Program-made: the position numbers and the translations under genes | Notes under the pieces: model-generated | Told to the model about the DNA's origin: nothing | Database searches by the model: none | The model's input: the letters and a program-made list of their open reading frames with translations, nothing else | IMG/VR virus record: IMGVR_UViG_3300045988_142058 | Source of the DNA: a virus | Taxonomy: Duplodnaviria; Heunggongvirae; Uroviricota; Caudoviricetes | DNA: 47,591 nt | Direction: 5' to 3' (one strand) | Part shown: piece after piece, positions 1 through 47,591 of the stretch | Layout of the letters: each line of letters begins with the position of its first letter | How positions within the stretch are numbered: position 1 is the first letter of the stretch

Positions 1-1517
1 GAGGTTGTCACGTACTTGTTATCGCCTGAGACATCAACTGACTTTGTTGCAGCAATTGATGCCATATTAATAGCCGAAGTTTGCCCAACCAGAGAATCGT
101 TGCAGACAAACTTTCCATAGGTAAAACCAAAACTATCCGTCCCGGTTTCGGGAACATCCATATTTGACGATCGCCCCCAACTGGCAGGGCTTTCCGAATT
201 GAGCATGTAGTTCGTTCTTTGCCCCTCAATAAGCAGGCCATCACGTTCAAATCGTGGCTCGTCAATGGCAGCCTCTGTCAGCACACCAGATTTATTTATA
301 TAGGTTGCTTTCGATGCGCGTTTAAACTTTACAACCTTATCGCCAGGCATCGTTATTTCATCATCACCAATAACAATCTTTTTATATGACGGCGAAAACC
401 CCGTAATCATATCCAGTGAATCGTTAAACGGTATCCACACATCAGGTAGCGGTTGAATAATCTTCCGGGCATCCTCCAGTGGCAATGCTTCGATATCCGA
501 GGCTGTTAAAGTAATATCTGACGAACCGTCAAATGAAACGTTGTTAATCTTCCGTGCAGTTTTTAATTTCGTTGCGGTGTCGGCGTTCCCCGTCAGTGCG
601 CCGTTGAGTCCGCCGTTGAAAATCTGGCGTTCACTCCATGTGTTAGCCGTGCTCAACAGGGGGATCTTTTCACCGCTTGTGCCGAGTTCTCTTAAACCAA
701 GGTACTGGATAACAGCAAGGACACTTGTTTTAGCCAGAATATTACGGCCGACTGACGTTAAATCAGCCAGGGCTACTGTGTCTTTACCGGTAAAGTACGG
801 CAATTTATTTGCAGCCGTCGCAAGTCCTGCCAGAGCGGTGAGCGTATCATCTGCTGGTTGTTTTTGCTTTGCTAGGTCAAACACTTCTTTGACGGCTTTT
901 GGCGTTGCAGCGCGCGTTTCAGAAGTACTGTTAGTGTCACTACTGAGTTGAACAATGCCTTTTGAGGTTAAAGTTGCATCAGGATGATTACGTGATTGCT
1001 CATGTTTTACAATGGCTTGCTTAAGTCGCTTTGCTGAAACAGCTAGGGAATCATCTGTACCTGCATCAATTTCTTGTTCATTAGCAAATCTTGCTACTCC
1101 AACAACAGTTTCGGTTGCGGGCGGGTTAATAAACTCAACATCACCAAATGTAATGTTTTTAGTATCAAGATTTTTAATTGCTATATCACTTGATATTAAA
1201 GCAATTGTAGAAGATGCTTTATTTATTATTACTTGTTCTTGCGAGTATACAGCAAACAATGTTCCTTTATTTGTATACAAACCTATTGTATGGACAACAT
1301 ACTCATCTTTACTATCATCCTTCGCAGTTACATGAATGGTATCAGGAGAAACGACTTTGCCTCCTATTGTGGTAAGTCGCTTTATTTCATCTGTTATTTC
1401 TGTTTGTGTGGTTGATGTGACATAATATCTACTACCTAAACCAACAGAAACGATCTCAACTTTATTTGTTCCAGTCTTGTTGGCATTAACCAGCTCCTGA
1501 CGCCCGGCGTCAGTCAT
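1..1517 (-). CDS. Tail fibre protein, N-terminal ~505 codons; gene continues across the circular junction into 46668..47591
   Basis: Minus frame open from ATG at 1517 (possible GTG at 1538 with AAGGA RBS) to position 1; absent from ORF track because no stop in window. Manual translation MTDAGRQELVNANKTG... contains fibre-type repeat [27 protein letters not shown]. Confidence 0.7.
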   Translation of the reverse strand, partial: MTDAGRQELVNANKTGTNKVEIVSVGLGSRYYVTSTTQTEITDEIKRLTTIGGKVVSPDTIHVTAKDDSKDEYVVHTIGLYTNKGTLFAVYSQEQVIINKASSTIALISSDIAIKNLDTKNITFGDVEFINPPATETVVGVARFANEQEIDAGTDDSLAVSAKRLKQAIVKHEQSRNHPDATLTSKGIVQLSSDTNSTSETRAATPKAVKEVFDLAKQKQPADDTLTALAGLATAANKLPYFTGKDTVALADLTSVGRNILAKTSVLAVIQYLGLRELGTSGEKIPLLSTANTWSERQIFNGGLNGALTGNADTATKLKTARKINNVSFDGSSDITLTASDIEALPLEDARKIIQPLPDVWIPFNDSLDMITGFSPSYKKIVIGDDEITMPGDKVVKFKRASKATYINKSGVLTEAAIDEPRFERDGLLIEGQRTNYMLNSESPASWGRSSNMDVPETGTDSFGFTYGKFVCNDSLVGQTSAINMASIAATKSVDVSGDNKYVTT

Positions 1518-1568
1518 CGTAAATAATAATTTACTCACGCTTAATTCCTTGAATTAACAAATCGCAAA

Positions 1569-2150
1569 TTAGCACTCACCAATTAATCGTACATAAGACA
1601 CAGGCTGGAAAGCACCGACAATACCAACACCACCTGAAACATTGGTTGCTTGCGAAAATGTAAATAGTGTTCTTGCCGACTTTGCACTCTTGATACTTCT
1701 TAACGTATCCTCCAACATCTCTTTCGAAGGAACAGCACCATGAAAAGAGTTAATCGAAGCAACAATTGAGGCTGTATATGGTTCGCCAGGTGGTGATGTT
1801 TCAAACCATTCTGTTATGTTTACCTCTCCACCCAAGCTATTTACTACATCTTCAACCGCTGCCCTTGTACCCTTTATTCGCTTTGTTCGTATTATTGATT
1901 TAAAAACAGAACGCTTTAACGATACAGGCCAACTATCCCTCCATGTATCAGCATTCCATTGCCAAGCTAAATGATCGAGAACAACTGAGTCCAGGTTATC
2001 AACAACGCTATATATTTCTGTCTTATATATTAAATTGTTAATTGCTTGTAGTTCATCATCGATAGCTTTCGACATAGCTATCACGTTCGGATCTCTAGCT
2101 AAGTTAGGAGGTAAAACATCCAACAAGCTAACATTAAAGATATCAGCCAT
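1569..2150 (-). CDS. Tail/baseplate protein, P2 gpI-like
   Basis: 193 aa; sits between baseplate J-like gene and tail fibre, the P2/Mu gpI position; 8-nt overlap with upstream gene. Confidence 0.5.
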   Translation of the reverse strand: MADIFNVSLLDVLPPNLARDPNVIAMSKAIDDELQAINNLIYKTEIYSVVDNLDSVVLDHLAWQWNADTWRDSWPVSLKRSVFKSIIRTKRIKGTRAAVEDVVNSLGGEVNITEWFETSPPGEPYTASIVASINSFHGAVPSKEMLEDTLRSIKSAKSARTLFTFSQATNVSGGVGIVGAFQPVSYVRLIGEC

Positions 2151-3267
2151 CCTCTAACCCCGCATACTGGCAATTTATATTTCTCTCTCTGGCGACCTGC
2201 GTCTCTCCAACCACAGTAAATACAGGACTTGATATTTCTAATCTTTTAGCCCCAGCATTTTTTAAACGTTGAATAATTTCATCTGGATTTATATCTCTTC
2301 CCATAACCGAACGTTGCCATTGTTTATACTCATCAATAGCTTTCTCAACCTCACTTTGAATTAATGTTGTTCTGTTTTTGTCCGATGAGTTAATCCAGTA
2401 TTTAATTATTATATCGTATTCAATGCTCTCTGGTTTCTTAACAAGAACTTTATCTGTGAATGGTCGAATATTAGTTGCAGAGAGAACGCTATTTATCTGC
2501 TCCAATAGTTCATCAGAAGGTATATCTCCGTTCTCTAACAAAGAACGGATTTCTACAGTTCCGGGCGATGGTGTATATACATTCACATCTTTTATATTCT
2601 GATTGGCTGTTCTTGTCCAATATTTATAAGAATCCTCCGGCCCTGCTGTAGACAGTTTTTCCGGCGACAGTTTTATTCTTTCAGCATAATTATCATCTGA
2701 CTCTGTATCAGCACCAGAATTAGATGTTGTTAGATTCCTTACGCTAGAAACATACGGCAACGGAGTCACCAACTCATTTATTTGCCCTGGTAAAAAGCCA
2801 TTCCCCGATAAACCAGGTATAACAGCATATCCTGAGACTGTACCAACTGTTTTCCCAGCAGGTATTTCCAACAAAACATCTGTTTGGAAAATAACACCAT
2901 TTCCAGTTGAAACTTGAGTGCCAGAAGGTATTGTATATATCCCCGATAATTTTGTTGACAGATTAAACTCAAATGTAGTCAAGGCAGATTGAGCTTCCAG
3001 CCTAGGCGTATCCGTCAGATAGCCTATATGGTCGAGATATTCACCTTCACCATATGTAAGAAGGTTTTGTTTTGCAGAAAAATCGATAGCTTTTCTTTGC
3101 TGTATAATAATCTCACACAATGATAAGATGAATAATCTACGTGGATCAGCAGGTGCTAATGTTTCACCTGTTATACTCTCAAAAGCTCTGATTGAACGAG
3201 TTGTTATATCAGTCGGGTTAGAATCTGCGAAAGTAATATCTGGCAAACCACCACGCGGCAACGTCAT
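2143..3267 (-). CDS. Baseplate J-like protein
   Basis: 374 aa; size and position downstream of gpW-like gene match baseplate J family. Confidence 0.65.
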   Translation of the reverse strand: MTLPRGGLPDITFADSNPTDITTRSIRAFESITGETLAPADPRRLFILSLCEIIIQQRKAIDFSAKQNLLTYGEGEYLDHIGYLTDTPRLEAQSALTTFEFNLSTKLSGIYTIPSGTQVSTGNGVIFQTDVLLEIPAGKTVGTVSGYAVIPGLSGNGFLPGQINELVTPLPYVSSVRNLTTSNSGADTESDDNYAERIKLSPEKLSTAGPEDSYKYWTRTANQNIKDVNVYTPSPGTVEIRSLLENGDIPSDELLEQINSVLSATNIRPFTDKVLVKKPESIEYDIIIKYWINSSDKNRTTLIQSEVEKAIDEYKQWQRSVMGRDINPDEIIQRLKNAGAKRLEISSPVFTVVGETQVARERNINCQYAGLEDG

Positions 3268-3584
3268 TCTCTAACTCCTATCACAAGTTTTGGCCTAATA
3301 AAACCATCAGAAACGTCCGTTCTTTCAAAAGTAACAGAATGGATAATCGCTCTAGGCTCAAACTCACTAATTTTTTGAATTATTTCTCGTGTTGCTGTAG
3401 CAATAAAAATTGGACTGGGGCTATCAACAAGACTTGAATTAACTCCTAATTTTCTGGCATATGGTACAGTGCCTATCTGAGTATTAATAATAGTAGAGAC
3501 ATTTTGCAAAACTTCTTCTACAACTGTTTTGGGCGACCAATCAATCGAGTAAGAAGGTGATGATATGGTAAACGTATTATTCAT
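3264..3584 (-). CDS. Baseplate wedge protein, gpW/GP46-like
   Basis: 106 aa; overlaps neighbours by 4 nt; V-W-J-I gene order. Confidence 0.5.
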   Translation of the reverse strand: MNNTFTISSPSYSIDWSPKTVVEEVLQNVSTIINTQIGTVPYARKLGVNSSLVDSPSPIFIATATREIIQKISEFEPRAIIHSVTFERTDVSDGFIRPKLVIGVRE

Positions 3585-4048
3585 AATAATTTACCTAACG
3601 CACTTCTAGTTTTTGACTCTATATTGCCAGTAATATCAACTAATGCTTCTTTCAGAGAGGTCTGTCCGACTTCCTGTAATTTAATGCCAACGATAATCAC
3701 TCGTGGATTCCCAGTTGGACCGAAATAAGTCCATGATTCCTCTATATCTGTAATTATAAAATTACCAAAATACTGAATGCCAATTACAACAGGATTTACT
3801 TCCTGAATTGATTGCATTGTCCTAAGTAATGAAAGCGCAGCCAATGGAACAATGCCAAGTGTTGTATCCAACCGCATATTAAAACTAACTTCATCCAGAT
3901 CTGGACCTATATCCTCCAGAACAGGTTTAAGCCCAATAACATCATGGCGCGCTACACGACGCTTTGACGTCCTTTTAAAATTGTTGAACGTATTCACCAC
4001 TATTGATGAGGCAACAAAAGGCATTGTACCAAGCATACCCACAATCAT
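3581..4048 (-). CDS. Hypothetical tail/baseplate-associated protein
   Basis: 155 aa, translationally coupled within the baseplate cluster. Confidence 0.4.
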   Translation of the reverse strand: MIVGMLGTMPFVASSIVVNTFNNFKRTSKRRVARHDVIGLKPVLEDIGPDLDEVSFNMRLDTTLGIVPLAALSLLRTMQSIQEVNPVVIGIQYFGNFIITDIEESWTYFGPTGNPRVIIVGIKLQEVGQTSLKEALVDITGNIESKTRSALGKLL

Positions 4049-4665
4049 GCCTGAGCCTCCGTTGTCGGAGCGTATTCCCCCTGAGCTGTGTGATGGTGGC
4101 CTTTAGATTTAATCCCATCAACATCTATATCACCATCAACAACCTTAACATTCCCAGAAATTGTAGCTGCAACACCTCCAGCAGAAGATCCTTTCATTCC
4201 ACCTTTGAAGGTTAGTAATCCTTCAACTGTAGCATTTCCGGTAATGATGGTTTCTGGAGCATCAATAGTTACGGTTCCTGTAGCCTTAACGGTTACATCT
4301 CCGACAGCATCAACAAGGAGTAAATTAGATTCTCTGTCTATCTCAATACGAGTTCCGTTATTAAATCTAATGACGCGTTTATTAACAGTATTAGATGGCG
4401 GCTTCTGTGTTTCATCATAAAAACTACCAAGAATAAAACCTTGTTGCGGCCCTGCGGGATGAAAGATACACAAAACTTGCTCACCAATATCTGGCATCCA
4501 GTAATCAGCATTCTTATCTGTATTTTTCACAATAACTGATAACTTTGCCGAAGTGACGTTATCCTGATCATCGAAAGTAACTCTTGCTGTAACATCACCA
4601 TCATCAATATCAGAAACAACGCCAACTCTTATAATCTGACGTAATAATGTTTCTAAATCATTCAT
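4045..4665 (-). CDS. Baseplate spike/assembly protein V-like
   Basis: 206 aa; N-terminal OB-like region (VGVVSDIDDGDVTARVTF), Gly-rich beta-helical C-terminus with HHH. Confidence 0.6.
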   Translation of the reverse strand: MNDLETLLRQIIRVGVVSDIDDGDVTARVTFDDQDNVTSAKLSVIVKNTDKNADYWMPDIGEQVLCIFHPAGPQQGFILGSFYDETQKPPSNTVNKRVIRFNNGTRIEIDRESNLLLVDAVGDVTVKATGTVTIDAPETIITGNATVEGLLTFKGGMKGSSAGGVAATISGNVKVVDGDIDVDGIKSKGHHHTAQGEYAPTTEAQA

Positions 4666-4667
4666 AA

Positions 4668-5669
4668 TTAATACCCATTAATTACTCTTCGGATATCAAT
4701 CGAGGTGGTATAACCACTAACCCCAATTGAATGCACAGCTTTCGATATAAGATATTTTCCAGAAAATGAACCGAATCCGTCCAGATTTATAGTTACACCA
4801 GCTACCAATCTGGTGTCTCCAACCAATACTAAAGATCCGGTATTTTGATATCTATTTTTAAGCCGCAAAGCAGCCTTTGCCTTACGTTTTGCTTCATCTA
4901 AATTAGCTACCAGTTTTCTTATCTTAAGATTCGACCCTTCTTCTACGGATGGATCTACCCAAGTATACGAAAGCGACTTTCTTTTTTTAGGTACGCGATA
5001 TTTGCACGTGCAACTTTTATACAAATCTGTAGATTGTGTGCTAAAGCTATATCTGATTATCTCATCAATACCTAACGTAAGCGTAGCGATAGGATCTTTT
5101 TGCTCAAACATCTCTTGAGCAAATATTATTAATTGGCTATCAGTGACCTTTAACGACAACCCTTCATCCTGGCAAAGTCGATGGAGAAATTTTAAATCGC
5201 TTTCCTCCATTTGATCTTCACGCGCATAATATGGATTACTATCACCATCAATAAGAAACAACAGTTCAAGGTTAGCTAATTTAGCTATAGAAGTTGCTAT
5301 ATCTTTAAGAGTTGTTTTTTCCCATGCATTACTTTTTAAATCACGTCTAATGCCTGATGAAACAGGAACAGAAACAGCAGTCACCTCAACAACAGAAGGT
5401 GGTCCAGAGCAAGTTATGCCATCTACCTGGAATTTCCCGCACTCAAGGACGATTTGATTTATAGGCTTAAAGCTCAAATCAATAAAATCACCCTTTTTAG
5501 GTGTCCAGTCTCCAGACCATTTCCCATCATCATTTTTTAATATAATAGAAATATCATCGACCTGACCATCTTCATTATCTGTATAAGACATTGACAAAAC
5601 ATCAGGTGACATATGAGCGGTAATATTTACATTCTGATATATAACATCAAAAAGCGTTTTACGTAACAC
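4668..5669 (-). CDS. Tail protein, P2 gpD-like
   Basis: 333 aa; follows tape measure and gpX-like gene as in P2-type tails. Confidence 0.5.
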   Translation of the reverse strand: MLRKTLFDVIYQNVNITAHMSPDVLSMSYTDNEDGQVDDISIILKNDDGKWSGDWTPKKGDFIDLSFKPINQIVLECGKFQVDGITCSGPPSVVEVTAVSVPVSSGIRRDLKSNAWEKTTLKDIATSIAKLANLELLFLIDGDSNPYYAREDQMEESDLKFLHRLCQDEGLSLKVTDSQLIIFAQEMFEQKDPIATLTLGIDEIIRYSFSTQSTDLYKSCTCKYRVPKKRKSLSYTWVDPSVEEGSNLKIRKLVANLDEAKRKAKAALRLKNRYQNTGSLVLVGDTRLVAGVTINLDGFGSFSGKYLISKAVHSIGVSGYTTSIDIRRVINGY

Positions 5670-5877
5670 TATTGCGTCTCCACGGAGGCAAATTGTTTAC
5701 TGATATTGGCATAACCGGAGCATCAGGAACTTTAAGAATAATTCCCGCAGAAAAAAGCACCGTGAAGCGGTGCTCAGTATTAGCATCAATAAGAAGATAA
5801 GACAGGTACTCATTACCATACAACTTTAACGCGATACTATCCCATGAGTCCCCTTGAACCGTTCTATAATCATCCAA
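5659..5877 (-). CDS. Tail protein X-like (LysM-like fold)
   Basis: 72 aa; YRTVQGDSWDSIALKLYG motif resembles P2 gpX/LysM; directly after tape measure. Confidence 0.45.
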   Translation of the reverse strand: MDDYRTVQGDSWDSIALKLYGNEYLSYLLIDANTEHRFTVLFSAGIILKVPDAPVMPISVNNLPPWRRNSVT

Positions 5878-8662
5878 AACTTAATCTCCGTTGTTGGAAC
5901 ATATGAGCACTCAATTTCTTCTCAAAATCAGAATATCCAGCATCTAATGCTCTTTTAGCTGCCGCCTCAGTTTCCTTTGGTGAACCAGCCGGAAGATTGA
6001 TTACAGGTGAATAGGTTATTCCACCAGTCACAGCGTTAACGTTCTGGCGAGGTCCAGAAGTCCCGGCGGCAGATATCCCGTGAGGTGATAAATTTGATTG
6101 CCCGAACTTGGTTGCTATTGCATTTTGTAAGCTGTTATTCCTGCTAACACCTGATGCCAGAGTAGTCATTATTGCACCACCTGACTTTGTTAGCTGTGAG
6201 AATGGACCTTTTTTCGCGTCAGAGAACGGTAAATACTCACGTACAGAAGAAAAAACGCCTTTCACTTCATTAATTAAAGCATTTGCTTTTGATTTTATCC
6301 CAGTGATTAACGTCTCAATTATTTTTGCACCTGACTCACTCCAGTTTATTCCAGATAAATAAGCCGTTACAGATTGGAATGCTCTTATAAAGAGTCCAAC
6401 TGGTGAAAAACGCATAAAAACAGATACCAGTGTATCTATGATTTTCTTTCCTGTTTCGCTCCAGTTAATGCCAGAAAGGTAATTTGTTGTAAGTTTAAAT
6501 GCTTTAATTAAGAACGGAAGCGGAGACATCCATTTAAAAGCACTAATTAATGTACTGTAAATTCTTACTCCTGCCGAACTCCAGTTTATGTTGGAAAGAT
6601 AATCCCATGCTTTACCAAACATAGATATAATCCATCCATTGAGGTCAAAGTTTAAGATAAAGTTTTTTATAGCCTCAAATGATTTAACTGTATATTCCTT
6701 AACAGAAGGCCAAACTCTGACAGCATAATCTCTGATCTTATCCCAATTCTGATAGAGCAATATTCCTGCGGCAACCAGTGCAGATATAGCCATCTGAATC
6801 CACCCGAAGGGTGTTAGCTTTGTCGCTACAGATAAAGCCAGCATAGCTACCCTACACGCTATAACCACACTTTTCATGGTTAGAAACGCACCTGCCGCCA
6901 TCACAATCTGAGACACAAAATTGGGGTTGTTAGCTACAAATTCACTAATTTTTGTAATCAGCGGAACCAAAACACTAAGCGCGGCATTCAAAGCTGGTTG
7001 CAAGGCCTGACCAAAACTTAATGATGCATTGCTAGCCTGAATACGTAATTGTTTCAATCGCTCCGCATTGTCTTTCGTTATATTGGCAAAATCGCGGTCA
7101 ATAACAGCACTTCCAGCCCCAAGAGATGTTGCTTTGATTCTCTGGTATTCCTTCCAGTTTTGAATCATCGGACGAACAAAGTTCTGAACCTGCATATCGC
7201 CAAATAGCTCACCAAGTAACTTCTGATCTCCGTTCTTAGTCATTTTCATGACAGAATGCATTGCAGCTTCGAATGGATTCTTCCCTTTTTTCTGCGCTGT
7301 TGTGACAATTTTATATAAATCTACACCGAAATTTTTCTTTGCTTTTTTTAGTGTTTCAGGGGAAAGTATTTTCGCCAAAAAGTTGTTCATATTATTAGCA
7401 GCCTCATCCGAAGTTGCAGCACCTTTGCGAGCTATCTGCAAAGCTGCCCCCATCGTCGCGGCGGCTTCTTTACCTCCCATTTTTAATGCCTGGAACTGAG
7501 CACCAAGCACAGGAAGATTTTTGGCCATATCTTTAAATTCAAAGTTTCCCTCTTTCCCTGCCTGAACCAGAATCCCCATTGCAGACTTCATTTGAGATGG
7601 ATCAATCTTCAATGAGTCACTTAATGTAAATGATGCTTTCGAGACATCGAGGATATCAGAGCCAGTAGCTGTAGCTGTTCGCCCAATAGTTAGTAGATTC
7701 GCCTGAGCCTCTTTATAATCCTGCCCAGCAGCGACGAGAAAACCCTGAGCGGCCTGAATATCAGATGCAAACTGGTTGGTGGCCGTTCCGGTAACAAGCA
7801 TCGCCTGCCCCATCGCCTGAACTTCTTCCGGCTTCATATCTGCCGTAAGACCAATCATTTTGTTTTCACGATTGAAATTTGCTGCATTGTTAGCAGCAGC
7901 AAATGCACCAGCCGCTACAGCACCAGTTTGTAATCCTGACCTTACAAGTTGACTCTTTGCCTCACCAAGATGCTCTCGCTTCAATTCACGCTGCCTTTCC
8001 AACGCGCGGTTTAACTCCTCCTGAGCACGTTTTACTGCAAGAACATTTTTCCGTGCTTCAGCCAACGCATTTTTATAGCTGTTAATTTTATCAATACGTT
8101 GTTTTTCTAATGCCCGGTTAAGTTCCTCCTGCTGTTTTTTCACTTGCTGAACATTTGCTCTGGCTAAAGCCAAAGCTGTTCTGTAGCGGTTAACCTGCTC
8201 AACGCTACGGGCCTGAGCCTCACGATTACGATCAATGCTTGCTTTAAGCTCTTTCTCTCTTGAGGCCAAAGCTCTGGCAGATGTATCAGCTCCCTGATAC
8301 GCAGACTTTAAAGCGGCCAGTTCTTCACGCTGAGAACGTAGTGATGCTCGTAAATTTGATGAATGTGTTTTTGCCTTCTCAAAGTCACGAAGCATCGCTC
8401 TGGTTGGATTGGCCGTGTTTTTTATTTGCTTCTGTAACTCTTCAACGCGAGCGGCAGCTTTATGATATTCGAGGGCAGTCTGTCCAACCTTTACTTTTAC
8501 AGATTGTAGCTTTTGAATTTCCCCATGTTCTTTCGTTAATCCAGCAAGCTCGGCATTTAATTTAGCAACAGCCTGATTAGCTGTAGTAAAACTTTTGGGG
8601 AGAGAGGCGGCAACTTTGCCGCCAATTTCAAAAGCCAGCTTAAAGTTCTTATTGCTGGCCAT
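5870..8662 (-). CDS. Tail tape measure protein
   Basis: 930 aa; coiled-coil N-terminal third with repeated QQVKKQQEELNRALE segments, hydrophobic middle, repeated W-rich C-terminal motifs; follows chaperone pair. Confidence 0.8.
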   Translation of the reverse strand: MASNKNFKLAFEIGGKVAASLPKSFTTANQAVAKLNAELAGLTKEHGEIQKLQSVKVKVGQTALEYHKAAARVEELQKQIKNTANPTRAMLRDFEKAKTHSSNLRASLRSQREELAALKSAYQGADTSARALASREKELKASIDRNREAQARSVEQVNRYRTALALARANVQQVKKQQEELNRALEKQRIDKINSYKNALAEARKNVLAVKRAQEELNRALERQRELKREHLGEAKSQLVRSGLQTGAVAAGAFAAANNAANFNRENKMIGLTADMKPEEVQAMGQAMLVTGTATNQFASDIQAAQGFLVAAGQDYKEAQANLLTIGRTATATGSDILDVSKASFTLSDSLKIDPSQMKSAMGILVQAGKEGNFEFKDMAKNLPVLGAQFQALKMGGKEAAATMGAALQIARKGAATSDEAANNMNNFLAKILSPETLKKAKKNFGVDLYKIVTTAQKKGKNPFEAAMHSVMKMTKNGDQKLLGELFGDMQVQNFVRPMIQNWKEYQRIKATSLGAGSAVIDRDFANITKDNAERLKQLRIQASNASLSFGQALQPALNAALSVLVPLITKISEFVANNPNFVSQIVMAAGAFLTMKSVVIACRVAMLALSVATKLTPFGWIQMAISALVAAGILLYQNWDKIRDYAVRVWPSVKEYTVKSFEAIKNFILNFDLNGWIISMFGKAWDYLSNINWSSAGVRIYSTLISAFKWMSPLPFLIKAFKLTTNYLSGINWSETGKKIIDTLVSVFMRFSPVGLFIRAFQSVTAYLSGINWSESGAKIIETLITGIKSKANALINEVKGVFSSVREYLPFSDAKKGPFSQLTKSGGAIMTTLASGVSRNNSLQNAIATKFGQSNLSPHGISAAGTSGPRQNVNAVTGGITYSPVINLPAGSPKETEAAAKRALDAGYSDFEKKLSAHMFQQRRLSFG

Positions 8663-8667
8663 TAGTA

Positions 8668-8850
8668 TTAATCCTCATTAAACACGTCAATCCATGCGAC
8701 GATTCGCCTCAACCGAAGCGAAAGCCAGTAGGATATAGGTGTTGATTGAGATGATTGAGATAGAGAACTCGCGGCCCTCATTATTTGCTTATCAATAGGT
8801 TTTTGCTCATCAAAACCTACGAGAGCAAAAAATTCTGTACCTTTTGGCAA
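8668..8850 (-). CDS. Frameshift extension of tail assembly chaperone (E'-like, -1 frame)
   Basis: -1 frame ORF overlapping 3' end of 8817..9098; reading FFALVG... after slip at heptamer 8826..8832. Confidence 0.5.
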   Translation of the reverse strand: MPKGTEFFALVGFDEQKPIDKQIMRAASSLSQSSQSTPISYWLSLRLRRIVAWIDVFNED

Positions 8851-9098
8851 ACTTTAACAAAGTCTTTCGCTGGCAATCCATTCAGATACTCTATCGGACG
8901 GCCAATACAGCGAGCAGCCAGAGCAACGTGGACTTTATGATCAAGTGATGTTTGAACTGTAACATGCCCTTGAGATTGTAGTAAGTCCGATACTTCTAAA
9001 ATATCGCTGCCTTTTAGGTTGTCTAAATCAAGGTTGAGTTCAGTCACCGGCTCGAAGTCTTCAAAACGATACTCTTTACTTAATTTAACGGTTTCCAT
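8817..9098 (-). CDS. Tail assembly chaperone, gpE-like
   Basis: 93 aa between tube and tape measure; ends in slippery T_TTT_TTG. Confidence 0.55.
   Translation of the reverse strand: METVKLSKEYRFEDFEPVTELNLDLDNLKGSDILEVSDLLQSQGHVTVQTSLDHKVHVALAARCIGRPIEYLNGLPAKDFVKVCQKVQNFLLS
8826..8832 (-). other. Putative -1 programmed frameshift slippery heptamer T_TTT_TTG
   Basis: Zero-frame codons aaT TTT TTG two codons before chaperone stop; -1 frame continues 58 codons to 8668. Confidence 0.5.
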
Positions 9099-9107
9099 TT
9101 TGTCACC

Positions 9108-9629
9108 TTATAAACCTAAATCATCACGAACGCTTTTTAATATATCTTCACCATCGAAGATACAAATAAAGTTCAATTTATCAATTTCCAGGACTTCTTT
9201 TCCATCAATAAATAATTTGATATAGAGAACTTCAAATTCATTCTCTGAATCAGTAGCCTTTGCCACCTGTAGCGAACCTAAATCCAGTTTTTTAGGGTTT
9301 AGCTTCATTGAAGCCCGAATGGGAACCGTTTTATATTTTCCTGTTCCGGCATCATAAACCTGCTGGCTACCACGAAAATCTACCTGATGCGATGAGGATA
9401 GAAATAATTTTGTACCAGCAGAGGTTAGGGTTCGCCATTTAAGAGAGACGGTCATTGGTTTGAAATGCCCCAGCGTTCCGCTCTCAAGCTCTCCAGCAAT
9501 ACCTGCACCACTAACTGTCTCTGTCATCATCTCGATTGATGGCAGCTTTGCGTCAGCAACACCGATAATACGGTTTCCCTCACCGTATACTGTAAAGTTA
9601 ATAAGTCTCTCAGGAATTTGATTGCTCAA
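9108..9629 (-). CDS. Tail tube protein
   Basis: 173 aa immediately downstream of sheath gene. Confidence 0.6.
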   Translation of the reverse strand: MSNQIPERLINFTVYGEGNRIIGVADAKLPSIEMMTETVSGAGIAGELESGTLGHFKPMTVSLKWRTLTSAGTKLFLSSSHQVDFRGSQQVYDAGTGKYKTVPIRASMKLNPKKLDLGSLQVAKATDSENEFEVLYIKLFIDGKEVLEIDKLNFICIFDGEDILKSVRDDLGL

Positions 9630-9645
9630 AGCAACCTCCTATTAT

Positions 9646-11109
9646 TTATTCAGAAAACAAGTTCAGCAGATAATCAGGATTATATTCCATGACGAACTCT
9701 ATATCTCTGGCAGGTGAGAATGGTGTCATTTTTACATGGAATTTAACAATCCCGTCCATCAATGACGTAATCGTGTTTTCAGACTGATCAAAGGTAACAA
9801 CACCACCTGCAATATCCTGATTACCTGTGAGGCCGTTAAGCCAAATATTCGCACTTGTAACAATCGATTCAATTAATCGACGGTTTGCAGGATTGTCTAT
9901 TTTTGACCAATGCGAAAGAATTAACGTATTACCCACCCAGTTAAACATACGTCGGCAAACACGAAATGCGTCTTTGGGGTCTGTAGATGTTGGATAAATA
10001 GCATTACGGTTTCCCCATGATTTCCAACCATCAAAATTAAGGCTTGTTACAATCCCCTGTCCATTTAAGTAGTTTGCCTGGCTAATGTTAAGCCATACTT
10101 CACTGCCATCTTTACGTACAGCACCGTCCATCTGTAGTTTTATATTTGACGGAGAACGTGATGGAATATCACCATACTGACTATCCAGCAAGCATGTTGC
10201 GGCCGCTAAATGGGTTGAGTGATGGTAAATATTGTCACCAAGTTTCACCATCGGCCAGCACACTGTCTGGTTAGCGGCCATGTGATTATTGTTCTGTTTC
10301 CATTCAGGAACAGCCGAGTAATCACTGATAGTAGATTTATCGGTCGGCGCATCCGTTATAGCTTCTGCTTTGAACAATTCACTAATCAGCGCGGCTTTAG
10401 CCGCCATTAGCTGACCAACTTCACTATCAGAACTAAATCCAGGTGCAATCACTTGTCCAGGAACTAACTTGAAGCGGGGATACACATCTGACAGTAACTC
10501 AAGCCCTGTATTGGCTTTAGTGTTGGAATCCACACCACCGATAATGTCATTTTTAGTTACGGCACCGGGATCAAGATGCGTATAACTAACCTTAAGAGTA
10601 GCGTCTTTTTCGGTAATTTTTCCTCCGCTAATAGCTGTAATGACCGTATAGCCATTATCATCCAGCGCCAGCACATAATCGGTATCAACCGTTAACCCAG
10701 GCGAATCACCATCTGCTTTTTTCACAACAACAGATTTATATAAGACACCATCGTTAGAGAGCGTACCTTTCCCGCCAGAAAGTTTTACTAACTCATCAGT
10801 AACGTCTTTCTTATGCTTTGCTGGATCAAGCACATTGATAAATACAACTGGCGCAACACCATATATTCCAAATGCGACTTTAATTACTTCGCTTAAAGTA
10901 TATTTCTCGAAGTTTGTGCTATATCCTATTTTAGATACGGCCTCTGCGTATGTATAAGCAATGATAGGTTTATTTACCGCTGAGGCTGGATCTTCTAACT
11001 GATTAACAGGAGCCGTACCAAATGCGACAATCAACCCAGCACTAACTTGCACTGGAGGAGTTATAGATGTAGCCAGCTCAGATATATAAATACCGTGGCG
11101 ATATCCCAT
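9646..11109 (-). CDS. Contractile tail sheath protein
   Basis: 487 aa; size and position (before tube, chaperone, tape measure) typical of sheath. Confidence 0.75.
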   Translation of the reverse strand: MGYRHGIYISELATSITPPVQVSAGLIVAFGTAPVNQLEDPASAVNKPIIAYTYAEAVSKIGYSTNFEKYTLSEVIKVAFGIYGVAPVVFINVLDPAKHKKDVTDELVKLSGGKGTLSNDGVLYKSVVVKKADGDSPGLTVDTDYVLALDDNGYTVITAISGGKITEKDATLKVSYTHLDPGAVTKNDIIGGVDSNTKANTGLELLSDVYPRFKLVPGQVIAPGFSSDSEVGQLMAAKAALISELFKAEAITDAPTDKSTISDYSAVPEWKQNNNHMAANQTVCWPMVKLGDNIYHHSTHLAAATCLLDSQYGDIPSRSPSNIKLQMDGAVRKDGSEVWLNISQANYLNGQGIVTSLNFDGWKSWGNRNAIYPTSTDPKDAFRVCRRMFNWVGNTLILSHWSKIDNPANRRLIESIVTSANIWLNGLTGNQDIAGGVVTFDQSENTITSLMDGIVKFHVKMTPFSPARDIEFVMEYNPDYLLNLFSE

Positions 11110-11399
11110 TATTTAACCTCCATGATAGAAGAAGAAACTCTAGAGTACATTACATACTCGACACTGGTTTTATCAGAAAGTCTTTTCTCTGCATCTGCAA
11201 AATCACTGGTTGCCACAAACAAACACTTTGCACCAGGAATATGTGATATTAATTTTTTACACTCTGGAGATAAGCCATTCTTAAATAATTTATGCTTCAA
11301 AATTGAGAGTTGAGGGATTGTTGGTCCTATATATACAAATGTTTGAGCAACATCTTCCTTCTTTTCTATATCTTCTTTACTACTTTTCTTATTAGCCAT
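11109..11399 (-). CDS. Hypothetical virion protein
   Basis: 96 aa, coupled to sheath gene start. Confidence 0.35.
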   Translation of the reverse strand: MANKKSSKEDIEKKEDVAQTFVYIGPTIPQLSILKHKLFKNGLSPECKKLISHIPGAKCLFVATSDFADAEKRLSDKTSVEYVMYSRVSSSIMEVK

Positions 11400-11885
11400 T
11401 TAGATAAACTCCTGAGACTGAATATTCTGAGGCTTTAATACTAGCCACGTTCCAGTTGCTTCCGTTATCCAATATGGATACGGTTGATCATCAAACATTC
11501 GCCATCTGATATCGCCCTGAAAAAGAAATTTCTCTTCAAGTAAAGGCCTCTCCTGAAAATGAAACATCATCCTTTCAAGAAGAGCCATTACCCATTCATA
11601 TCCAGTATGGTCCTCACAAAAACCACCTAGAAGAAACTTAACCTTAACTTCATCCGTTTCAGGCTGCATTCCTCCTTCCGTGGGCCTGATAATCACATGA
11701 GGAAATTCTGGCGGTTTATCTGGAGATGGTTGTGATTTAGGAGGCAAGTACCCTTTAAATATTGTTGGAACAAACAATTTAATATCGCTGTCTGTTTCAT
11801 CATAAGGAGGTCCCTGCACTAATAAATCATGGAAAACCTCATGTTCCAACCGATTTTTTATTGCATCTATCAAAAGATTAATCAA
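11400..11885 (-). CDS. Hypothetical head-tail completion protein
   Basis: 161 aa between capsid and tail modules. Confidence 0.35.
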   Translation of the reverse strand: MINLLIDAIKNRLEHEVFHDLLVQGPPYDETDSDIKLFVPTIFKGYLPPKSQPSPDKPPEFPHVIIRPTEGGMQPETDEVKVKFLLGGFCEDHTGYEWVMALLERMMFHFQERPLLEEKFLFQGDIRWRMFDDQPYPYWITEATGTWLVLKPQNIQSQEFI

Positions 11886-12226
11886 ATCGGCATTCCTCTG
11901 TTAGTATTAACAGTGAGAGTTATTTCCAATACACCAACATTATCTGATACTTCATCAACAATATAATTTTTACCGTTGATTTTCATTGACTGGTCTTTGA
12001 CTGGGAGAACAGGAAAATCTTTTCTTGAAACAAATAATATTATTTGCCCCTGATTTATTCCCTCTGCAAACTCAGCATATGAGCGTTTATTCCGCTCATG
12101 AATAAGGTCTGTATCAATAACGGCAAGGATATCCTTGCCGTCTATGTTATATGTATCGGCAAACTCTTTTTCATTGAGGAATATTGCAGAAATATCTTGC
12201 GCTATAACCTCTTTGAAGGAGTTCAT
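11882..12226 (-). CDS. Hypothetical head-tail connector protein
   Basis: 114 aa; position equivalent to lambda FII region. Confidence 0.35.
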   Translation of the reverse strand: MNSFKEVIAQDISAIFLNEKEFADTYNIDGKDILAVIDTDLIHERNKRSYAEFAEGINQGQIILFVSRKDFPVLPVKDQSMKINGKNYIVDEVSDNVGVLEITLTVNTNRGMPI

Positions 12227-12618
12227 TACTTCTTATCACCTTTTTTTTGCGTTGATTTTTTCGCATTACTGGTATCAGAAGTAGCTACAGATTCAGATGA
12301 ATCATCAGCAACCGTTTCCTCATTGCCGCCATCATCCTCAAACTCAACCTCGAATACACAGCTACCCGCCTCCGTTCGCGTAATCAACCCCGCGTCCACA
12401 GCATCATTAACAGCAGATGCGTATCCATGCTCAAAAGCTAACTTAGCAGCATCATAGCCCCCGGCCGATGCCAAATCCCCATCCTCTTCGGTGGCAATAG
12501 CATGTCCTGACGCAATCAGTTCAGCAATTCTGGAGTTATCCATTAGCCCATTAAGCAAACGGCCCGCTTTTAGCGAGCCGTGGCTTATCGTATCAATATT
12601 TTTAATCAGTCTGGCCAT
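12226..12618 (-). CDS. Hypothetical head protein with acidic C-terminus
   Basis: 130 aa directly after major capsid gene. Confidence 0.35.
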   Translation of the reverse strand: MARLIKNIDTISHGSLKAGRLLNGLMDNSRIAELIASGHAIATEEDGDLASAGGYDAAKLAFEHGYASAVNDAVDAGLITRTEAGSCVFEVEFEDDGGNEETVADDSSESVATSDTSNAKKSTQKKGDKK

Positions 12619-13662
12619 TTAAACCACCTTAGCCACCAGATAGGCATCAGCCACACCTGGATTAGGCAGTGGAGATGACTTCATGGCAACATAACGGCCA
12701 GCCGGCTTACGAGTTACCCAGGTGTCTGGAACTCGCGGTGACTCAACAATCGTTAGAGTCTTTTCGGCGTCATCTACAAGCTCTACAGCACCATACAGCA
12801 TCGTTCCTCGACCAGGAGAGCCAAAGAGGATCTTATCTTCCGGTACTAATGGTTCTGGTTTTCCTGTTTTATCATTGCGAATAAGTTCGTCGTAACCATA
12901 AAAATCGACACCTTCAAGATTGCCATAATGAGTTACGCCTTCTTCTAACTCCTTAGGCTCAATATACCCAAGCTCTTTTCGGCGATTCTCAAGATATTTA
13001 GTTACTGCTTCATTTTTAACGAAGGCATCAACAACTTTTGCGCCCATTACGGCAACACGAGGTGTAAAACCTGAAGTTAGTGATACCCGACGTCTCCAGT
13101 TGCGAACATTAACCAACGGATCTGATTTTGCTGCACTCCATAAATCATCACCTGTCAGTTCAAGATATGGTTTATCTCCTTCCTCTTCAGGCCAAAAATA
13201 AACTGTGTCATCCACTCCTTCACCAACAATATCAACCTGCCCCGTAAACAAGACTTGTGCACACATCCATTCTTCACGGCGGTTAACCATTTCATCAAGC
13301 TCAAGCAAATCTTTACCTAATTGCTCGGCGGCTCGTTCTGCTGGCGATTTTGCGTTGTAAATATTCTCACCCGGAAGCCTGTTTAAAAGCAGCTCGGCTG
13401 TTGTTACCAAATCAGGTGCAACAAGTGGTGGCTCCAGAGTTCTCGTTACAAAGCCGCGTCGCTCAACGGTTTTTGAGCCAAAACCTTTACCAACAAACGG
13501 AGCCATAGTACGGCCACCGCGAACAAAATCCAGATCAACTTTCTTTGTATTAAAGGTCTGAACACCAGGAAAAAAGGTACGAAGAAGAAAACGACGAGCC
13601 TTGAAATTCTGAATAACAGGCTCAAGCATTGTACGTCGTTCAAAAATATCAATATTCGGCAT
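12619..13662 (-). CDS. Major capsid protein, lambda gpE-like
   Basis: 347 aa; N-terminal FxxxRFLLRTFFPGVQTF pattern resembles gpE family; follows decoration-like gene. Confidence 0.7.
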   Translation of the reverse strand: MPNIDIFERRTMLEPVIQNFKARRFLLRTFFPGVQTFNTKKVDLDFVRGGRTMAPFVGKGFGSKTVERRGFVTRTLEPPLVAPDLVTTAELLLNRLPGENIYNAKSPAERAAEQLGKDLLELDEMVNRREEWMCAQVLFTGQVDIVGEGVDDTVYFWPEEEGDKPYLELTGDDLWSAAKSDPLVNVRNWRRRVSLTSGFTPRVAVMGAKVVDAFVKNEAVTKYLENRRKELGYIEPKELEEGVTHYGNLEGVDFYGYDELIRNDKTGKPEPLVPEDKILFGSPGRGTMLYGAVELVDDAEKTLTIVESPRVPDTWVTRKPAGRYVAMKSSPLPNPGVADAYLVAKVV

Positions 13663-13682
13663 AAAAATACGACCTCTTTATA

Positions 13683-14066
13683 TTATGCAGATGGATTTTG
13701 TTGTGCGGTATTAAGGAATATCCCAACCTTCCGGCAAGCCAGATATACATCGGCAATCTTTGCTGATTCAGGAAGGATAACCGCATGTGCATTGAACATT
13801 CCGGTCAGCCATGCTGTTCCAACTTGCGCTGAATCAGTCGCATCAATACTATGTTGAGCGATACAATACGGTTCTTTTGCCACCCCCTCACCAGAGAGAT
13901 TTATTGGTGCCACAGTGACAACATTTGTTGTCTGATCAATACTGACAAAAGCAAGCAACTCACCTCGATTTACTTTACCGCTGGCAAGTTTAATACTTGT
14001 TGTAATTGCTGGCATACCACCAGAAATAATCAGATTATCTGGTTCAAATGAAAAAGACTCTCGCAT
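13683..14066 (-). CDS. Head decoration protein-like
   Basis: 127 aa between protease/scaffold and major capsid, the gpD position. Confidence 0.5.
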   Translation of the reverse strand: MRESFSFEPDNLIISGGMPAITTSIKLASGKVNRGELLAFVSIDQTTNVVTVAPINLSGEGVAKEPYCIAQHSIDATDSAQVGTAWLTGMFNAHAVILPESAKIADVYLACRKVGIFLNTAQQNPSA

Positions 14067-14075
14067 AAACTCACC

Positions 14076-15164
14076 TTAATTTTTATCGCGGTTTTTAAAT
14101 ACTGACCCAATAACATTTTTTACTACTTCAGCTTGTTTATCGCCGTTGTTTTCTGGTTGATTAACATCAACTGAATCATTCACCTCATTTGCGTCTTCTT
14201 GCCGTTGATTAAGAAAGTTTTTGTTACGCGCTCGCTCTGCATTCATAATTTCTAAAGCAAGTTCAGCCGCAGAAATTCCCGTTTTGAACTTTGCATTCTT
14301 AACCAGGTCGTCATGACCTGGAATTACGCTATTCTCGATTGTTTCAATGCGCTCGCGTTCTGATTTAACGCCCTCGTCTTTACCAGCATTAAAAACCTGA
14401 TTGTATAATTCTGGATGTTTATTTTTTAATTCATCAAGAGTCACAACATCGTCCTCATTTTGTTCATTTAATTCAGTAGATAATTCATTTTTATTTTGTG
14501 GCAACTTTGCGAGCGAATCAGGTAATTTTGAAAACCTTGATGCTTCAAAAGTTATTCCATTGAGCGAAAGCATCCCTTCATTTATAGAAGCGGATAAGCG
14601 CATTGGTTTTTCAACTTCGTCAGCAAATCCAAGCTCTACAGCCTCTTCTGCATTTAGCCATGTTTCCTGATCCATTAGTTCAATTAATTTATCCTCAGAA
14701 AGCCCTGTTTTCTCCTTATATGCAGATAAAATACTATCTCGTATCTTATCCATCATCTCAGCAATATCACGTAGTTCATCCGCATCACCAGCAGCAAATG
14801 TCCACGGATTATGGATCATCATCATAGCATTAGATGGGATAACGACTTTATCACCTGCCATTGCAATAATGGTTGCAGCCGATGCAGCAATACCATCAAT
14901 ATAAACAGTAATATTAGCCTTATGACGTTTTAATGAAGAAAGAATAGCTTGAGCAGTAAAAACAGAACCACCATAACTATTAATTTTTACGTTGATAGCA
15001 TTTGATGATATATCCTTTAATTTATTAACTATGTCAGAAGAAGAAACCTCATCAAATTCGCCAATATATCCGTAGATTAAAAGTTCAGCCGGAGAGTCAT
15101 CTTCACCCGTGCTATTTTTTATTTCCCACCAATTAGGCATCATCTGTCTCCATATTTTGTTCAT
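14076..15164 (-). CDS. Prohead protease (ClpP-like) fused to scaffolding domain
   Basis: 362 aa; N-terminal ClpP-like motifs (INSYGGSV, GIAASAA, MMIHNP), charged coiled-coil C-terminal half. Confidence 0.75.
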   Translation of the reverse strand: MNKIWRQMMPNWWEIKNSTGEDDSPAELLIYGYIGEFDEVSSSDIVNKLKDISSNAINVKINSYGGSVFTAQAILSSLKRHKANITVYIDGIAASAATIIAMAGDKVVIPSNAMMMIHNPWTFAAGDADELRDIAEMMDKIRDSILSAYKEKTGLSEDKLIELMDQETWLNAEEAVELGFADEVEKPMRLSASINEGMLSLNGITFEASRFSKLPDSLAKLPQNKNELSTELNEQNEDDVVTLDELKNKHPELYNQVFNAGKDEGVKSERERIETIENSVIPGHDDLVKNAKFKTGISAAELALEIMNAERARNKNFLNQRQEDANEVNDSVDVNQPENNGDKQAEVVKNVIGSVFKNRDKN

Positions 15165-16707
15165 TTACCTCAGAAACAGGAGGCGTAATCAGCCCCAATT
15201 CACGGCGAGCATTCTCTTCTCTGCCACAAATTTGTGCGGTTTCTTCCCAGTTAAGACCTGACATTTCAGCCGCTTCCTTTTCACGGGTAGAGAATGTTTC
15301 CTCAACACGCAGTTTTGCAGCTTTGACTTCTTTAAGGGGATCTAATTGGCCTTGTGATGGGCCATACCATTGAGCGCCACTCCATGCAGCGCGATATTCA
15401 GGCCCATAAAAAAAACCAGGGGCAATAACACGACCTTTAGCAACGGCTTCGGCCAACCATTCCTCATAGATCGGTTGGCAAAATGACTGAACCATCCAGT
15501 CACGTCGCATACGGAACATTTTCCAGGCTTCAAGTAATGCGGCCCTGCTTGCGCTATAACTTGCTGTAAAATGCTTTACCAAGAGTTCGTAAGGGAGTTC
15601 TAAAGCAGCCCCAATTTGACGGCATATGGCGACAACAAAACCATCAAATGCCGTATTTGGTCGCCCGGGATTTGCTGTATCTATCGACTCACCTTCACCC
15701 AAACTTACTATGGAGCCATTCCCCATTTCTTGGGTGTTATCATCATGGTTATCGATCTGCTCGTACTGAGGGATACCCGATTCACCGACTGGTCCATCAG
15801 GAGCGTCTGTTTTAATAAAGACAGTAAACATCCCTGACACAACCGCAGCAACCAATTCAGCATCGGTGTATCGTCCTAACTGCTTCAATGCTTCAATTAC
15901 AGGAGCAAGGACAGGAACGCCACGGCGTTGCCCAGGCCTTTCAAAATCCTGCATGACATGCAGAATATTTCTTCTTCCTGTTTTACTCCCATATGCGGGA
16001 ATACGTTCCCACTTGCGGGTTACAAAACCAGAAGTCCCGGCTGGGTGATGTTTTGCAACCCAGTACGCCACAGGCTCGCTAAATTCACCAACCTCTACGC
16101 CACCGTAAAGATTTGGTATAAAACGATCCTCTGGATTGCAAACACGATCACCTTCAATTAAATAGACGCACAAATCATATATAACACCCTTACGCTTAAT
16201 AACTGGTAGCGCAGCAAATATATCGCCAGATGTTAAAGCAGATATTTGAACCAATGATTGCAATTGTCCAAAAGTACACATTCTTGATGCATCACAATTT
16301 GGAGAATCAGCCCATAATCTAAACTCACGCTCAACATGCTTTTCCCATGCTCGCGCTTCTTCCTGCGTCATCCCCAAGAAATCGGCATCAATGTTCGCAT
16401 TTAGTTTTAAACCGGAACCAACAACGTTTGTCCTGATAGTTTTTATTGCGCCAACCGATAGCGGGTTTCCCATGAAGAGATCACGAGAACGCTCACGCAA
16501 TTTATCTATATTTTTAACAATATCATCATCAGGAGAACCAGCTTTACTAAACCAACCCCTTAATGATTTTTTATGAGTGCTTGCACCATGACGTGAATAT
16601 CCAAGGTTATTAATACCTTCAAGTGCTTCTAACCGTTTTCTTGCCAAAGCTCGATTTAATGCCCTCTGAGGTGAAAACGGCGCAATAACTCGATCAAGAA
16701 TATTCAT
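15133..16707 (-). CDS. Portal protein, lambda gpB-like
   Basis: 524 aa, between gpW-like gene and protease. Confidence 0.8.
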   Translation of the reverse strand: MNILDRVIAPFSPQRALNRALARKRLEALEGINNLGYSRHGASTHKKSLRGWFSKAGSPDDDIVKNIDKLRERSRDLFMGNPLSVGAIKTIRTNVVGSGLKLNANIDADFLGMTQEEARAWEKHVEREFRLWADSPNCDASRMCTFGQLQSLVQISALTSGDIFAALPVIKRKGVIYDLCVYLIEGDRVCNPEDRFIPNLYGGVEVGEFSEPVAYWVAKHHPAGTSGFVTRKWERIPAYGSKTGRRNILHVMQDFERPGQRRGVPVLAPVIEALKQLGRYTDAELVAAVVSGMFTVFIKTDAPDGPVGESGIPQYEQIDNHDDNTQEMGNGSIVSLGEGESIDTANPGRPNTAFDGFVVAICRQIGAALELPYELLVKHFTASYSASRAALLEAWKMFRMRRDWMVQSFCQPIYEEWLAEAVAKGRVIAPGFFYGPEYRAAWSGAQWYGPSQGQLDPLKEVKAAKLRVEETFSTREKEAAEMSGLNWEETAQICGREENARRELGLITPPVSEVNEQNMETDDA

Positions 16708-16943
16708 AAATCTCTTATCACCACTCGTTTAATTCGTGGGCCTCGGCGTATACCTGCTGATAATCTTTCTACTTCATTACGCCAGTAATCCATCTCTTTT
16801 CTGACTTCTGATAAATCCGCACGAGTTAACTGCCGCGTACCAAATTTATATGACTGACCGCCAATAGCAATAGCGCGATATGCTTCCCGCCAGACAGATA
16901 ACATCTCTCTGGCTTCAGTCAGAGAAAATGCTTCATTGTTCAT
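16704..16943 (-). CDS. Head-tail joining protein, gpW-like
   Basis: 79 aa between large terminase and portal. Confidence 0.5.
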   Translation of the reverse strand: MNNEAFSLTEAREMLSVWREAYRAIAIGGQSYKFGTRQLTRADLSEVRKEMDYWRNEVERLSAGIRRGPRIKRVVIRDL

Positions 16944-16954
16944 TTATATTTCCT

Positions 16955-18811
16955 CTATATGGTTACGCCTTTACTTATAACTCTACGGCGTCTTCTACGT
17001 ATACCTGACGAGTTCTGCACATACACATTACCTCGCATTTCCTGTTCGGCAAGCCAGTTAAAATTAGGGTTCAGAATTTCCATCGCGGCAGTTGCATAGT
17101 TACGGCAATCAAGAGGCTCGTTACGCTCGTAGACTTTCACCCACTTTTCTTTTGTCTGCCCATTTTTATATTCAAATATTTTTTTCTCTGATAATAATCC
17201 TTTAAAGTATTCGGTATCATATCCTCTGTCAGAATCTAATGGGAAATGCATATAACCAGGACCAGGATCATGTAGTTTAATTCTTGCCATGATGGTCCCT
17301 TTACCATCATCAACCCCTAAATTAAACAACATAGCACCCACACGGTTATTATTACTTGGCTTTCCTATAAATGGTAAACCTACCCCACCACGCCCCCTGA
17401 TAGAGTATATTCGCCTTGATTCTCTCGGCTTAGTAAAGCGATATACCTCTGTCGTAAAATGCCCACCAGAGTCAATACAAACAGAAGAAATCTGTAATTT
17501 TCGACCGTCACGGAATGACCAGCTACGGAGTAAGTATTCATCAAGTTGTTTCCAGACAACATCTTGTGCGGGATCACCTAGGAATATTTTATATTCTATC
17601 CCCCATGACTCCTTACCTTTTCCCCAACCGACCAATTCACAAACTAAATACGTGTCCTGTACGTCAACACCAGCACTTAACAATAAAACATCATCTGGTA
17701 AAAACTCTTCAAACCTTATTCTGCGTTGCAACAAGTATTCAGGATCTATATCGTCTTTAGCATCCTCTTTCCATGGCTCACCCAGCTTAAGGTTAATAAA
17801 CTCCATTAATCCATTTTTATCGCGGTTTCTGGTTGCTTCCGTAAATTCTTCAACCAGCTCTGACAATGCAACCCACGGGGAGTAAAGACTGTTAATATGA
17901 AAACCAACAATACCTTTAACTCCAGTATGTTCAGCTATCCAAACCCCCTTCGCCAACCAATCAACGTCTGGTTTACCAGATCCGCGCATAATCCCGCCGC
18001 ACTCACAGCACTCATATCTGGCCGTTTCCGGTAACGCCTCACCTGAATCGCTCTTATCCCATCTGACTTGCGACCATTTCATCACCTGCATGGTGCCACA
18101 ACATGGGCAAGGAACATGGTAGTAACGCTGATCGGAGAGCTTAAACCACTTGTGGATTTTGCTCGTTTCCTCCAAAACAGGAGTAGAAACAAAAACTTTC
18201 TTACGATTATGAAAGTTGGTAGTACGCTGAATACCTAGTTTTAGTGGGTCGCCCTCCTGCGTCACACCGTAACGATCAATCTCATCAGCTAACAGTATTC
18301 GAATTGGCCTGGATGCAAGACCTGCTGGGGAATTAGCACCAACAAGTGCTATATATCCACCAGCGTAATGCTTCATACGTATAGTCGTGCTGGACTTTTT
18401 GGCTGCACCGCGCCCCTCTTTCCCTTCATGCAGCTTGTGTTTCAAACCAGGGGAATATTTGAACGTCGGATCAATACGCTCTTTTGAAAAAGCCTCAGCC
18501 GCCTCTACCGTTGGATAAATCATCAACTGAGGAGATGGCTCCTGATCTGCAAAGTAACCCATAACATTTAGCTGTAATTCGGATTTACCAATTTGCGAGC
18601 TACATTGCATCACTACTGTTTCTGTATCAGCGTCACCAATAACATCCATTGGTTCACGCAAATATGGCACTCGGCTTGTACGCCACGGCCCTGGCTCTGG
18701 AGACGTTCCCGGCGCTACATGACGATACTTATCAGCCCATTCGGAAACAGTTAGCCGTGATTTAGGGCGAAGCGCACGGAAAAAAGCGGTGCTCCATACT
18801 GTTTCGCCCAT
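16955..18811 (-). CDS. Terminase large subunit, lambda gpA-like
   Basis: 618 aa; Walker A-like QCSSQIGKSE; C-terminal nuclease-type region. Confidence 0.85.
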   Translation of the reverse strand: MGETVWSTAFFRALRPKSRLTVSEWADKYRHVAPGTSPEPGPWRTSRVPYLREPMDVIGDADTETVVMQCSSQIGKSELQLNVMGYFADQEPSPQLMIYPTVEAAEAFSKERIDPTFKYSPGLKHKLHEGKEGRGAAKKSSTTIRMKHYAGGYIALVGANSPAGLASRPIRILLADEIDRYGVTQEGDPLKLGIQRTTNFHNRKKVFVSTPVLEETSKIHKWFKLSDQRYYHVPCPCCGTMQVMKWSQVRWDKSDSGEALPETARYECCECGGIMRGSGKPDVDWLAKGVWIAEHTGVKGIVGFHINSLYSPWVALSELVEEFTEATRNRDKNGLMEFINLKLGEPWKEDAKDDIDPEYLLQRRIRFEEFLPDDVLLLSAGVDVQDTYLVCELVGWGKGKESWGIEYKIFLGDPAQDVVWKQLDEYLLRSWSFRDGRKLQISSVCIDSGGHFTTEVYRFTKPRESRRIYSIRGRGGVGLPFIGKPSNNNRVGAMLFNLGVDDGKGTIMARIKLHDPGPGYMHFPLDSDRGYDTEYFKGLLSEKKIFEYKNGQTKEKWVKVYERNEPLDCRNYATAAMEILNPNFNWLAEQEMRGNVYVQNSSGIRRRRRRVISKGVTI

Positions 18812-18816
18812 GAGGT

Positions 18817-19368
18817 TTATTCTTCCTGCTTAATAAATCGGGATTCCTGGAGCGCCTGAAGCGCAAAATTAATCTCGTCTTCAATAATGCGTTCGATCTC
18901 CCTGGCTGTTTTGCCTTCACAACGGGGAGCTGCTCTTGGAGCAATACTAAATAAGCGGCTACGCAATTCATTAGCTGCCAGAAATGCATCATCCCTGACC
19001 GCATCTTTAGCGATGAGAGAGCCTTCCTTTTCTTCAAATTCAAGGCGTTTCAGCTTTGCCTGATAAATTTTTTCTGCGGTCTTAGCCTTGTTGAATTGCA
19101 CCGCAACACCGGAAGTACCACCAGCTAATCCGGCATCATCAGCGGGTAACTCTGGTTGTTCCGAAGATATCCCATGCCCTCTTTTTCCATTTTCAGCAGA
19201 TACCTCACGGCCAACCTGTCGGCTCGCTTCATAAGCCGCACTGGCTTTATCAAAATCCAGCTTGCCGCTTTTCAGCACTGGAATGCGACCGGAACGACAG
19301 AGCTTCGTAACCATTGCCGGAGAAATACCTTTCCGGCGGGCAAACTCTGACTTACTGACGATGACCAT
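18817..19368 (-). CDS. Terminase small subunit
   Basis: First ATG at 19368 (track TTG at 19377); N-terminal HTH SKSEFARRKGISPAMVTKL. Confidence 0.6.
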   Translation of the reverse strand: MVIVSKSEFARRKGISPAMVTKLCRSGRIPVLKSGKLDFDKASAAYEASRQVGREVSAENGKRGHGISSEQPELPADDAGLAGGTSGVAVQFNKAKTAEKIYQAKLKRLEFEEKEGSLIAKDAVRDDAFLAANELRSRLFSIAPRAAPRCEGKTAREIERIIEDEINFALQALQESRFIKQEE

Positions 19369-19958
19369 TACTTGCAACCATTAGCAAGATACTGAACAAA
19401 TCCCTCATGCGTTTCATGCGCGTCGTGGTACTGACGATAAACATCCAGCAACAATGCAATTTCCATATCCGTCGCGGGAATACGTTCTTTATCAATAGCC
19501 AGGTACTTAATTTGAACAACAGGGGAAGAATTATCGTCTTCTTCCTGCGGCTGTTCATCGCTTAACATTTCGTCAAGCTCTGCATCATTAAACCCAAGCA
19601 GATCAATATCAAAATCATCATCCATTAACTCTTTGACTTCTTCGGCCAGAAGCTGCATATCCCAGCCAGCATTTAAGGCCAGCTTGTTATCTGCAATCCT
19701 GTACGCCTTCTTCTGTTTTTCAGAAAGGTTACTCAACCGAATCGCCGGAACTTTATCCATTTCCAGAATTTCGGCTGCTGCAAGCCGACCATGCCCCGCA
19801 ATCAGTTCATTCTTTTCATCGATCAGCACAGGATTAGTGAAACCGAACTCACGGATACTGTTCACCAACTGTTCAACCTGCTCATCTGAATGAGTCCGTG
19901 AATTTTTGGCGTATCTGAGCAGCTTACCGACTGGTAAATATTCGATTTTTAGAGCCAT
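19368..19958 (-). CDS. ParB-like nuclease domain protein
   Basis: 196 aa; ParB N-terminal motifs (NPVLIDEKNELIAGHGR, QKKAYRIADN); paralog of 22625..23248. Confidence 0.75.
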   Translation of the reverse strand: MALKIEYLPVGKLLRYAKNSRTHSDEQVEQLVNSIREFGFTNPVLIDEKNELIAGHGRLAAAEILEMDKVPAIRLSNLSEKQKKAYRIADNKLALNAGWDMQLLAEEVKELMDDDFDIDLLGFNDAELDEMLSDEQPQEEDDNSSPVVQIKYLAIDKERIPATDMEIALLLDVYRQYHDAHETHEGFVQYLANGCK

Positions 19959-20515
19959 TTTTTAACCGCCATAACACAACAGGTTAAAGAAAACTGTTTA
20001 ACTTATTGATACTAAAAGAGAAAAATGACGATCTTTTTACTCATAAAAAATCACACAAACCAGCATAATCATCTGATTTTATTAAGTTTTTATAAGTAAA
20101 AAGGATCTTGAGATGGTGTTTTGGTTAAAAGATTGGATGTATTTGCATGATTTATAACGATTTTTATCAGAACAACATCACATTGGTTAAAGATCTGCGC
20201 GTATCTTGATGATCTAAAAGAAAATTTTCTACTTTCTTTTTACCAGCACAAATACAGCAAAAAATCACGTTTTCCCGATATTTTTCAATGAGATGAGTAA
20301 ATTTCTTTTACCGCAACTTTTAACCTAACTTTTTTCACGTTTAGCTAGCCGAACATCGGGGTTCGAATGACCCGCATCCAACGCTTTTGGCCAGAAGGAC
20401 CCAATTCTGCCGGACGATGAAACGATGCTCGTGCTCACCCACAGACAGCCAGCGAGCGACGCTACAGAACACAGTGAATACACCCTGCATAACAACACCA
20501 TCAACCACACGATGA

Positions 20516-21235
20516 TTAACGAGAGAACGTCTTAGAAAGAATGTCATCAATAGCCTTTGTGACTTCATCAGCAAACGCATCGTCACCAGCACGTAGCGCC
20601 ACGCCATGCCAATCAAGACGCTGCGAATAGTTAGGTTGCTGGATAAACGTAAGGATCAACGTAGGACGCCGCCCAACGCGCTGCCAGACGCCTGGTTGAA
20701 GCGGGTTACTTGTACCAGGTCGAACAACAAAAAACTCCGTAGGCTTGCCCTGACGGCGATTTTGATGCGCATCTCGCTGAACTCTTAGGCCAGATAAGAC
20801 CTGCTGTAATTGCCCCCGCGAAATATTCCCGTATTTGTCCAGCTTTGCGCCGGGACCAGGAGCAAGCTGCCAGCCGTTAGGCAAATATCCACCAGCCCTT
20901 AGCGCCCCTTCTGAGCGTTTGTACTGTCGTTGGCCACCTTCGATTTGCGGAGTCAACGTTACAGGGGCTGGCGTTCCTCCCCATTCACGAGCATACACAA
21001 TGGCTGTAGGATCACTCTTCTTTGCGGCCAAAACGTAAGTAGAGTTCTGAATCCACGGCGTGGGCCTGTCAAATACCCGATTAATTTCATTCTTAATCGC
21101 AGCCTGAGAAGCCTTTGCCGTTCTGGTTGCCGCAAGCGCCATTGCGAATGGCAATTCGCGTTCTTCAAGGCGCTGGAGTTGTCGTTGAATATCCTGAGAA
21201 GAAAAATCAATCTTTATCTCAATTCTGTCAGCCAC
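20516..21235 (-). CDS. Hypothetical protein
   Basis: 239 aa ORF between methyltransferase and AT-rich intergenic region. Confidence 0.4.
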   Translation of the reverse strand: MADRIEIKIDFSSQDIQRQLQRLEERELPFAMALAATRTAKASQAAIKNEINRVFDRPTPWIQNSTYVLAAKKSDPTAIVYAREWGGTPAPVTLTPQIEGGQRQYKRSEGALRAGGYLPNGWQLAPGPGAKLDKYGNISRGQLQQVLSGLRVQRDAHQNRRQGKPTEFFVVRPGTSNPLQPGVWQRVGRRPTLILTFIQQPNYSQRLDWHGVALRAGDDAFADEVTKAIDDILSKTFSR

Positions 21236-21251
21236 CAGCGCCTCCTACACA

Positions 21252-22631
21252 CTACTTAATCAACGGCCGGAAAGCCGCCAACACATCATCAGATCGTCCG
21301 ATTGTTGAACCACCAGGCAACGGCAACTCAAACTCAAAACGAACAGCTTTCTCCAGACTCTCCCAGCGAAGAGAATCATCGTTAATAACGTGCAAATACC
21401 AGCTCTTACCGTTAAATACCGACCGCTTTATTCTGAAGCTATGCTCACGGCACAATTGCTTCACTTCCTCATCAGAATGAAACTTCTGATAAAACCAGTG
21501 TCCCTTCCGGTACAAAGCAGAAAAACCGTTATGGTCAATAAAATAAAGCCGGCTTATAGAGCTAGCAGCTTGCGTTCGTTTAAGCACACTCTCCAGCTCT
21601 CCACGACTACGGCCAGAAAAGAATATTGACCCACCAGCTTTACACAGGCCTTTCAGAACCGTCAGAACGGACCATTCAGCCTCGACACTATCGACCGAGT
21701 TCAAAACGCTATCGCAAATCACGTAGTCGTAACGCCCTCGCGTTTTTAAGTCGTCCACCAGCGTATCAATCATTCGGTTTGTTGCAGCCCTATCCAGAGT
21801 GTTTCCAGCGCCCTTACGGCGGAAAAGCTCGAGATCATGCAGGTTATATCCCTTTGCCCTGAGCATTCGCGCGTAGTCTCCCTGCCCCGAACCAAAATCA
21901 ATTCCTCTTGGCGTCTTGGCAATGATCGGGAGGATCAACGACTCATACAGGTTTGATTTCAGGCTGCCACCATTACGCAACCGCATAAGCTGCGCATACG
22001 TCTGGATGTATGTTGTTTTCTCCAGATGAGAATACTCAAATACACCATAAGTTTTATTCAGATAACTTTGGTATTTTTCCTTCTCAACATCAGGGATCAC
22101 AAACACCGTTAGCGGTGTGCGCGTCATCTTCGCTGCTAATGCATACTGAGCACAGTGAATAACCTCACCAGACTGAGTAGCAACACAACCACCCCACGGA
22201 CCATACTTGATAACCAGTTCCGCTATGTTCTTTCGAACATATGCCATTTTCGCGCGCATATTGCCTGAGATCTGGCTTGCCGATACCTGAACAAAACCAT
22301 GCTTATCTTCCAGACCGGACACCCTGCAACGCTCATCTCCGCTATCAAAATCCGTTCCGTTATGCAGTTGGTTAAACCGTACTTCGTCGTATACCGTCGT
22401 TTCACAGGGCAACACATACACCGCAGCACGCGTTATTCCCAACTTACGTAGCGCCTTCGTCCTTTGGTGTCCCGCCACCAGCAAATCGCCGCGCACTATC
22501 AATGGCTTCACAAGCCCCAGCTCCCTGACGCTTTCCGCCAGCCTCGCAAGATCATCCTCACCGATAAAACGCGGGTTATATTCCGCGCCGCGTAGGTGCG
22601 TTATGTCGTAATTCAGGTGAAGCATCAGCAC
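21252..22631 (-). CDS. ParB-domain / SAM-dependent DNA methyltransferase fusion
   Basis: 459 aa; N-terminal ParB-like (LVAGHQRTKA), C-terminal motif I-like IDFGSGQGDYA. Confidence 0.65.
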   Translation of the reverse strand: MLMLHLNYDITHLRGAEYNPRFIGEDDLARLAESVRELGLVKPLIVRGDLLVAGHQRTKALRKLGITRAAVYVLPCETTVYDEVRFNQLHNGTDFDSGDERCRVSGLEDKHGFVQVSASQISGNMRAKMAYVRKNIAELVIKYGPWGGCVATQSGEVIHCAQYALAAKMTRTPLTVFVIPDVEKEKYQSYLNKTYGVFEYSHLEKTTYIQTYAQLMRLRNGGSLKSNLYESLILPIIAKTPRGIDFGSGQGDYARMLRAKGYNLHDLELFRRKGAGNTLDRAATNRMIDTLVDDLKTRGRYDYVICDSVLNSVDSVEAEWSVLTVLKGLCKAGGSIFFSGRSRGELESVLKRTQAASSISRLYFIDHNGFSALYRKGHWFYQKFHSDEEVKQLCREHSFRIKRSVFNGKSWYLHVINDDSLRWESLEKAVRFEFELPLPGGSTIGRSDDVLAAFRPLIK

Positions 22632-23248
22632 ACCTCCCCAGCCAGCAATGCGGATACAAATCCGATATAGCTGCCATTATCATCAACATAACGAGACACC
22701 GCGCAGTCAAAACGATCCGCTTCCTCATCCGTTGCCGGGATTTTATGACCTCCAAATGACAGGTACTGAACTTTTACGCCTGATTTGGCCTCATCCTTCT
22801 CAAATGGGATATCCATACCCTCTGTGTCATCGTAGACCGCCGCACTCAATAAGTTATCCAGTTCGCGCTGAGTAAAACCAATTGAGTCCAGAGCAAAATC
22901 ATCGGCCGCAAGATCTGCAAGCTCCGCGCTTAACAACTCTTCATCCCAACCAGCATTCAGCGGAATACGGTTGTCGGCCAGACGATATGCCTTCTTCTGA
23001 TTCTCCGTTAGCCCAGCCAGAACAATGCAGGGAACATCATCCATCCCCAACTGAGTGGCCGCAGCAATTCGACCATGACCAGCAATTACAACGTTGTTCT
23101 CGTCTATCAGGATCGGATTAGTCCATCCGTACTCCTGTATGCTGGCAACAATCTGATCTACCTGCTCCACGGAGTGTGTGCGAGCGTTCTTTTCATAACC
23201 AATCAACACAGAAAGTGGTAAAGAAACCACATTAAGATGTTTTGTCAT
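22625..23248 (-). CDS. ParB-like nuclease domain protein
   Basis: 207 aa; same motif set as 19368..19958 (NPILIDENNVVIAGHGR, QKKAYRLADN). Confidence 0.75.
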   Translation of the reverse strand: MTKHLNVVSLPLSVLIGYEKNARTHSVEQVDQIVASIQEYGWTNPILIDENNVVIAGHGRIAAATQLGMDDVPCIVLAGLTENQKKAYRLADNRIPLNAGWDEELLSAELADLAADDFALDSIGFTQRELDNLLSAAVYDDTEGMDIPFEKDEAKSGVKVQYLSFGGHKIPATDEEADRFDCAVSRYVDDNGSYIGFVSALLAGEVC

Positions 23249-23482
23249 GCCGTTTATCCGCTAAAATCCCCTCGCTTGTGCAAGCAAGTGGGCCTCGGTT
23301 TGTATCCACGGCACCCTGTGGGTATGAATGACTGTCGTCAGGTCGCAACTGACGGCGGTCGCCCACCTTCCAGTAATAAAAAAGCCACCAGCATTAACTC
23401 CACAGCGAGCTGGAGTTAATGAGGCAGCTTTGGTTTGCGCATTATCGCAGCCCCTGATAGGCACAAGAGCTGCTGTAATGCG

Positions 23483-23893
23483 TTACGCAGGGATCAAACG
23501 GAGGCAGCCGTTATTTACCTCAATACGAGAGTATTCCGGCTTACCATCAACGATTCCGGTAATGACAAGTTCGCCATCAGACGAGCATTCTTCTTTGTCG
23601 TCTTCAAGTACCGCACCTTCTGGCAAATCAACACAGGCAAAAACAGGGCAGCCAGGATAACGATCATCTTCCATCGCAATCAGCATCGACTCACCGAACC
23701 ACTCTGTGGTAGCACGGCCATCAGCCGCCTGATAGTGAATCAGATACTGGTTTTCGCCATTTGCATACTGAGCACGGGCTTTAACTTCTCCCCATTCGTC
23801 ACTGATACGCATTGTTACCAGTTGGGATAATTCAAACTTAAACGGAACAGACTCTGCACCAATGGCTATCGGTTTATCTTCTTTCTTTTCCAT
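23483..23893 (-). CDS. Hypothetical protein
   Basis: 136 aa, AGGTGA RBS; preceded by intrinsic terminator. Confidence 0.4.
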   Translation of the reverse strand: MEKKEDKPIAIGAESVPFKFELSQLVTMRISDEWGEVKARAQYANGENQYLIHYQAADGRATTEWFGESMLIAMEDDRYPGCPVFACVDLPEGAVLEDDKEECSSDGELVITGIVDGKPEYSRIEVNNGCLRLIPA

Positions 23894-23903
23894 AACATCA
23901 CCT

Positions 23904-23933
23904 GAAAATAAAAGCCCCGCGACACCGCGAGGC
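23904..23933 (-). terminator. Intrinsic terminator inside cassette-1 operon (second)
   Basis: 8-bp GC stem then UUUUAUUUUC on minus RNA, just upstream of RBS of 23483..23893. Confidence 0.5.
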
Positions 23934-23941
23934 TGTAAGAG

Positions 23942-24094
23942 TTACTTTCGATAGAAATCAAGGCGCATTTGCTCCCGCTTAAGCCAAAAAGCTCTCTGCG
24001 CCACTAAGATGCGCCACAGGACACCAGCAATAACCACCAGCGAGATACAAAAACACACGGCCACAACCATCAGAAAAATGCCAAGACCATTCAT
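23942..24094 (-). CDS. Small hydrophobic membrane protein (50 aa)
   Basis: ATGA start/stop overlap with upstream gene; MNGLGIFLMVVAVCFCISLVVIAGVLW; below track size cut-off. Confidence 0.3.
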   Translation of the reverse strand: MNGLGIFLMVVAVCFCISLVVIAGVLWRILVAQRAFWLKREQMRLDFYRK

Positions 24095-24303
24095 GAAACT
24101 ATCCATTTTTCAATGAATACCTCCAGTAATATCAAGAGATACGCCGTACCCAGCGCGGTTCCTACCGATATAGCTAAGACAAACCTCAAAGATAACGAGG
24201 TATCTTTCGCTTTTCTCCAGACGTAAGCGCCAGCCAGAAATACCAACAAATCTCTTATTGGAAGCGGAAACCAGAACAAATCACTCGGCATAAGCACGAT
24301 CAT
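24091..24303 (-). CDS. Small membrane protein
   Basis: 70 aa, two hydrophobic segments. Confidence 0.4.
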   Translation of the reverse strand: MIVLMPSDLFWFPLPIRDLLVFLAGAYVWRKAKDTSLSLRFVLAISVGTALGTAYLLILLEVFIEKWIVS

Positions 24304-24580
24304 CTTCCGCTGCTGATTTACATGCCGCAGTTACTGATATATTGATAACCGGTGCGCTAATCGTGATGGACGACGCTGTCGGTTGACGCGATATAACTGA
24401 ACGATGGCTATCAATGAAGTCCACAATCTCATTCAGGCATTCTTTAGCTGCCTCATCGTGACTTTTTCCGTATGCTTCATGGAGGACTTTCATCCTCATC
24501 ATTGCTCCGTCACATATAGTCGAAAGCGCGTAAAGCACATCACTAACCGCCATTTCTTTTTTGGTGCTTGTCGAAGGCAT
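24281..24580 (-). CDS. Hypothetical protein
   Basis: 99 aa, first gene after terminator 24604..24631. Confidence 0.4.
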   Translation of the reverse strand: MPSTSTKKEMAVSDVLYALSTICDGAMMRMKVLHEAYGKSHDEAAKECLNEIVDFIDSHRSVISRQPTASSITISAPVINISVTAACKSAAEDDRAYAE

Positions 24581-24603
24581 CCCATGTTCTCCTTTGTCTG
24601 GAT

Positions 24604-24631
24604 GTAAAAAAGCCCCGGCAATTGCCGAGGC
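24604..24631 (-). terminator. Intrinsic terminator inside cassette-1 operon
   Basis: 10-bp stem (with G.U only in minus-strand RNA) followed by UUUUUUAC; in 74-nt gap after second gene. Confidence 0.55.
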
Positions 24632-24654
24632 TCGTTGTTCGTTATCGTTACGGT

Positions 24655-24855
24655 TTAATGCTCGCGTCGTCCGGCGACAACTTCGGATTTGTATTTCAGG
24701 TCGCCCAGCAAGAATTGCAGTTTAAGCATCTTTGCCGCCGTGTAGTTCCCTGATTCCACAACCTCTTTCATGAGGTCATAAACGGCCGCTACATCATCAG
24801 CCAGGAACTCTTTGCGTTGCTGCTCAGTCGCACGTTTGAAGGAAATACGCATCAC
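24655..24855 (-). CDS. Hypothetical protein
   Basis: 66 aa, coupled to upstream gene. Confidence 0.4.
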   Translation of the reverse strand: MMRISFKRATEQQRKEFLADDVAAVYDLMKEVVESGNYTAAKMLKLQFLLGDLKYKSEVVAGRREH

Positions 24856-25121
24856 TCATCATCTCCTGCCGCACATACAACCTCACAAAAAACATCAGCG
24901 GAATGTTTCTCCTTGAACGAATGACGCTCAAAACCGCACTCAATATCAGGCGCAAAAACATCCACCACATACGGTCTTTCAGAATGTTTGTTTTCCCAAC
25001 GATAAACCGTAGTGACGTTGAAATGTTTTAACGCTTCACGGAACTCAACGCTGCCCGTCAGGTTTTTTGAGGTCAGGTATTGCAGGAGGTTTTTTACTAC
25101 TTCACGGTCTTGTACTTTCAT
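24852..25121 (-). CDS. Hypothetical protein, first gene behind cassette copy 1
   Basis: 89 aa; ATG at 25121 preceded by cassette GGAG RBS. Confidence 0.45.
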   Translation of the reverse strand: MKVQDREVVKNLLQYLTSKNLTGSVEFREALKHFNVTTVYRWENKHSERPYVVDVFAPDIECGFERHSFKEKHSADVFCEVVCAAGDDE

Positions 25122-25230
25122 CGGGTTATCTCCGGTTTAACCAGGGCGGGTATCGCTCGGTTTCGGGTATAACCATAGGAAATTTTTTCCCACCTGTAAA
25201 GCACTTTTTATATAAATCTATAATTATATA
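25122..25230 (-). promoter_or_regulatory. Promoter-leader cassette copy 1
   Basis: ~109 bp near-identical to copies at 32043..32150 and 40979..41087; putative -35 TTTACA (25195..25200), -10 TATGGT (25172..25177), leader with GGAG RBS. Confidence 0.6.
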
Positions 25231-25233
25231 ATT

Positions 25234-25821
25234 CTATGACACTTGCCAGAGAGCATCATGCAACTGGATACCTCCATTGCACTGGTTGCCCCAGCCATGC
25301 CAGCCATCAGGTAAATCACCGCGAGCAAACAGCTCAATACGAGGAACATCGCCTAACAGCTTTACCAGCTTGTCACGGACCACATCAGGCTTCCGAGAAT
25401 GCTCCAGACGAGGCGATGTAAACGACTGAATGATTCCCGCATCAAGACGTGTCGGTAGTTTGCCTTTCACTGCAAACAAGCAATCTTCACTGTTTGCACG
25501 AGTCATATGCCCCATCCCCATCACCAGCTTATCTGGTTGTCGGCTACCACATTTGTTCCATGTGAAGCCCTTCATGGTCATCAGCCTGAATCCCCATGCT
25601 TTCACCACCAGCAACGCTTCTTCTGGCTGAGTCGGAACCCACCACATGGCCAACAAACACGATTCAGGATTAGCAAGCTGCCAGACAGGAATACGAGCAA
25701 TATCCTCAGCTTTCATCGTTGGATACTTAAAACCAGCGCCACGATTCCCATCCTTACACTTGTCTTTGTATTCCCAGGGGGGATCTGCATAAATCAGATT
25801 AAACAATGCAATTGCCTCCAT
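25234..25821 (-). CDS. MT-A70 family N6-adenine DNA methyltransferase
   Basis: 195 aa; DPPW motif (LIYADPPWEY). Confidence 0.8.
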   Translation of the reverse strand: MEAIALFNLIYADPPWEYKDKCKDGNRGAGFKYPTMKAEDIARIPVWQLANPESCLLAMWWVPTQPEEALLVVKAWGFRLMTMKGFTWNKCGSRQPDKLVMGMGHMTRANSEDCLFAVKGKLPTRLDAGIIQSFTSPRLEHSRKPDVVRDKLVKLLGDVPRIELFARGDLPDGWHGWGNQCNGGIQLHDALWQVS

Positions 25822-26129
25822 GTTAGTTGTGTCTCCGGCGCTTATCTCCGGCAGTCATAACGCTGGCCAGCTCTACAGCAAACACAACGAAAAGGGCACT
25901 AACCAGACTGATTAATGCCCTTGCCTGTTGTGTGCCGGATATCGCCCGACAACGCTGTTTTGGTAACACGGCTACAGTTCCGTGCCGCTCCAGCTTTTAC
26001 CCCTTTGCGGATAACAGGCCCTGCCTGTAACTTAGCCCCACGTTCGCCCGAAATGCGCACCAGGCACGCATAAAGATGAGCACGAAGGAAGTAACTCCAC
26101 CGCGCTTATCTTTATGTGTGAGAGTGAAT

Positions 26130-26205
26130 TGGTGGCCCCTACCGGATTTGAACCGATGACCGTGCGATTATGAGTCGCCTGCTCTAACCACTGAGCTAAG
26201 GGGCC
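26130..26205 (-). tRNA. tRNA with CAU anticodon, tRNA-Ile2 (lysidine)-like, CCA encoded
   Basis: 76 nt cloverleaf GGCCCCUUAGCUCAGUGGUUAGAGCAGGCGACUCAUAAUCGC...GGUUCAAAUCCGGUAGGGGCCACCA; 7-bp acceptor stem; resembles E. coli ileX from memory; elongator Met not excluded. Confidence 0.8.
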
Positions 26206-26374
26206 ATATTTGATCTGTTTGTCTGGTGTGGCGCCGCGCACGAAAATCCCAGCCAATAAATTCAGGATTTTTGGGCGCGGCGGCATATCAGACAAACATG
26301 GTTGATGCGTGCGCTAATGAGAAAAGCGCATAGAATGTTGTAACTATATATTTATATAATTATAGAAATATATA

Positions 26375-26584
26375 TTACTTTGGACAGTTGATTTCCCATG
26401 CCCTGTTATGAGCCAGAATATCTTTCTTTGTCTGGCGGTCCATAACATCGATATCGTGATCAGTCAGGTAGATGGGCTTTACCCAATCACAGGCGGTATC
26501 AACCACCACCGGGACGCTTCCACGACTCCCGCAGCTCGCGATCAACATCGTCATCAGCCATATGGTTAACACTCTGCTGTACAT
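26375..26584 (-). CDS. Outer-membrane spanin Rz1-like lipoprotein
   Basis: 69 aa; lipobox-like LIASC; overlaps 3' end of Rz-like gene in another frame. Confidence 0.55.
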   Translation of the reverse strand: MYSRVLTIWLMTMLIASCGSRGSVPVVVDTACDWVKPIYLTDHDIDVMDRQTKKDILAHNRAWEINCPK

Positions 26585-26777
26585 TGCCCACCTCTTTTGT
26601 CACTTCTATACGCCGCTCCGCAGTGGCTTTTACGGCGGCTGCATTCTCATTAATGCGCTGCTTTTCAGCTTCATCTTCGGCCTTTTCTCGCCCCTTCATA
26701 CGACCAAAACCAAACGCGCCGAATGCAACCAATATAATTGTGCCAATAAATGACAAAACGGCCTTCAAACCAGTCAT
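26499..26777 (-). CDS. Inner-membrane spanin Rz-like
   Basis: 92 aa; N-terminal TM, charged coiled-coil; follows endolysin. Confidence 0.6.
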   Translation of the reverse strand: MTGLKAVLSFIGTIILVAFGAFGFGRMKGREKAEDEAEKQRINENAAAVKATAERRIEVTKEVGNVQQSVNHMADDDVDRELRESWKRPGGG

Positions 26778-27316
26778 ACCACCACTCGCTCTTTCATCCA
26801 GCCGTAGACAAACGACTCATTCGCCTCGCGCTTCTCCGCCAACTCCAGATAGCGTTCGCCCTGCGTACAGTTCAGCGACGTCAGCATCACCCGTTCGCCG
26901 TCTTTTCCCCGATTCCCAAGATAAGCACGCAGCGCATTAATGGTACGTGGACCGATTCGTCCGTCTGCATCCAAATCGGGATACAGCTTCCCGCGCAGGT
27001 TGAACACATTCAGCCAGCGTTGAAGCATTTTTGACGCCACTGTTGGCCCCATGTTCACCCCCGTGTCACACAGCTCTGCAGCAATATCAGAGGATAATGC
27101 GGCCACCTGATCAAAGCGTGGTCCGTACCAGTAATCAGCCTCAAGGATTTCCAGTGCCTGTTCGCGAGTTAAATCGCGCATATCGCCACGGTATCCATGA
27201 GCACGGGCAGTGTTCTGAGTAATGCCCCACTTTGTTGGGCCTCCCTTGTCGTCAGGGTGATCAACATAACCGCCCTCTTTCCCAAGAATGCTGTTAAAAA
27301 TCTCATCTTTGGTCAT
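26774..27316 (-). CDS. Endolysin, GH108-like with peptidoglycan-binding domain
   Basis: 180 aa; ILGKEGGYVDHPDDKGGPTKWGIT motif; C-terminal DGRIGPRTINAL. Confidence 0.8.
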   Translation of the reverse strand: MTKDEIFNSILGKEGGYVDHPDDKGGPTKWGITQNTARAHGYRGDMRDLTREQALEILEADYWYGPRFDQVAALSSDIAAELCDTGVNMGPTVASKMLQRWLNVFNLRGKLYPDLDADGRIGPRTINALRAYLGNRGKDGERVMLTSLNCTQGERYLELAEKREANESFVYGWMKERVVV

Positions 27317-27635
27317 GATTAAACCCTAATGCGTCAACTATCCGCGCCAGATTGCCCCTGAAATACAGAACAACGATGCAGATAATCAGATTTCCAATAA
27401 CCACCAGCCAGTGGGATTCTTGATAAAGACCGAACACATAACGGAAGGGAACATTGGCGTATACAATGACGTAGATATAAGCCAGAAAGGAAACAAATGG
27501 ACGATGCCTGGAGTCTTTCCGTCGATAAAGCATCAGCGCCATTACTATTACTGTGCAAAGCACCGCATTAATCAGTGCTGACGGGTCACTGCTTACCATT
27601 TGAACCCCCTCCACGTAAGCGGGAAAGCATTCCAA
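27303..27635 (-). CDS. Membrane protein, holin/antiholin-like
   Basis: 110 aa, multiple hydrophobic segments; start uncertain. Confidence 0.4.
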   Translation of the reverse strand: MECFPAYVEGVQMVSSDPSALINAVLCTVIVMALMLYRRKDSRHRPFVSFLAYIYVIVYANVPFRYVFGLYQESHWLVVIGNLIICIVVLYFRGNLARIVDALGFNHDQR

Positions 27636-27981
27636 AGATGCTACCGAGATCCTGGCTGTTTACGAACGTGAGGATTTTAATGGTCAATGCAGCCACAATA
27701 ACCGCACCAAGCGCATCCAGAGGACGATCGTTGTAGCTGGTCCATTTGGCAAGAAATGAGCCAACTAACGGCGCTCCAATCACTCCAACAATGAACGATG
27801 TAAAGAAATAGCCAATCAGCTTGAGACGGCTAATATTCACCGCTGTAGCAACATAGAAAACAGCGCCAGCAAATGCCCCGAATACAACGCCGTAATCAAT
27901 ACCAGTTGCAATACCAAAAACGCTGGCACCCATCAGGCCACCAGCAGCAACGGCCGTACCGGAAATTGGTTCTGCTGACAT
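27586..27981 (-). CDS. Putative holin
   Basis: 131 aa, 3-4 predicted TM segments, upstream of endolysin. Confidence 0.55.
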   Translation of the reverse strand: MSAEPISGTAVAAGGLMGASVFGIATGIDYGVVFGAFAGAVFYVATAVNISRLKLIGYFFTSFIVGVIGAPLVGSFLAKWTSYNDRPLDALGAVIVAALTIKILTFVNSQDLGSIFGMLSRLRGGGSNGKQ

Positions 27982-28171
27982 TGAAATCCTCGTTAAAAAA
28001 AAAGCCCCGCCGAAAAAGGCAGGGCTTCATAAAGCAACAAATTACGCGGTAATCGCTTAACGCAGTTTTACTACGTTAAATGAAACACTACACCCAGTTA
28101 CCACCTAAAACAAGGTTTCCCCATAAAAAAACCTTCATATCGTGGTTAATCGATCAATAAAAAAGCAATGT

Positions 28172-28363
28172 TCAACTTTTTACCAACTGAACATCCCGAC
28201 CAGGACTTCCATAATATTCGCCGATATTCCACTGCTTAAGTTGAGTAATCTTCTCCAACTTAACTCCCACAGAATCCAATTTCTGCCATGTTTTCGGTTG
28301 TATGTGCCTCATTACCCGCTCTGAATATCTAAATACTGCTCGTAGCCTCGCTAAATTGCTCAC
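28172..28363 (-). CDS. Hypothetical small protein
   Basis: 63 aa ORF. Confidence 0.3.
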   Translation of the reverse strand: MSNLARLRAVFRYSERVMRHIQPKTWQKLDSVGVKLEKITQLKQWNIGEYYGSPGRDVQLVKS

Positions 28364-29064
28364 TTGTCGCCTCCTTTACGAATCTGTTCCGCCCACTCCT
28401 CAAGAGATTTCTCCGCATATTCACCGGACAGGCCATCAATCGGGTGCGGTTCATTAGCCAACTCTTCTTTCGCTGACAAAATCATGCGTGTAACGTCGAA
28501 AACTTCACGCAAAGACTTATTGATAAATCCGTGATTGAACGCAGCAGCAAGACGGCTTGCGGTGTAGTTAATCCCCTCGTTGCGTGCCTCCGCACGTATT
28601 TCAGCCAGGAAAGCGTCGGTGGCTGACATATTTCCTGTTGCCTTCATGGCCTTCAAAATAACCAGAACGCCATCTCGCCCAACCAACTCGGAGATAATCT
28701 CAGTGTTGTCGCCAACAACATCACAGAATGCCTGAACAGCTTTACGAGCAAGTGCATTCTCCGCCGCCAGCGCCGCACGACAGGCCTCCAGTTCAGCAAT
28801 ACGCTTGTTTTGGGCTTCCCGCTCATCCAGTAGTGCCTGTACTACTTCAGGGTTGAAAGCTGCGATATAACGAGCGTTGTTCTCTGCGTTTTCCTGTCCA
28901 TCAAAGCCGGTCCATTTGATAACGTCTTCACATCGTTTATCACCGGGTGTATGCACCGCATATGTACCAGTACCCGACGAAATAAATGCGACCCATTCGC
29001 CTTGTGTTGCCTGTTTTGCTATCTCACGCAGCGCCTGATAATTAATTGCTGTGCTGTTAGTCAT
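28360..29064 (-). CDS. Hypothetical protein
   Basis: Start moved to ATG 29064 (MTNSTAINYQ...), 8-nt overlap with upstream gene; 234 aa. Confidence 0.4.
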   Translation of the reverse strand: MTNSTAINYQALREIAKQATQGEWVAFISSGTGTYAVHTPGDKRCEDVIKWTGFDGQENAENNARYIAAFNPEVVQALLDEREAQNKRIAELEACRAALAAENALARKAVQAFCDVVGDNTEIISELVGRDGVLVILKAMKATGNMSATDAFLAEIRAEARNEGINYTASRLAAAFNHGFINKSLREVFDVTRMILSAKEELANEPHPIDGLSGEYAEKSLEEWAEQIRKGGDK

Positions 29065-29398
29065 TCCAAGACTCCAGCTCTGTTTCAATTTCTTTATCGA
29101 TCTCATCGTTTGTGGCTTCTTCATCCAGATGGTCACGAGCCTCTTTACGATACTTTTCTCTATGCGCTTCATACCAGTTAGAAAACTCCGGCGACCAGCC
29201 TGTGTCCTTGCCGTCGTAGTCAAACTTGGCATTTTTCTCAGCCATGCTTTCAACCATGTTTTCAGCCGTAATAAGCCCCAATTCACGCATCCCACGCAAA
29301 AAACTCTTACGCATGTGAGGACTAACTTTCGAATCACAAATAGGCTTAAATTTGACTTCCCAACGGCGAATACAACGTGCATTAAGTGATTTGTTCAT
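29057..29398 (-). CDS. Hypothetical protein
   Basis: 113 aa ORF. Confidence 0.4.
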   Translation of the reverse strand: MNKSLNARCIRRWEVKFKPICDSKVSPHMRKSFLRGMRELGLITAENMVESMAEKNAKFDYDGKDTGWSPEFSNWYEAHREKYRKEARDHLDEEATNDEIDKEIETELESWND

Positions 29399-29400
29399 AG

Positions 29401-29997
29401 TTATGCTTCCTGAATACGCTTAAACTCAATTACCCATACCCACGGGTTAGATAGCCAGTTCTCTTGCCCGTAAATACCGCGCCAGATATCACCAAAGCCA
29501 ACGCGATAAACCGCTTCCGGCGGTGTAATCTTGTACGTCGCCGGAGATGCACCTTCCGCTTTAGCATCTGCCTCGCTCATGTCATGTAGCCGTTCCACAC
29601 GCACATCGGTTATTTCCAACAGAATACGGCTGGCCCAACGTGGCATGTGAATTGATGGGGTCCAACCCTCAGCTGGCTTGCTACTATCTGAGTAATCAGC
29701 CTTGTAATCACACAGTTCAGAAGCCAGAGAGACACCATCTTTGATTTCCTGAATGACATCGTTATCCAGCCAAAAAGCGTTGAATGTTTCACGTACCCAT
29801 ATGCGATCACCAACGTTACCGAACGGACATAAACCATGTTTCGGTGCATCCATAACATGGGTACAGACACCATTGCGTTTCTTTGTCGGTTTACTGATAA
29901 CCAGGCAGTTATCCGCCCCGACATTTTTTACAGGTCGGCGAGTCTGCGTTTTCCTTCCTTCGAGGATGGCCCGGACCATCTCATCGTTAAAAATCAT
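29401..29997 (-). CDS. ASCH-domain-like protein
   Basis: Start at MIFNDEMVRAILEGRKTQTRR; motif resembles ASCH fold. Confidence 0.4.
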   Translation of the reverse strand: MIFNDEMVRAILEGRKTQTRRPVKNVGADNCLVISKPTKKRNGVCTHVMDAPKHGLCPFGNVGDRIWVRETFNAFWLDNDVIQEIKDGVSLASELCDYKADYSDSSKPAEGWTPSIHMPRWASRILLEITDVRVERLHDMSEADAKAEGASPATYKITPPEAVYRVGFGDIWRGIYGQENWLSNPWVWVIEFKRIQEA

Positions 29998-30008
29998 GCC
30001 GCGCTCTT

Positions 30009-30257
30009 TCACTCTCCCTCCCACGTTTTCAGACTTTCACCACAAAACGGGCAAAATGAGACTCGAATAGGTGATTTAGAAAACTCACCGGAACGCAACA
30101 TCACCAAATCAGGTCCACGGGTTAAACTCTCATTCCAGATTTTGTATAGCAGTAAGCCTTTTCTTACTGAGCATTCAGCATCGTGCTCAAGAGACTTTGC
30201 CAATGCAGCACACGGCTCTATTCGATTGCCATTAATTCGACAATTTGATCCACTCAC
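30009..30257 (-). CDS. Small Cys-rich (zinc-ribbon-like) protein
   Basis: GTG start overlapping upstream stop (GTGA) with GGAGG RBS; Cys pairs NCRINGNRIEPC and CPFCG. Confidence 0.4.
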   Translation of the reverse strand: MSGSNCRINGNRIEPCAALAKSLEHDAECSVRKGLLLYKIWNESLTRGPDLVMLRSGEFSKSPIRVSFCPFCGESLKTWEGE

Positions 30258-30619
30258 TTCAACTCCTCCCGACGACGTTCCTGAAGCTCTAGCATTGCGG
30301 CTCGGAAATCCTGCCACCATTCCTCATCTGCAACGGGGGTGTTTCGCTCCAGCACCTTGTCCGCATCAGCGATCAGGTTTGCCAGACTCTTGTCTGAAAT
30401 CTTCGTTACCAAAGTCGTTGGTTGCTCAACCTGCCCGATAGGTTTTATCGTGCTCAAAAGGAGGCGACGGCGGGAAAGTGGTGCGCCACAACGACGGCCA
30501 TCTTCCTTGCGATATGTTTCTTTCGGACCAACACACCAGGTTGTCGGCGTTTCGCGTAACTTCACTTTTTTCTCACCATCAATGGTGATGATTATTCCGG
30601 TATGGGTTTTGATGCTCAT
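30254..30619 (-). CDS. Hypothetical protein
   Basis: 121 aa ORF. Confidence 0.4.
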   Translation of the reverse strand: MSIKTHTGIIITIDGEKKVKLRETPTTWCVGPKETYRKEDGRRCGAPLSRRRLLLSTIKPIGQVEQPTTLVTKISDKSLANLIADADKVLERNTPVADEEWWQDFRAAMLELQERRREELK

Positions 30620-30897
30620 GCCACAGCCCCTCTCAACGGCTTAACTTTGGCTAATAAGGTGTTAAACAACATGGAGTTAGGATTCATGCCAAATGGCAAT
30701 TCCGGTTTAGCGGAGTAGTACAGGCAACCATTTATTTTCCTGGTTGTTATCTGTCCTTCGGCAACCATGCTTCTCAGTCTGCAACGCATAGAGTTCTGCG
30801 ACACACCAATGTGCTCCGCGATTACGTCCACTTTTGAACATGGGTGATCGGTCAGGAAATTAATCACATCTTGGGGGTTAATAATTTTGCGTTTCAT
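30616..30897 (-). CDS. Putative winged-helix DNA-binding protein
   Basis: Second ATG (MKRKIINPQ) has AAGGA RBS; HTH-like VDVIAEHIGVSQNSMRCRLRSMVAEGQI. Confidence 0.4.
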   Translation of the reverse strand: MKRKIINPQDVINFLTDHPCSKVDVIAEHIGVSQNSMRCRLRSMVAEGQITTRKINGCLYYSAKPELPFGMNPNSMLFNTLLAKVKPLRGAVA

Positions 30898-30943
30898 TGT
30901 CGAGGCGTCCTTATACATTTATATAAATATATAATTCTATATA

Positions 30944-30963
30944 CGGCGGGAGACATCCCGCCG
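30944..30963 (-). terminator. Terminator-like hairpin after first gene of cassette-2 operon
   Basis: 8-bp stem CGGCGGGA/TCCCGCCG 12 nt after stop at 30975, followed by AU-rich tract. Confidence 0.4.
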
Positions 30964-30974
30964 TAGGCTTACTG

Positions 30975-32042
30975 TCAGGCTTTCAATAGCGATTCTTTCA
31001 GATATCGGGCATCAGCCAGGGCATTTGGAGTAATCTTGCGAACCCATGCATTACGGGTTGGACTCCACTTAAAGGCGCGTGATTTAAGCAGCGAACGAAT
31101 GTTTGCCTCTGGTTTGCCAGGGAAATAAAACAGGATGCGGTTATCCTCTGGATCTATCTCCATAGAAAAGTCGTCGTATTCTTCGCGCTGTGCTCCTGTT
31201 ACAGACTTGACCGATTCAAGCTCCTTAATACGGCTCTGTAGTCGTTTGATCTCGGCGTTATTGTTGCTCAGTGCGTATGAAGGGAATCCGATGCGCCCAC
31301 AGAAATCTCCGGCCAGTAACTCTTTGGCTTCGCTTTCTGTAAACCTGAGATCGATTAATGCAGAAAGCTGCTGTAATTGGTCTTTTTTGTATTTGCGAAT
31401 GGCCTTATTTGCGGCCTTCATTTTGACGTGTGACTTCATGCAGCCTTGCAGCTTACGAAGCAACTTAAATAGCGCATCAGGATCATCAGACGAAATTCCA
31501 TTACGACCAACACCTGCGGCTTTGCTCTCGTAGTGTGATGCTTTACTTTCGCATTCAACAAACGCTTTTCTGAATAACGCATCAGCTTTAGACAAACGGC
31601 GGCGATGGCCTTTCGCGCTATAATGGTCAACTAAAATCGGCTGGCCTAACGGGATCACATCCAACAGGTCATGCGCTCGCTTATGCGCTACCGCACCTTC
31701 TTTTCTGGCTTTTTCTGCACGAGCAATATATCGGGCAAGACGCGCGTTCTGGCGTTCCTGATAGGTGTTTACGTAATCATCTCCGCGCTGCTGCTGTTCA
31801 AGCCATGCTTTACGCAGATCTTCTGTTACGTCCACCAGCTCCGCAGGGATACAACCAGTTTGGGCTTCATAAGAGTAACCATCCTCATAGATACGCCCAT
31901 CGTCTTCAACAAAGAAAAAGGTTTCGTGCTCATCGCTTTTGACCATACGACCATTAACATGGCGTAATAGGTAGCCAGTATCAGTGCTTAACAGGCTGTT
32001 AGGGTTGTTGATCCAGTCAGAAATAATTACTTGTTTATTCAT
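30975..32042 (-). CDS. DUF3560-like protein, first gene behind cassette copy 2
   Basis: 355 aa; start at cassette RBS; family call from memory only. Confidence 0.4.
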   Translation of the reverse strand: MNKQVIISDWINNPNSLLSTDTGYLLRHVNGRMVKSDEHETFFFVEDDGRIYEDGYSYEAQTGCIPAELVDVTEDLRKAWLEQQQRGDDYVNTYQERQNARLARYIARAEKARKEGAVAHKRAHDLLDVIPLGQPILVDHYSAKGHRRRLSKADALFRKAFVECESKASHYESKAAGVGRNGISSDDPDALFKLLRKLQGCMKSHVKMKAANKAIRKYKKDQLQQLSALIDLRFTESEAKELLAGDFCGRIGFPSYALSNNNAEIKRLQSRIKELESVKSVTGAQREEYDDFSMEIDPEDNRILFYFPGKPEANIRSLLKSRAFKWSPTRNAWVRKITPNALADARYLKESLLKA

Positions 32043-32150
32043 CAGATTTCTCCGGTTTAACCAGGGCGGGTATCGCTCGGTTTCGGGTATAACCTTAGGA
32101 AATTTTTTCCCACCTGTAAAGCACTTTTTATATAAATCTATAATTATATA
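32043..32150 (-). promoter_or_regulatory. Promoter-leader cassette copy 2
   Basis: Differs from copy 1 at -10 (TAAGGT) and in ~8 nt next to ATG; lies between Q-like gene and lysis-containing operon. Confidence 0.6.
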
Positions 32151-32211
32151 TTTATAGATTTTCGATGTTCCCGATGTCTACACACCATCAAAACAGCTCA
32201 AAATGACACTT

Positions 32212-32589
32212 TCACTCTCTTCGCTTTTTCAAATAGTCGACAACATACGCCCTGGCTTTTGCCAGCTTCCGGCGATACTGTCTGAGACTAAGAGAAAGGG
32301 CGTGGGCTTTATCAATATGCGGTGCATTTATGTCGAGGCCCCGAATCTCCCACGCCCCGTATTCAATTCGGACAACCAGCGCCGCAGTCTCATCAACTAC
32401 CGTGAGGGCCGTCACCGCTCCCTCGATACTGGTTTCCAGTGAGTCATTTGGTGCGCCGCCCCCTCCGGTAAACTGGCAACGCGTAACCATCATCATTTCT
32501 AACATCGACGCGAAACCGCTACGGGCGTTGCAGCCATTGCGCACCCACAGCGCCCATAGCTCAAACAAGCTATCCAGATCGCGTCTCAC
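32212..32589 (-). CDS. Putative late-gene antiterminator Q-like protein
   Basis: 125 aa; last gene of Cro-side operon, immediately upstream of cassette 2 and lysis operon; N-terminal LFELWALWVRNG resembles small Q family. Confidence 0.4.
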   Translation of the reverse strand: MRRDLDSLFELWALWVRNGCNARSGFASMLEMMMVTRCQFTGGGGAPNDSLETSIEGAVTALTVVDETAALVVRIEYGAWEIRGLDINAPHIDKAHALSLSLRQYRRKLAKARAYVVDYLKKRRE

Positions 32590-32592
32590 TGT

Positions 32593-32925
32593 TCAGATCT
32601 CCCGTATCGTGACGGGATAAAGCGCCTCTACCTGCTTTTTCTTCATGATGTAGACGTCTGTTCGCACACCTTTAGTGTCGACACAATCAATCGTCCCATC
32701 GTCATAAAACACCATGAAATCAAGTTTATAAACGACACCACCAGGCAGATGAAAAGGCACCTGCATAAGAAACGTCACAACGCGGCCAGCTTTTCTCAGT
32801 AGCTTCAGTTCGCAGTAGTAATCAGCCTCTTTTTTGCTATCAAAAGCGATATCATCGACAACAGTTTTTTTATTGCCGTATTTGCTTTTCCTGGTCGCTG
32901 GTTTGCGAAAGCCGGTATATCTCAT
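32593..32925 (-). CDS. DUF1064-family protein
   Basis: 110 aa with hallmark SKYGNKKT...FDSKKEA...KLDF...DTKG pattern. Confidence 0.6.
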   Translation of the reverse strand: MRYTGFRKPATRKSKYGNKKTVVDDIAFDSKKEADYYCELKLLRKAGRVVTFLMQVPFHLPGGVVYKLDFMVFYDDGTIDCVDTKGVRTDVYIMKKKQVEALYPVTIREI

Positions 32926-33326
32926 TTGGTATCCCCTGGTACTTCACCAAGACTAAGATCAAACCCAATTTCGTCTTTAACTGACTGCGGCAACAGCTCC
33001 CACGTCTGCGCACACAAAAATTCATCGGTGCCATAACGCTCAACAAAGCGAGCACAATTACTCAGGGGAGGGTGACGAACGGCAATATGCGGAGGCACGC
33101 GCCCACCACCAGGCACAACACCGCGATGATGTGGTGCGCACAACCCAAAGCTATGGAAGTGGCAATTCTCATCAACGCTGCCGTAATCAGGATCGTGATG
33201 TAGCTCCGTCCACAGCTCTGGATTCTCAATTTCACGGCCATCAATAATGCAAGCTATGCAACCCACGTGAGTGAGCACCGCTTGTATATAAAGTTTCTCT
33301 TTCTTCGTTGGTGTACGTCCGTTCAT
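32922..33326 (-). CDS. Hypothetical Cys/His-rich protein
   Basis: 134 aa with CIACII...HHDPDYG...CHFHSFGLCAPHH. Confidence 0.35.
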   Translation of the reverse strand: MNGRTPTKKEKLYIQAVLTHVGCIACIIDGREIENPELWTELHHDPDYGSVDENCHFHSFGLCAPHHRGVVPGGGRVPPHIAVRHPPLSNCARFVERYGTDEFLCAQTWELLPQSVKDEIGFDLSLGEVPGDTK

Positions 33327-33559
33327 CAGCGCCCCTTACCATTGATAAAGAGGTTGAACTCGTTGATTAACTGGACATACATGCTTCTGGCCGCGTAGTT
33401 CTTTGCCAGCTCTTTACGGGATGAGATCCCGCAAAACTCACGCAGAATCACAGAGGCCTCAGAACTGTTTGAAACCTTCTTCCCTGTTTTACTGGTCAGA
33501 AAGCGCCAGAATTGGGGATTCTGGCAATGCATCGCAGCACCGCGAACATAACTACTCAT
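33326..33559 (-). CDS. Hypothetical protein
   Basis: 77 aa, coupled in early operon. Confidence 0.35.
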   Translation of the reverse strand: MSSYVRGAAMHCQNPQFWRFLTSKTGKKVSNSSEASVILREFCGISSRKELAKNYAARSMYVQLINEFNLFINGKGR

Positions 33560-34071
33560 TGATGGCCCCCGTCATTTCTGGTGCTTTTCACCGTGCGGCT
33601 TCTTAAAAACCTGCCATCACGAACAACAGACACTTCTCGTTTACCCAACCTCATTTCACGGCGGTAACATTCAGAAAATGCCTCGTCCGGCATCATATAA
33701 ATGCGACGCTTCGCCTCCGTATCCAGAAGGGAACGGCTTGGGGTTACATATAAGAACGACTCATCAATAGGGACAAAACCACGAGCAAGAATTGCTGGCA
33801 GAATACCAGGAAGAACGCAGAAAACAGCTCCACGATGCAGCAACATCTGGTACTCCATGACCTCCGTAATCCCCGTAACGACTGTTACGGTGTCACGTCT
33901 GTTACGGCTGGCAACCAGTCGCTGCACACCTCCAATTTTCTGCTCTACAGATAGACGTTTGCTATCGTTATCAATATGATCGATAACAAATCCTTTAATC
34001 GTTTGATCAAGGTAGTGCACCACCTGCGATTGAATCTGGTGATTATCACCAAAGAAGGCCAGAATCATCAT
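33556..34071 (-). CDS. Hypothetical protein
   Basis: 171 aa, second gene of Cro-side operon. Confidence 0.35.
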   Translation of the reverse strand: MMILAFFGDNHQIQSQVVHYLDQTIKGFVIDHIDNDSKRLSVEQKIGGVQRLVASRNRRDTVTVVTGITEVMEYQMLLHRGAVFCVLPGILPAILARGFVPIDESFLYVTPSRSLLDTEAKRRIYMMPDEAFSECYRREMRLGKREVSVVRDGRFLRSRTVKSTRNDGGHQ

Positions 34072-34562
34072 TCCTCAAGCCTCCCAAGTGCTGAACGCCG
34101 GGCGTTGCTAATCTCCTTATGAATCAGCTCGATATCGCTGGAATCTTTATTCTTAAGCTCCAGCACAGTAATCGCATCACGAACCTCTGAAACGGTTACG
34201 TGTGAGTGTTTCCAGCGAGCAATGAATCGCGGACCGCGTAGATTGCAACGCTCCGCAGGCATCCCCAGCTCAGAGAAAACCGCTTTCAGCCTTGATAAGC
34301 AGTTAACAGGGAGATTCCCTTTGATCTTGTTCTGCCGAACCGATGTGCCATCGCTACGCTGGCGCTGACGCTCGGCAAAATCTGCCGCCCATTGCTGGAC
34401 GTTAATCCGGCCTTCCGAATACGCCACCAGCAGCGTCAGGTTATCCGCACGAGGGAATCTCTCGAAGCGATACCAGGCACCAATCAGTGATGACGTAAAG
34501 CCAAACTTTCTGGCAACACCAATTTGGCCTCCATTTTCGTCAACCCACTCCTGAAAGGTCAT
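34068..34562 (-). CDS. Cro-like regulator (HTH N-terminus with ~100 aa extension)
   Basis: 164 aa; divergent from CI-like gene across operator region. Confidence 0.5.
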   Translation of the reverse strand: MTFQEWVDENGGQIGVARKFGFTSSLIGAWYRFERFPRADNLTLLVAYSEGRINVQQWAADFAERQRQRSDGTSVRQNKIKGNLPVNCLSRLKAVFSELGMPAERCNLRGPRFIARWKHSHVTVSEVRDAITVLELKNKDSSDIELIHKEISNARRSALGRLEE

Positions 34563-34581
34563 TTAACGAACTCCAGTTAAA

Positions 34582-34596
34582 ACCACGATATGTGGT
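34582..34596. promoter_or_regulatory. Operator ACCAC-gatat-GTGGT in cI/cro intergenic region
   Basis: Perfect inverted half-sites, 5-bp spacer. Confidence 0.6.
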
Positions 34597-34602
34597 ATTA
34601 AA

Positions 34603-34617
34603 ACCACATATCGTGAG
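34603..34617. promoter_or_regulatory. Degenerate operator ACCAC-atatc-GTGAG
   Basis: Adjacent to first operator; right half imperfect. Confidence 0.4.
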
Positions 34618-34684
34618 TTTTTCAATGGGCGAAACAAAAAATAACCTTCTATTTGTGGTCCACCTCTCGTCTTACCATGTGAAA

Positions 34685-34699
34685 ACCACTAAATGTGGT
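34685..34699. promoter_or_regulatory. Operator ACCAC-taaat-GTGGT near cI start
   Basis: Perfect half-sites, 38 bp upstream of cI ATG. Confidence 0.6.
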
Positions 34700-34736
34700 A
34701 ATGTATAAATAACCCACCATTCACGATTGATGAGAC

Positions 34737-35393
34737 ATGAAAAGCAACGACGAGAACATCAAGAAAGAAATAGGTCTGCGCATTCAGACTCTACGGAAAC
34801 AATCCGGCATGACTGCCGGAGATCTCCAGCAAGTCACTGGAATAGGCTTAAGCACCTTGCAGAACTATGAGGCCGGATTAAGACAACCATCTATACCTGC
34901 CATCAAGAAAATCGCGCACGCCCTGAAAGCATCAGCGCCTTATATCGCGTGCTTAACAGATAACCCGTTCCCACCCCAGAATACTAACGCTCCTGTTATT
35001 CCTGGGCTTGTAGCTATAAAAAATGACATAGCATCGCACGCCGGAGAAAAGCCAGTGCTGGCGATAGAACAGGAGATTCTACGAAGCAAGAACATCAACC
35101 CATCGTCTCTGTCAGTTCTCCAGAGCAACGATGAGTTAATGTCACCAACAATATCCCCTGGCTCCCAAGTCCTGATTAATACAGACGATACAGAGATTCA
35201 TGAGGGGATCTATGCCCTTGAAGACAGAAATGGCCTGGTTGTTTTGAGGCACTGTAGAGTCATACCGGGTGACAATGCTGTTATGCTGTCAACCGAAAGG
35301 GATGCTGAAATGAACACTAAGCATCTGAATAACGAGGAATTTAAGCGTTATAAAGTTCTGGGCCGCGTAGTTAGTGTTGTCAACTGGTTATGA
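34737..35393 (+). CDS. CI-like repressor (HTH + LexA/S24-like C-terminal domain)
   Basis: 218 aa; N-terminal HTH (LRKQSGMTAGDLQQVTGIGLSTLQNYEAG); C-terminal S24-like fold. Confidence 0.8.
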   Translation: MKSNDENIKKEIGLRIQTLRKQSGMTAGDLQQVTGIGLSTLQNYEAGLRQPSIPAIKKIAHALKASAPYIACLTDNPFPPQNTNAPVIPGLVAIKNDIASHAGEKPVLAIEQEILRSKNINPSSLSVLQSNDELMSPTISPGSQVLINTDDTEIHEGIYALEDRNGLVVLRHCRVIPGDNAVMLSTERDAEMNTKHLNNEEFKRYKVLGRVVSVVNWL

Positions 35394-35435
35394 TACACAG
35401 CACGGCGAAAGCCGTGCATTTCTACGCTCAAAAAA

Positions 35436-35450
35436 ACCACATTTTGTGGT
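35436..35450. promoter_or_regulatory. Operator-like ACCAC-atttt-GTGGT downstream of cI
   Basis: Perfect half-sites; after hairpin 35401..35416; could also act as weak terminator. Confidence 0.45.
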
Positions 35451-35485
35451 TTTGACAACATGTGAAAGTATAAAAGAGGCTACGC

Positions 35486-35860
35486 ATGGAATTACATACA
35501 GCCAATAAAAACGAAACTCTGATCACTGCTGGAATCGAAATCCAAGCGTTGAACATAGCGATTGAGTGTATGTTATGCCAAATCATTGATAATGAGAAAG
35601 ATATCGACTGGATATCATCTACCCTTCATCTTGCTTACGAGCAAAAAGCCTGCCTCAAAACAGCCTTACAATACGATGTGCCTTCTGTATCAAAGCTGTG
35701 CCAGTCATTGATGGCATATAACAGAGCTATCATTTCTGTATGCCTCATGATTCTCGATGAGAATACCCCTCTTAGCGACCGCTCAGAAGCAGCTCTAACC
35801 CTCTCACGTAAACAGCGACAGCTAGCAAATCAACTGATATCAACGATAGCTGACCTCTGA
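35486..35860 (+). CDS. Hypothetical protein downstream of repressor
   Basis: 124 aa, AAGAGG RBS; operator-like site D upstream. Confidence 0.4.
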   Translation: MELHTANKNETLITAGIEIQALNIAIECMLCQIIDNEKDIDWISSTLHLAYEQKACLKTALQYDVPSVSKLCQSLMAYNRAIISVCLMILDENTPLSDRSEAALTLSRKQRQLANQLISTIADL

Positions 35861-35864
35861 CTGC

Positions 35865-35884
35865 AAGCGGGCTAACGCCCGCTT
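35865..35884 (+). terminator. Hairpin terminator after gene 35486..35860
   Basis: 8-bp stem AAGCGGGC/GCCCGCTT, loop TAAC, then AU-rich sequence. Confidence 0.4.
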
Positions 35885-36010
35885 ATATGATTATAGTTTT
35901 ATATAATTATATAAAACGCTTTTCATCCGCCAAAAAGTTGGTTATGCTTACCTCGTTCTATAAATATAGATTTATAGAATTATATAACCAAACACATGGA
36001 GTCTCGACAA

Positions 36011-36664
36011 ATGACTATCTCTGTAGGTATTTTCAACGGAAAAGGCGGCGTAACCAAATCAACAATTGCCCGTGCTTTAGCAGTTGCTTATGCAAAGGCT
36101 GGCTGGAATGTATGCCTGATCGATATGGATGTGCTTAACGGAACGGTAACGCGTTGGGTACAACGCAGAATGGCCAACAATATCGAACCAGCAATCGCGG
36201 CGCAGCCGTGCGGCACACCATCACAAGTCCAGAAAATCATCGAATCAGAAGTATACGACCTGGTTATCGTCGATGGCGGTGCCTACGCATCTGAATCAGT
36301 ACCGAAGCTCTCTGAATTTCTGGATATGGTTATTTTGCCAACCAGATTCTCTACCGATGACCTGGAAACCACCGTTAACACAGCTCATGGCATCGTTAAA
36401 AAGGGTGTGCCAATCAAGAAAATTTGCATGGTGTTCTCAGGCGCGGCTGAAAACGAAGCCGACTACATTGAAGCCCAAGAGTACCTGGCTAATACGCCAT
36501 ACTTTGTTGTCGATAAGTACATTCCCCACAAGCCAGCTCTGAGCAAAGCTCAGGATAAGGGCTTAAGCCTCATTGAGTGCTCATACGTTGCGCCACGCAA
36601 AAAGGCAGACGACGTTATTCAGGGGATTATCAACCAGCTTGAGGCTCTGACTACTGCCGCGTAA
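36011..36664 (+). CDS. parA: ParA-like partition ATPase (small, type Ib-like)
   Basis: Deviant Walker A FNGKGGVTKST; start at second ATG with GGAG RBS. Confidence 0.8.
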   Translation: MTISVGIFNGKGGVTKSTIARALAVAYAKAGWNVCLIDMDVLNGTVTRWVQRRMANNIEPAIAAQPCGTPSQVQKIIESEVYDLVIVDGGAYASESVPKLSEFLDMVILPTRFSTDDLETTVNTAHGIVKKGVPIKKICMVFSGAAENEADYIEAQEYLANTPYFVVDKYIPHKPALSKAQDKGLSLIECSYVAPRKKADDVIQGIINQLEALTTAA

Positions 36665-36707
36665 TATATAATTATAGTTTTATAGATTTATATAAGAGGG
36701 TATACAC

Positions 36708-36956
36708 ATGGCCGCACCATCAAAACCACCAAAGAAGAACAGCAAAGGCGTACCGCCATCGATCGAACAACCGCAGGTTTTCGACCCGACTGAAACGCCA
36801 ACCAGAACCAAATCAGGTGGGGCACAAATGGCGTTTAACGTCGACCCTGAATTTAAACGTGAGTACAAAACATTCGCCAGCTCAATGGATATGTCATTGA
36901 AAGAAGTGCTGACAAAATCTTTTGAGTTACTCAAGGCTCAATACAACCAGAAGTAA
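36708..36956 (+). CDS. ParG/ParB-like small partition DNA-binding protein
   Basis: 82 aa after parA; basic N-tail, RHH-like C-terminus. Confidence 0.5.
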   Translation: MAAPSKPPKKNSKGVPPSIEQPQVFDPTETPTRTKSGGAQMAFNVDPEFKREYKTFASSMDMSLKEVLTKSFELLKAQYNQK

Positions 36957-37018
36957 GAGAAGGTGACGGCCTCCAGCGCCAACTGTTGGCCGTCGCGACA
37001 CAACAAGGGGAATTTGTT

Positions 37019-37168
37019 ATGTCCGAACAACAATATACACGGTTACTGAAAACTCGTCTAACCGACCTCAAACGGCTGCAAGCTGGCCGCTTATTTGCCC
37101 TGCTATCCACCAGACCAGAATGGGTACGTGAAGCAGTTCTGAAAGGCTTAATGCGCTCCAGCGTTTAA
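37019..37168 (+). CDS. Hypothetical small protein
   Basis: MSEQQYTRLLKTRL...; AAGGGG RBS; 49 aa. Confidence 0.3.
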   Translation: MSEQQYTRLLKTRLTDLKRLQAGRLFALLSTRPEWVREAVLKGLMRSSV

Positions 37169-37178
37169 ATTCAACCAT

Positions 37179-37200
37179 AAAAAAGGCCCCCGAAGGGGCC
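37179..37200 (-). terminator. Intrinsic terminator for small-peptide transcript
   Basis: GGCCCC-cgaa-GGGGCC followed on minus RNA by UUUUUU; 7 nt after peptide stop. Confidence 0.6.
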
Positions 37201-37206
37201 TAATCG

Positions 37207-37329
37207 CTACTTGCTGCTAATGTTTATCGTCACATTCAGAGCGTTATCAGTAATCTTCCAACCCTCCCCATGTGGCGTAAACAAAGCTCCAGTAACAACG
37301 ATAAAAATACACATACAGTATTTTTTCAT
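37207..37329 (-). CDS. Small hydrophobic peptide (40 aa), candidate type I toxin
   Basis: MKKYCMCIFIVVTGALFTPHGEGW...; AAGGG RBS; intrinsic terminator immediately after stop; upstream leader carries 15-nt antisense target. Confidence 0.4.
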   Translation of the reverse strand: MKKYCMCIFIVVTGALFTPHGEGWKITDNALNVTINISSK

Positions 37330-37622
37330 TGTATGGCCCTTACAGGCCGTTTCACGGCATCCCCACCGACGAAAACAACGCGAGAGCAAGCACGGCTGCT
37401 TGTGCTTGCATGTACGGCAACAGGAAATCCTCCCCTAAAGTCGGTGCCCGGGTGCGAATCGGCGGGAAGGTCCACAGGTATTTTACGATTATTTTAAGAT
37501 TAGTAATAGGAAAGAAATTAAACGAAAAAAACAGTTTATTTTCACAAAATCAGTAACCTACCCACAATCTGTGAGTTTGCTGACACAACAAGAACCACAA
37601 TTTTTTGATGTATAATAGTGGA

Positions 37623-37753
37623 CTATTATTACCTTTTGAGTAAAATCAATTTGCTGCTTGTGCTTGCGTGGTTGTTTATACAACAACGTAATGCTGAAAG
37701 GACCGCGAATCCGATCAGCACGAAAGAACCGTCCTCAATAGGGCGGTTTTTTT
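37623..37753 (+). ncRNA. Candidate ~130 nt small RNA (antitoxin-like)
   Basis: TATAAT -10 at 37611..37616; intrinsic terminator at 37728..37753; contains GCTGCTTGTGCTTGC (37653..37667). Confidence 0.4.
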
Positions 37754-37772
37754 GTTTCTGCCTACCAATAAA

Positions 37773-37787
37773 CCCACGCTATGTGGT
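37773..37787. promoter_or_regulatory. Near-operator CCCAC-gctat-GTGGT in antirepressor leader
   Basis: One mismatch to consensus; between sRNA terminator and ant operon. Confidence 0.3.
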
Positions 37788-37900
37788 TGTCTCTGTTAAA
37801 ATCCCGCCGTATTGACATGAATGCGCCATTGGTGGACACTTTCCGAGCCGTAGCAAAATCTACGGTCGGGATTAGCCTCCTGAATAACACGATGGCGCAT

Positions 37901-37921
37901 ACCGCGTTAGCGGTTTTTTTA
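37901..37921 (+). terminator. Second intrinsic terminator in antirepressor leader
   Basis: ACCGC-gtta-GCGGT followed by TTTTTTT. Confidence 0.45.
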
Positions 37922-38082
37922 TGCGTAGAGCACTGTTACGCCCAAATTATGGTGGGTCGTACAGGGGCGGAGAAATCCGCGCCGGTTCGTCATTGTGTCC
38001 GGTAAGGCTAACCCTGTACGGCTCACCACCATTTGATTAGCCTCGAATGGCGGTGATAGTTCCATATACTGGAGATATCACA

Positions 38083-38274
38083 ATGACAAACCTACCCCAT
38101 GACTATTACGTCAACCTCGTAAAGATCCTTCTCAAGAAAGCCTCATACGCCGATAAATTCCGCCTGGCTGAAATCATCGAGCGCGAAGCTATGCGCATCG
38201 CCAGCAACGATAACGCTGTTTCTGACGCAAAAATCTCCCTCGTAACCAAAGTAGTTATGGGAGGTGCAAAATGA
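38083..38274 (+). CDS. Hypothetical small protein upstream of antirepressor
   Basis: 63 aa, GGAGA RBS, stop overlaps antirepressor ATG. Confidence 0.4.
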   Translation: MTNLPHDYYVNLVKILLKKASYADKFRLAEIIEREAMRIASNDNAVSDAKISLVTKVVMGGAK

Positions 38275-39452
38275 AAACGCTTCCGACCGTTAACACCCTA
38301 CAGCCTATCCTGCATAACCAGCTCCCCGTTATCACTACTGAACTACTGGCGCAATTGTATGGAACCGAGCGCCAACGTCTGACAAACAATTTCAATAGAA
38401 ACAAGGAACGTTTTATAGAAGGTAAACACTTTTTTAGGATAGAAGGTAAAGAGTTACGAGAGTTGAAGAACAAAAACTCTTTAAGAGTTCCTGTGAGAGT
38501 AGTTAACGAACCATCTTTAAGAGGGTTACAAATTCCCCCGAAAGTTCGCTCCCTCATCCTCTGGACAGAACGCGGGGCTGCACGTCACGCCAAAATGCTT
38601 GAAACTAACCAAGCGTGGGATGTGTTCGAACGGCTGGAAGACTGCTATTTCAACCAGAACGCACAAACGGCCGCGACCGTTACCGTCTCGCCAAGCAATG
38701 CTCGTGAGGTTGTCGATACGCTCAACGCCAAACCGATGTTTTACATTAAGGTGTGCAATAACGAGCCACTCACAACCTCAGCCGATGTTGCCCAGGCATT
38801 CAGCACCACAAACAATTCCATCGTTATGGCCATCGATGCGTTACGCATTCCTCGCACAGCTGCGGCGCGTCATTTCTTTAAAGAGCAACGACCGTTGGAA
38901 GGAAGCGACCGCGAAATAACAATCTATCGCATGACAAAAGACGGATTTACCTTGCTCATGGAGAGCATCGACGGTCCAAGCGTGAAAGATATCAAGCTGG
39001 CCTACATTGAAGCCTTTAACGCTATCAGCAGCGTGTTAAAAACACAGTACGAGCGTGATCTGGCTAAACGACTGTACCAAGAAAAAACGATTATCCGCGC
39101 GGCAACAGAGCATAATCGGCTATTAACGGAACCGAACTACAGGAAGGAACTAATCAAGGAGTTTGACAAGGCAACAGGGAAAACCAAAGCGGCGCTAAAT
39201 CTGCCAGCAATGACTCAGGAAAATGTGATATCAGCCTTACTTCTTGATCTGCTCAGAAACGCCAGAGCACTTATCAGCTTTGACGAAAACCTGAATCCTC
39301 AGCTCAAGCTACTACCACCGACAGGCAAAGTAGTCGACCAAGCTGATCACAACAGCATACTCAGCGTACTGGATGCAAACCTGCCAGCCAAGACACTACA
39401 GGATCTGATAAAAACATGTGCTGATAAGCTGGCACAGAAAAGCAGACCATAA
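38271..39452 (+). CDS. Antirepressor (ORF6N/ANT N-terminus, Rha-like C-terminus)
   Basis: 393 aa; N-terminal LPVITTELLAQLYGTERQRLTNNFNRNKERF; terminator after stop. Confidence 0.75.
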   Translation: MKTLPTVNTLQPILHNQLPVITTELLAQLYGTERQRLTNNFNRNKERFIEGKHFFRIEGKELRELKNKNSLRVPVRVVNEPSLRGLQIPPKVRSLILWTERGAARHAKMLETNQAWDVFERLEDCYFNQNAQTAATVTVSPSNAREVVDTLNAKPMFYIKVCNNEPLTTSADVAQAFSTTNNSIVMAIDALRIPRTAAARHFFKEQRPLEGSDREITIYRMTKDGFTLLMESIDGPSVKDIKLAYIEAFNAISSVLKTQYERDLAKRLYQEKTIIRAATEHNRLLTEPNYRKELIKEFDKATGKTKAALNLPAMTQENVISALLLDLLRNARALISFDENLNPQLKLLPPTGKVVDQADHNSILSVLDANLPAKTLQDLIKTCADKLAQKSRP

Positions 39453-39456
39453 CTAC

Positions 39457-39489
39457 AAGGGGCTACGGCCCCTTACTCTTTTCTCTCTT
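39457..39489 (+). terminator. Terminator after antirepressor
   Basis: 7-bp stem AAGGGGC/GCCCCTT then U-rich ACTCTTTTCTCTCTT. Confidence 0.55.
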
Positions 39490-39651
39490 ATCAACGCCAG
39501 AGACTTTCTGAAAATCCTTTCGAATAGCGTCAGCGTCACACGCCAAGCCCATACTGGAACGTGTCGCCATATGACGAAAATGATCAACTGCCGGAAACAA
39601 AGAAATAATGGACCCAATAGCTTGCAGCAAACTCGCTTTTCTACGCATCAT
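39463..39651 (-). CDS. Hypothetical small protein (62 aa), convergent with antirepressor
   Basis: ATGATG start with GGTGG RBS; otherwise unsupported. Confidence 0.25.
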   Translation of the reverse strand: MMRRKASLLQAIGSIISLFPAVDHFRHMATRSSMGLACDADAIRKDFQKVSGVDKREKSKGP

Positions 39652-40187
39652 AATTCCACCATAACTGATAACCACCCTTCAGACACAACCCCCCCTCCCC
39701 CCATACAGGGTGCCCTTTACCGGAGTTCCGGCCCCTTCTCAAAAGCATCAAAAAAAGCTCGAGATCGAGTACCGGAACTCATGCCACCAGATAGCTCCAC
39801 ATCGTTTCCAATGCTTCGCCGCCGTGTGCGCCCTGTGGCCCACAATCATGCCATTGGTCGTCTGATATACCTTCTTCTGCTCATAGAGCACAGGCGAGTT
39901 GTCGCACTCCTGCCTTTCTCAGACTCGACTTAGTTTAGATCGCTGTTCCTGGCTTGCGTCAGCACACTTTCCCCTTGTACGCATACCCGCGCGCCACTTC
40001 GCCCAAAAACACCGAACCCAACGAAGTGGCAAAGACAACGACGCGAGCGTGAGTCTGAAATGGGCACCAGTAAAAAAGGGGTTGCAGGCGCAAAAAGATT
40101 TGATTATCTTTAGACGCAAGAAAGCCGCCCCAATCAAGAGGTGTCTTTTTAAATCCAGCCTACCAAGCAAGATTTAAATTTCAGACT

Positions 40188-40220
40188 GAAAACCGCCCGG
40201 CAAGGCGGTTTTTGTCTTTC
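40188..40220. terminator. Bidirectional terminator downstream of HTH gene
   Basis: AAAACCGCC-cggcaa-GGCGGTTTTT with A-run before and T-run after. Confidence 0.55.
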
Positions 40221-40261
40221 TGGCGCTTACATTACACCACCATAAAACGATCCGTAAAGGA

Positions 40262-40534
40262 TCATTTGATCCCTTGTTCCAATTCTGACGACACTTTAAC
40301 CTTTTCCCATACAAGGGTTTGCAGCCTTAACAGAATCGCGTCTTTATCAAGGTGTGAAAGATCCTTCACCATATCGTCAAACGACAGAACGCGAATGGCC
40401 ATCTCAATGACCCTCGGCGGCTCCCCCTTCTCATATCGCTTATATGTAGCCAACGATATCCCAAATTCTTCGGCGGCTCGCTCCTGCGTCCAGTTCATCC
40501 CACGACGCCATAATTTCAATTCATAACCCGTCAT
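40262..40534 (-). CDS. XRE-family HTH DNA-binding protein
   Basis: Start at MTGYELKLWRRGMNWTQERAAEEFGISLATYKRYEKG with AGGAGG RBS; perfect IR upstream. Confidence 0.55.
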   Translation of the reverse strand: MTGYELKLWRRGMNWTQERAAEEFGISLATYKRYEKGEPPRVIEMAIRVLSFDDMVKDLSHLDKDAILLRLQTLVWEKVKVSSELEQGIK

Positions 40535-40563
40535 AGCACCCTCCTCGCACAATATTAACACTC

Positions 40564-40588
40564 GCAAAGTGTCAAAATGACACTTTGC
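40564..40588. promoter_or_regulatory. Perfect inverted repeat GCAAAGTGTCA-aaa-TGACACTTTGC
   Basis: 11-bp arms, ~25 nt upstream of RBS of HTH gene 40262..40534; no U-run. Confidence 0.4.
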
Positions 40589-40597
40589 GCATTGTGT

Positions 40598-40978
40598 TTA
40601 CTTAACGAGGAATAAAAATGGTTTATTGTTCGGCGGTGTAATCGGGGCTGGCTCGCTTTTGCTCATGCGATCAGTGTACCAAGCCAACTCCTTGTCAAAG
40701 TAAGCCTGATTAAAATAGGCCATGAATGTAGTTTCAAATCCATAACGACCGCTAATACGCAGCATCTGATTGCCGTTCTCTGTTTCCAGATATACCTGGG
40801 CACGTTCCTGATTCTCCTTCAGCCAGGTTAAAGCCTCATCGCATGAGGACACACGATACTCATCATCGTAGCCGTCATCGATGCGGCTTGAGGAAGAACG
40901 GCAAATCACGCCAACAGAACCAGCCAGGATAGTTTGAATTTTAAGGAAAGCGTTTTTGCGGATTTTAATCATGCTCAT
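40598..40978 (-). CDS. Hypothetical protein, first gene behind cassette copy 3
   Basis: 126 aa; ATG at 40978 preceded by cassette RBS. Confidence 0.45.
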   Translation of the reverse strand: MSMIKIRKNAFLKIQTILAGSVGVICRSSSSRIDDGYDDEYRVSSCDEALTWLKENQERAQVYLETENGNQMLRISGRYGFETTFMAYFNQAYFDKELAWYTDRMSKSEPAPITPPNNKPFLFLVK

Positions 40979-41087
40979 CGGGTTATCTCCGGTTTAACCA
41001 GGGCGGGTATCGCTCGGTTTCGGGTATAACCTTAGGAAATTTTTTCCCACCTGTAAAGCACTTTTTATATAAATCTATAATTATATA
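40979..41087 (-). promoter_or_regulatory. Promoter-leader cassette copy 3
   Basis: One substitution relative to copy 1; heads operon 40598..40978 plus HTH gene. Confidence 0.6.
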
Positions 41088-41245
41088 AATAATAGTAACT
41101 GGTGTTTTTTTAGGCGAAGCATTAAACATTTTTGTTTAGCTTATTGGCAAGGTCTTGAAAAAGACATTTCAGCAATGCTATACCATTGAACATGGTATCG
41201 GCTGAATTTTGTAATTAACACATTTTAAACAATTTGAGGTGCCAA

Positions 41246-41530
41246 ATGGCTAAACAAAAATCTGAAATTGATGCTATTCGAGCATTAACAGAAGTAACAA
41301 TTAAAGGTTTTGAGCAGGTTGCTCAGGCATTAGTTGATATGAGAGAAGCTCAGGGAAAAGTCGTACGAGCAACATATAATGGATTAACCTCCTCAGGAAA
41401 ATCTCGCTATGTTGCATCGCTAGTAGAGGAAGTAGGATCACAAGCTGAAGTAAGCCGCATGTTAAATATCACACCAGGGCGCGTTAGCCAGCTTATGAAG
41501 TCCGAAAAAAACCGCAAAAATGGTAAGTAA
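41246..41530 (+). CDS. Putative small HTH DNA-binding protein
   Basis: ATG at 41246 with GAGGT RBS; C-terminal HTH-like GSQAEVSRMLNITPGRVSQLMK; ATACCAT-N5-ATGGTAT upstream. Confidence 0.45.
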   Translation: MAKQKSEIDAIRALTEVTIKGFEQVAQALVDMREAQGKVVRATYNGLTSSGKSRYVASLVEEVGSQAEVSRMLNITPGRVSQLMKSEKNRKNGK

Positions 41531-41535
41531 ATAAG

Positions 41536-41556
41536 TAAGGCCCCAATGGGGCCTTA
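41536..41556. terminator. Hairpin between convergent genes 41246..41530 and higA
   Basis: Perfect 9-bp stem TAAGGCCCC/GGGGCCTTA, 3-nt loop. Confidence 0.45.
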
Positions 41557-41563
41557 CATTATG

Positions 41564-41863
41564 TTAGACATGGAACGCTACTCGCTTTCCTGTAGGAAGC
41601 TCAACATCCAGGCTTAATTTGCCTCCCATAGCTTCAACGTAACGCTTTAATGTCGCCAGCTTTAAATCATTTCCGCGCTGCTCCAGCTTTGTTACTGCTG
41701 GCTGGCTTATACCCATCGCCTCAGCAACCTGTTTTTGTGATAACTGGAGTTCTTCACGCATCATCTGCAAGCCGACCTCAAGAATCATCTCATCTGCCAT
41801 TTCTTTAATTCGCGCCTGGCTTTCAGGTGAACGGCTGGCAATCACCTCATCTAATGTTCTCAT
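41564..41863 (-). CDS. HigA-like antitoxin (XRE HTH)
   Basis: 99 aa; HTH LSQKQVAEAMGISQPAVTKLEQ; downstream of and coupled to toxin gene. Confidence 0.65.
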   Translation of the reverse strand: MRTLDEVIASRSPESQARIKEMADEMILEVGLQMMREELQLSQKQVAEAMGISQPAVTKLEQRGNDLKLATLKRYVEAMGGKLSLDVELPTGKRVAFHV

Positions 41864-42210
41864 TACTTGCTCTCCAGTGTGTTCAGATGTGCTGCAAACT
41901 CATCCTCAGCTATACGCACCAGTTTTTCATAAAACCGTTTATCGTTACTTTTGTCTCCTGCACAAAGAACGATGGCCCGGCGAATCGGATCGAACGCATA
42001 AAAGGCTCTTATCGGACGGCCAGAAAACTGAACGCGAAGCTCTTTCATATTTTTGTACCGAGAACCTTTTACGGTATCGGCATATGGCCTGGGTAACTCA
42101 GGTCCGTAAACCTGTAGCTTTTTCAAATCAGCCAAAACCTTTTCCTGAAGAGCGTCTTCTTGCTCATTTAGCCAGTCGTCAAATCGCTGGCTAAAAAGTA
42201 CCGTCCACAT
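41863..42210 (-). CDS. RelE/HigB-like toxin (phage Gp49-like)
   Basis: Start at ATG 42210 (AGGA RBS); toxin-first gene order. Confidence 0.6.
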   Translation of the reverse strand: MWTVLFSQRFDDWLNEQEDALQEKVLADLKKLQVYGPELPRPYADTVKGSRYKNMKELRVQFSGRPIRAFYAFDPIRRAIVLCAGDKSNDKRFYEKLVRIAEDEFAAHLNTLESK

Positions 42211-42243
42211 GCTCAATCCTATAACCTGTAGTTTATATCACTA

Positions 42244-42272
42244 ACCATATAACCTGTGAGTTATAATTTCAA
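42244..42272 (-). promoter_or_regulatory. higBA promoter with direct-repeat operator
   Basis: -35 TTGAAA (42267..42272), 17-bp spacer, -10 TATGGT (42244..42249); ACAGGTTATA repeats at 42221..42229 and 42249..42257. Confidence 0.45.
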
Positions 42273-42454
42273 GAAAAACGGGGCTATTTAACATAATGGA
42301 CGTTATCGGCACCACCGGATCACCGTTCATTGTCGGATCTAAAAAATCCGCTCAAAAGATCATGTTTTCCTGGGCGTTTTCCACCGTTTTTTATGTTGCT
42401 TATTTGTTAATGAAATCTCGTTTTCAGTTTCGCCTCATTTTCGACGCGAAAGCC

Positions 42455-42745
42455 CTATTTTTGTGACTTTACTCCTGGCATATGGACTTCCCAGCGACGA
42501 ATCCCCATAGCTGCGCAAAAATCAGCCACATAATTCAATCCCGCCCATTCGCGGATACCACCACGGGCTTTTTCAATGAAAACGGCAATCCCTTTTTTAT
42601 TGAGAGCAAAAAGCCGCCAGCTTTTTGTCACTTCGTCCTGGGTAGCCACAACACAAGTGAAAGCTCCCATGCGATACAGGTCCAAGAACTCTTTGCGTGT
42701 TTTGCGTACAAGTTCCATAACAAACCTCATATTTGCATGTTTCAA
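42455..42745 (-). CDS. Hypothetical protein
   Basis: 96 aa ORF between origin region and higBA. Confidence 0.35.
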   Translation of the reverse strand: MKHANMRFVMELVRKTRKEFLDLYRMGAFTCVVATQDEVTKSWRLFALNKKGIAVFIEKARGGIREWAGLNYVADFCAAMGIRRWEVHMPGVKSQK

Positions 42746-43041
42746 ACATCTGTTTTGTTATCAATGAAGATTAACCCTAACCCAGCGAAGTAACACAGCA
42801 GCGCCCAGGCTGCATACGGAATGCTGGATCTGGATGTGGACTCCTTTAACATCTGCCAGTTGCGAACATTGCGACTATCTTTTAAGCCTAGTTTTTTGGC
42901 CAACTGCGAGCCGCTCATTCCGGTCAGGCCAATGACTGCCCGAACTTCTCCACATGTAGGAGATTCCCATTCATCCGCTTTTTTTAAACAAGCCGGATTC
43001 AACATTTTTAAAACAGTATCTTTATCCATAACCATCTCCAT
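42742..43041 (-). CDS. Putative HTH DNA-binding protein
   Basis: HTH-like GLTGMSGSQLAKKLGLKDSRNVRNW; hydrophobic C-terminus. Confidence 0.4.
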   Translation of the reverse strand: MEMVMDKDTVLKMLNPACLKKADEWESPTCGEVRAVIGLTGMSGSQLAKKLGLKDSRNVRNWQMLKESTSRSSIPYAAWALLCYFAGLGLIFIDNKTDV

Positions 43042-43089
43042 TTATTATATCTACGATGGTAGGAAATCTTTTCCTATGTGGCAATAGAA

Positions 43090-43670
43090 ATTTACTACAT
43101 TGCGTATAAGACAAGTTTTCTATGTCTAATAGGAAATGATGTTTCTTACGTTTTATCGCGTTCTGATGGCTACTGTGTGCGTATTTATCGACGTTTATCG
43201 ATAAGGCTCGCCCCTTCCTCCTGCAAAGCCCGGCCGTAGGCCTTATTTCGGCCTTATATAAATTGATTTTGTATAGTTCGAAACGTGCCGTTTCGAAAAG
43301 GATGATCAGGCTGCTCCATGCCTCCGGCAAGTGCCGGAGGAGGTATATATTTGAGCGTAGCGACTCGAACCGGCGCGAGCTTTAGCTCGCTGCAAGGGCG
43401 AACATATTCACAGGCAAAGCCTGCGTAAGTTAAATAAAGAAAGTCTTAATAAAAGAAAGTGATTTTGCATTTATTTGTTTAGTGCATCTATTATAAAAAA
43501 CCATTTGCATATACATATCAAAACTGTGGATAACTTTATTAGCCGATGCCTGTGAAGGCGATATTTTTGCTGTGTTCAGGTTTAGAGAAAATTAATTTAG
43601 ATTGTTTTTTGAACAAACATTTTATTGCGACGTAGATAATCCTCCGGTAAAACCGGATTCATCATTAAGG
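43090..43670. other. Candidate replication origin downstream of repA
   Basis: ~580 bp without credible ORF; DnaA box TGTGGATAA at 43525..43533; AT-rich stretch with ATTTGCAT repeats; perfect palindromes 43277..43297 and 43321..43340; TTTATCGA direct repeats. Confidence 0.45.
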
Positions 43671-43674
43671 TGGG

Positions 43675-44523
43675 TTAATGTTGGAGTGATTTCCAGGTCT
43701 TTCTTAACCTGTTATAACGCTGCTCAACGAGGGATCGTAAATATGCAAGGTCAGCTCCAGGATACATGCCATCAGCAAATTCCTGGCTAACCTCTCTAGT
43801 GATTTGATGACGAAGTTCGGCCTCTCCCTTTTCCCGAACAAGACGCGCAGCTCTCTCCGCTGCTTTCTGTTTTGCCTTTATCTCTCTGGCCGTCTTCCTC
43901 TGACGCCATACATTCTCCATCTGCTCCTGAATAACAATACGCTTATAATCAGCCTCCGTTATCGCTTTTTTAAGCCGTTCGCTATTCTTCGCATTGAAGT
44001 AATTAAGTTTCTGGCTAACCGCACGTCTCCATGCTTGTTCAGTAATACCAACGGTTTCCAGCAGTTGATCACGAATCTCTATTTTCGCTGGCCAATACTG
44101 TTTATTCACCCGATCCCAGCGACGTTCATAATCAATAAAACCTAACTCTTTCAGTTGCGACAACGCCCTTGTACAGCGCGTTATAGACTTGTTCCCAGCT
44201 TCGGATACGGTAGACAGGCCGCAAAAATCAGCCAACGCCTCAGCACTGGCCAGAACCCGCTTAGAAATGATGTTTACATGGTGCAAAATCGCAGCAATCA
44301 CAGCATTAATTGCCCGACGACGATGCTCGTTTATCCGGCGTTTCCGCTCTGACGGTTGATTAACGTAGAACGCAACCTCACACGTAAGATCACGACCATT
44401 AATGCGCTGTAAAGCATCAGATAACACCAGCGGCAGCTTGTGCGTATGGTGCTTTGGAGGCTGGAACTCCGGCGACAAATTACAAACGTAAGCTGAACGT
44501 AGAGACGGCATTGGTCTATCCAT
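43675..44523 (-). CDS. repA: Replication initiator RepA, IncFII RepA1-like
   Basis: ATG at 44523 (MDRPMPSLRS...); block ...ALADFCGLSTVSEAGNKSITRCTRALSQLKELGFIDY... matches IncFII RepA1 pattern CGL-T-S-AG--SITR-TRAL--L-ELG-I-Y (from memory). Frame open upstream to 44685. Confidence 0.8.
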   Translation of the reverse strand: MDRPMPSLRSAYVCNLSPEFQPPKHHTHKLPLVLSDALQRINGRDLTCEVAFYVNQPSERKRRINEHRRRAINAVIAAILHHVNIISKRVLASAEALADFCGLSTVSEAGNKSITRCTRALSQLKELGFIDYERRWDRVNKQYWPAKIEIRDQLLETVGITEQAWRRAVSQKLNYFNAKNSERLKKAITEADYKRIVIQEQMENVWRQRKTAREIKAKQKAAERAARLVREKGEAELRHQITREVSQEFADGMYPGADLAYLRSLVEQRYNRLRKTWKSLQH

Positions 44524-44535
44524 ATGTTCGCTCTT

Positions 44536-44650
44536 GCGTCCACGGAAAACCAACGTATAATGGGAGTTGTCGAGGCGCCCATGGATATGTTTGTTGGTTT
44601 TCCGTGGATGTCGCAAGAAGCCCGCAGATTTATCTGCGGGCTTTTTGTTT
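44536..44650 (+). ncRNA. Candidate CopA-like antisense RNA in repA leader
   Basis: Plus-strand intrinsic terminator (9-bp stem 44620..44628/44633..44641 + TTTTTGTTT) antisense to repA leader; 16-bp stem-loop 44539..44608. 5' end not defined. Confidence 0.4.
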
Positions 44651-44690
44651 CCATATCTGGTCGTTTTCCAACCAGACACCCACAATCGTA

Positions 44691-44705
44691 ACCACGTTAC
44701 GTGGT
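44691..44705. promoter_or_regulatory. Operator-type ACCAC-gttac-GTGGT in repA leader
   Basis: Same half-sites and spacing as immunity operators; ~100 nt downstream of putative repA promoter. Confidence 0.5.
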
Positions 44706-44811
44706 TTTAAGAGAACTCTACCACAACACTTTCGGTCATGCACGAAGTCTCTCGCTAATCGAACGATAATCCACCAGTAAAAGGATCTAAATCGGATCTC
44801 GTGTTGCGAGC

Positions 44812-44839
44812 ATCATACTACTGGCCTAACTCCAGTCAA
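44812..44839 (-). promoter_or_regulatory. Putative repA promoter TTGACT-16-TATGAT
   Basis: Minus strand -35 (44834..44839), -10 (44812..44817), just after Tfa stop. Confidence 0.45.
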
Positions 44840-44861
44840 TGATGAACATAACAACACTCCT

Positions 44862-45389
44862 TTATTCTGGTTTGTCTGGCCATTCGGGGTTTGCTGTGTC
44901 CACGCGGCTGACAAGAACACTGTAGCGTTCCCATGCTTCCAGTCGTGTGCGTTCCTCGTCTGTTGCCATATTCAGCCTGACAGCGCGTTCCAGCGGCTGG
45001 ATGACTGATTCAGCTTCGGAAAGCAATGCGGCCTTTTGTGATTCGGCTTGTTGTTGCTGTTCGTCTGCCGTATAAATCCGTTTAACTACAGCTCCATCCT
45101 TAAACATCCACTTTCCTGAATCATCAGCGCGGCGGTTGGCTGTAATATCAGGAACCTCAACGACGCTAAAACCTTCAGGGTTAAGCGTGGAGGCATCTTT
45201 AGTGATGGCGACAATAATATTATTTGCATCGTAAACAATCTTTATTGTGTCTGGCTGAAAGTTTTTCACTTCCTCATACCAGTTTTTTCCGTCCTCAGAG
45301 TAAAGCCAGATAACTCCGTGTTTCTTTGTTAACTCATACTGTTCCAGTGTTTTAGCGTTACCCGCTTTTATGTTCTTTAAGTGCATCAT
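44862..45389 (-). CDS. Tail fibre assembly protein (Tfa-like)
   Basis: 175 aa after second fibre gene; C-terminal ...[13 protein letters not shown]. Confidence 0.6.
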
Positions 45390-45390
45390 A

Positions 45391-46380
45391 TTAAACGCTC
45401 GCTACATTATACCAGGTGCCATTTATATACTTTTGAACGGGTCTGTAATAAACGCCCGCTATATTATCGGCAGAGTTGGAACCTGTATCCTGAACATTAA
45501 TACCAGACAATACATGACCTGACGGGCACTGGAAATTCCATGTTTGCCAGTTGTTTACTCCATAATATTGCTGTGAACCAAGTCGAACATCTTTCACATA
45601 ACGGGAATCAAAGTTACCGTAATCCGAGGGGTTAACACGCCCTGTAATATTTATGGTTTTATTACTTTGAATGCTGCCGGAGACAAAGCGCATAACATGG
45701 ACGTTATTAGCATAAACGTCCAGATTACCGTCGCCATTTTGTTTAAAGCCCGTGTCATTATCACCCAAAACAATCGAGTTACCGCCAAGAGCACTGGATG
45801 TTCCGATACCCAGTGCACCATTCAATTGACCACCAGATAACGACAGTGCACCGACATCTCCCGCTGTAGGTTTTCGCGTTGTGGTATAAAACTCAGACCA
45901 GTCAGCCTCGAATCCGTAACCGTCACGAGCAGAACGATAAAAAATACCGCCGTTATTATAATTAACGCGGAACTGGGCGGCGGGACAACTTCCTTCACCG
46001 ATATTAAAATGAAGAATTAACGTTGATGCCCCACCAATAGTTGCGTTATAGGCTCCGCTACTCCAGTTCCATCCAACGGCTTTATCATTCGCAACGGTAT
46101 CTCCTGTTTTTCCTGAAGCAAATGCACCAATATTTTTCGGCGTCAGGTTAATATCTGATGTTCCATCAAACGAAACGGAATTAATCTTTCTCGCGGTTTT
46201 CAGCTTTGTAGCCGTTGAGGCATTGCCGGACAGCTCACCAGAAATGCCACCAACAACTGTTAGATCACCAGTTATTGTGCCGCCTGAACTTTCCAGTTTT
46301 TTAGCAACATCACTCTTAATAGAGTCGATTTCTTTTTTCAGATTAGTTATATCTGCTGGTATCGTTGTCACTGTTGCCAT
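45391..46380 (-). CDS. Second tail fibre protein
   Basis: 329 aa; [27 protein letters not shown] shared with first fibre; Gly/Asn-rich distal region. Confidence 0.65.
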
Positions 46381-46389
46381 ATTAATTCC

Positions 46390-46668
46390 TTACGCCCATT
46401 CCCGCAGCGGTTGTTCTAATTTAACTTCAAAACCATCAAACATTTGTTGTTTCAAACTGTCGTTTAAAATACGAACATTAACAAAGAAGCCATCATTTTT
46501 AATCACTGTTGGTTCTTCGTTCTCGCCGTTTGGTATTTCGGTATATGTAATACCTACAACATCAAGAAGGATGTTGTTTTGCAGTTCTTCATTATCGTGC
46601 CAGGATATACTCTCTAAAAAAGAGTCGTATTCTTCCCTGTCTCTGAATTTCAACGTAATATCTTTCAT
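46390..46668 (-). CDS. Hypothetical protein (possible chaperone for first fibre)
   Basis: 92 aa directly after first fibre stop. Confidence 0.35.
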   Translation of the reverse strand: MKDITLKFRDREEYDSFLESISWHDNEELQNNILLDVVGITYTEIPNGENEEPTVIKNDGFFVNVRILNDSLKQQMFDGFEVKLEQPLREWA

Positions 46669-47591
46669 TAAATAACCTCAGCCATTTGTTGGTCTGTTAA
46701 TGCTTTATGCCATATTCTGAAATTCCTGATATGACCAAATAGATGACGTGCCCCTGATGTGGTTTGACCTCCTATTCTAATAAAGGTCCGCGTTTTTACG
46801 CCCGTCCATTCCGTTTCAATGGTTTTAGTAGCCTCACCGTTAGAAACTACTCGTTTAGTACCGTCAGAATAAATATTAAAACCACCAATGAATTTTCGAA
46901 CATCCGTTCGACCAGTAAACAAACTAGAAACGTAACTACTTGTCGACGCTTTATAAGTTTGCATATAAAGCTGACCGTAATATCTCTCGGTTGTGTTAAA
47001 AGCGTATGTGATTGACTCAATAGGCGGCACACCAGAAAAATCAAAAATACGCGGTGCTACATTAGGGGGAATATCGCCCCAATTCCTGTTAACCTCGACC
47101 AAACAAGTAAGCGGTCTGTTATAAATGTTGTTTTCGGTCGGGATCGTAACCATATCACTCGCACGAGTCGCCGCCGTCGTTCCTGATATAATAAAAGATG
47201 ATACACAAGGCCCATTTTCTACTTGTGGGGTGGCCAGATAAATATAGTCACCAGATACGGTTGCCCCGCCCTGCTTAGGAGAATACTGTATCTGAGAACC
47301 TATTTTTAACTCCCCATCAATTGCCTGAATTGTTGCCTCAGCAAAAATCCATCCTGTAGTTTCATCCTTCCTGACTCGTGCCGTAATTCTACCGGAAGCA
47401 CCACCTGTCATATTAATTTCAAGCGTTTGTGTATCAATATACGCATCACCAAGAAAAGTTGTTGCGCTACCGTCATACTTATCAAACCGTATACGTAACC
47501 TTACCTGTCGTTCTGTTTTAAAACGGCATGAGGTTGTCACGTACTTGTTATCGCCTGAGACATCAACTGACTTTGTTGCAGCAATTGATGC
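46668..47591 (-). CDS. Tail fibre protein, C-terminal portion (same gene as 1..1517)
   Basis: Same reading frame as 1..1517 across the 62-bp junction; complete gene ~2379 nt (~792 aa). Confidence 0.7.
   Translation of the reverse strand, partial: ASIAATKSVDVSGDNKYVTTSCRFKTERQVRLRIRFDKYDGSATTFLGDAYIDTQTLEINMTGGASGRITARVRKDETTGWIFAEATIQAIDGELKIGSQIQYSPKQGGATVSGDYIYLATPQVENGPCVSSFIISGTTAATRASDMVTIPTENNIYNRPLTCLVEVNRNWGDIPPNVAPRIFDFSGVPPIESITYAFNTTERYYGQLYMQTYKASTSSYVSSLFTGRTDVRKFIGGFNIYSDGTKRVVSNGEATKTIETEWTGVKTRTFIRIGGQTTSGARHLFGHIRNFRIWHKALTDQQMAEVI
47530..47591. repeat. 62-bp terminal redundancy identical to 1..62 (circular closure)
   Basis: Exact identity of the two window ends. Confidence 0.95.

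Follow-up and report, generated by a model that had tools for sequence, protein, structure and literature searches.

Positions 32212-34562 of the window, by which we mean the whole 47,591-nt stretch of viral DNA that was analysed, form a single minus-strand operon of six open reading frames arranged head-to-tail or overlapping. Annotations of near-identical plasmids and phages list the same six genes. A sequence-only reading had claimed that no recognisable replication genes lie between the Cro-like and Q-like genes of the operon, and that replication appeared to have been handed to a plasmid-type RepA module elsewhere.

34068..34562, minus strand: first operon gene, 164-aa protein whose N-terminus (residues ~3-53) is a Cro/YdaS-type HTH and whose C-terminal domain is helical
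33556..34071, minus strand: 171-aa protein, small three-layer alpha/beta fold, kinase-like, without Walker A
33326..33559, minus strand: 77-aa protein (phrog_5358, 2.7e-39)
32922..33326, minus strand: Ref-family RecA-dependent HNH nuclease, 134 aa, activity predicted (PF16786)
32593..32925, minus strand: DUF1064 protein, 110 aa, predicted nuclease (PF06356)
32212..32589, minus strand: last operon gene, 125-aa protein, candidate late-gene activator (phrog_5285; Q-like by position)

The window is a complete or nearly complete temperate myovirus of ~48 kb that persists as a circular plasmid. It belongs to a common family of ~48-kb, myovirus-type phage-plasmids, which we found in 71 of 5426 complete E. 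coli genomes (~1.3%) and nearly always on plasmids (76 of the 77 places of the element in these genomes). Records of the relatives are circular, and no protelomerase was annotated or detected. Salmonella, Klebsiella and Serratia also serve as hosts, and the E. coli reference strain ATCC 25922 carries a member. Three near-identical phages isolated on Yersinia (vB_YpM_39/41/44; 97% identity) have virions with the same gene set, and Yersinia pestis can be infected by a family member. The literature that we searched held no paper on the family or on these three phages. One further candidate member, pSLy3, is an SSU5-type element and was rejected.

Gene content of the early operon

Searches of the six operon ORFs against Pfam, PHROGs, NCBIfam, PADLOC and PDB sequences revealed no initiator, helicase, helicase loader or primase. 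Four of the ORFs (164, 171, 77 and 125 aa) had no Pfam or NCBIfam match above threshold, none of the six matched a PHROG replication family or gave a PADLOC hit, and PDB sequence searches with the operon proteins or their profiles were empty or insignificant. Specifically, we found no O-like or replisome-organiser initiator domain after cro (Pfam, PHROG, NCBIfam, PDB) and no helicase or loader of the P, DnaC-like AAA+ or DnaB-like type, the sole alpha/beta candidate being the 171-aa protein. HMM searches of 32593..34071 matched no replication family, and within 32922..34071 neither sequence nor fold searches recognised an initiator or helicase domain. The claim that the Cro-to-Q interval lacks recognisable replication genes is thus borne out by HMM, PDB and fold searches alike. 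The DNA of the operon was equally plain: there were no iterons, repeats being two-copy and at chance level, and a 16-nt repeat pair at 33875-33907 is due to the coding sequence RNRRDTVTVVTG. GC content is 0.47-0.49 throughout, with no AT-rich tract, and the 164-aa and 171-aa genes contain no strongly constrained synonymous sites.

The 164-aa protein matched phrog_7452 at 3e-104, and its N-terminus matched the phrog_35 repressor family at 2e-3. Its profile (A2) also matched the 69-aa Cro of Vibrio phage VPHZ6 (4e-8), and residues 105-159 matched the C-terminal end of a 192-aa product encoded after cro in VPHZ6 (3e-5, in a 31-protein set). The label "Cro-like" holds for residues ~1-53 only and not for the rest of the protein. 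An AF2 model of the 164-aa protein was poor (pLDDT 57) and unfit for structure search.

The 171-aa protein (phrog_7047) belongs to a rare family, with only 22 representative clusters among 1.84 billion proteins. Its AF2 model was confident (pLDDT 89.7) and comprises a domain of ~145 residues, for which the best Foldseek matches were APS, gluconate, adenylate and dNMP kinases (TM 0.35-0.46) and the best BFVD match had a TM of 0.60/0.77. The P-loop kinase signature (Walker A, GxxxxGK[ST]) is absent: the N-terminus reads MMILAFFGDNHQ, the loop after strand 1 is FFGDNHQIQ, and G8 is the sole nearly invariant loop residue in the family alignment. The model suggests that this protein is neither a helicase nor an AAA+ loader and that it folds as a kinase-like alpha/beta domain. 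A marginal match to the MARF1 NYN domain (E 0.0016) raised the alternative of an NYN/PIN nuclease, which we dropped because there is no conserved acidic set and because Foldseek favours kinase folds. The neighbouring 77-aa protein also matches the C-terminal part of phrog_10379 and phrog_19763, and has a homolog in VPHZ6 (2e-15).

Two operon products could be assigned to enzyme families. What had been called a Cys/His-rich protein is a member of the Ref family (PF16786, E 1.6e-11, 44.7 bits against a cutoff of 26.9), as the same gene is annotated in RefSeq relatives. The DUF1064 assignment was right (PF06356, E 6.8e-19, 68.8 bits against a cutoff of 24.7); the protein also matches phrog_190, "Holliday junction resolvase", at 9e-38, and DUF1064 has been placed in the PD-(D/E)XK nuclease superfamily (PMC1189080).

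For the last gene, the label "Q-like" stands by position but not by profile. The 125-aa protein reached phrog_79 ("Q-like") only at E 0.09 and NCBIfam PA0613_fam at 2.5e-4, which is under cutoff, and it matched no Pfam Q family; the Q protein of VP882, in contrast, matches PF06323 at 3e-17. Homologs occupy the same position in 87 Vibrio phages, and in the window the gene is followed by a 169-bp non-coding, AT-rich region with a palindrome. A late activator could occupy such a place at the end of the operon, with non-coding DNA behind it. Beyond it, at 30975-32042, lies a gene for a DUF3560 protein, for which a PHROG label (phrog_19458) suggested a primase; we rejected this because the label traces to Faecalibacterium/Clostridium phage proteins without a Pfam primase domain.

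Immunity operators and the RepA replicon

The immunity switch lies upstream of the operon, and a plasmid replicon lies elsewhere in the window.

34576..34700: immunity switch with three ACCAC-N5-GTGGT operators (repeat search and motif statistics)
34737..35393, plus strand: cI-type prophage repressor (HTH_3 4.5e-11; Peptidase_S24 weak, 1.8e-3; phrog_4 1e-26)
35436..35450: fourth operator, perfect, between the cI terminator hairpin and the 124-aa/ParA operon
43400..43640: candidate oriR, AT-rich (27-33% GC), with a perfect DnaA box TTATCCACA at 43525-43533
43675..44523, minus strand: repA, IncFII-family initiator, 282 aa from the ATG at 44523 (PF02387, NF040977)
44534..44653, plus strand: predicted antisense (CopA-like) RNA unit with promoter TTGCGT-16-TATAAT at 44534-44561
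44691..44705: perfect operator ACCACGTAACGTGGT in the repA leader, its flank TTAAAACCAC shared with the switch operators
44715..44723, minus strand: candidate repA promoter P2, extended -10 TGgTAGAGT, read by eye
44812..44839, minus strand: candidate promoter P1, TTGACT-16-TATGAT (promoter scan, 10/12 matches)

In the switch, the operators are perfect at 34582-34596 and 34685-34699 and imperfect at 34603-34617, and they overlap a leftward promoter read by eye as TTGAAA-17-TTTAAT (-35 at 34625-34620, -10 at 34602-34597). The perfect palindrome ACCAC-N5-GTGGT was observed 4 times against 0.03 expected, and all copies are intergenic. Beyond the switch, operator-like sites lie ahead of the partition operon, the antirepressor operon and repA. 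The Serratia relative has a site equivalent to the operator at 35436-35450.

That a RepA replicon lies outside the operon was confirmed by matches to IncFII_repA (PF02387, E 7.5e-44) and to RepA_IncFII_LM (NF040977, 8.4e-69, 232 bits against a cutoff of 70); in Salmonella and Serratia the orthologous protein is annotated with 277-278 aa. This RepA is the only recognisable replication initiator of the element: no other scanned window ORF matches a replication family, and neither RepL nor any other second initiator was found among them. RepA searches gave no match in genome contigs and near-identical loci only in viral contigs.

Upstream of repA, ~340 bp of non-coding DNA separate the tail-fibre assembly gene (44862-45389) from 44523. 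A copB gene is absent there, and the phage operator sits where copB would correspond. The predicted antisense transcript (~44568-44653, ~86 nt) has two hairpins, including a strong terminator hairpin at 44617-44648 with a U run, and a predicted fold of -41.4 kcal/mol (z -5.2). The antisense block is 100% identical between E. coli and Salmonella and its flanks diverge; no Rfam CopA match was found. P1 is followed by a conserved GATC pair (44795-44798, 44784-44787) and is itself conserved in Salmonella and Serratia, and the TG-n-TAGAGT of P2 is invariant in the E. coli/Salmonella/Serratia alignment. On the other side of repA, the DnaA box follows the gene at a distance of ~145 bp in loci of the E. 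coli type and of 156 bp in Serratia p2. With a putative antisense unit in the leader and a DnaA box in AT-rich DNA downstream, the replicon layout appears to resemble that of R1.

The operator in the repA leader starts 9 nt downstream of P2 and ~100 nt downstream of P1, and each of the 11 fetched loci with this RepA has it ~170-185 bp ahead of the gene. Its half-sites are intact in Salmonella (75% DNA identity), where the spacer has changed. The exact decamer AAATGTGGTT is confined in Serratia p2 to the switch, the region after cI and the region ahead of rep, and the same three extra locations (after cI, immI and rep) carry the element's own operator variant. The operators were also compared for covariation: the Salmonella relative has the same operator specificity, and the Serratia relative gave partial covariation only, with the right half-site shared. 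No heteroimmune relative carrying this RepA was found. On this sequence evidence, the repressor may bind at 44691-44705, where it would directly block P2, itself a candidate extended -10 promoter.

Proposed control of replication and its precedents

We propose that the operon encodes regulators and DNA-processing functions and that one repressor-gated IncFII replicon serves both maintenance and lytic growth, a reading to which we give a probability of about 0.58. Replication would initiate from a single IncFII-type replicon consisting of repA, the predicted antisense RNA and an oriR with its DnaA box, and helicase, primase and polymerase would be drawn from the host, which supplies all three to IncFII plasmids such as R1. 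The cI-type repressor would recognise ACCAC-N5-GTGGT; in the lysogen it would damp the repA promoter, resulting in a low copy number. Upon induction the repA promoter would be freed, extra repA transcription would override antisense control, and the same origin would then amplify the genome for packaging, with Ref and the DUF1064 protein possibly aiding the making or resolving of packageable concatemers. The sequence-only interpretation stands in its premises, namely an operon without recognisable replication genes and a RepA replicon elsewhere, to which the operator adds a putative link between switch and repA; its conclusion, that replication appears to have been handed to the plasmid module, is plausible, and lytic growth may depend on repA.

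In the pOU vectors of Larsen et al. (1984), derepression of a lambda pR/cI857 promoter upstream of an R1 replicon reportedly sends that replicon into runaway replication. N15 uses its repA for plasmid and lytic replication alike. The CB repressors of N15 and phiKO2 bind OL operators at the repA promoter, lowering copy number, and the immB region of these phages, cB-cro-q, contains no replication genes (PMC4997575); the organisation of VP882 is the same. Control of a plasmid repA by a phage repressor is already known for N15, and this N15-type feature, a putative repressor operator at the repA promoter, is present in the window. What is new is a predicted immunity operator ahead of an IncFII-type repA, conserved in the Salmonella and Serratia relatives.

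The telomere phage-plasmids N15, phiKO2 and PY54 share with the window a cro-to-late-activator operon without replication genes, a single plasmid-type rep elsewhere, repressor operators both at the switch and ahead of repA, and ParA-type partition. They differ in that the N15 RepA is a primase-helicase of ~1200 aa (compare VP882), whereas the window RepA is a 282-aa IncFII protein that would borrow host helicase and primase. The window prophage is also circular and without protelomerase, belongs to a myovirus with a P1-like C4/antirepressor immI module, has one operator at repA rather than two, and is known from sequence alone.

The window's RepA is of the same family as that of the IncFII plasmids R1 and R100 (PF02387, NF040977), whose basic replicon runs copB-copA-tap-repA-oriR. 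As in these plasmids, a candidate origin with a DnaA box lies downstream of repA, and of two candidate promoters the proximal one adjoins a repressor site; the structured antisense unit predicted in the leader of repA would be a further likeness. Unlike them, the window has no copB, its repressor site is a phage immunity operator, and Rfam CopA does not match; R1 RepA is itself distant from the window RepA (TIGR03474, 81.6 bits against a cutoff of 447). Phage P1, also a plasmid prophage that encodes a Ref nuclease, resembles the window in having one repressor with scattered operators that include an antirepressor (c4/ant-type immI) operon and a replication gene. However, phage P1 has a lytic replicon, repL/oriL, besides its plasmid replicon repA/oriR, and its repressor controls the dedicated lytic initiator RepL, whereas the controlled gene in the window would be the plasmid initiator, and the P1 repressor is C1 rather than a lambda-like HTH + S24 protein. 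The early right operon of lambda, cro-cII-O-P-nin-Q, likewise has a divergent cI/cro switch with three operators, small nin-like accessory nucleases before the late activator, and a late activator (putative in the window) at its end followed by non-coding DNA; the window differs in lacking O/P and ori iterons, in having its Cro domain fused to a further domain, and in a Q family that Pfam does not support.

If the repressor does gate the IncFII replicon, a single small plasmid origin would sustain the quiet plasmid state and also drive explosive amplification in lytic growth, a natural counterpart of engineered runaway-replication vectors and a second, independent case in which the N15 logic operates with another Rep family. 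Lytic growth would then run wholly on the host replisome, and incompatibility and copy-number behaviour would depend on phage immunity.

The conserved cassette and competing explanations

The operon cassette is syntenic in E. coli, Salmonella, Serratia, metagenomic relatives (28-45% identity) and Vibrio phages, and it is present in the Vibrio elements VPHZ6 and pVPGX2. These two share with the window the order cI, cro, 171-aa-like, 77-aa-like, DUF1064, Q-like, ParA, ParG-like, but their cro is separate from the 192-aa gene, they have integrase-family and KfrA-like genes, and they lack Ref, an IncFII RepA and any recognisable Rep. Because the cassette occurs in elements without a recognisable Rep, which must be replicated by something unannotated, the operon could hold an unrecognised replication function.

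A cryptic lytic replicon on the P1 model is accordingly the foremost alternative, although we consider it unlikely. The 164-aa C-terminal domain, the 171-aa protein and the 77-aa protein would form an initiator/loader/switch module expressed from the repressor-controlled early promoter, and RepA would serve maintenance only. P1 sets the precedent, being a phage-plasmid with a separate lytic initiator, RepL, of a sort that profile searches would long have missed, and the candidate genes lie directly after cro, in the O/P position of lambdoid phages. In the Vibrio relatives the gene after cro encodes 192-196 aa, and the N-terminus resembles Lin1244_N (PF14297), a domain that occurs in phage DnaD-like replisome organisers. 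This resemblance was seen in three homologs at E 0.07-0.15, far under the Pfam cutoff, and the window's 164-aa protein keeps only the C-terminal ~55 residues of the Vibrio 192-aa gene, without the Lin1244_N-like part. With the 192-aa protein of VPHZ6 as query, only two homologs were found, both of them close. The Vibrio relatives have no iterons adjoining their 245-aa gene, whose protein has no PDB relative. In the window, the absence of iterons, an AT-rich tract or a constrained synonymous block from the operon, and of an NTP-binding motif from the 171-aa protein, also argues against such a replicon, which moreover leaves the operator ahead of repA unexplained if repA is self-regulated and devoted to maintenance. 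A broader version, in which this conserved trio is a previously unrecognised lytic replication or replication-switch module, is likewise unlikely; the trio would either initiate at an unrecognised origin or turn RepA-started theta replication into concatemer-producing replication. The three conserved proteins of 164, 171 and 77 aa are where to look for new functions.

Amplification could instead depend on recombination, which we regard as improbable. RepA would start theta replication, and host RecA with Ref and the DUF1064 protein would drive most lytic DNA synthesis and concatemer formation, making the operon a replication-mode switch and not a region devoid of replication function. With its large terminase, the element requires concatemers or multimers, and P1 Ref cuts RecA-bound DNA and stimulates recombination. 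The Salmonella and Serratia relatives have retained Ref and DUF1064, the operon's two enzymes with a confident assignment, as a pair, as have 2 of the 3 fetched metagenomic contigs, but Ref is missing from the Vibrio versions of the cassette. Moreover, the operon contains no recombinase, SSB or exonuclease, and P1 growth does not require Ref.

Also improbable is that the operator close to repA plays no part in controlling replication, being a looping anchor for long-range repressor cooperativity or a chance-retained site; the operon would then lack replication genes simply because the element always relies on a plasmid replicon that regulates itself. The best consensus promoter, P1, is indeed not overlapped by the operator, and the lambda and 186 repressors are known to loop via distant operators. 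Against this, three diverged lineages share an unchanged TGnTAGAGT directly ahead of the operator, repressor binding at the corresponding site alters copy number in N15/phiKO2 (PMC4997575), and the three extra operator locations recur in Serratia with that element's own variant.

Gene content of the early operon

Six minus-strand ORFs that abut or overlap one another run from 34562 to 32212 and encode proteins of 164, 171, 77, 134, 110 and 125 aa. The sequence-only reading had described this operon, running from a Cro-like to a Q-like gene, as lacking recognizable replication genes. Our searches bear this out, as Pfam, PHROGs, NCBIfam, PADLOC and PDB sequences gave no replication match for it, and 32922-34071 yielded no initiator or helicase domain, the result that the sequence-only reading had named as refuting it. 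The Cys/His-rich 134-aa protein can now be placed in the Pfam Ref family of RecA-dependent nucleases (PF16786, 1.6e-11). The DUF1064 call for the 110-aa protein also held (Pfam 6.8e-19); DUF1064 is a PD-(D/E)XK nuclease family (PMC1189080), and PHROGs labels this protein a Holliday-junction resolvase. The 164-, 171-, 77- and 125-aa proteins had no above-threshold Pfam or NCBIfam match, matched no PADLOC model or PDB sequence, and each belong to a PHROG annotated as unknown function.

The designation Cro-like fits residues ~1-53 of the 164-aa protein (phrog_35, 2e-3) and not the remainder. By profile, the protein also matches (4e-8) the Cro of Vibrio phage VPHZ6, a 69-aa protein that itself matches P22_Cro at 4e-4. 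The AlphaFold model of the 164-aa protein is all-helical and poor (pLDDT 57). The designation Q-like fits the 125-aa protein by position but lacks family support (Q PHROG, E 0.09; NCBIfam PA0613_fam, 2.5e-4; Pfam Q, none); the Q protein of VP882, by contrast, does match Pfam Q. This position supports a late-activator role, as the gene is the last in the operon and is followed by a 169-bp AT-rich non-coding spacer with a palindrome (32043-32211). The spacer, whose palindrome (32131-32161) is AT-rich and has perfect arms, is a candidate for a late promoter or for the target of an activator.

The 171-aa protein belongs to a small family, which makes up 22 of the 50%-identity clusters in a set of 1.84 billion proteins, and an AlphaFold model built on a 23-sequence alignment reached a pLDDT of 89.7. 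Its nearest Foldseek neighbors were small P-loop kinases (APS, gluconate, adenylate and dNMP kinases) at low TM scores of 0.35-0.46, while the best viral structural match was an unnamed 129-aa protein (TM 0.60/0.77). Because the family does not conserve the Walker A position, where this protein has FFGDNHQIQ, nucleotide binding of the usual type is unlikely. A marginal profile match to the MARF1 NYN domain was rejected, since no conserved acidic residues stand behind it. The protein is thus modeled as a ~145-residue alpha/beta domain with no function assigned, and is neither a helicase nor an AAA+ loader by any of the criteria applied.

The cassette in distant relatives

The early cassette is older and more widespread than the IncFII replicon. 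Gene order is mostly conserved in metagenomic relatives with 28-45% identity (fused Cro, 171-like, 77-like, Ref), and DUF1064 and a Q-like-sized gene follow Ref where the contig extends to them. Phage VPHZ6 and the circular Vibrio plasmid pVPGX2 carry same-order homologs of cI, cro, the 171-aa and 77-aa genes, DUF1064, Q-like, ParA and a ParG-like gene, and have neither an IncFII RepA nor any recognizable Rep. Both of these Vibrio phage-plasmids also encode a 245-aa orphan and a KfrA_N protein and have an integrase-family gene.

In these Vibrio elements, cro is separate and is followed by a gene for 192-196 aa (26406-27193 in VPHZ6 spans the region), whose C-terminal part can be aligned to residues 105-159 of the 164-aa protein. 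The 164-aa gene looks like a Cro fused to the C-terminal ~55 residues of the Vibrio post-cro gene. The N-terminal part of the Vibrio gene, which gave weak Lin1244_N matches in three homologs (E 0.07-0.15), is missing in the window's lineage. On one reading, the lineage that carries RepA has lost the N-terminal domain of an ancestral organizer-like gene; this would agree with replication having been handed over. These weak matches, the wider conservation of the cassette than of the replicon, and its presence in Vibrio elements without a recognizable Rep would also suit a cassette that still holds an unrecognized replication function. We consider this unlikely, however, as the operon has neither iterons nor an AT-rich tract, and synonymous sites of the 164- and 171-aa genes are not extra-conserved between E. 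coli and Salmonella (0.40-0.41 vs 0.44-0.52 elsewhere).

A phage-plasmid and its hosts

Across the early region (30000-38000), the window shares 97-99% identity with ~60 circular, non-mobilizable plasmids of 47-50 kb found in E. coli, E. albertii, E. fergusonii and Klebsiella; one of them is the 48,488-bp plasmid carried by E. coli ATCC 25922. Identity to vB_YpM_39/41/44, three phages that were isolated on Yersinia pestis, is 97%. In annotated relatives, a complete set of myovirus structural genes is accompanied by lysis genes, ParA, a toxin-antitoxin pair and a "plasmid replication initiator RepA". Of 5426 complete E. coli genomes, 71 contain the operon, at 77 places of which 76 are on plasmids. 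Together, these relatives, their gene sets and the plasmid location identify the window as a phage-plasmid, and its 47.6 kb are essentially the entire element. An early operon without recognizable replication genes is expected for a phage-plasmid, and a studied precedent exists. We found no published study of this family in the literature searched; its interest rests on how common it is, on a Rep type unlike that of the precedent, and on three conserved proteins still unexplained.

Downstream of the holin (27303-27981) and endolysin (26774-27316) genes for lysis is a tRNA-Met gene (26130-26205, minus strand). Three ParB_N-domain proteins adjoin the terminase genes (19368-23248, minus strand), one of them (21252-22631) fused to a methyltransferase domain, and an MT-A70 methyltransferase is encoded at 25234-25821.

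RepA and the repressor operators

The RepA gene that the sequence-only reading had placed elsewhere lies at 43675-44523 (IncFII_repA, 7.5e-44; NF040977, 8.4e-69) and was the sole replication match among 40 further ORFs of the window scanned against Pfam or PHROGs. A DUF3560 protein encoded just downstream of the operon (30975-32042, minus strand) was rejected as a primase: it has only the PHROG label "primase", which originates from two Firmicute phage proteins themselves without a primase domain and looks like a propagated annotation error.

DNA downstream of repA is 27-33% GC and contains a perfect DnaA box (43525-43533); a box lies at the same post-rep distance in E. coli-type loci and in a Serratia relative. 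The repA leader contains two further elements.

Features of the repA leader
44534-44561, plus strand: promoter TTGCGT-16-TATAAT
44617-44648: strong terminator hairpin

From these, a two-hairpin antisense RNA of ~86 nt is predicted (~44568-44653, plus strand; z -5.2), whose block is identical in a Salmonella relative with diverged flanks and has no match in Rfam. Apart from the absence of a copB gene, the replicon is laid out like IncFII plasmids such as R1. In the window's variant, the gene immediately upstream of repA, on the same strand, is a tail-fibre assembly gene (44862-45389, minus strand). No terminator was detected between the two, so transcription of late genes could extend into repA; in many relatives an invertase gene takes this place.

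In the intergenic region between the repressor gene cI (34737-35393) and cro (the switch), ACCAC-N5-GTGGT palindromes overlap a leftward TTGAAA-17-TTTAAT promoter. The window holds four perfect copies against 0.03 expected, a number reached in 0 of 100 shuffles.

Operator copies in the window
Switch: two perfect copies
35436: perfect copy between the cI terminator and the ParA operon
44691-44705: perfect copy in the repA leader, with the same flank, TTAAAACCAC, as the switch operators
37773-37787: one-mismatch copy just upstream of the isrK/C4/antirepressor operon

The repA-proximal copy is kept in all 11 fetched loci carrying a window-type RepA. In Salmonella pAR-0407-1 (75% DNA identity in this region), its half-sites are intact and the spacer is changed. 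Serratia marcescens YL4 p2 has a different structural module and the same immunity, cassette and IncFII-rep organization; there, the exact decamer AAATGTGGTT occurs at three places only: in the switch, immediately past cI, and in front of rep. A three-way alignment of the E. coli, Salmonella and Serratia loci revealed invariant islands amid diverged DNA upstream of repA.

Invariant islands upstream of repA
Candidate promoter P1, TTGAC...TA..AT, upstream (alignment and promoter scan)
Candidate promoter P2, extended -10 TGnTAGAGT, 9 nt before the operator
GATC pair
Operator itself
Terminator hairpin

We infer that these islands mark a putative repressor-controlled repA promoter. The two GATC (Dam) sites, 11 bp apart (44784-44798), lie between the candidate repA promoters and are kept in all three relatives while nearby DNA diverges; they may place repA under methylation- or SeqA-dependent control.

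In N15 and phiKO2, immB consists of cB-cro-q without replication genes, and the CB repressor binds to OL operators that overlap the promoter of repA, repressing this gene and reducing the copy number of the prophage (PMC4997575). VP882 shares this organization and encodes a RepA of the N15 type (1239 aa). N15 repA serves both plasmid and lytic replication; phage P1 has a dedicated lytic initiator, RepL, under repressor control; and R1 replicons run away on derepression of a lambda pR/cI857 promoter inserted upstream of repA. From this comparison, the element looks like N15 logic on an IncFII replicon, a Rep type different from the precedent's own. The absence of recognizable replication genes from the operon is confirmed, and the reading that replication was handed to the plasmid module is plausible, with a concrete mechanism suggested by the sequence. 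We put the probability that RepA acts as the lytic as well as the plasmid initiator at about 0.58. Amplification driven mainly by recombination seems less probable than an unrecognized replication function in the cassette, and it is slightly less probable still that the operator retained beside repA is unrelated to replication control.

The segment 37773-39452 is a P1/P7-type secondary immunity module.

Components of the secondary immunity module
37847-37920: isrK (Rfam, above threshold)
37945-38033: C4 antisense RNA (Rfam, above threshold)
After C4: a 75-aa ORF, then a Rha/ORF6N antirepressor-like gene (38271-39452)

A full-length match to ryfA RNA (37179-37475, minus strand; 143 bits vs a gathering score of 80) sits between this immI module and the partition genes.

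Follow-up and report, generated by a model that had tools for sequence, protein, structure and literature searches.

Six conserved palindromes mark the probable repressor operators of a p-p47-family phage-plasmid, at its immunity, antirepressor and replication loci

Results

Six palindromic sites in a circular phage-plasmid

The window, by which we mean the whole 47,591-nucleotide stretch of DNA analysed here, carries six sites related to the palindrome ACCAC-N5-GTGGT, and these sites are best explained, we consider it likely, as operators for dimers of the 218-residue HTH prophage repressor encoded at 34737-35393, with the regulatory roles proposed below. The window represents a phage-plasmid, complete and circular at ~47.5 kb, that belongs to the recently named E. 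coli "p-p47" family; its ends overlap (1-62 equals 47530-47591), so that it closes on itself, and its relatives are circular records.

What can be established directly here is that the sites exist, where they lie, how well they are conserved and that they outnumber chance expectation. Perfect copies of ACCAC-N5-GTGGT occur exactly four times in the window (34582-34596, 34685-34699, 35436-35450 and 44691-44705), as a first-pass annotation of this DNA had reported; 100 dinucleotide-preserving shuffles give an expectation of 0.03, as against the ~0.05 given in that annotation, and none of them reached four. When all 5-Ng-5 palindromes were scanned, the motif ranked fourth (p ~3e-8 before correction for ~11,000 tests), and the three palindromes that outrank it constitute a separate AT-rich system. 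A PWM built from relatives only and then run on the window returned exactly six sites, with scores of 18.4-30.7, compared with 12.5 for the next match and a shuffle maximum of 15.1. These comprise the four perfect sites, the degenerate site at 34603-34617 that had also been noted previously (ACCACATATCGTGAG, two mismatches), and a new site at 37773. All are two-fold symmetric, with half-sites one helical turn apart, and their consensus is AAAACCAC-N5-GTGGTTTT. We refer to these candidate operators as follows:

O1, 34582-34596: perfect site, ACCACGATATGTGGT; PWM 30.0; core conserved in 8/9 relatives
O1b, 34603-34617: site with a weak right half, ACCACATATCGTGAG; PWM 22.9; CCAC-N5-GTGG core perfect in most relatives
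O2, 34685-34699: perfect site, ACCACTAAATGTGGT; PWM 22.7; both half-sites invariant in 9/9 sequences
O3, 35436-35450: perfect site, ACCACATTTTGTGGT; PWM 30.7, the best score; core invariant in 9/9 sequences
O5, 37773-37787: new site, CCCACGCTATGTGGT; PWM 18.4 (shuffle maximum 15.1)
O4, 44691-44705: perfect site, reading ACCACGTAACGTGGT on the minus strand; PWM 24.8

O5, which has a perfect 4+4 core, was missing from the earlier annotation.

Candidate operators overlap predicted promoters between the divergent genes

O1, O1b and O2 all lie, as had been claimed, in the ~175-bp gap between two divergent genes, where they coincide with -35/-10 or extended -10 motifs that we read by eye from alignments as predicted promoters. 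The features of this region are:

34068-34562, minus strand: first leftward early-operon gene, 164 residues, with an N-terminal Cro/YdaS-like domain of ~66 residues and a C-terminal domain without assignment
34597-34625, minus strand: putative early (lytic) promoter PL; -35 TTGAAA at 34625-34620, 17-bp spacer, -10 TTTAAT at 34602-34597
34656-34660: orphan half-site GTGGT between O1b and O2, in a block CTTCTnTTYGTGGTT of invariant alignment columns
34696-34704, plus strand: putative repressor promoter; extended -10 TGgTAATGT, predicted start near 34711
34737-35393, plus strand: immunity repressor, 218 residues; HTH_3 (E 4.5e-11) and phrog_4 transcriptional repressor (E 1e-26)
35400-35424, plus strand: terminator-like hairpin GCACGGC-GAAA-GCCGTGC with a T-rich tail, 3' of the repressor gene

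The putative PL, which we assign from the sequence and from reading the alignment, has a predicted start near 34590; relatives keep its -35 TTG and its -10 block, and the layout recurs in Serratia L031. A consensus promoter scan called none of these motifs in the immunity region; PL escaped it because its -10, TTTAAT, is without the usual A at position 2. O1 spans about -6 to +9 of PL, covering -10/+1, and O1b, at a centre-to-centre distance of 21 bp from O1, fills the 17-bp spacer. Together O1 and O1b, two helical turns apart, bracket the -10 and would shut off the early/lytic operon in a lysogen. O2, in turn, overlaps the repressor gene's extended -10 and would cover positions -26 to -12, where a bound repressor would hold its own promoter in negative autoregulation. 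This putative promoter, in which the TG together with the T, A, A and last T of the hexamer are invariant in the alignment, has no recognisable -35 and is assigned from the extended -10 match.

Half-site cores and the repressor HTH are conserved together

We drew relatives from a protein collection, IMG/VR and PLSDB, because a scan of species-representative genomes confirmed no relatives of the repressor there. In relatives with repressors of 60-66% identity, hardly any CCAC/GTGG core position varies at any of the sites, while the central 5 bp and the flanks drift: invariant columns make up 35/40 of the core, as against 182/537 of other non-coding positions and 4/25 of the N5 spacer (Fisher p = 2e-11 and 9e-9, with alignment columns of related sequences counted as independent). 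As a set, the divergent-region sites are conserved across 9/9 aligned relatives (O1 core 8/9). The conserved part of the repressor is its HTH: residues 9-73, including the helix GIGLSTLQNYEAG, are almost invariant in these same proteins, and the remainder diverges. More distant Serratia plasmids and IMG/VR contigs, with repressors 29-36% identical (mostly ~30%), keep the STLQNYE helix and have ACYAC-N5-GTRGT sites at the same places, including upstream of repA; this S-T-L-Q-N-Y-E helix is kept in every relative recovered, down to ~30% identity. In Vibrio phages the helix reads S-R-W-Q/L-N-W-E, yet TTTGTGG-type half-sites are present. The hairpin that follows the repressor gene is also conserved in all relatives, where its T-run is better. 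Taken together, overlap with predicted promoter elements, the phylogenetic footprint and the near-invariant repressor HTH lend good, though indirect, support to the earlier suggestion that these are immunity operators.

The repressor and the 164-residue early protein

The label "CI-like", previously given to the repressor, suits its HTH and its overall architecture and does not extend to its C-terminal domain, which scores sub-threshold against Peptidase_S24 (18.4 bits, cut-off 23.3) and is apparently without a Ser/Lys dyad. In a MAFFT alignment that is approximate at such low identity, Glu133 and Arg171 stand at the Ser and Lys positions; hhalign with the repressor-family profile gave no C-terminal alignment to LexA or lambda CI, and PDB sequence searches with the repressor matched HTH domains only. 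The AlphaFold (AF2) model has a mean pLDDT of 55.5 and is poor outside the HTH, with values below 50 for the C-terminal domain. The C-terminal domain is only weakly S24-like and probably not self-cleaving. As the repressor is apparently unable to cleave itself, induction would go through the antirepressor module. Treatment of a p-p47-family element with mitomycin C or ciprofloxacin did not induce it (bioRxiv 10.64898/2026.08.19.745698).

For the 164-residue protein, the name "Cro-like" is borne out, by transitive homology only, for the first ~66 residues. They are homologous to short proteins that leftward genes of Vibrio and Aliivibrio phages encode (E 1e-9 and 3e-8), and the Aliivibrio protein itself matches YdaS (5e-7; 29.9 bits, cut-off 30) and P22_Cro (4e-4). 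The name does not carry over to the rest of the protein, and the protein has no direct match in Pfam, NCBIfam or PDB; its AF2 model is poor (mean pLDDT 56.2), and a fold search with it found nothing at E <= 0.001. The Cro-like protein co-occurs with the repressor in every relative found, and its N-terminal domain probably binds some of the operators too.

A conserved site upstream of repA suggests a transcriptional arm of copy control

The "replicon" site of the first-pass annotation is real: at 44691, it precedes the repA start (44511) by ~180 bp, and its position upstream of IncFII-type repA is conserved. The features around it are:

44812-44839, minus strand: upstream repA-side promoter P1, TTGACT-16-TATGAT, 10/12 matches, called by the scan and conserved in relatives; predicted start ~44805
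44715-44723, minus strand: putative repA promoter P2, extended -10 TGgTAGAGT; predicted start ~44708
44536-44655, plus strand: putative CopA-like antisense RNA facing the repA leader; long stem-loop with a terminator
43675-44511, minus strand: repA, IncFII-type replication initiator, 278 residues; NF040977 RepA_IncFII_LM, E 4.5e-69, 233 bits (cut-off 70)

The repA start was chosen by agreement with relatives, in which PF02387 is found. P2, whose promoter function we infer, is recognised, like the repressor promoter, by its extended -10 match alone; its TG and TAGAGT are invariant in 6/6 aligned sequences, including Serratia relatives with ~33%-identical repressors. O4 lies 9 nt downstream of this invariant TGnTAGAGT motif, at ~+4 to +18 of P2 and only ~100 nt downstream of P1. 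Relatives in Citrobacter and Salmonella keep the site, and those in Serratia keep it in part. No ORF of CopB size is present between P1 and repA, where the reading frames, of <=37 residues, are chance ones that overlap the operator. The plus strand at 44530-44660 folds with -69.7 kcal/mol (z = -9.5) and includes a terminator, and the antisense RNA has no Rfam CopA match at gathering or E <= 1 thresholds.

Repressor bound at O4 would block P2 and, for transcription from P1, form a roadblock. It could in this way supply the transcriptional arm of copy control, as CopB does in classical IncFII plasmids, with the CopA-like antisense RNA as the translational arm, and one protein would then probably control both viral silence and plasmid copy number. 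In a 2026 preprint on the family, copy-up mutations in CopA loop II, 58-86 nt upstream of repA, left the repA transcript level unchanged, and 1/15 high-copy mutants (DA81419) had as its only change a SNP in "a potential transcriptional regulator", which is not named (bioRxiv 10.64898/2026.08.19.745698). We tentatively advance a broader scheme, about which we are rather more doubtful than confident. The prophage repressor would have replaced CopB in an IncFII replicon: bound at O4, it would keep the proximal repA promoter silent in an established lysogen, and the promoter would be released in cells free of repressor (on infection, or through the antirepressor). Lysogeny state and copy number, and with them cargo dosage, would then be wired to one protein. 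O3 and O5 would insulate the partition and antirepressor units, and the high-copy mutant with the regulator SNP would be a repressor mutant.

O3 and O5 flank the partition and antirepressor loci

The perfect site that had been noted after the repressor gene, O3, indeed lies ~20 bp beyond the terminator hairpin (35400-35417), between this terminator and orf124 (35486-35860), with parA (35996-36664) next. Scanning and alignment produced no convincing or conserved promoter overlapping O3. O5 is situated ~20 bp beyond a terminator, and 25 bp after it comes the -35 TTGACA (37812-37817; predicted start ~37847) of an operon comprising isrK (37847-37920, Rfam), a C4 RNA (37945-38033; Rfam 70.8 bits, gathering score 45) and a region matching antirepressor families (38271-39452); its position is kept as CCACAATGYGTGA in three relatives (L005, L007 and L008). 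We looked for LexA boxes near the antirepressor operon and found none. Simple promoter occlusion fits neither O3, which has no recognisable promoter, nor O5, which is upstream of the -35. Judged from their placement, both sites most likely serve as roadblocks/insulators or as auxiliary looping sites, and this is the least certain part of the assignment.

Alternative readings of the sites

That the 218-residue repressor is what binds the palindromes we infer from sequence, and the chief competitor is that they are read mainly by another protein, the 164-residue Cro/YdaS-like early protein, with the CI-like repressor recognising a different sequence. As far afield as the Vibrio and Aliivibrio phages, the Cro-like domain accompanies the repressor and GTGG-type half-sites, and in PY54 and phiKO2, Cro and CB differ in site specificity (PMC4997575). 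As the two proteins co-occur everywhere, sequence association cannot separate them as readers; we considered the Vibrio phages as a means to do so and discarded them, as their leftward genes are homologous to the N-terminus of the 164-residue protein. Against this reading, the 175-bp divergent region holds no other repeated palindrome, and the locations of O3, O4 and O5 (behind the repressor gene, at repA and by the antirepressor operon) suit a protein that maintains lysogeny better than an early lytic one. Furthermore, the replicon sites of phiKO2 and N15 are bound by CB, not Cro (PMC4997575), and the invariance of the repressor HTH coincides exactly with that of the operator cores. We therefore regard the Cro-like protein as an unlikely principal reader.

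Two further readings dispense with either protein. O1 and O1b could together form a leader RNA hairpin of the early operon, an intrinsic terminator or attenuator, and a terminator scan does find a 13-14-bp stem plus T-run on both strands at 34583-34616. We rejected this reading, which we hold to be highly improbable, on spacer pairing and a covariation test: the stem positions in the N5 spacers are mostly unpaired in relatives (7/9, 6/9, 7/9 and 3/9 sequences), and O1/O1b covariation is within that of shuffles, 178/500 of which reach the observed score. Moreover, only the half-sites are conserved at O1/O1b, the predicted transcript begins inside the hairpin, and the isolated palindromes O2-O5, which cannot form it, carry the same half-sites. 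It is also very unlikely, if somewhat less so, that the sites belong to plasmid maintenance, as parS repeats for a ParA/small ParG-like system, RepA iterons or DnaA boxes. One site does precede the orf124-parA region and another precedes repA, and the plasmid encodes a type Ib-like ParA; but 3/6 sites are in the repressor/early divergent region, overlapping its promoter elements, and the parA-adjacent gaps hold a different palindrome. The latter, TTATA-N6-TATAA, is AT-rich and clustered immediately upstream of parA and in the parA-parG gap, as would be expected of a type Ib centromere/operator. To our knowledge, IncFII replicons use no iterons, and a manual comparison of the sites with the DnaA box TTATCCACA gives just 6-7/9 matching positions.

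Discussion

Comparison with known immunity and copy-control systems

P1 is likewise a circular phage-plasmid with a contractile tail, around whose genome C1 operators are scattered, and its immI locus consists of c4 RNA, icd and ant. C1 recognises an asymmetric 17-bp site and controls the lytic replicon rather than the plasmid RepA. The p-p47 element resembles P1 in being circular and contractile-tailed, in its scattered repressor operators, and in having a repressor site upstream of a C4-type antisense RNA that is followed by an antirepressor. It differs in that C1 belongs to another protein family than the HTH_3 repressor of p-p47, and in having only six sites, all of them palindromic.

In lambda-type systems (lambda, 434, P22), an HTH repressor acts on tandem palindromic operators at divergent promoters, and lambda OL lies beyond the repressor gene. 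The arrangement in p-p47 shares the HTH repressor, the half-sites one turn apart and the tandem sites, which here overlap predicted divergent promoters. O3, placed like OL beyond the repressor gene and 0.75-0.85 kb from O1/O2, could allow looping. Here, however, the C-terminal domain of the repressor is not a recognisable active S24 peptidase, the site at the repressor's own putative promoter is in a repressing position (-26 to -12) and not an activating one, and the operators are spread over 10 kb, including the replication and antirepressor loci; SOS induction, too, is absent in the p-p47 family (bioRxiv 10.64898/2026.08.19.745698).

With the IncFII plasmids R1/NR1 the element shares an IncFII-family RepA, an upstream and a predicted proximal, repressible promoter, a putative structured antisense RNA opposite the leader, and copy-up mutations in loop II of the antisense RNA. 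It is without a CopB gene, and the palindrome O4 is found at the place of the CopB operator.

The control logic of p-p47 appears to match that of CB in N15 and phiKO2 without detectable homology. In these phages CB, which is without self-cleavage residues, binds three OR sites and, at the repA promoter, two OL sites, and lowers copy number (PMC4997575). As in the immB loci of N15, phiKO2 and PY54, p-p47 combines a repressor without LexA-type cleavage residues with several operators between divergent repressor and early genes, and one protein would set both immunity and copy number, with antirepressor-driven induction (PMC4997575). The likeness to N15 and phiKO2 extends at the sequence level to a repressor-type operator, O4, upstream of repA. 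A tblastn search with the p-p47 repressor against 50,697 phage records (E <= 1e-8) returned only Yersinia, Vibrio and Aliivibrio phages and one Parageobacillus phage, and none of N15, phiKO2 or PY54. In contrast to p-p47, whose operator is a 15-bp ACCAC-N5-GTGGT on a circular element, immB uses a 16-bp T-A-(N)10-T-A operator on a linear plasmid prophage with telomeres. Also distinct from immB are the IncFII-type replicon, which has a CopA-like antisense RNA and one operator and is separated from the repressor gene by 9.3 kb, the extra site at the isrK/C4/antirepressor operon, the contractile-tail virion, and a first early protein of 164 residues with an additional domain.

Implications for the p-p47 family

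The p-p47 family is found in 70/5,426 complete E. coli genomes (~1.3%), including the reference strain ATCC 25922, and can carry blaTEM-1. Rises in p-p47 copy number cause piperacillin-tazobactam heteroresistance according to the 2026 preprint, which covers only the CopA/CopT arm and does not mention repressor, operator or immunity (bioRxiv 10.64898/2026.08.19.745698). New here are a defined operator set and a predicted link between the repressor and repA, a model that addresses the silence of the element, its lack of induction by DNA damage and the possible coupling of copy number to lysogeny. The operator motif can be used to annotate relatives in Citrobacter, Salmonella, Klebsiella, Yokenella and Serratia. 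If the model is true, lysogeny, copy number and the dosage of cargo such as blaTEM-1 would be tied to one protein.

Genome and family

Bases 1-62 and 47530-47591 are identical (assembly overlap), and the window is therefore one complete circular genome of 47,529 bp. With its contractile-tail genes, small ParA, IncFII-type RepA and toxin-antitoxin genes, it matches the 'p-p47' phage-plasmid family of an August 2026 preprint, which describes CopA/CopT copy-up mutations in the family and makes no mention of a repressor or operators (bioRxiv 10.64898/2026.08.19.745698). The immunity region is 98-99% identical to that of 58 non-mobilizable plasmids of 46-52 kb, nearly all from E. coli, and was found in 70/5,426 complete E. 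coli genomes, ATCC 25922 among them; three unannotated 'Yersinia phages' (vB_YpM_39/41/44) are also close to the window.

A tRNA gene at 26133-26205 (-) (Rfam, 67 bits) lies at the position homologous to a tRNA-Met annotation in Yersinia phage vB_YpM_41. A 33-nt stretch inside the repressor gene (35000-35032) is a 100% match to a chromosomal CRISPR array of E. coli GMF054 (NZ_CM183924.1), so this phage-plasmid is targeted by a host spacer. Serratia sp. pJSRIV006_2 (L030) carries the same early, immunity, partition and IncFII replication backbone, combined there with a siphovirus tail like that of lambda and a head module unlike the window's; in the window the backbone goes with a contractile tail. 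Different virion types have evidently exchanged this plasmid-immunity module.

Probable operator sites and their conservation

The first-pass annotation had proposed four perfect ACCAC-N5-GTGGT sites as immunity operators, and a genome-wide motif count confirms them (starts 34582, 34685, 35436 and 44691) along with their excess over chance, since 0.03 are expected from 100 dinucleotide-preserving shuffles and 0/100 shuffles reached four. The degenerate site reported at 34603 is likewise present, with two mismatches. Among all 5-Ng-5 palindromes (g = 0-10, ~11,000 classes) the motif, which flanking bases extend to AAAACCAC-N5-GTGGTTTT, ranks fourth genome-wide (p ~3e-8 before correction), the higher-ranked classes belonging to a different, AT-rich system. 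A weight matrix (PWM) trained on relatives only, then run on the window, picks exactly six sites; the next-best match scores 12.5 and the top score across 30 shuffles is 15.1.

Sites picked by the relatives-only PWM
34582-34596, O1, between the divergent repressor and early genes, score 30.0
34603-34617, O1b, same intergenic region, score 22.9
34685-34699, O2, same intergenic region, score 22.7
35436-35450, O3, past the repressor gene, score 30.7
37773-37787, O5, upstream of the antirepressor operon, score 18.4
44691-44705, O4, upstream of repA, score 24.8

O5 is a new site, immediately past a terminator and 25 bp ahead of a conserved TTGACA, with a counterpart, CCACAATGYGTGA, in three relatives (L005, L007, L008).

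Relatives of the repressor at 60-66% identity, with the same gene order, occur in Citrobacter, Klebsiella aerogenes, Yokenella, Salmonella and unnamed assemblies. An alignment of nine sequences shows variation in the central five bases and in the flanking DNA but virtually none in the CCAC and GTGG cores of O1, O1b, O2 and O3; O4 follows the same pattern. Pooled, 35/40 core columns are invariant, against 182/537 other non-coding and 4/25 spacer columns (Fisher p = 2e-11 and 9e-9, respectively, for columns drawn from related sequences). The 4+4 core of O1b is perfect in most relatives, and its outer right half is weaker in all of them. Serratia plasmids (44-47 kb) and IMG/VR contigs with a repressor only ~30% identical have ACYAC-N5-GTRGT sites in corresponding places, among them a pair past the repressor terminator and a single site ahead of repA. 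The reading as immunity operators is supported, and these palindromes are very probably operators of the repressor.

The repressor and the early protein

34068-34562, (-), 164-aa early protein
34737-35393, (+), 218-aa repressor

An HTH_3 domain is confidently assigned in the 218-aa protein (Pfam E 4.5e-11; pLDDT ~90 at residues 10-60), which along its entire length resembles phage repressor families (phrog_4, E 1e-26). Residues 9-73, including GIGLSTLQNYEAG, hardly change among proteins that are elsewhere ~35-40% diverged, an invariance that matches that of the operator cores, and STLQNYE is retained even by the ~30%-identical repressors. The earlier label 'CI-like' holds for the HTH and the overall architecture. 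The C-terminal domain is modelled poorly, matches S24 below threshold (18.4 bits vs a 23.3 cut-off) and, in profile comparisons, aligned with neither LexA nor lambda CI. Its Ser/Lys dyad positions are Glu133 and Arg171 (approximate MAFFT alignment), a search near the antirepressor operon found no LexA box, and no induction by mitomycin C or ciprofloxacin was reported for p-p47 (bioRxiv 10.64898/2026.08.19.745698). Together, these observations favour a repressor that cannot be cleaved and is inactivated by way of the antirepressor module.

'Cro-like' is reasonable for the N-terminal domain of the 164-aa protein only: no family or PDB entry matches the protein directly, but its first ~66 residues are homologous to small leftward proteins that Vibrio and Aliivibrio phages encode beside homologous repressors (E 1e-9, 3e-8); one of these small proteins matches YdaS and P22 Cro.

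A single serious uncertainty concerns the reader of the sites, which could be the repressor, this Cro-like domain or both. In lambda, both repressor and Cro read the operators. In phiKO2/N15, Cro binds just one site and CB binds every one, the repA sites among them (PMC4997575); by this analogy we assign the full set to the repressor. Other readings of the palindromes fare worse. Partition sites or iterons fit poorly, given that three sites sit on immunity promoters and that the region upstream of parA has its own distinct, clustered AT-rich repeats. A terminator scan does pick out O1+O1b, on both strands, as a hairpin followed by a T-run, but stem positions inside the spacers are mostly unpaired in relatives, with no covariation, and we reject a terminator there in favour of a by-product of two adjacent palindromes.

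Probable operators at the putative immunity and repA promoters

34625-34597, (-), putative leftward early promoter: -35 TTGAAA (34625-34620), 17-bp spacer, TTTAAT (34602-34597)
Right half of O2, (+), putative repressor promoter: extended -10 TGgTAATGT, with TG, T, A, A and final T invariant
~300 nt upstream of the repA ATG at 44511, P1, putative repA promoter: TTGACT-16-TATGAT, strong in a promoter scan
44723-44715, P2, putative proximal repA promoter: TGnTAGAGT, invariant across relatives

O1b fills the spacer of the putative early promoter and O1 spans ~-6 to +9; their centres lie 21 bp apart in every relative, and Serratia has the same layout. O2 falls at -26 to -12 of the putative repressor promoter, which implies negative autoregulation, in that a repressor bound there would repress its own gene.

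O4 begins nine bases after the P2 motif, at ~+4 to +18 of P2 and ~+100 of P1, and we give about even chances that it represses repA transcription. The strand opposite the repA leader folds as a long stem-loop with a terminator (z = -9.5), in agreement with CopA, the antisense RNA assigned genetically in p-p47 (bioRxiv 10.64898/2026.08.19.745698). The P1-repA region has no room for a CopB gene, whose role at the proximal promoter seems to fall to the prophage repressor. One high-copy mutant, whose sole change is a SNP in an unnamed 'transcriptional regulator' (bioRxiv 10.64898/2026.08.19.745698), is a lead worth checking.

Between P1 and P2 (44740-44810; GAGATCCGATTTAGATCC), GATC pairs are kept in all relatives amid differing surroundings, which suggests Dam/SeqA-sensitive replicon control. 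An invariant stretch of the repA leader (44540-44580, (-)), CATGGGCGCCTCGACAACTCCCATTATACGTTGG, might be translated into a short Tap-type leader peptide (MGASTTPIIRW...), the kind that provides translational coupling in IncFII replicons; RefSeq alternatively starts a 326-aa RepA at a non-conserved ATG at 44655.

Sites behind terminators and the antirepressor region

No recognisable promoter was found overlapping O3 or O5, and both lie ~20 bp past conserved intrinsic terminators (terminator-to-operator stretches 35420-35450 and 37729-37787), a layout that suggests roadblocks backing terminators, not promoter occlusion. They might act as roadblock or insulator or, alternatively, in auxiliary looping with O1/O2, 0.75-0.85 kb away; any specific role is tentative.

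A secondary immunity region resembling P1 immI (37179-38033 and 38271-39452) includes a 63-codon ORF and the following elements.

37179-37475, (-), ryfA-type RNA (143 bits), with a small hydrophobic ORF that may be a type I toxin
37847-37920, isrK (Rfam)
37945-38033, C4 antisense RNA (Rfam)
38271-39452, 393-aa antirepressor

An insertion at 37611-37760, specific to the window and missing from L005, L007 and L008, resembles a gene for a ~140-nt small RNA: a TG precedes a perfect TATAAT (37611-37616), and an intrinsic terminator (~37729-37756) closes the insertion. Upstream of it is a weak operator-like site (37561-37575, PWM score 9.7).

A second, AT-rich repeat system

A second dispersed regulatory system is more abundant than the ACCAC sites.

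25118-25231, 32038-32151 and 40975-41088, three copies of a 114-nt cassette (91-100% identity)
30911-30940, 35883-35990, 36665-36706, 42220-42260 and 43062-43078, further positions

The cassettes lie directly upstream of leftward genes, such as a DUF3560 gene starting at 32042, and on the minus strand contain TTATA-N6-TATAA palindromes (nine copies genome-wide) and a promoter-like TTTACA-17-TAAGGT with a TAGGAAA-N3-TTTCC palindrome in its spacer. The TTATA-N6-TATAA palindromes also form clusters ahead of parA and in the gap that separates it from a small parG-like gene. In distant relatives the palindrome is altered yet dispersed (TAAAG-N4-CTTTA in L023, ATATA-N2-TATAT in L024/26, TAAATATTTA in L030), which suggests that the sites form a co-varying regulon under a different protein; the 82-aa ParG-like protein is a possible candidate.

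Relation to known systems

The closest functional match is immB of N15/phiKO2/PY54, in which a non-cleavable repressor has three sites in the repressor-cro interval and further ones at the repA promoter that lower copy number (PMC4997575), but homology, operator type, replicon type and topology all place the window outside that group. HTH and palindrome logic are common to lambda, whereas the S24 domain and SOS induction are not; P1 has dispersed operators and a C4-RNA/antirepressor module but a different repressor family; and IncFII plasmids have RepA and antisense control, but their CopB is not in the window. We describe the system as a prophage repressor whose operators would extend its control to the plasmid replicon. 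This kind is already known, operators at such a locus are what a specialist would expect, and the repA link has its precedent in N15; for the p-p47 family no operators had been described before. The family is common, clinically relevant and just described, and the operator model is directly testable in it.

Follow-up and report, generated by a model that had tools for sequence, protein, structure and literature searches.

The immunity repressor encoded in the window, the whole stretch of 47,591 nucleotides of viral DNA analyzed here (IMG/VR record IMGVR_UViG_3300045988_142058), carries leucine at both positions where self-cleaving LexA-type proteins have their catalytic residues. In all likelihood, this protein serves a circular phage-plasmid of enterobacteria (~48 kb, here from E. 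coli) as its CI-type immunity repressor, its S24 domain is dead, and derepression acts on the intact protein. Judged from the sequence, self-cleavage of the repressor is very unlikely, because the catalytic Ser and Lys are replaced, the substitutions are invariant, and the domain is under purifying selection.

The Repressor Gene and Its Domains

The repressor gene (34737..35393, plus strand) encodes a protein of 218 aa. From the list of open reading frames, PHROG, and Pfam, it was classified as CI-type, with an XRE helix-turn-helix domain and an apparently dead S24-like domain. Residues 4-217 match PHROG_4 "transcriptional repressor" with the E-value 9.6e-27, and residues 110-214 match PHROG_6201 "CI-like repressor". 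The helix-turn-helix DNA-binding domain was found at residues 16-69 (34782..34943, plus strand; Pfam HTH_3, E-value 4.5e-11) and was modeled with a pLDDT of 98. Its structural matches are the DNA-binding domains of 434, P22 C2, and SinR, and 36 of its 54 residues are invariant across the 12 clusters of the repressor family.

The S24-like C-terminal beta domain, designated here as a pseudo-peptidase, occupies residues 108-218 (35058..35390, plus strand). The Pfam family Peptidase_S24 (PF00717) was recognized at residues 113-212 below threshold, with 18.4 bits against the gathering cut-off of 23.3. The domain shows the S24/S26 beta fold, and the AlphaFold model generated from a 110-sequence alignment is a confident one with the S24 fold. 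This alignment is dominated by canonical S24 proteins, and the model thus shows homology and is not independent evidence for the fold. From the 12 family sequences alone, the C-terminal domain was predicted poorly by AlphaFold (pLDDT 30-50).

Direct comparisons with proteins of known structure failed. The single repressor protein returned only helix-turn-helix matches from PDB, a profile of 12 C-terminal domain sequences recovered no S24 chain from PDB, and hhalign between the family profile and single LexA, CI, or UmuD sequences was not significant, with the UmuD alignment shifted by one residue. An intermediate profile was needed for the alignment. The failure of these comparisons and the sub-threshold Pfam score speak for an explanation in which the C-terminal domain is unrelated to S24 and the resemblance of the motifs is coincidental. 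This explanation is extremely improbable, the least probable of those considered here; a profile of 110 sequences detected UmuD in PDB with the E-value 4.4e-9 and the full-length lambda repressor with 1.2e-6. The preferred reading is that the C-terminal domain descends from the self-cleaving S24 peptidase domain of LexA and lambda CI and has kept its fold.

The Catalytic Positions

The family profile of the C-terminal domain was searched against 1.84 billion representatives, and 558 proteins were found at E-values ≤1e-3. The motifs G-D-S-M-x-P-T-I and h-K-R are present in most of the best 150 of these 558 matches. The repressor reads N131-D-E-L-M-S-P-T-I139 at 35127-35153 and V168-V-L-R-H-C-R-V175 at 35238-35261. 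In the initial annotation, it was proposed by eye that Leu stands at the nucleophile position in the first of these segments, and that the catalytic Lys would be expected near the second.

An intermediate profile of 163 sequences was used to align the repressor jointly with E. coli LexA, lambda CI, and UmuD, whose reference sequences were verified against the PDB chains 7b5g, 3bdn, and 8gmt. Both proposals hold in this alignment, in which neither Ser nor Lys of the repressor falls at a catalytic position. Leu134 (35136-35138) is in the column of the Ser nucleophile (LexA S119, CI S149, and UmuD S60), and Leu170 (35244-35246) is in the column of the Lys general base (LexA K156, CI K192, and UmuD K97). 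Arg171 aligns to the Arg or Lys that comes next after the catalytic Lys. Matched residues in M-x-P-T-I and R-x-x-R fix the register of this alignment. In the HMM alignments, D132-E-L134-M-S-P-T-I139 (35130..35153, plus strand) is a degenerate nucleophile motif compared with G-D-S-M-x-P-T-I, and L170-R171-H172-C173-R174 (35244..35258, plus strand) corresponds to h-K-R-h-x-R. No Lys was found in the strand G166-P177 of the repressor, and the same is true throughout the family. The earlier suggestion that a repressor without the dyad would not cleave itself is supported by the homology, by the model with the S24 fold, and by Leu at both catalytic positions.

The loss of the two residues is not limited to this family. 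Among 149 remote domains from the best 150 of the 558 matches, 110 have both Ser and Lys at the aligned positions, and 22 have neither. The loss of Ser and the loss of Lys are associated among these remote relatives (Fisher p = 5e-13) and travel together across a broad clade, for which the joint loss is, at the sequence level, the signature of putative inactivation.

Conservation and Selection

The repressor family was divided into 12 clusters with 60-66% identity, whose sources are E. coli, Citrobacter, Klebsiella, Yokenella, and Salmonella. The substitutions to Leu134 and Leu170 are invariant in 12 of the 12 clusters. Invariant alongside them are D132, M135, P137, T138, and I139 around the former and R-H-C-R (171-174) directly after the latter. 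The cluster that contains the exact protein of the window has 211 member sequences. This number and the invariance in 12 clusters are incompatible with a sequencing error and with a pseudogene in decay. The C-terminal domain is under purifying selection, with dN/dS of 0.10-0.22 at saturated dS. The dead S24 domain probably serves oligomerization and docking, and selection would maintain it most likely for dimerization, cooperative operator binding, and a docking surface.

The dipeptide Ala102-Gly103 (35040..35045, plus strand) lies in a loop predicted at residues 95-107, between the strands 91-94 and 108-111, on the basis of the sequence and the secondary structure of the model. Judged by position, this loop could be the equivalent of the cleavage-site loop of LexA and CI; the profile alignment to S24 proteins stops short of this loop. 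Ala-Gly is present in the loop in four of the 12 family clusters, and SG, TG, G, or D are observed in the others.

Self-cleavage at Ala102-Gly103 with replacement residues, in which Thr138 or Ser136 would act as the nucleophile and His172 or Arg171 as the base, is very improbable. The invariance of R171-H172-C173-R174, D132, and T138 and the possible equivalence of the Ala-Gly loop to the cleavage-site loop would fit such a mechanism. However, Ser136 is replaced by Ala in 10 of the 12 clusters, Ala-Gly is restricted to the four clusters mentioned above, and Thr138 belongs to the structural P-T-I motif, which is also found in canonical enzymes. In the wider dyad-less clade, W, R, or F is observed instead of His172, and A, G, I, or V instead of Cys173; thus, no alternative dyad is conserved. 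No S24 member is known to function without the Ser/Lys pair. The domain is more readily understood as a pseudo-peptidase, in which Ser has been replaced by Leu134 and Lys by Leu170, and in whose family no Ala-Gly cleavage site is conserved.

Operators and the Switch Region

The operator pattern ACCAC-N5-GTGGT gave 25 matches with two or fewer mismatches, against 11.4 expected, and the exact copies are clustered at the switch. The correct spacer is 5 nt; a search with a 6-nt spacer gave no match. These operators are most likely bound by the repressor described here, and the 15-bp palindromes would most likely be contacted by its N-terminal XRE helix-turn-helix.

The divergent early operon begins with a gene for a 164-aa protein at the Cro position (34068..34562, minus strand), which was recognized from the list of open reading frames and belongs to PHROG_7452 of unknown function. 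This gene adjoins the repressor gene in all relatives. The intergenic region that separates the repressor gene from the leftward operon contains three operators, at 34582, 34603, and 34685, which are conserved in the relatives L001-L004.

The operators were all found by pattern search. The operator O1, ACCACGATATGTGGT (34582..34596), has the form ACCAC-N5-GTGGT, is conserved in the relatives, and is positioned directly downstream of the -10 element of the leftward early promoter. This probable early (lytic) promoter (34597..34625, minus strand) was recognized by eye and would consist of the -35 element TTGAAA (34625-34620), a 17-nt spacer, and the -10 element TTTAAT (34602-34597). The operator O2, ACCACATATCGTGAG (34603..34617), is an inverted copy of O1 with two mismatches, and it takes up the spacer between the two elements of this promoter. 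The distance from O1 to O2 is 21 bp centre to centre, and the two are included in a 34-bp hairpin (34583-34616). A consensus promoter scan omits the leftward promoter, probably since the scan demands A as the second base of the -10 element.

The operator O3, ACCACTAAATGTGGT (34685..34699), is found upstream of TATAAA (34704-34709), which precedes the repressor gene, and it is probably the site of autoregulation. The operator O4, ACCACATTTTGTGGT (35436..35450), is located between the stop codon of the repressor gene and the operon of a 124-aa ORF and ParA, and it is at the same place in L001-L004. One more exact copy, ACCACGTTACGTGGT (44691..44705), is present just upstream of the IncFII repA ORF, which was identified by Pfam with the E-value 7.5e-44. 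The arrangement of an operator before repA is also seen in L003.

The Candidate Antirepressor Cassette

With a pseudo-peptidase domain in the repressor, RecA-stimulated autocleavage would not be the induction route, and derepression would have to come from a factor acting on the intact repressor. The best candidate for an inducer within the element would be the ORF6N-Rha antirepressor encoded by ant (38271..39452, plus strand). This 393-aa protein has ORF6N (Pfam E-value 1.3e-21) and Phage_pRha (1.6e-12) domains, and it matches PHROG anti-repressor families with E-values down to 2.7e-60.

The first element of the cassette is an isrK-family small RNA (37847..37920, plus strand; Rfam RF01394, 65.7 bits against the gathering threshold of 50), which is also present in L001 and L002. 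It is followed by a C4 antisense RNA of the P1/P7 immI type (37945..38033, plus strand; Rfam RF01695, 70.8 bits against the gathering threshold of 45), which is also present in L001, L002, and L003. A small upstream ORF of 63 aa (38083..38274, plus strand) takes the place of P1 icd and Gifsy-1 orf45. It was recognized from the sequence and PHROG_7886, and its start was set at 38083 because PHROG_7886 matches residues 13-75 of a longer ORF. Its stop codon TGA overlaps the ATG of ant (ATGA) at 38271, and this overlap in the sequence suggests translational coupling of the two genes. The isrK/C4 RNA switch would gate the translation of ant by way of the coupled small ORF, in the manner of P1 immI and Gifsy-1 isrK-orf45-anrP. 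Family names and the anatomy of the cassette make Ant a candidate for a protein that targets this repressor, and induction through it is plausible.

A strict scan of the window for LexA boxes found a single CTGT-N8-ACAG at 11898, against 0.55 expected by chance. This match was rejected as a chance occurrence, since it is inside a virion structural gene. A relaxed scan revealed no LexA-box site near 37500-38270, upstream of ant. An operator-like site with one mismatch at 37773, upstream of the cassette, was considered for its control. The site was rejected because neither L002 nor L003 has conserved it, although the promoter of the cassette is conserved in L002.

It is a serious possibility, if not the expected one, that the repressor is non-cleavable while the ORF6N-Rha protein is not its inducer. 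Derepression would then follow another route, such as a small antirepressor that escaped recognition, proteolytic degradation by the host, dilution by a change in copy number or partition, or spontaneous switching only. The isrK-C4-ant unit would be a swappable anti-immunity module, used mainly at infection or against other prophages. The absence of a LexA box near the cassette and the unconserved site at 37773 favor this explanation, as do relatives that have the same repressor type and the same operators and lack this Ant. In L003, the C4 RNA is accompanied only by a Rha protein of 138 aa that is 28% identical to Ant. In L004, the cassette is missing from the syntenic site, although this draft contig stops 4.3 kb past the repressor gene, and the element may carry a cassette elsewhere. 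Full-length Ant homologs in L001 (89%) and L002 (55%) argue against this explanation, as does the annotation of a 98% identical plasmid, in which neither another antirepressor nor a DinI- or Tum-like gene nor an ImmA/IrrE-type peptidase is listed. Also in favor of the explanation, 150 nt within the ORF6N half of ant (38509-38657) share 86-88% identity with ant in ~90 records of Stx/lambdoid phages, which indicates that Ant cassettes move between phages whatever the type of repressor; the CI repressors of Stx/lambdoid phages are cleavable. Antirepressors acting on non-cognate repressors have also been documented (PMC3121763).

A further proposal can be considered, which is unlikely as a whole. 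The old active-site cleft would serve as a sensor pocket for a small ligand or for a segment of the antirepressor, the isrK/C4 RNA switch would control an SOS-independent induction, and the same repressor would couple plasmid replication and partition directly to the lysis-lysogeny state. Leu134 and Leu170 would line the proposed pocket, with the family-invariant D132 and R171-H172-C173-R174 at its flanks. The proposed sites of coupling are the operator before repA for replication and the operator before the ORF124-ParA operon for partition. Stationary phase and oxidative stress are signals for isrK in Salmonella.

Implications for Phage-Plasmid Induction

At least 55 closely related plasmids are included in PLSDB, and three elements of this ~48-kb phage-plasmid family were isolated as Yersinia phages. 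A literature search found no paper that mentions the related accessions or the Yersinia phages. As a named phage-plasmid group for this element, pSLy3 was rejected, because it belongs to the ~100-kb SSU5 supergroup. In these widespread enterobacterial phage-plasmids, lambda-style cleavage of the repressor triggered by RecA is not to be expected, and the control point to seek is another factor, possibly the RNA-gated antirepressor. The question of whether DNA-damaging antibiotics induce the ~48-kb phage-plasmids is affected as well. The dyad-less repressor is a clear and conserved case among the S24 pseudo-peptidase repressors, of which more and more are being listed, and it leaves general concepts unchanged.

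Comparison with Known Systems

The non-cleavable CI-like repressor is a type already known from 186 and N15, where the Tum and AntC systems are the precedents (PMC3121763). Experiments demonstrated that the cI protein of N15 is non-proteolytic, and a prediction of non-autoproteolytic cI was made for 210 of 271 such proteins from plasmid-phages (PMC10432266). The CI of 186 has no detectable sequence relationship with the repressor described here, with 12-15% identity in structural alignments. 186 integrates in the chromosome, whereas this element is a plasmid prophage. The Tum of 186 is small and LexA-controlled, whereas the candidate antirepressor described above has 393 aa with ORF6N and Rha domains and follows an isrK/C4 RNA switch.

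N15 resembles this element in being a plasmid prophage with a cI-type repressor. N15, with its cI/CB repressor and AntC, is linear with telomeres, whereas this plasmid is circular with IncFII RepA. N15 was not among the matches listed, which cover the best 40 of 138 phage tblastn records and the organism summary. The antirepressor operon of N15 is described as controlled by a small processed RNA (Ravin 1999, cited in PMC10432266), and antC as a member of the SOS regulon (Mardanov and Ravin 2007, cited in PMC3121763 and PMC10432266). The SOS-controlled antirepressors, 186 Tum, N15 AntC, and Gifsy GfoA/GftA, have a LexA box at the promoter, whereas none was found here. The Rep-Ant of Salmonella phage SPC32H (PDB 5d50) gave only a partial match with 9% identity; the Ant of SPC32H is LexA-controlled.

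The cassette is most similar in its anatomy to P1/P7 immI (c4 RNA-icd-ant) and Gifsy-1 isrK-orf45-anrP, sharing an isrK-family RNA, C4, a short ORF, an ATGA overlap, and an antirepressor in the same order. The primary repressor of P1, C1, is unrelated to CI/S24. In Gifsy-1, orf45 and anrP have the same AUGA overlap, and the operon is transcribed while anrP stays untranslated until the IsrK RNA opens the upstream ORF (PMC4825925). The Gifsy repressors are ~150 aa long and have no CI-like C-terminal domain (PMC3121763), whereas the partner here is a full-length CI-type protein with an apparently dead S24 domain.

With LexA, lambda CI, and UmuD, the repressor shares a homologous C-terminal domain of the same fold, including M-x-P-T-I and the Arg after the position of the catalytic Lys. 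It differs from them in Leu instead of both Ser and Lys, in Asp instead of Gly of G-D-S-M, and in the lack of a conserved cleavage site.

The Repressor and the S24 Kinship of Its C-Terminal Domain

The ORF 34737..35393 (+) was confirmed as real and encodes a repressor of 218 aa. HTH_3 was detected with Pfam at residues 16-69 (E 4.5e-11), while Peptidase_S24 at residues 113-212 stayed below the cut-off (18.4 vs. 23.3 bits). In PHROGs, the whole protein falls in phrog_4 "transcriptional repressor" (E 9.6e-27), and its C-terminal half matches phrog_6201 "CI-like repressor".

No S24 chain in PDB was matched by the single repressor sequence or by the 12-sequence family profile, and hhalign of the family against the single sequences of LexA, CI, and UmuD was not significant. 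At the sequence level, the S24 kinship of the C-terminal domain (CTD) was settled by an exhaustive HMMER search with the family CTD profile against 1.84 billion representative proteins. It revealed 558 proteins at E ≤ 1e-3, including four at E ≤ 1e-10. The best 150 of the 558 are mostly 200-250 aa long, their alignment spans the entire domain, and most of them contain G-D-S-M-x-P-T-I and h-K-R. A deeper profile of 110 sequences, composed of the window repressor and 109 of these proteins, matches UmuD (E 4.4e-9) and the full-length lambda repressor (E 1.2e-6) in PDB.

AlphaFold with this deeper alignment yielded a confident model (mean pLDDT 90.8; 91-97 in the CTD), and the CTD was not modelled from the 12 family sequences alone. 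Foldseek placed entries of 186 CI, LexA, and lambda CI at the top ranks for the model. Because the input alignment is rich in canonical S24 proteins, the model restates the homology and is not an independent proof of the fold.

Substitution of Both Catalytic Residues

The initial annotation had noted, by eye, Leu at the place of the Ser nucleophile in N131-D-E-L-M-S-P-T-I139 and V168-V-L-R-H-C-R-V175 near the expected Lys. Both segments are present as quoted, and an intermediate profile of 163 sequences was used to place the repressor in one alignment with LexA of E. coli, lambda CI, and UmuD. The reference sequences were checked against PDB: LexA is identical to 7b5g_A, and CI and UmuD each differ by one residue from 3bdn_A and 8gmt_B, respectively, the latter difference being the catalytic Lys at position 97, which is Ala in 8gmt_B.

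In this alignment, Leu occupies both catalytic positions. Leu134 is aligned with LexA S119, CI S149, and UmuD S60, and Asp132 with the Gly of G-D-S-M. Leu170 is aligned with LexA K156, CI K192, and UmuD K97, on a strand that contains no Lys at all, and Arg171 pairs with the Arg/Lys following the catalytic Lys. Two identical motifs, M-x-P-T-I at one end and R-x-x-R at the other, fix the register, and the initial assignment of Leu to the Ser position is therefore right. The catalytic Lys is aligned with Leu, not with Arg; a shift by one residue would give Arg, and still no Lys.

Ala102-Gly103 is part of a loop predicted to join strands 91-94 and 108-111, outside the reach of the profile alignment. 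Judged by its place in the sequence, the loop could be the counterpart of the cleavage-site loop of LexA and CI; the Ala-Gly pair is present in only 4 of the 12 family clusters. The observation of a dyad-less S24 domain is confirmed, and the alignments and the model provide good support that the repressor would be unable to cleave itself.

Conservation and the Dyad-Less Clade

A word-indexed search yielded 13 proteins, and the alignment comprised 12 full-length sequences; the cluster of the window repressor has 211 member sequences. Identity to the window repressor is 60-66% for the 11 relatives, among which are sequences from E. coli, Citrobacter, Klebsiella aerogenes, Yokenella, and Salmonella. 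D132, L134, M135, P137, T138, I139, and R171-H172-C173-R174 are invariant among the 12 sequences. Comparison of the window repressor gene with two relatives showed saturation at synonymous sites (dS 1.5-2.4). The dN/dS of the CTD in the same comparisons is 0.10-0.22, and therefore the domain is functional rather than decaying.

Among the 149 remote domains that could be aligned from the best 150, 110 retain both Ser and Lys and 22 have neither; Lys alone is missing in 10 and Ser alone in 7. The losses of the two residues are associated (Fisher p = 5e-13). The dyad-less remote domains share D-x-[ALN]-[ML] and h-R-[WRFH]-x-R, and therefore the window repressor family is part of a broad inactivated clade. 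The nearest homologue from a named phage is cI of Vibrio phage PhiPS02 (26.5% identity), which also has Leu at the Lys position.

The family-invariant R171-H172-C173-R174 (window 35247-35258) lies on the former catalytic-Lys strand. F-R-H-C-R recurs in one remote relative (P0019), and the wider dyad-less clade retains only R-x-x-R.

The Phage-Plasmid

The window is a nearly complete circular phage-plasmid. A 6.5-kb stretch around the repressor gene matched 62 plasmid records in PLSDB, 51 of them at 95-99% identity. At least 80% of the stretch is covered in 55 non-mobilizable plasmids of 47-50 kb, and the hosts are mostly E. coli with a few Salmonella and Klebsiella. Three Yersinia pestis phages of 49 kb (vB_YpM_39/41/44) match the stretch at 96%. 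The annotation of a 98% identical plasmid includes terminase, portal, capsid, contractile tail, holins, IncFII RepA, ParA, and a RelE/ParE toxin-antitoxin pair. A literature search for the matching plasmid accessions found no paper.

A tRNA gene is present at 26133-26205 (-) (Rfam tRNA, 67 bits), and the related locus L001 (NZ_CP048340.1) has one too. The ryfA RNA family is matched strongly at 37179-37475 (-) (143.5 bits vs. a gathering score of 80), and L001 has this element too; the match is located between the partition genes and the antirepressor cassette and contains a small ORF at 37207-37389 (-). Chromosomal ryfA is the source of a small toxic peptide; the ryfA element could be a plasmid-stabilizing type I toxin-antitoxin system.

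Probable Operators and Early Promoter

ACCAC-N5-GTGGT is found exactly at 34582 (O1), 34685 (O3), 35436 (O4), and 44691, with an inverted copy with 2 mismatches at 34603 (O2). With up to 2 mismatches, the pattern occurs 25 times in the window against 11.4 expected, a number reached in no shuffle. The repressor is likely to bind these sites, and by analogy with lambda CI, LexA, and 186 CI, its CTD would mediate dimerization and cooperativity. The operators and their locations are shared by relatives with repressors of only 60-66% identity, which fits the nearly invariant HTH region.

A predicted early promoter was read by eye on the minus strand at 34597-34625: -35 TTGAAA (34625-34620), a 17-nt spacer, and -10 TTTAAT (34602-34597). 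It has 10 of 12 consensus matches and reads as a strong promoter; the consensus scan did not list it, probably due to T at the second position of the -10 element. O2 fills the spacer and O1 begins directly after the -10 element; two repressor dimers, 21 bp apart, would therefore silence the leftward early operon. This operon includes a 164-aa gene in the Cro position and genes for a Ref nuclease, DUF1064, DUF3560, and others. O3 lies directly upstream of the TATAAA preceding the repressor gene, suggesting autoregulation.

The Ref-family nuclease (P1 Ref-like, RecA-dependent), DUF1064, and DUF3560 are annotated in the early leftward operon of two close relatives (L001 19423-19827, corresponding to NZ_CP048340.1 8844-9248, and L005 40066-40470). 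The Ref-like nuclease is another P1-like trait of this element; its virion genes otherwise carry annotations for a lambda-type head and a contractile tail.

Two exact operators are found beyond the early region. ACCACGTTACGTGGT at 44691-44705 is just upstream of the IncFII repA ORF 43675-44685 (-) (Pfam E 7.5e-44), and an operator also precedes repA in the Citrobacter relative L003 (15788-15802). The immunity repressor may also control plasmid replication. O4 (35436-35450) separates the repressor stop codon from a conserved ORF of 124 aa and unknown function (35486-35860). Next to this ORF come ParA (35996-36664) and a gene for 82 aa. All four relatives examined have O4 in this position, and immunity control may extend to the partition operon or the 124-aa protein.

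The Antirepressor Cassette

The candidate antirepressor gene ant (38271..39452, +) encodes a 393-aa protein, Ant, with ORF6N and Rha domains (Pfam), which matches many PHROG anti-repressor families. Upstream are an isrK-family RNA (37847-37920) and a C4 antisense RNA (37945-38033), both above the Rfam gathering score, and then a 63-aa ORF whose TGA overlaps the ant ATG. P1 immI and Gifsy-1 isrK-orf45-anrP have the same layout. The Gifsy-1 operon is transcribed, and its antirepressor is translated only once IsrK RNA opens the upstream ORF (PMC4825925). From this likeness, Ant of the window would be RNA-gated as well.

No LexA box was found near the cassette with strict and relaxed scans. The only strict match in the window, the perfect LexA-box core CTGT-N8-ACAG at 11898-11913, is within a structural gene, at the 3′ end of a 114-aa virion gene and 13 nt before the start of the next gene; it is probably coincidental, with 0.55 expected per window by chance. 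The relatives do not share the operator-like site at 37773.

The cassette is not tied to the repressor. Full-length Ant homologues are found in L001 (89% identity) and L002 (10919-12061, 55%). L003 (10759-11175) has C4 RNA and a 138-aa Rha protein with 28% identity to Ant, and no cassette is present at the syntenic site of L004 from K. aerogenes. The cassette is a variable spot, with flanking genes and repressor constant among relatives. Within the ORF6N half of ant, a stretch of ~150 nt (38509-38657) is 86-88% identical to annotated ant of ~90 Stx-converting/lambdoid phage records, which points to a recent exchange of the ant module between unrelated temperate phages.

Reliance on Ant cannot be the cause of the dyad loss in the family. 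For the window element itself, the initial proposal that induction relies on Ant is plausible as a reasonable hypothesis; no other antirepressor candidate is annotated in the 98% identical plasmid.

Comparison with Known Repressors

The CTD of phage 186 CI is not known to carry the catalytic residues. Phage 186 CI is the structural precedent for a repressor that has a LexA-fold CTD and is induced through an antirepressor instead of cleavage. Antirepressors that inactivate non-cleavable repressors are established for 186 (Tum), N15 (AntC), and Gifsy prophages (PMC3121763). N15 cI was shown to be non-proteolytic, and 210 of 271 cI proteins of linear plasmid-like phages were predicted to be non-autoproteolytic from missing catalytic sites (PMC10432266). 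The window repressor adds one more to this already known class. Specific to the window element is the combination of no visible SOS input, a P1-type, putatively RNA-gated Ant cassette in some members, a circular IncFII-type phage-plasmid, and a full-length CI-type repressor whose S24 origin is still detectable in the sequence and in which both catalytic residues are replaced by Leu.

What the first reader, a model, noticed from the sequence alone, without database searches (positions are those of the whole stretch)
37179..37753. Divergent small RNA and small-peptide gene sharing a 15-nt repeat: candidate type I toxin-antitoxin
A 40-codon ORF for a hydrophobic peptide (37329->37207, AAGGG RBS, terminator right after the stop) sits ~300 bp from a plus-strand unit with a TATAAT -10 (37611..37616) and its own terminator (37728..37753). 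GCTGCTTGTGCTTGC occurs at 37395..37409 and 37653..37667; on the divergent transcripts these are perfectly complementary, and the peptide-side copy sits in the loop and 3' arm of a hairpin (37386..37409). This matches the layout of tisB/istR, shoB/ohsC and zorO/orzO, but the peptide resembles none of those toxins by eye.
Basis: partly seen in the sequence, partly recalled or inferred. Interest (0 to 1): 0.8.

Follow-up and report, generated by a model that had tools for sequence, protein, structure and literature searches.

The report
Phage-plasmid copy of TimP/TimR toxin-antitoxin
The small peptide gene and the facing small RNA are a divergent, so far unannotated copy of the known TimP/TimR (ryfA) type I toxin-antitoxin system, carried on a 47.5-kb phage-plasmid instead of the chromosome and re-coded so that the host's own antitoxin RNA should not recognise it.

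Summary
The minus strand 37179..37475 is a full-length match to Rfam ryfA (RF00126, 143.5 bits, cut-off 80). ryfA is the timP toxin mRNA of the enterobacterial timPR type I toxin-antitoxin system. The 40-codon ORF encodes a distant TimP homologue: 36% identical to K-12 TimP, and NCBIfam toxic_TimP E=7e-5, 23 bits, below the 45-bit cut-off. The plus-strand unit is homologous to K-12 TimR. Its 5' end aligns with 37653, so the RNA is about 101 nt (37653..37753), made from TGGACT-16-TAAAAT (37619..37646).

The shared 15-mer extends to an 18-bp duplex between the TimR 5' end and stem-loop 2 of the timP leader, the site tested experimentally in Salmonella. Eight loci carry seven clearly different seed sequences, each matched by its neighbouring sRNA. 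Predicted pairing with chromosomal K-12 partners is weak. The pseudoknot needed for timP translation is kept through compensatory changes.

The element is a whole circular phage-plasmid, and nearly every family member carries the locus, unannotated. The likely role, plasmid addiction, is inferred and untested. I class it as a new member of a known kind, of modest interest.

The parts
37179..37475 (-). timP (ryfA-family) toxin mRNA, about 297 nt: 146-nt structured leader, 40-codon ORF, intrinsic terminator
   Evidence: Rfam RF00126 ryfA, model positions 1-296 of 296, 143.5 bits against a gathering score of 80, E=5.5e-37. Whole-mRNA fold z=-3.66.
37480..37485 (-). Candidate -10 box (TAAAAT) of the timP promoter; start at about 37475-37473
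   Evidence: Read from the sequence. The hexamer is kept as TAATAT or TACTAT at the same distance in variant plasmids and in L010. Not tested experimentally.
37429..37470 (-). SL1 of the leader; contains pseudoknot site 1, CACCGAC (37446..37440)
   Evidence: Outer stem 100% paired in 13 sequences, with 2 pairs changed on both sides.
37414..37418 (-). Site 2 (GCCGU), complementary to the 5' flank of SL4 (ACGGC, 37350..37346)
   Evidence: 5 of the 6 pairs of the published site 2-4 interaction are kept; 88.5% of cells paired against 33-58% for slid controls. Site definition from PMC13000454.
37386..37409 (-). SL2: 8-bp stem and 8-nt loop, the antitoxin target hairpin
   Evidence: Aligned to the SL2 hairpin of the Rfam model. 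Predicted in every fold. 96.7% paired across homologues.
37395..37412 (-). TimR-binding site, mRNA positions +64..+81 (CAUGCAAGCACAAGCAGC): 5' arm and loop of SL2
   Evidence: 18-bp contiguous duplex with 37653..37670, one U.G, dG -35.9 kcal/mol. Same position as the 18-nt TimR site shown in Salmonella (PMC7667032, PMC11228461).
37352..37383 (-). SL3; contains pseudoknot site 3, GUCGGUG (37370..37364)
   Evidence: The site 1-site 3 helix is 7 bp and 100% paired in 13 sequences. Two pairs change on both sides between the plasmid and chromosomal clades.
37333..37350 (-). SL4, which sequesters the Shine-Dalgarno AAGGG (37341..37337)
   Evidence: CM alignment. Pairs 133/144 and 129/148 show compensatory changes.
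37207..37329 (-). timP ORF, 40 codons plus stop: MKKYCMCIFIVVTGALFTPHGEGWKITDNALNVTINISSK
   Evidence: NCBIfam NF040796 toxic_TimP, E=7.1e-5, 23 bits, full length, below the 45-bit cut-off. BLASTP against K-12 TimP 36% identity, E=4e-8. Starts at +147 (Salmonella +145). 97-100% conserved where the intergenic DNA is 40-53%.
37179..37201 (-). Intrinsic terminator of timP (AGGCCCCUUCGGGGGCCU plus a U-run)
   Evidence: Terminator scan. 100% identical in all variants.
37619..37646 (+). Candidate TimR promoter: TGGACT - 16 nt - TAAAAT
   Evidence: Promoter scan. The -35 and -10 are kept in all plasmid variants and in L010/L025 (TAGACA-16-TAAAAA). Not tested experimentally.
37653..37753 (+). TimR-family antitoxin sRNA, about 101 nt: seed 37653..37670, hairpin 1 37664..37691, conserved hairpin 2 37693..37719 (CCGCGAA loop), terminator 37720..37753
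   Evidence: Aligns with annotated K-12 timR b4811 from its first base. Consensus hairpin 2 and terminator with 4 compensatory pairs. Fold z=-5.13. 91-98% conserved.
37611..37616 (+).
   Evidence: Not conserved, and deleted in NZ_CP020518. It would add about 30 nt absent from K-12 TimR.

Best explanation
This is a timPR (ryfA/TimR) type I toxin-antitoxin locus carried on a phage-plasmid.

The minus strand makes a stable mRNA of about 297 nt. Its 146-nt leader folds into four stem-loops, and the last (SL4) hides the Shine-Dalgarno sequence. By homology to the Salmonella system, translation of the 40-aa membrane-targeted toxin requires two long-range contacts. One is a pseudoknot between SL1 (CACCGAC) and SL3 (GUCGGUG). 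The other is pairing of GCCGU with the 5' flank of SL4, which frees the ribosome-binding site.

The plus strand makes a TimR sRNA of about 101 nt. Its first 18 nt pair with the 5' arm and loop of SL2 (mRNA +64..+81). Binding opens SL2, destabilises the pseudoknot and blocks initiation, so no toxin is made while the sRNA is present.

The seed and loop sequence differs from every chromosomal version examined, so host TimR should not silence this copy, nor this sRNA the host toxin.

Inferred role: because the locus sits beside parA, is present in essentially every member of this phage-plasmid family, and the host always carries its own timPR, it most likely acts as an addiction (post-segregational killing) module for the plasmid prophage.

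What is shown here: homology, the anatomy, covariation of the pairing, and predicted orthogonality. What is inferred: expression, toxicity, repression and the biological role.
For: **Identity of the toxin mRNA and peptide**
- Full-length Rfam ryfA match above the gathering score. The same family scores 166 bits in a second lineage, L010.
- The peptide is homologous to TimP over its whole length and starts at +147, against +145 in Salmonella (PMC7667032).

**Identity of the sRNA**
- It aligns with annotated K-12 TimR from base 1. It shares the conserved CCGCGAA-loop hairpin and the terminator, with compensatory pairs.

**The pairing**
- Cognate duplex is 18 bp, -35.9 kcal/mol.
- In eight systems the cognate pair is always the best (-31 to -42). 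Between groups the values are -12 to -32.
- Window TimR with K-12 timP gives -15.4; K-12 TimR with window timP gives -23.5.
- Within the plasmid family, positions 3 and 5 of the 15-mer change together in both copies. L010/L025 have a different loop (UAACCUG) with a matched sRNA.

**Leader structure**
- 94.9% of cells paired against 36-47% for slid controls, with 9 pairs changed on both sides.
- The pseudoknot is 100% paired, with 2 compensatory pairs. The site 2-4 helix is 88.5% paired.

**Conservation and distribution**
- ORF 97-100% and TimR 91-98% identical where the spacer between them is 40-53%.
- 60 PLSDB plasmids carry the locus, against 58 with this parA and 59 with these tail genes. 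It is also in 3 isolated Yersinia phages and 8 IMG/VR contigs.
- All 5426 complete E. coli genomes carry a chromosomal timP, and that version is never on a plasmid.

**Mechanism in the reference system:** PMC7667032, PMC11228461, PMC13000454.
Against: - Nothing here shows transcription, toxicity or repression for this copy.
- The peptide scores below NCBIfam's curated TimP cut-off (23 against 45 bits), and its C-terminal half is unlike chromosomal TimP.
- The site 1-2 pairing that locks the Salmonella mRNA in the inactive state is not kept in register: A x C at pair 35/61 and pair 37/59 broken in all 9 plasmid-clade sequences.
- Single-sequence MFE folding of the leader does not reproduce SL1, SL3 and SL4, and is not more stable than shuffles (z=-0.83).
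- Against the addiction role: in Salmonella, deleting timR lets TimP be made from the native locus but does not slow growth (PMC7667032). Killing after plasmid loss is therefore not guaranteed.
- The three plasmid seed variants are predicted to cross-pair (-31 to -36), so they are not mutually exclusive specificities.
Confidence: 0.85

Rival explanations
1. Same locus and same RNA mechanism, but the job is defence rather than addiction. Infection by another phage shuts off host transcription, the short-lived TimR decays, and TimP kills or permeabilises the cell before the invader completes its cycle. This would be abortive infection or exclusion, as reported for hok/sok against T4.
For: The element is a temperate phage-plasmid. 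The locus lies immediately next to its immunity module, isrK / C4 RNA / antirepressor. Abortive infection is a documented activity of a type I system (cited in PMC13000454). In Salmonella, timP mRNA outlives TimR after rifampicin (PMC7667032).
Against: There is no direct evidence. No match to defence systems was sought or found. Adjacency to parA and near-universal presence fit maintenance equally well. The two roles are not exclusive.
Confidence: 0.25
2. The 297-nt RNA acts mainly as a non-coding regulator (the older 'RyfA sRNA' view: effects on stress resistance, biofilm and virulence). The plus-strand RNA is then its antagonist, and the small ORF is incidental.
For: The RyfA RNA has been linked to stress and virulence phenotypes in UPEC and APEC (PMC8205139, PMC13188913, PMC10664665). 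The leader is highly structured and conserved.
Against: The ORF is the best-conserved segment, at 97-100%. Between clades, 6 codons differ synonymously, and the frame, length, start and stop are all kept. The Shine-Dalgarno sequence, its sequestering hairpin and the translation-enabling pseudoknot are all preserved. In Salmonella, toxicity needs the start codon (PMC7667032).
Confidence: 0.08
3. The locus is a hitch-hiking or decaying copy. The RNAs may be made, but the divergent peptide is no longer toxic and the module has no function for the element.
For: The peptide is below the curated family threshold. The inactive-state lock (site 1-2) is not conserved. Native-level TimP is not growth-inhibitory in Salmonella (PMC7667032).
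Against: Both transcripts are conserved islands around a replaced spacer. Seed and target co-vary. No frameshift or stop occurs in any of the variants examined. The locus is present in virtually all family members and in a second, 68%-identical peptide lineage with the same architecture.
Confidence: 0.07
4. The 15-mer is a chance repeat and the two units are unrelated.
For: 5.5% of Markov simulations of the window contain some 15-mer pair within 600 nt.
Against: Both units are homologous to the two genes of a validated system. The repeat sits at the homologous interaction site. It co-varies across seven clearly different seed sequences.
Confidence: 0.01

Closest known systems
timP/TimR (ryfA / STnc2070; RyfA1-RyfB1 in Shigella), the chromosomal enterobacterial type I toxin-antitoxin system (Rfam RF00126; NCBIfam NF040796; PMC7667032, PMC11228461, PMC13000454)
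   Same: - Divergent gene pair.
- mRNA of about 300 nt with a leader of about 145 nt folding into SL1-SL4.
- ORF of about 40 codons with an MK..C.CI..V.GAL N-terminus.
- Shine-Dalgarno sequence sequestered in SL4.
- SL1-SL3 pseudoknot and site 2-4 pairing.
- sRNA of about 100 nt whose extreme 5' end pairs with about 18 nt of SL2.
- Conserved CCGCGAA-loop hairpin and terminator in the sRNA.

   Different: - It is on a phage-plasmid, not between sseA and sseB. The chromosomal type is in 5426 of 5426 E. coli genomes and never on plasmids.
- The peptide is only 36% identical to K-12 TimP and falls below the curated cut-off. It has its own C-terminal motif, GEGWK..N.LNVTIN.S.K.
- The seed and loop sequence is different and predicted to be orthogonal.
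- The site 1-2 'off' pairing is not conserved in register.
- The spacer between the two starts is about 177 bp (37475 to 37653), against 400 bp to the annotated K-12 timR.
hok/sok of plasmid R1 (plasmid-borne type I addiction module)
   Same: A mobile-element-borne small membrane toxin held off by an unstable antisense RNA. It sits with plasmid maintenance genes. It is the model for the role proposed here (post-segregational killing, and T4 exclusion).
   Different: - No sequence or Rfam relationship.
- Sok overlaps hok in cis and acts through the mok reading frame after 3' processing.
- timPR is trans-encoded, needs no processing and uses a structural switch (PMC11228461).
tisB/istR-1, shoB/ohsC and zorO/orzO
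   Same: A divergent, non-overlapping toxin mRNA and sRNA, with limited complementarity far upstream of the ribosome-binding site in a long 5' UTR.
   Different: - No homology. The only Rfam trace is OrzO-P at 15.3 bits against a 60-bit cut-off, on the terminator alone.
- Those systems use standby-site or processing mechanisms. This one carries the timP pseudoknot elements.

Membership tests
timPR (ryfA/TimR) type I toxin-antitoxin | Toxin mRNA matches the ryfA covariance model (RF00126) at or above the gathering score, full length | tested here: met
   143.5 bits against 80, model positions 1-296 of 296.
timPR (ryfA/TimR) type I toxin-antitoxin | Conserved ORF of about 38-41 codons starting near +145, encoding a peptide homologous to TimP with a hydrophobic signal-like N-terminus | tested here: met
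   ORF at +147, 40 aa. BLASTP against K-12 TimP E=4e-8, 36% identity. NCBIfam toxic_TimP E=7.1e-5 over positions 1-40 of 40.
timPR (ryfA/TimR) type I toxin-antitoxin | Peptide reaches NCBIfam NF040796 curated cut-off (45 bits) | tested here: not met
   23 bits, against 86.8 for K-12 TimP. This is an annotation threshold built on chromosomal sequences, not a biological criterion. It explains why PGAP leaves the locus blank.
timPR (ryfA/TimR) type I toxin-antitoxin | Divergently transcribed sRNA upstream, ending in an intrinsic terminator, whose 5' end is complementary to SL2 of the timP leader | tested here: met
   18-bp duplex from sRNA position 1 to mRNA +64..+81. The cognate pair is best in 8 of 8 systems. 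Terminator.
timPR (ryfA/TimR) type I toxin-antitoxin | sRNA homologous to TimR beyond the seed | tested here: met
   38 invariant columns across 10 TimR sequences, including CCGCGAA. The shared hairpin and terminator have 4 compensatory pairs. Rfam has no TimR model to test against.
timPR (ryfA/TimR) type I toxin-antitoxin | Four-stem-loop leader with the Shine-Dalgarno sequence sequestered in SL4 | tested here: met
   94.9% of cells paired against 36-47% for slid controls, with 9 pairs changed on both sides. Single-sequence MFE does not reproduce it.
timPR (ryfA/TimR) type I toxin-antitoxin | SL1-SL3 pseudoknot (sites 1-3) required for translation | tested here: met
   CACCGAC / GUCGGUG, 7 Watson-Crick pairs. 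100% paired in 13 sequences; pairs 33/112 and 35/110 are compensatory. Requirement for translation was not tested.
timPR (ryfA/TimR) type I toxin-antitoxin | Site 2-4 pairing that opens SL4 | tested here: met
   GCCGU / ACGGC; 5 of 6 pairs kept; 88.5% paired.
timPR (ryfA/TimR) type I toxin-antitoxin | Site 1-2 pairing that locks the inactive conformation | tested here: inconclusive
   In the published register, pairs 35/61 and 37/59 are broken in all 9 plasmid-clade sequences. A register shifted by 3 columns pairs in 85.7% of cells.
timPR (ryfA/TimR) type I toxin-antitoxin | [quoted passage not shown] | not testable with these tools
   Shown only for the Salmonella homologue (PMC7667032).
zorO/orzO, tisB/istR, shoB/ohsC, hok/sok | Match to the family's RNA model or toxin | tested here: not met
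   No such family reached the gathering score anywhere in the window. OrzO-P scored 15.3 bits against 60, on the terminator only.

The most novel reading that the evidence does not exclude
timPR has a distinct mobile lineage that is a near-core maintenance or defence gene of a family of 47-49-kb myovirus-type phage-plasmids of Escherichia (also found in Klebsiella and in phages grown on Yersinia).

The SL2 loop and TimR seed would work as a fast-evolving address code. It insulates this copy from the chromosomal timPR that every E. coli host carries. After loss of the element, only the element's own toxin would escape repression.

If so, the still-unknown biological function of the chromosomal timPR loci might be understood as domesticated, or as anti-addiction, descendants of such elements.
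Probability: 0.4. Interest if true: 0.5.

Novelty: new member of a known kind. Interest (0 to 1): 0.3.

Why it matters
timPR has been studied in detail as an RNA switch, but only as a chromosomal locus, and its physiological role remains unknown. In Salmonella, removing TimR has almost no growth phenotype.

A copy that is close to universal in a phage-plasmid family offers a setting in which a role can be tested directly. It sits between the partition and immunity genes, and its predicted specificity does not overlap the host's. The measurable outcomes are plasmid loss, killing of segregants and phage exclusion.

The finding also has a practical side. The locus is blank in nearly all of the RefSeq, GenBank and PLSDB records of these plasmids and phages, because the peptide falls below the NCBIfam cut-off and TimR has no Rfam model. 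The seven clearly different seed and loop pairs found here are a natural set of candidate orthogonal RNA-RNA addresses.

Tried and rejected
- **Pfam:** no hit for either the window peptide or K-12 TimP.
- **Rfam at a permissive E-value on 37480..37860:** only sub-threshold terminator-driven matches (RNAI 26.7 bits against 47; OrzO-P 15.3 against 60). There is no TimR family in Rfam.
- **Collection scans:**
  - The accepted 16-base pattern gave mostly chance hits in genome contigs. Only 3 of 120 were real: E. coli, Citrobacter and E. whittamii.
  - In viral contigs 8 of 29 hits were real.
- **blastn in 'distant' mode against complete E. coli genomes:** the window locus did not reach the chromosomal ryfA at all. 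The link to timPR rests on the covariance model, the peptide profile and direct alignment.
- **Single-sequence MFE folding of the leader:** it nests the site 1-3 helix instead of drawing SL1 and SL3, and is no more stable than shuffles. It was therefore not used as evidence.
- **Phage-plasmid group:** my guess that the element belongs to the pSLy3 group was dropped. That group belongs to the SSU5 supercommunity, which I recall as elements of about 100 kb, roughly twice this size.
- **Prior reports:** searches for a plasmid- or phage-borne ryfA/timPR found none in the held library. T1TAdb itself could not be queried.
Full report

Yes. The 40-codon ORF (37329->37207), its AAGGG seven nt upstream, and the terminator hairpin 37201..37184 are all at the stated coordinates. 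So are the hairpin 37386..37409, the TATAAT at 37611..37616 and the terminator ending at 37753.

GCTGCTTGTGCTTGC occurs exactly twice in the window, at 37395 and 37653, on the same DNA strand. The divergent transcripts are therefore complementary there. It is the only exact 15-mer pair lying within 600 nt in the whole window. However, 5.5% of first-order Markov simulations contain some such pair, so the repeat alone is weak evidence. With flanks, the complementarity is 18 bp (37395..37412 with 37653..37670, one U.G).

**2. What is it?**

*The toxin mRNA.* A scan of the window against Rfam puts a full-length ryfA (RF00126) on the minus strand at 37179..37475: 143.5 bits against a gathering score of 80, E=5.5e-37. 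ryfA was first described as an sRNA. It is now known to be the timP mRNA of the enterobacterial timPR type I toxin-antitoxin system (PMC7667032). In that system TimP is a small inner-membrane toxin and TimR is a divergently encoded sRNA. TimR pairs through its 5' region with 18 nt of the timP 5' UTR and blocks translation. This was shown by toxicity rescue, compensatory mutants and in vitro translation.

*The peptide.* K-12 now carries annotations for timR (b4811), ryfA (b4440) and timP (b4812). The window peptide is MKKYCMCIFIVVTGALFTPHGEGWKITDNALNVTINISSK. It aligns end to end with K-12 TimP, MKIRCFCIVLIVSGALLTEVNNNRSLSGDNLLVVNNLQSSK (36% identity, E=4e-8). It hits NCBIfam NF040796 'toxic_TimP' over positions 1-40 of 40 at E=7.1e-5, but with 23 bits against a curated cut-off of 45; K-12 TimP scores 86.8. 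Pfam has no model. The ORF starts at +147 of the transcript, against +145 in Salmonella (PMC7667032).

*The sRNA.* The plus-strand unit is homologous to TimR. K-12 TimR (100 nt) begins GCTGTGAAGCACCTGCGTTGC. The window has GCTGCTTGTGCTTGCGTGGTTG at 37653. The two continue through a shared ...CTG.AAGG.CCGCGAA.C...AG.A...AAA.AACCG...CGGTTTTTT. Across ten TimR sequences the consensus fold keeps hairpin 2 (CCGCGAA loop) and the terminator, with four compensatory pairs. The window sRNA folds well (z=-5.13). Rfam has no TimR family.

**3. Start of the sRNA**

In K-12 the annotated 5' end is the first base of the seed. In the window, TGGACT (37619) - 16 nt - TAAAAT (37641..37646) places +1 at about 37653.

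This promoter is kept in all plasmid variants (TGGAC[T/A] ... TAAGAAT). It is also kept in the second lineage (TAGACA-16-TAAAAA), always 6-7 nt before the seed.

The sRNA is therefore most likely 37653..37753, about 101 nt. A longer minor isoform in this particular variant cannot be excluded.

**4. The interaction site**

The 15-mer lies in the Rfam model's SL2 hairpin. In mRNA sense, TimR covers +64..+81, which is the 5' arm and loop of SL2. This matches the Salmonella probing data: the loop is protected and the 3' side of SL2 is exposed on TimR binding (PMC11228461).

I collected further loci:
- seven plasmid or phage variants;
- a Logan contig encoding a 68%-identical peptide;
- eight IMG/VR viral contigs;
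- three chromosomal loci, from E. coli, Citrobacter and E. whittamii.

The SL2 loop is hypervariable. The sequences are:
- GCAAGCACAAGCAGC (window);
- GCAGGCACAAACAGC and GCAAGCACAAGCGG[U/A] (plasmid variants);
- GCAAGCACUAACCUG (L010/L025);
- GCAGGUGUUUCACAGC (K-12);
- GCAGACACCCCACAGUG, GCAGGCACACCGUAGUG and GCAAGCGCGUCUCAG (other chromosomes).

In every case the neighbouring sRNA starts with the matching sequence. In an 8 x 8 RNAduplex matrix the cognate pair is always the strongest, at -31 to -42 kcal/mol with helices of 12-20 bp. Pairs between groups score -12 to -32. The window sRNA on K-12 timP gives -15.4, and K-12 TimR on window timP gives -23.5 with a longest helix of 6 bp. The three closely related plasmid variants do cross-pair (-31 to -36).

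**5. The leader**

On a 13-sequence alignment, I tested the published architecture: SL1, SL2, SL3, SL4 and the SL1-SL3 pseudoknot.
- 94.9% of cells are paired, against 36-47% when partners are slid by 1-3 columns.
- Nine pairs are changed on both sides.
- The pseudoknot (window CACCGAC 37446..37440 with GUCGGUG 37370..37364; K-12 CGCUGGC with GCCAGUG) is paired in all 13 sequences. It has two fully compensatory positions.
- SL4 holds the Shine-Dalgarno sequence.
- The site 2-4 pairing that frees it (PMC13000454) is kept as GCCGU/ACGGC, 5 of 6 pairs.
- The site 1-2 pairing that locks the inactive form is not kept in register in the plasmid clade. A register shifted by three columns pairs better. 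I leave that open.
- Single-sequence MFE folding is not informative here.

**6. Context**

The window ends repeat (1-62 = 47530-47591), so it is a whole circular element of 47,529 bp.

Its first 24 kb are myovirus structural genes 98-99% identical to isolated phages, Yersinia phage vB_YpM_41 and Escherichia phage vB_EcoM-613R2. The same element occurs as 46-52-kb non-mobilizable plasmids of Escherichia, with single records in Klebsiella. It is a phage-plasmid.

The local gene order is:
- parA (35996..36664) and two small ORFs;
- timP (minus strand);
- TimR (plus strand);
- isrK (37847..37920);
- C4 antisense RNA (37945..38033);
- a small ORF;
- an ORF6N/antirepressor-like gene (38271..39452).

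In L010 the module sits on the other side of the immunity genes.

Distribution:
- The locus is in 60 PLSDB plasmids, against 58 with this parA and 59 with these tail genes.
- It is in 72 of 5426 complete E. coli genomes, in 73 places on plasmids and one on a chromosome.
- The chromosomal timP is in all 5426 genomes and never on a plasmid.
- In nearly all of those plasmid and phage records nothing is annotated under the match.
- The peptide clusters come only from Logan assemblies.

Across plasmid variants the ORF is 97-100% identical, TimR 91-98%, and the leader 84-98%. The spacer between the two promoters is 40-53% identical outside the closest relative.

**7. How it most likely works**

By homology (inferred): a stable timP mRNA is made constitutively. 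It switches into a pseudoknot-containing, translatable form. TimR binds SL2 of that form, unravels the pseudoknot and blocks initiation.

Specific to this copy (shown computationally): its address differs from all chromosomal addresses examined, so host TimR should not protect against it.

Role (inferred): the position beside parA, the near-core status and the obligatory co-residence with a chromosomal timPR make an addiction module the best guess. Phage exclusion is the main alternative.

The chief caveat is that native-level TimP is not growth-inhibitory in Salmonella lacking TimR (PMC7667032).

**8. Novelty**

The kind is known, and the membership tests that can be run are met, apart from an annotation threshold and one regulatory helix.

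I found no report of a plasmid- or phage-borne timPR in the held literature. T1TAdb and Rfam's full-hit lists could not be inspected.

I rate it a new member of a known kind, with modest interest (0.3).

Noticed in passing
window 1-62 and 47530-47591: The two ends of the window are identical over 62 nt, so the window is one complete circular element of 47,529 bp with an assembly overlap. Its first 24 kb are myovirus structural genes 98-99% identical to isolated phages. The element is a phage-plasmid.
   Followed up: partly
window 37847-37920, 37945-38033, 38271-39452: Immediately downstream of TimR lies a P1 immI-like immunity module: isrK (65.7 bits), C4 antisense RNA (70.8 bits), a small ORF, and an ORF6N/antirepressor-like gene. 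In the related contig L010, Rfam also calls the c4 a1/b1 target element.
   Followed up: no
window 25118-25231, 32038-32151, 40975-41088: Three direct copies of a 114-nt sequence (91-100% identical) are scattered over 16 kb of the non-structural half. Their function is unknown.
   Followed up: no
window 35884-35925 and 36665-36706 (also 26337-26386): AT-rich 42-nt repeats (TATATAATTATAGTTTTATA...) bracket parA and recur near 26.3 kb, with an inverted partner at 32129-32170. They are candidate partition sites or operators.
   Followed up: no
window 26133-26205 (minus strand): A tRNA gene (67 bits), with CAU at the anticodon position in the alignment, is carried by the element.
   Followed up: no
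L001 (E. coli K-12 NC_000913.3) about 3683-3779 of the locus, i.e. 2653682-2653778, minus strand: K-12 has a second, unannotated TimR-like gene between the annotated timR and ryfA. It has its own copy of the promoter, the seed GCUGAGACGCGCUUGC, the conserved CCGCGAA hairpin and a terminator. Its seed matches the SL2 of E. whittamii timP rather than that of K-12. A remnant of a second timP 5' end lies at about 3545-3560. This looks like a collapsed tandem duplication.
   Followed up: partly
chromosomal loci L046, L100, L117 versus L001: The SL2 loop and TimR seed are hypervariable even among Escherichia chromosomes: four different seeds in four loci, each matched by its neighbouring sRNA. This suggests ongoing diversification of specificity.
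   Followed up: partly
L003 3579-4151; L008 3829-4401: In the ATCC 25922-type plasmids and the Yersinia phages, a helix-turn-helix gene is inserted right after the TimR terminator, where the window goes straight into isrK. The timPR-to-immunity junction is a recombination hot spot.
   Followed up: no

Follow-up and report, generated by a model that had tools for sequence, protein, structure and literature searches.

Organization of the locus

The stretch of DNA analysed here, hereafter called the window, is 47,591 nucleotides long. Upstream of a gene for an antirepressor-like protein, it carries a series of regulatory features borne by a ~47-kb Escherichia phage-plasmid, and to the left of this series lies a toxin-antitoxin pair (Table 1). 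The region had been described in a first-pass annotation as a single structured leader with four features, namely two intrinsic terminators, a near-consensus operator and a long-range pairing. All four were found, either at the positions given there or a few bases away, and each of them goes beyond chance expectation. They are split between two modules: the first terminator goes with a TimR-like RNA, whereas the others lie in an immI-type module that extends from 37770 onward.

Table 1. Features of the antirepressor locus and of its left neighbour (positions in the window)
Feature	Position	Strand	Basis or remark
ryfA/timP type I toxin mRNA	37179-37475	-	Rfam RF00126, 143.5 bits (gathering score 80)
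TimP-like ORF, 39-40 aa	37207-37326	-	NF040796 toxic_TimP, weak match, 19.5 bits (cut-off 45)
Predicted TimR-like antitoxin sRNA	37653-37759	+	Ends at the intrinsic terminator 37728-37753
Probable antirepressor control module	37770-38274	+	Operator, two predicted promoters, IsrK-family RNA, C4 RNA, a2/b2, leader ORF
Predicted repressor operator	37773-37787	.	CCCAC-GCTAT-GTGGT (CCCACGCTATGTGGT); motif enrichment and homology edge
Predicted extended -10 promoter	37794-37802	+	TGtTAAAAT, read from the sequence; position of P1 P2c4 (P51a)
Predicted second promoter	37814-37842	+	TTGACA-N17-GACACT; TSS near 37847-37849
IsrK-family RNA, three hairpins	37847-37920	+	Rfam RF01394, 65.7 bits (gathering score 50)
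Target copy a1	37872-37878	+	UUAGCCU, in the loop of hairpin 2 of the IsrK-like RNA
Target copy b1	37887-37897	+	ACACGAUGGCG, immediately 5' of the terminator hairpin
C4 antisense RNA	37945-38033	+	Rfam RF01695, 70.8 bits (gathering score 45), E = 7e-12
Predicted mature c4	about 37951-38030	+	Alignment to the annotated 77-nt c4 of P1
b' segment	37988-37998	+	Loop of c4 hairpin 2
a' segment	38005-38011	+	AGGCUAA, single-stranded in c4
Target a2	38037-38043	+	UUAGCCU, 4 nt past the Rfam C4 match; identical to a1
SD-sequestering hairpin	38053-38081	+	Holds GGAG 38071-38074 of the leader ORF (folding)
Target b2	38079-38092	+	Core CACAAUGAC at 38079-38087, covers the AUG 38083-38085
Leader ORF, 63 aa	38083-38274	+	Position of P1 icd; phrog_7886, E = 2e-47, function unknown
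Antirepressor-like protein, 393 aa	38271-39452	+	ORF6N PF10543, E = 1e-21; Phage_pRha PF09669, E = 2e-12

The neighbouring ryfA/timP gene and the predicted TimR-like RNA

The ryfA/timP gene belongs to a neighbour module that is outside the antirepressor leader. The first 18 nt of the TimR-like RNA (37653-37670) are complementary to the ryfA mRNA (37395-37412): a repeat search returned the two segments as an 18-nt direct repeat (17/18) and, as both copies lie on the plus strand, one of them is complementary to the minus-strand ryfA RNA. In relatives (L013, L003/L011), a change in one copy is matched in the other. A promoter-like site, TGGACT-N16-TAAAAT (37619-37646), is located ahead of the TimR-like RNA. 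At the terminator (37728-37753), a U-tract comes after a AACCGUCCU/AGGGCGGUU hairpin of -17.8 kcal/mol (z = -4.0), and none of 200 shuffles gives an equal fold.

As described by Andresen et al. (2020, PMC7667032), TimR is a divergent sRNA in which an intrinsic terminator comes after a stretch of ~18 nt that can pair with the ryfA 5' UTR, and this arrangement of ryfA, divergent complementary sRNA and terminator is found here. The likeness comprises the score of the ryfA covariance model (143.5 bits), the complementarity of 17/18 nt and the intrinsic terminator. The two systems differ in that the published timP(ryfA)/TimR pair is chromosomal whereas the present one is carried by a phage-plasmid, where the TimP-like peptide is divergent (19.5 bits versus a cut-off of 45). 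Other Rfam matches over 37638-37758 (RNAI with 26.7 bits, Phe and Thr leaders) are sub-threshold and are better explained by a terminator-rich TimR-like RNA. In four relatives (L003, L004, L009 and L011), ~680 bp lie between the terminator and the operator, this insertion encoding a minus-strand HTH protein. The terminator at 37728-37753 is thus the end of the predicted TimR-like antitoxin sRNA and lies outside the antirepressor module.

Predicted operator and promoters

The core of the operator motif, CCAC-N5-GTGG, occurs five times in the window (0.39 expected), and none of 100 shuffles has as many. Two of the copies, together with one variant, are located in the region where the cro-like and cI-like genes diverge. 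Because the motif is enriched and has copies in this region, the sequence at 37773-37787 is plausibly an operator for the CI-like repressor that the window itself encodes at 34737-35393, and the near-operator of the first-pass annotation is supported. It is also the leftmost conserved element of the module, as homology starts exactly there in relatives that have three different left flanks.

Two promoters, at 37794-37802 and 37814-37842, are inferred downstream; both were picked by eye and by conservation, and a consensus scan reported neither of them. The operator covers the -35/spacer region of the upstream one, a geometry that fits the annotation of P1, and the TGnTAnAnT element is retained in L013, a 75%-identical relative (TGGTAGATT). 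The downstream one has the position of P1 P1c4 (P51b) and of Gifsy-1 PisrK. Its TTGAC box is kept in all relatives, in P1 and in Gifsy-1, at a constant distance to the first hairpin, and its -10 hexamer is weak (3/6 positions match). The predicted layout, in which the enriched motif overlaps the upstream of two promoters picked by eye, would be that of the tandem-promoter operator of P1 immI.

The IsrK-family and C4 RNAs

The IsrK-family match spans positions 1-77 of the Rfam model. The last hairpin of this RNA (stem 37901-37914, U-tract to 37920) is an intrinsic terminator; the second terminator of the first-pass annotation (37901-37921, ACCGC-GUUA-GCGGU then U7) is this very hairpin. The c4-a1b1 model (RF03163) gives 35.7 bits at 37834-37886, where it overlaps the isrK match; this is below its threshold of 46.7, which is passed by Gifsy-1, L016 and P1. 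The window and 11 related loci have an IsrK element directly upstream of a C4 RNA and an antirepressor gene.

The C4 match is full-length (model positions 1-87) and adjoins the isrK match in order. A closing stem of 17 bp (37950-37966/38012-38028), whose arms were returned by the repeat finder as 24 nt with 83% complementarity, encloses two hairpins and a 3' single-stranded segment. The MFE structure (-46.6 kcal/mol, z = -6.35) is the Rfam structure and survives when the whole 264-nt leader is folded; among nine homologues including P1 and Gifsy-1, compensatory changes affect 9 of the 27 consensus pairs. The long-range pairing noted earlier (37959-37967 with 38011-38019) is real but is part of this closing stem instead of a cis attenuator. 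It had been given as 9 bp around a single local hairpin; it comprises 8 Watson-Crick pairs and one mismatch, forms the inner half of the 17-bp stem and surrounds two hairpins. Beyond the first description, two exposed segments of the c4 fold are complementary to sites on either side.

Members of the C4 family are characterized by a 5' cut by RNase P that yields a stable RNA of ~77 nt from the operon's own leader. The junctions of c4 are conserved, with AAUUAU/GGUGGG at the 5' end and CACCACC at the 3' end, and by analogy c4 would be excised from the leader as a stable RNA. Concerning possible coding functions of this segment, an orf45-like ORF running through c4 was rejected since its frame is closed after 18 codons, and no Pfam or NCBIfam match was obtained for the other ORF that overlies c4 (37921-38040).

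These data make it very improbable that the leader acts purely in cis, with two tandem intrinsic terminators and the long-range pairing attenuating transcription into the antirepressor gene. The two terminators are real plus-strand hairpins with U-tracts upstream of ant, as this explanation supposes, but they do not form a single attenuator unit. Indeed, the first one carries the TimR signature, with the 18-nt ryfA/timP complementarity that co-changes in relatives, is split from the operator by ~680 bp in four of them and lies upstream of the predicted leader promoters. As for the long-range pairing, it is the stem that closes a C4-family RNA.

Target sites and their co-variation

The exposed segments a' and b' of c4 are complementary to a1 and b1 within the IsrK-like RNA and to a2 and b2 downstream of c4. 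The 10-mer GATTAGCCTC, which includes a2, recurs unchanged around a1 (direct repeat 37870-37879/38035-38044). The a2/a' duplex has 7 bp (-9.0 kcal/mol, RNAduplex) and the b1/b' duplex 11 bp, including two G-U pairs. Over c4 37984-37997, b2 is complementary at 13 of 14 nt (14-nt inverted repeat, 93%), with 9 bp contiguous, and the b2/b' duplex reaches -13.2 kcal/mol (RNAduplex). As a control of the method, RNAduplex applied to P1 returned exactly the annotated a1, b1, a2 and b2. For the window, the same program gave a1 at 37871-37879, b1 at 37886-37898, a2 at 38036-38044 and b2 at 38078-38088.

Among relatives, variation in the c4 loops goes along with variation in a1, b1, a2 and b2. Matched a'/a1/a2 triplets are of six types (UUAGCCU, UUGGCGU, UUGGAAC, UUGACAG, UUCGAAA and CUAGAAA), b', b1 and b2 are matched in at least five types among relatives, and a cross-matrix of duplexes gives the cognate pair as the strongest in nearly all rows. 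In the window, the exact b2 9-mer is found only at b2 and, as its complement, inside c4, and exact a sites only at the antirepressor leader locus. Further c4 targets elsewhere in the window were sought and rejected, exact sites being confined to the locus and matches with one mismatch being at chance level.

The first-pass annotation had proposed that the antirepressor is controlled by antisense RNA or attenuation, as in P1 and P22. The P1 part of this proposal holds, as a C4-family RNA and an IsrK/a1b1 element are present in the order annotated for P1 immI. The P22 part finds no support. The antirepressor operons of P22-like phages use a sar-type antisense RNA and an Arc/Mnt arrangement; control of this P22 immI type would involve a sar-like antisense RNA transcribed from the opposite strand and small Arc/Mnt-like repressors. 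However, the RNA families found here are all on the sense strand, no Arc/Mnt-like ORF is adjacent and a consensus scan found no minus-strand promoter-like site within 37754-38100, in agreement with a negligible likelihood for such control.

The location of b2, which is on the start codon here and on or beside the SD in relatives and P1, is that expected for a translational block. Another possibility is a termination control of the P4 CI or N15 CA type, in which a c4-like RNA bound to a1/b1 and/or a2/b2 of the nascent RNA would provoke premature termination at the IsrK terminator or via Rho, the block of translation not being primary. In the window, b1, which abuts the terminator hairpin, has the 3' half of the IsrK terminator as an alternative partner (-10.1 kcal/mol for the alternative b1 hairpin versus -8.0), and masking b1 brings back the canonical terminator fold. 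Furthermore, seqA/CI/seqC of P4 was named as a structural analogue of IsrK, and STnc1160, the c4 homologue of Gifsy-1, was suggested to modulate the IsrK terminator (PMC4825925). However, the alternative hairpin is not conserved, being absent from the predictions for L004, L006, Gifsy-1 and P1. A conserved antiterminator at the IsrK terminator was rejected on the same grounds, the canonical terminator fold being found in these four, of which L004 and L006 have other b types. Given this and the location of b2, termination control seems quite unlikely.

The satellite phage P4 resembles the arrangement proposed here in having a small RNA (CI) that is excised from the transcript leader of the very operon under its control and has complementary sequences upstream (seqA) and downstream (seqC). 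The CA RNA of N15 immA is likewise reportedly (Ravin et al. 1999) a small RNA of phage-plasmid immunity that is released from the leader of its target operon and has complementary sequences on either side. Both RNAs are described as causing premature transcription termination, and they are likened to c4 by description. Unlike in P4 and N15, the distal target on the start codon points to translational repression in the present case.

The leader ORF and the antirepressor gene

The predicted SD-containing hairpin is kept in relatives with differing sequences (UUCCA/UGGAG in the window, CCUUAA/UUAAGG in L020). The leader ORF is kept at 66-100% identity in 13 viral contigs, and its stop codon overlaps the start codon of ant (ATGA). 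The 393-aa product of ant, which is the regulated cargo of the module, matches many PHROG families labelled anti-repressor and has phrog_2379 in common with AnrP of Gifsy-1.

BLASTP gave no alignment between the leader ORF and Icd of P1 and only noise between the 393-aa protein and Ant1 of P1. The RNA control module is homologous to that of P1 immI whereas the cargo genes are not. Since homology to Icd and Ant1 is lacking, the case for translational coupling of ant and for Rho polarity consists of the ATGA overlap and of two C-rich, G-poor stretches (C/G ratios of 2.5-2.7 at 38074-38153 and 38274-38353) and is suggestive.

Relationships with P1 immI and Gifsy-1 isrK

The order of elements is identical to that of P1/P7 immI, i.e. 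Oc4 (Op51)/P51a, P51b, a1, b1, a terminator-like hairpin, c4, a2, b2, icd and ant (ant1/2). In P1, as in the layout predicted here, the upstream member of two promoters is overlapped by the repressor operator, the two -10 hexamers are 40 bp apart, and the predicted TSS of the downstream member coincides with the start of the first hairpin. The c4 RNAs belong to the same Rfam family and share both terminal junctions, a2 lies directly after c4, b2 is at the TIR of the short ORF, and the end of this ORF overlaps the start of ant (ant overlap of 4 nt). The differences concern the cargo (phrog_7886 leader ORF and an ORF6N/Rha Ant here, Icd and a KilAC Ant1 in P1), the location of b2 (start codon here, SD in P1) and the a1/b1 element, which reaches the isrK gathering score and has a clean terminator here whereas that of P1 scores 35 bits. 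They also concern the repressor, a CI-like protein of HTH/S24 type with a palindromic ACCAC-N5-GTGGT operator here and C1 in P1.

The isrK-orf45(STnc1160)-anrP locus of the Salmonella prophage Gifsy-1 (Hershko-Shalev et al. 2016, PMC4825925) has the same succession of an IsrK RNA with a read-through terminator, a C4 RNA and an ORF6N antirepressor gene. It shows a/b complementarities in all three places and ~69% nucleotide identity over 37852-38058. It differs in that orf45 runs through c4 and no separate ORF is found between c4 and anrP, in that a single strong promoter (TTGACA-N18-TATATT) is present with no ACCAC-N5-GTGGT operator, and in its location downstream of the antiterminator gene antQ, the upstream neighbour here being the timP/TimR pair. 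In Gifsy-1, transcripts from PisrK reach anrP by reading through the IsrK terminator; in the default state they are not translated, and IsrK provided in trans switches their translation on. Both this trans-activation and the binding of Hfq by IsrK have been described for Gifsy-1 only (PMC4825925). In Gifsy-1 lysogens, IsrK and STnc1160 are highly expressed while the lytic genes are silent (PMC7067206). Furthermore, the toxicity of IsrK was not suppressed but became more pronounced when the STnc1160/orf45 region was expressed constitutively (PMC4825925), which fits poorly with a simple picture where c4 represses and IsrK relieves.

The window might accordingly be under positive control of the Gifsy-1 type: the mRNA would be silent through cis pairing between IsrK and c4, the short IsrK-like RNA would open it in trans, and c4 would be mainly a structural element of the mRNA with no separate repressor RNA. 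The closest experimentally studied homologue operates in this way (PMC4825925). The window contains the same IsrK element, terminator and SD-sequestering hairpin, and the complementarity of a1 and b1 to c4 segments would allow IsrK-c4 pairing in cis or in trans. However, when the whole 264-nt leader is folded, c4 is retained and a long-range helix between IsrK and c4 ("structure A") is not predicted. In addition, the frame of orf45, which would run from the AUG of AAUUAUGG inside c4 to the start of anrP, stops after 18 codons, so that an orf45-based coupling cannot operate in the window, where a separate 63-aa ORF follows c4 as in P1. Finally, a2 and b2 co-vary with c4, as predicted for a repressor duplex formed at the TIR in trans or in cis. 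Control of the Gifsy-1 type is thus considered unlikely, albeit conceivable.

With its RNA families, its folds, its complementarities and their co-variation, its ATGA overlap and its operator motif, all given by the sequence and the comparisons, the segment 37770-38274 is probably (with a probability of about 0.75) a control module for the antirepressor operon, of the P1 immI/Gifsy-1 isrK type. Its regulatory behaviour is deduced by homology, and the module would be a new example of its type, the mechanism being already established in phage P1.

Proposed mechanism

The most likely mode of action is that c4 blocks the translation of the leader ORF, and hence that of Ant, and that the IsrK-like RNA competes for c4. 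By analogy with P1 and Gifsy-1, from which promoters, processing, translational block, polarity and decoy role are deduced, the process may be viewed as follows. Transcription would start at the two predicted promoters, the upstream one being overlapped by the operator for the CI-like repressor. Most transcripts would end at 37901-37920 and give an IsrK-like RNA of ~74 nt that carries a1 and b1. Transcripts that read through the terminator would contain c4, which would be cut from the leader as in P1. The a' and b' segments of c4 would then pair with a2 (38037-38043) and b2 (38079-38087) on the mRNA and, because b2 covers the start codon of the leader ORF, ribosome binding would be blocked. 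Since ant starts inside the stop codon of the leader ORF, it would stay untranslated, and probably also untranscribed through Rho polarity. The IsrK-like RNA would pair with the same segments of c4 and is most likely a competitor that relieves repression as leader transcription rises. In P1, a1 and b1 are annotated as "putative" targets only, which counts against this scheme.

A further step, which we regard as tentative and rather doubtful, would be to see the IsrK-like RNA as a dedicated sponge of c4, the locus then being a three-RNA switch whose a and b specificities recombine within one phage-plasmid backbone. Each transcript would yield one decoy, whereas c4 and its target would come solely from read-through transcripts. 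The terminator would thus convert promoter activity, itself set by the prophage repressor at the operator, into a ratio of decoy to antisense.

Biological significance

The locus provides a full parts list for the immunity/antirepressor switch of a common family of ~47-49-kb Escherichia phage-plasmids. This family includes a plasmid of the reference strain ATCC 25922 (NZ_CP009073.1), where the module lies at about 19161-19494. For this stretch, the RefSeq annotation gives only "hypothetical proteins". IsrK of Gifsy-1, the a1/b1 sites of P1 and c4 RNA are parts of one conserved module, and one terminator is reassigned to the adjacent toxin-antitoxin pair. These findings leave the current understanding of such switches unchanged. 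The three-way co-variation is unusually clear, and the relatives, among them L004, L006, L007 and L008 with their natural a/b types, offer specificity variants that are ready for testing the role of a1 and b1.

If the IsrK-like RNA does act as a sponge, a1 and b1, still annotated as "putative" in P1, would have a function, and a switch made of decoy, antisense and target would tie the loss of the repressor to the synthesis of the antirepressor, with positive feedback. At least five combinations of matched a/b specificities are found in one backbone, some of them being common to Stx and Gifsy prophages. If these specificities are indeed exchanged, they would define heteroimmune types and might allow cross-talk among unrelated prophages that reside in the same cell.

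The antirepressor switch and its RNAs

The leader of the antirepressor gene can be recognized from its sequence as a typical, previously unannotated switch of the P1 c4/IsrK family, located beside a timP/TimR-like pair. An Rfam scan at gathering thresholds detected three families at the locus (isrK, C4 antisense RNA and ryfA); the c4-a1b1 model also matched 37834–37886, below threshold. RefSeq annotates only CDSs around the switch, those downstream being a "hypothetical protein" and an "ORF6N domain-containing protein".

Predicted features of the switch and of its regulatory surroundings
Feature	Position	Strand	Detail
ryfA	37179–37475	−	RF00126, 143.5 bits
Operator copies, ACCAC-N5-GTGGT	34582–34596, 34603–34617, 34685–34699		cro/cI intergenic region
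Operator copy, ACCAC-N5-GTGGT	35436–35450		just 3' of cI-like gene
Operator copy, ACCAC-N5-GTGGT	44691–44705		intergenic, near 44.7 kb
Extended −10 (TGtTAAAAT)	37794–37802	+	−35/spacer overlapped by operator
Promoter TTGACA-N17-GACACT	37814–37842	+	40 bp 3' of extended −10 promoter
isrK	37847–37920	+	RF01394, 65.7 bits
a1	37872–37878	+	loop of IsrK hairpin 2; complementary to a'
b1	37887–37897	+	11 bp with loop b' (37988–37998), including 2 G-U pairs
C4 antisense RNA	37945–38033	+	RF01695, 70.8 bits
a2	38037–38043	+	just 3' of c4; complementary to a'
b2	38079–38087	+	CACAAUGAC; complementary to b', 13/14 nt when extended to 38092

The first-pass annotation had listed two terminators, a near-consensus operator and a long-range 9-bp pairing in this leader, and all four exist in the sequence. 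The isrK match identifies the second predicted terminator (37901–37921, ACCGC-GUUA-GCGGU then U7) as that of IsrK. The 9-bp pairing is real but is only the inner part of a 17-bp stem (24-nt arms, 83% complementarity), which the C4 match and the c4 fold identify as the predicted closing stem of c4. This fold is very stable (z = −6.35), persists when the whole leader is folded and shows compensatory changes in 9 of 27 pairs among nine homologues including P1 and Gifsy-1. The antisense or attenuation control guessed earlier was thus right in kind, whereas its parts list was wrong; the cis attenuator then proposed and a P22-type sar RNA were considered as alternatives and are both unlikely.

A 39-aa ORF (37921–38040, +) overlaps the c4 gene and has no match in Pfam or NCBIfam. 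An "ash family protein" CDS is annotated over the equivalent isrK–c4 stretch in some public records (H14, H80); as the window ORF lacks such matches, these CDS calls were probably read from an RNA gene.

Targets are named here following the P1 annotation. The single-stranded c4 segment a' (38005–38011, AGGCUAA) is complementary to a1 and a2, which are embedded in an identical 10-mer, and the exact a and b sequences have no other occurrence within the window. Site b2 covers the AUG (38083) of the 63-aa leader ORF, whose Shine-Dalgarno GGAG (38071–38074) lies inside a predicted local hairpin (38053–38081). The stop of this ORF overlaps, as ATGA, the start of a 393-aa ORF6N + Rha protein matching many "anti-repressor" PHROGs.

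Operators and promoters

The operator-like site reported at 37773–37787 (CCCACGCTATGTGGT) is present: its core, CCAC-N5-GTGG, is common to four other sites, and these five occurrences in the window compare with 0.39 expected (no shuffle reached five). Two of them and one variant lie between divergent cro-like and cI-like genes (34582–34699), the latter with an HTH_3 match and a weak Peptidase_S24 match. This dispersal suggests that one repressor may control several operons, like C1 of P1.

Since a consensus promoter scan listed neither leader promoter, both are inferred from their motifs. All relatives, P1 and Gifsy-1 retain the TTGAC box; the predicted start of its promoter falls at the first IsrK hairpin, like that of P51b in P1. 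The extended −10 and an operator variant, ACCAC-N5-GTGAT, are kept in a 75%-identical relative (L013).

Comparison with P1 and Gifsy-1 and proposed mechanism

The annotated order in P1 immI is Oc4 (Op51), P2c4 (P51a), P1c4 (P51b), a1, b1, c4, a2, b2, icd, ant1. The window elements follow the same order, and in both the operator lies over the upstream promoter (Oc4 overlaps the −35 of P2c4). In P1 too, b1 is followed by a hairpin resembling a terminator (isrK model, 35 bits), and ant1 is annotated as overlapping icd by 4 nt. The window leader ORF and antirepressor are not homologous to Icd and Ant1.

The isrK-STnc1160-anrP locus of Gifsy-1 is ~69% identical to the window over 37852–38058. Its published orf45 (L002 3102–3239) starts at the AUG inside AAUUAUGG, the conserved c4 5' junction, and runs across all of STnc1160 and the a2/b2 targets to finish on the anrP start. 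The equivalent window frame closes after 18 codons and is not conserved; here the window is P1-like, its leader ORF being separate and downstream of c4.

Sequence and comparisons establish the family membership, the folds, the complementarities that co-vary three ways, the location of b2 over the AUG, the ATGA overlap and the operator motif; the regulatory steps of the following model are drawn by analogy with both systems. The leader would be driven by repressor-modulated and constitutive promoters, and most transcripts would end as an IsrK-like RNA. Read-through transcripts would yield c4, which would block initiation at the leader ORF and, by coupling and perhaps also by Rho polarity, keep Ant off; C-rich, G-poor stretches do occur here. 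The IsrK-like RNA would compete for c4. Two alternatives are less likely: termination control of the P4/N15 type and Gifsy-type activation through cis structure. In the published Gifsy-1 work, anrP is transcribed from PisrK when transcription passes the IsrK terminator; the mRNA is translationally silent, and short IsrK switches it on in trans (PMC4825925). Lysogens contain abundant IsrK and STnc1160 (PMC7067206). What speaks most against a simple repressor/decoy model is a Gifsy-1 result: over-expressing the STnc1160 region left IsrK toxicity unrelieved (PMC4825925).

The timP/TimR-like neighbour and the host element

The first terminator (37728–37753) forms a strong hairpin with a U-tract after it (−17.8 kcal/mol, z = −4.0), but it lies outside the antirepressor leader and would belong to a TimR-like sRNA. 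The stretch 37653–37670 (+) repeats 37395–37412 at 17 of 18 positions and is thus complementary to the ryfA/timP mRNA (minus strand) within its 5' UTR. Transcription from a promoter-like site (37619–37646) would begin at this stretch, with the terminator next. Such complementarity followed by a terminator is the signature of the TimR antitoxin sRNA (PMC7667032). Among relatives, changes in one repeat copy are matched in the other (GCTGCTTGTGC, GCTTACTTGTGC, GCTGTTTGTGC). A complete ryfA/timP toxin mRNA (−) and the divergent TimR-like sRNA (+) directly adjoin the switch (37179–37760).

In five relatives (L003, L004, L009, L011, L021), an insert of ~680 bp, coding for an HTH protein on the minus strand, separates this terminator from the operator, at a point corresponding to 37760–37770, and marks a recombination or cargo hot spot. 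Homology with several plasmids starts exactly at 37770, which together with the insert places a module boundary at ~37760–37770. The encoded protein is of XRE type (179–191 aa among the relatives); in L004 the insert lies at 1504–2183.

Among complete E. coli genomes, 75 of 78 matches were on plasmids, and 59 PLSDB plasmids match the window, one from ATCC 25922. The structural half is 98–99% identical to Escherichia phage vB_EcoM-613R2 and Yersinia phages vB_YpM_39/41/44. The window can therefore be classed by sequence as a phage-plasmid, of a family of circular ~47–49-kb non-mobilizable Escherichia plasmids whose structural genes are myovirus-like. The ryfA/timP and TimR-like pair may act on it as a plasmid-stabilising type I toxin-antitoxin. 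A tRNA gene (26133–26205, −; Rfam tRNA, 67 bits) has the anticodon loop CAU. The antirepressor is intact in the window (393 aa), unlike that of the 98%-identical plasmid p142_C (6772–7971), a truncated ORF6N pseudogene plus a separate Rha-family CDS.

Matched specificities among relatives

The comparison covered 13 viral contigs that carry this small ORF, along with two plasmids, Gifsy-1 and P1; in every case the ORF is preceded by an IsrK element and an RNA of the C4 class. In L014 (2379–2464) and L015 (2376–2460), the C4 RNA is replaced by an RNA that matches Rfam sRNA-Xcc1 (RF02221, 70–76 bits), 5' of homologues of the 63-aa ORF. Two exposed segments of this RNA are complementary to upstream sites and to sites at the downstream Shine-Dalgarno, the same logic as that of C4.

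The specificity determinants vary from one locus to another, and those of any one locus always match: six a-types (UUAGCCU, UUGGCGU, UUGGAAC, UUGACAG in P1, UUCGAAA and CUAGAAA) and at least five b-types were found, each at all three places (c4 and the sites on either side of it). An RNAduplex cross-matrix ranked the cognate pairs best or joint best in nearly all rows; the P1 control returned exactly the annotated a1, b1, a2 and b2 coordinates. By their combinations, compared with window 37870–38092, otherwise near-identical backbones group as L003/L004, L006/L009/L010/L012/L020, L007 and L008/L011/L021.

Plasmid backbones that are otherwise 85–98% identical carry at least five (a, b) combinations. 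This indicates that specificity is exchanged as a module, an exchange also known between P1 and P7. Some a-types are shared with Gifsy-1 and other prophages. Taken with the matched combinations, these shared types suggest that heteroimmune variants exist and that cross-talk between such elements is possible.
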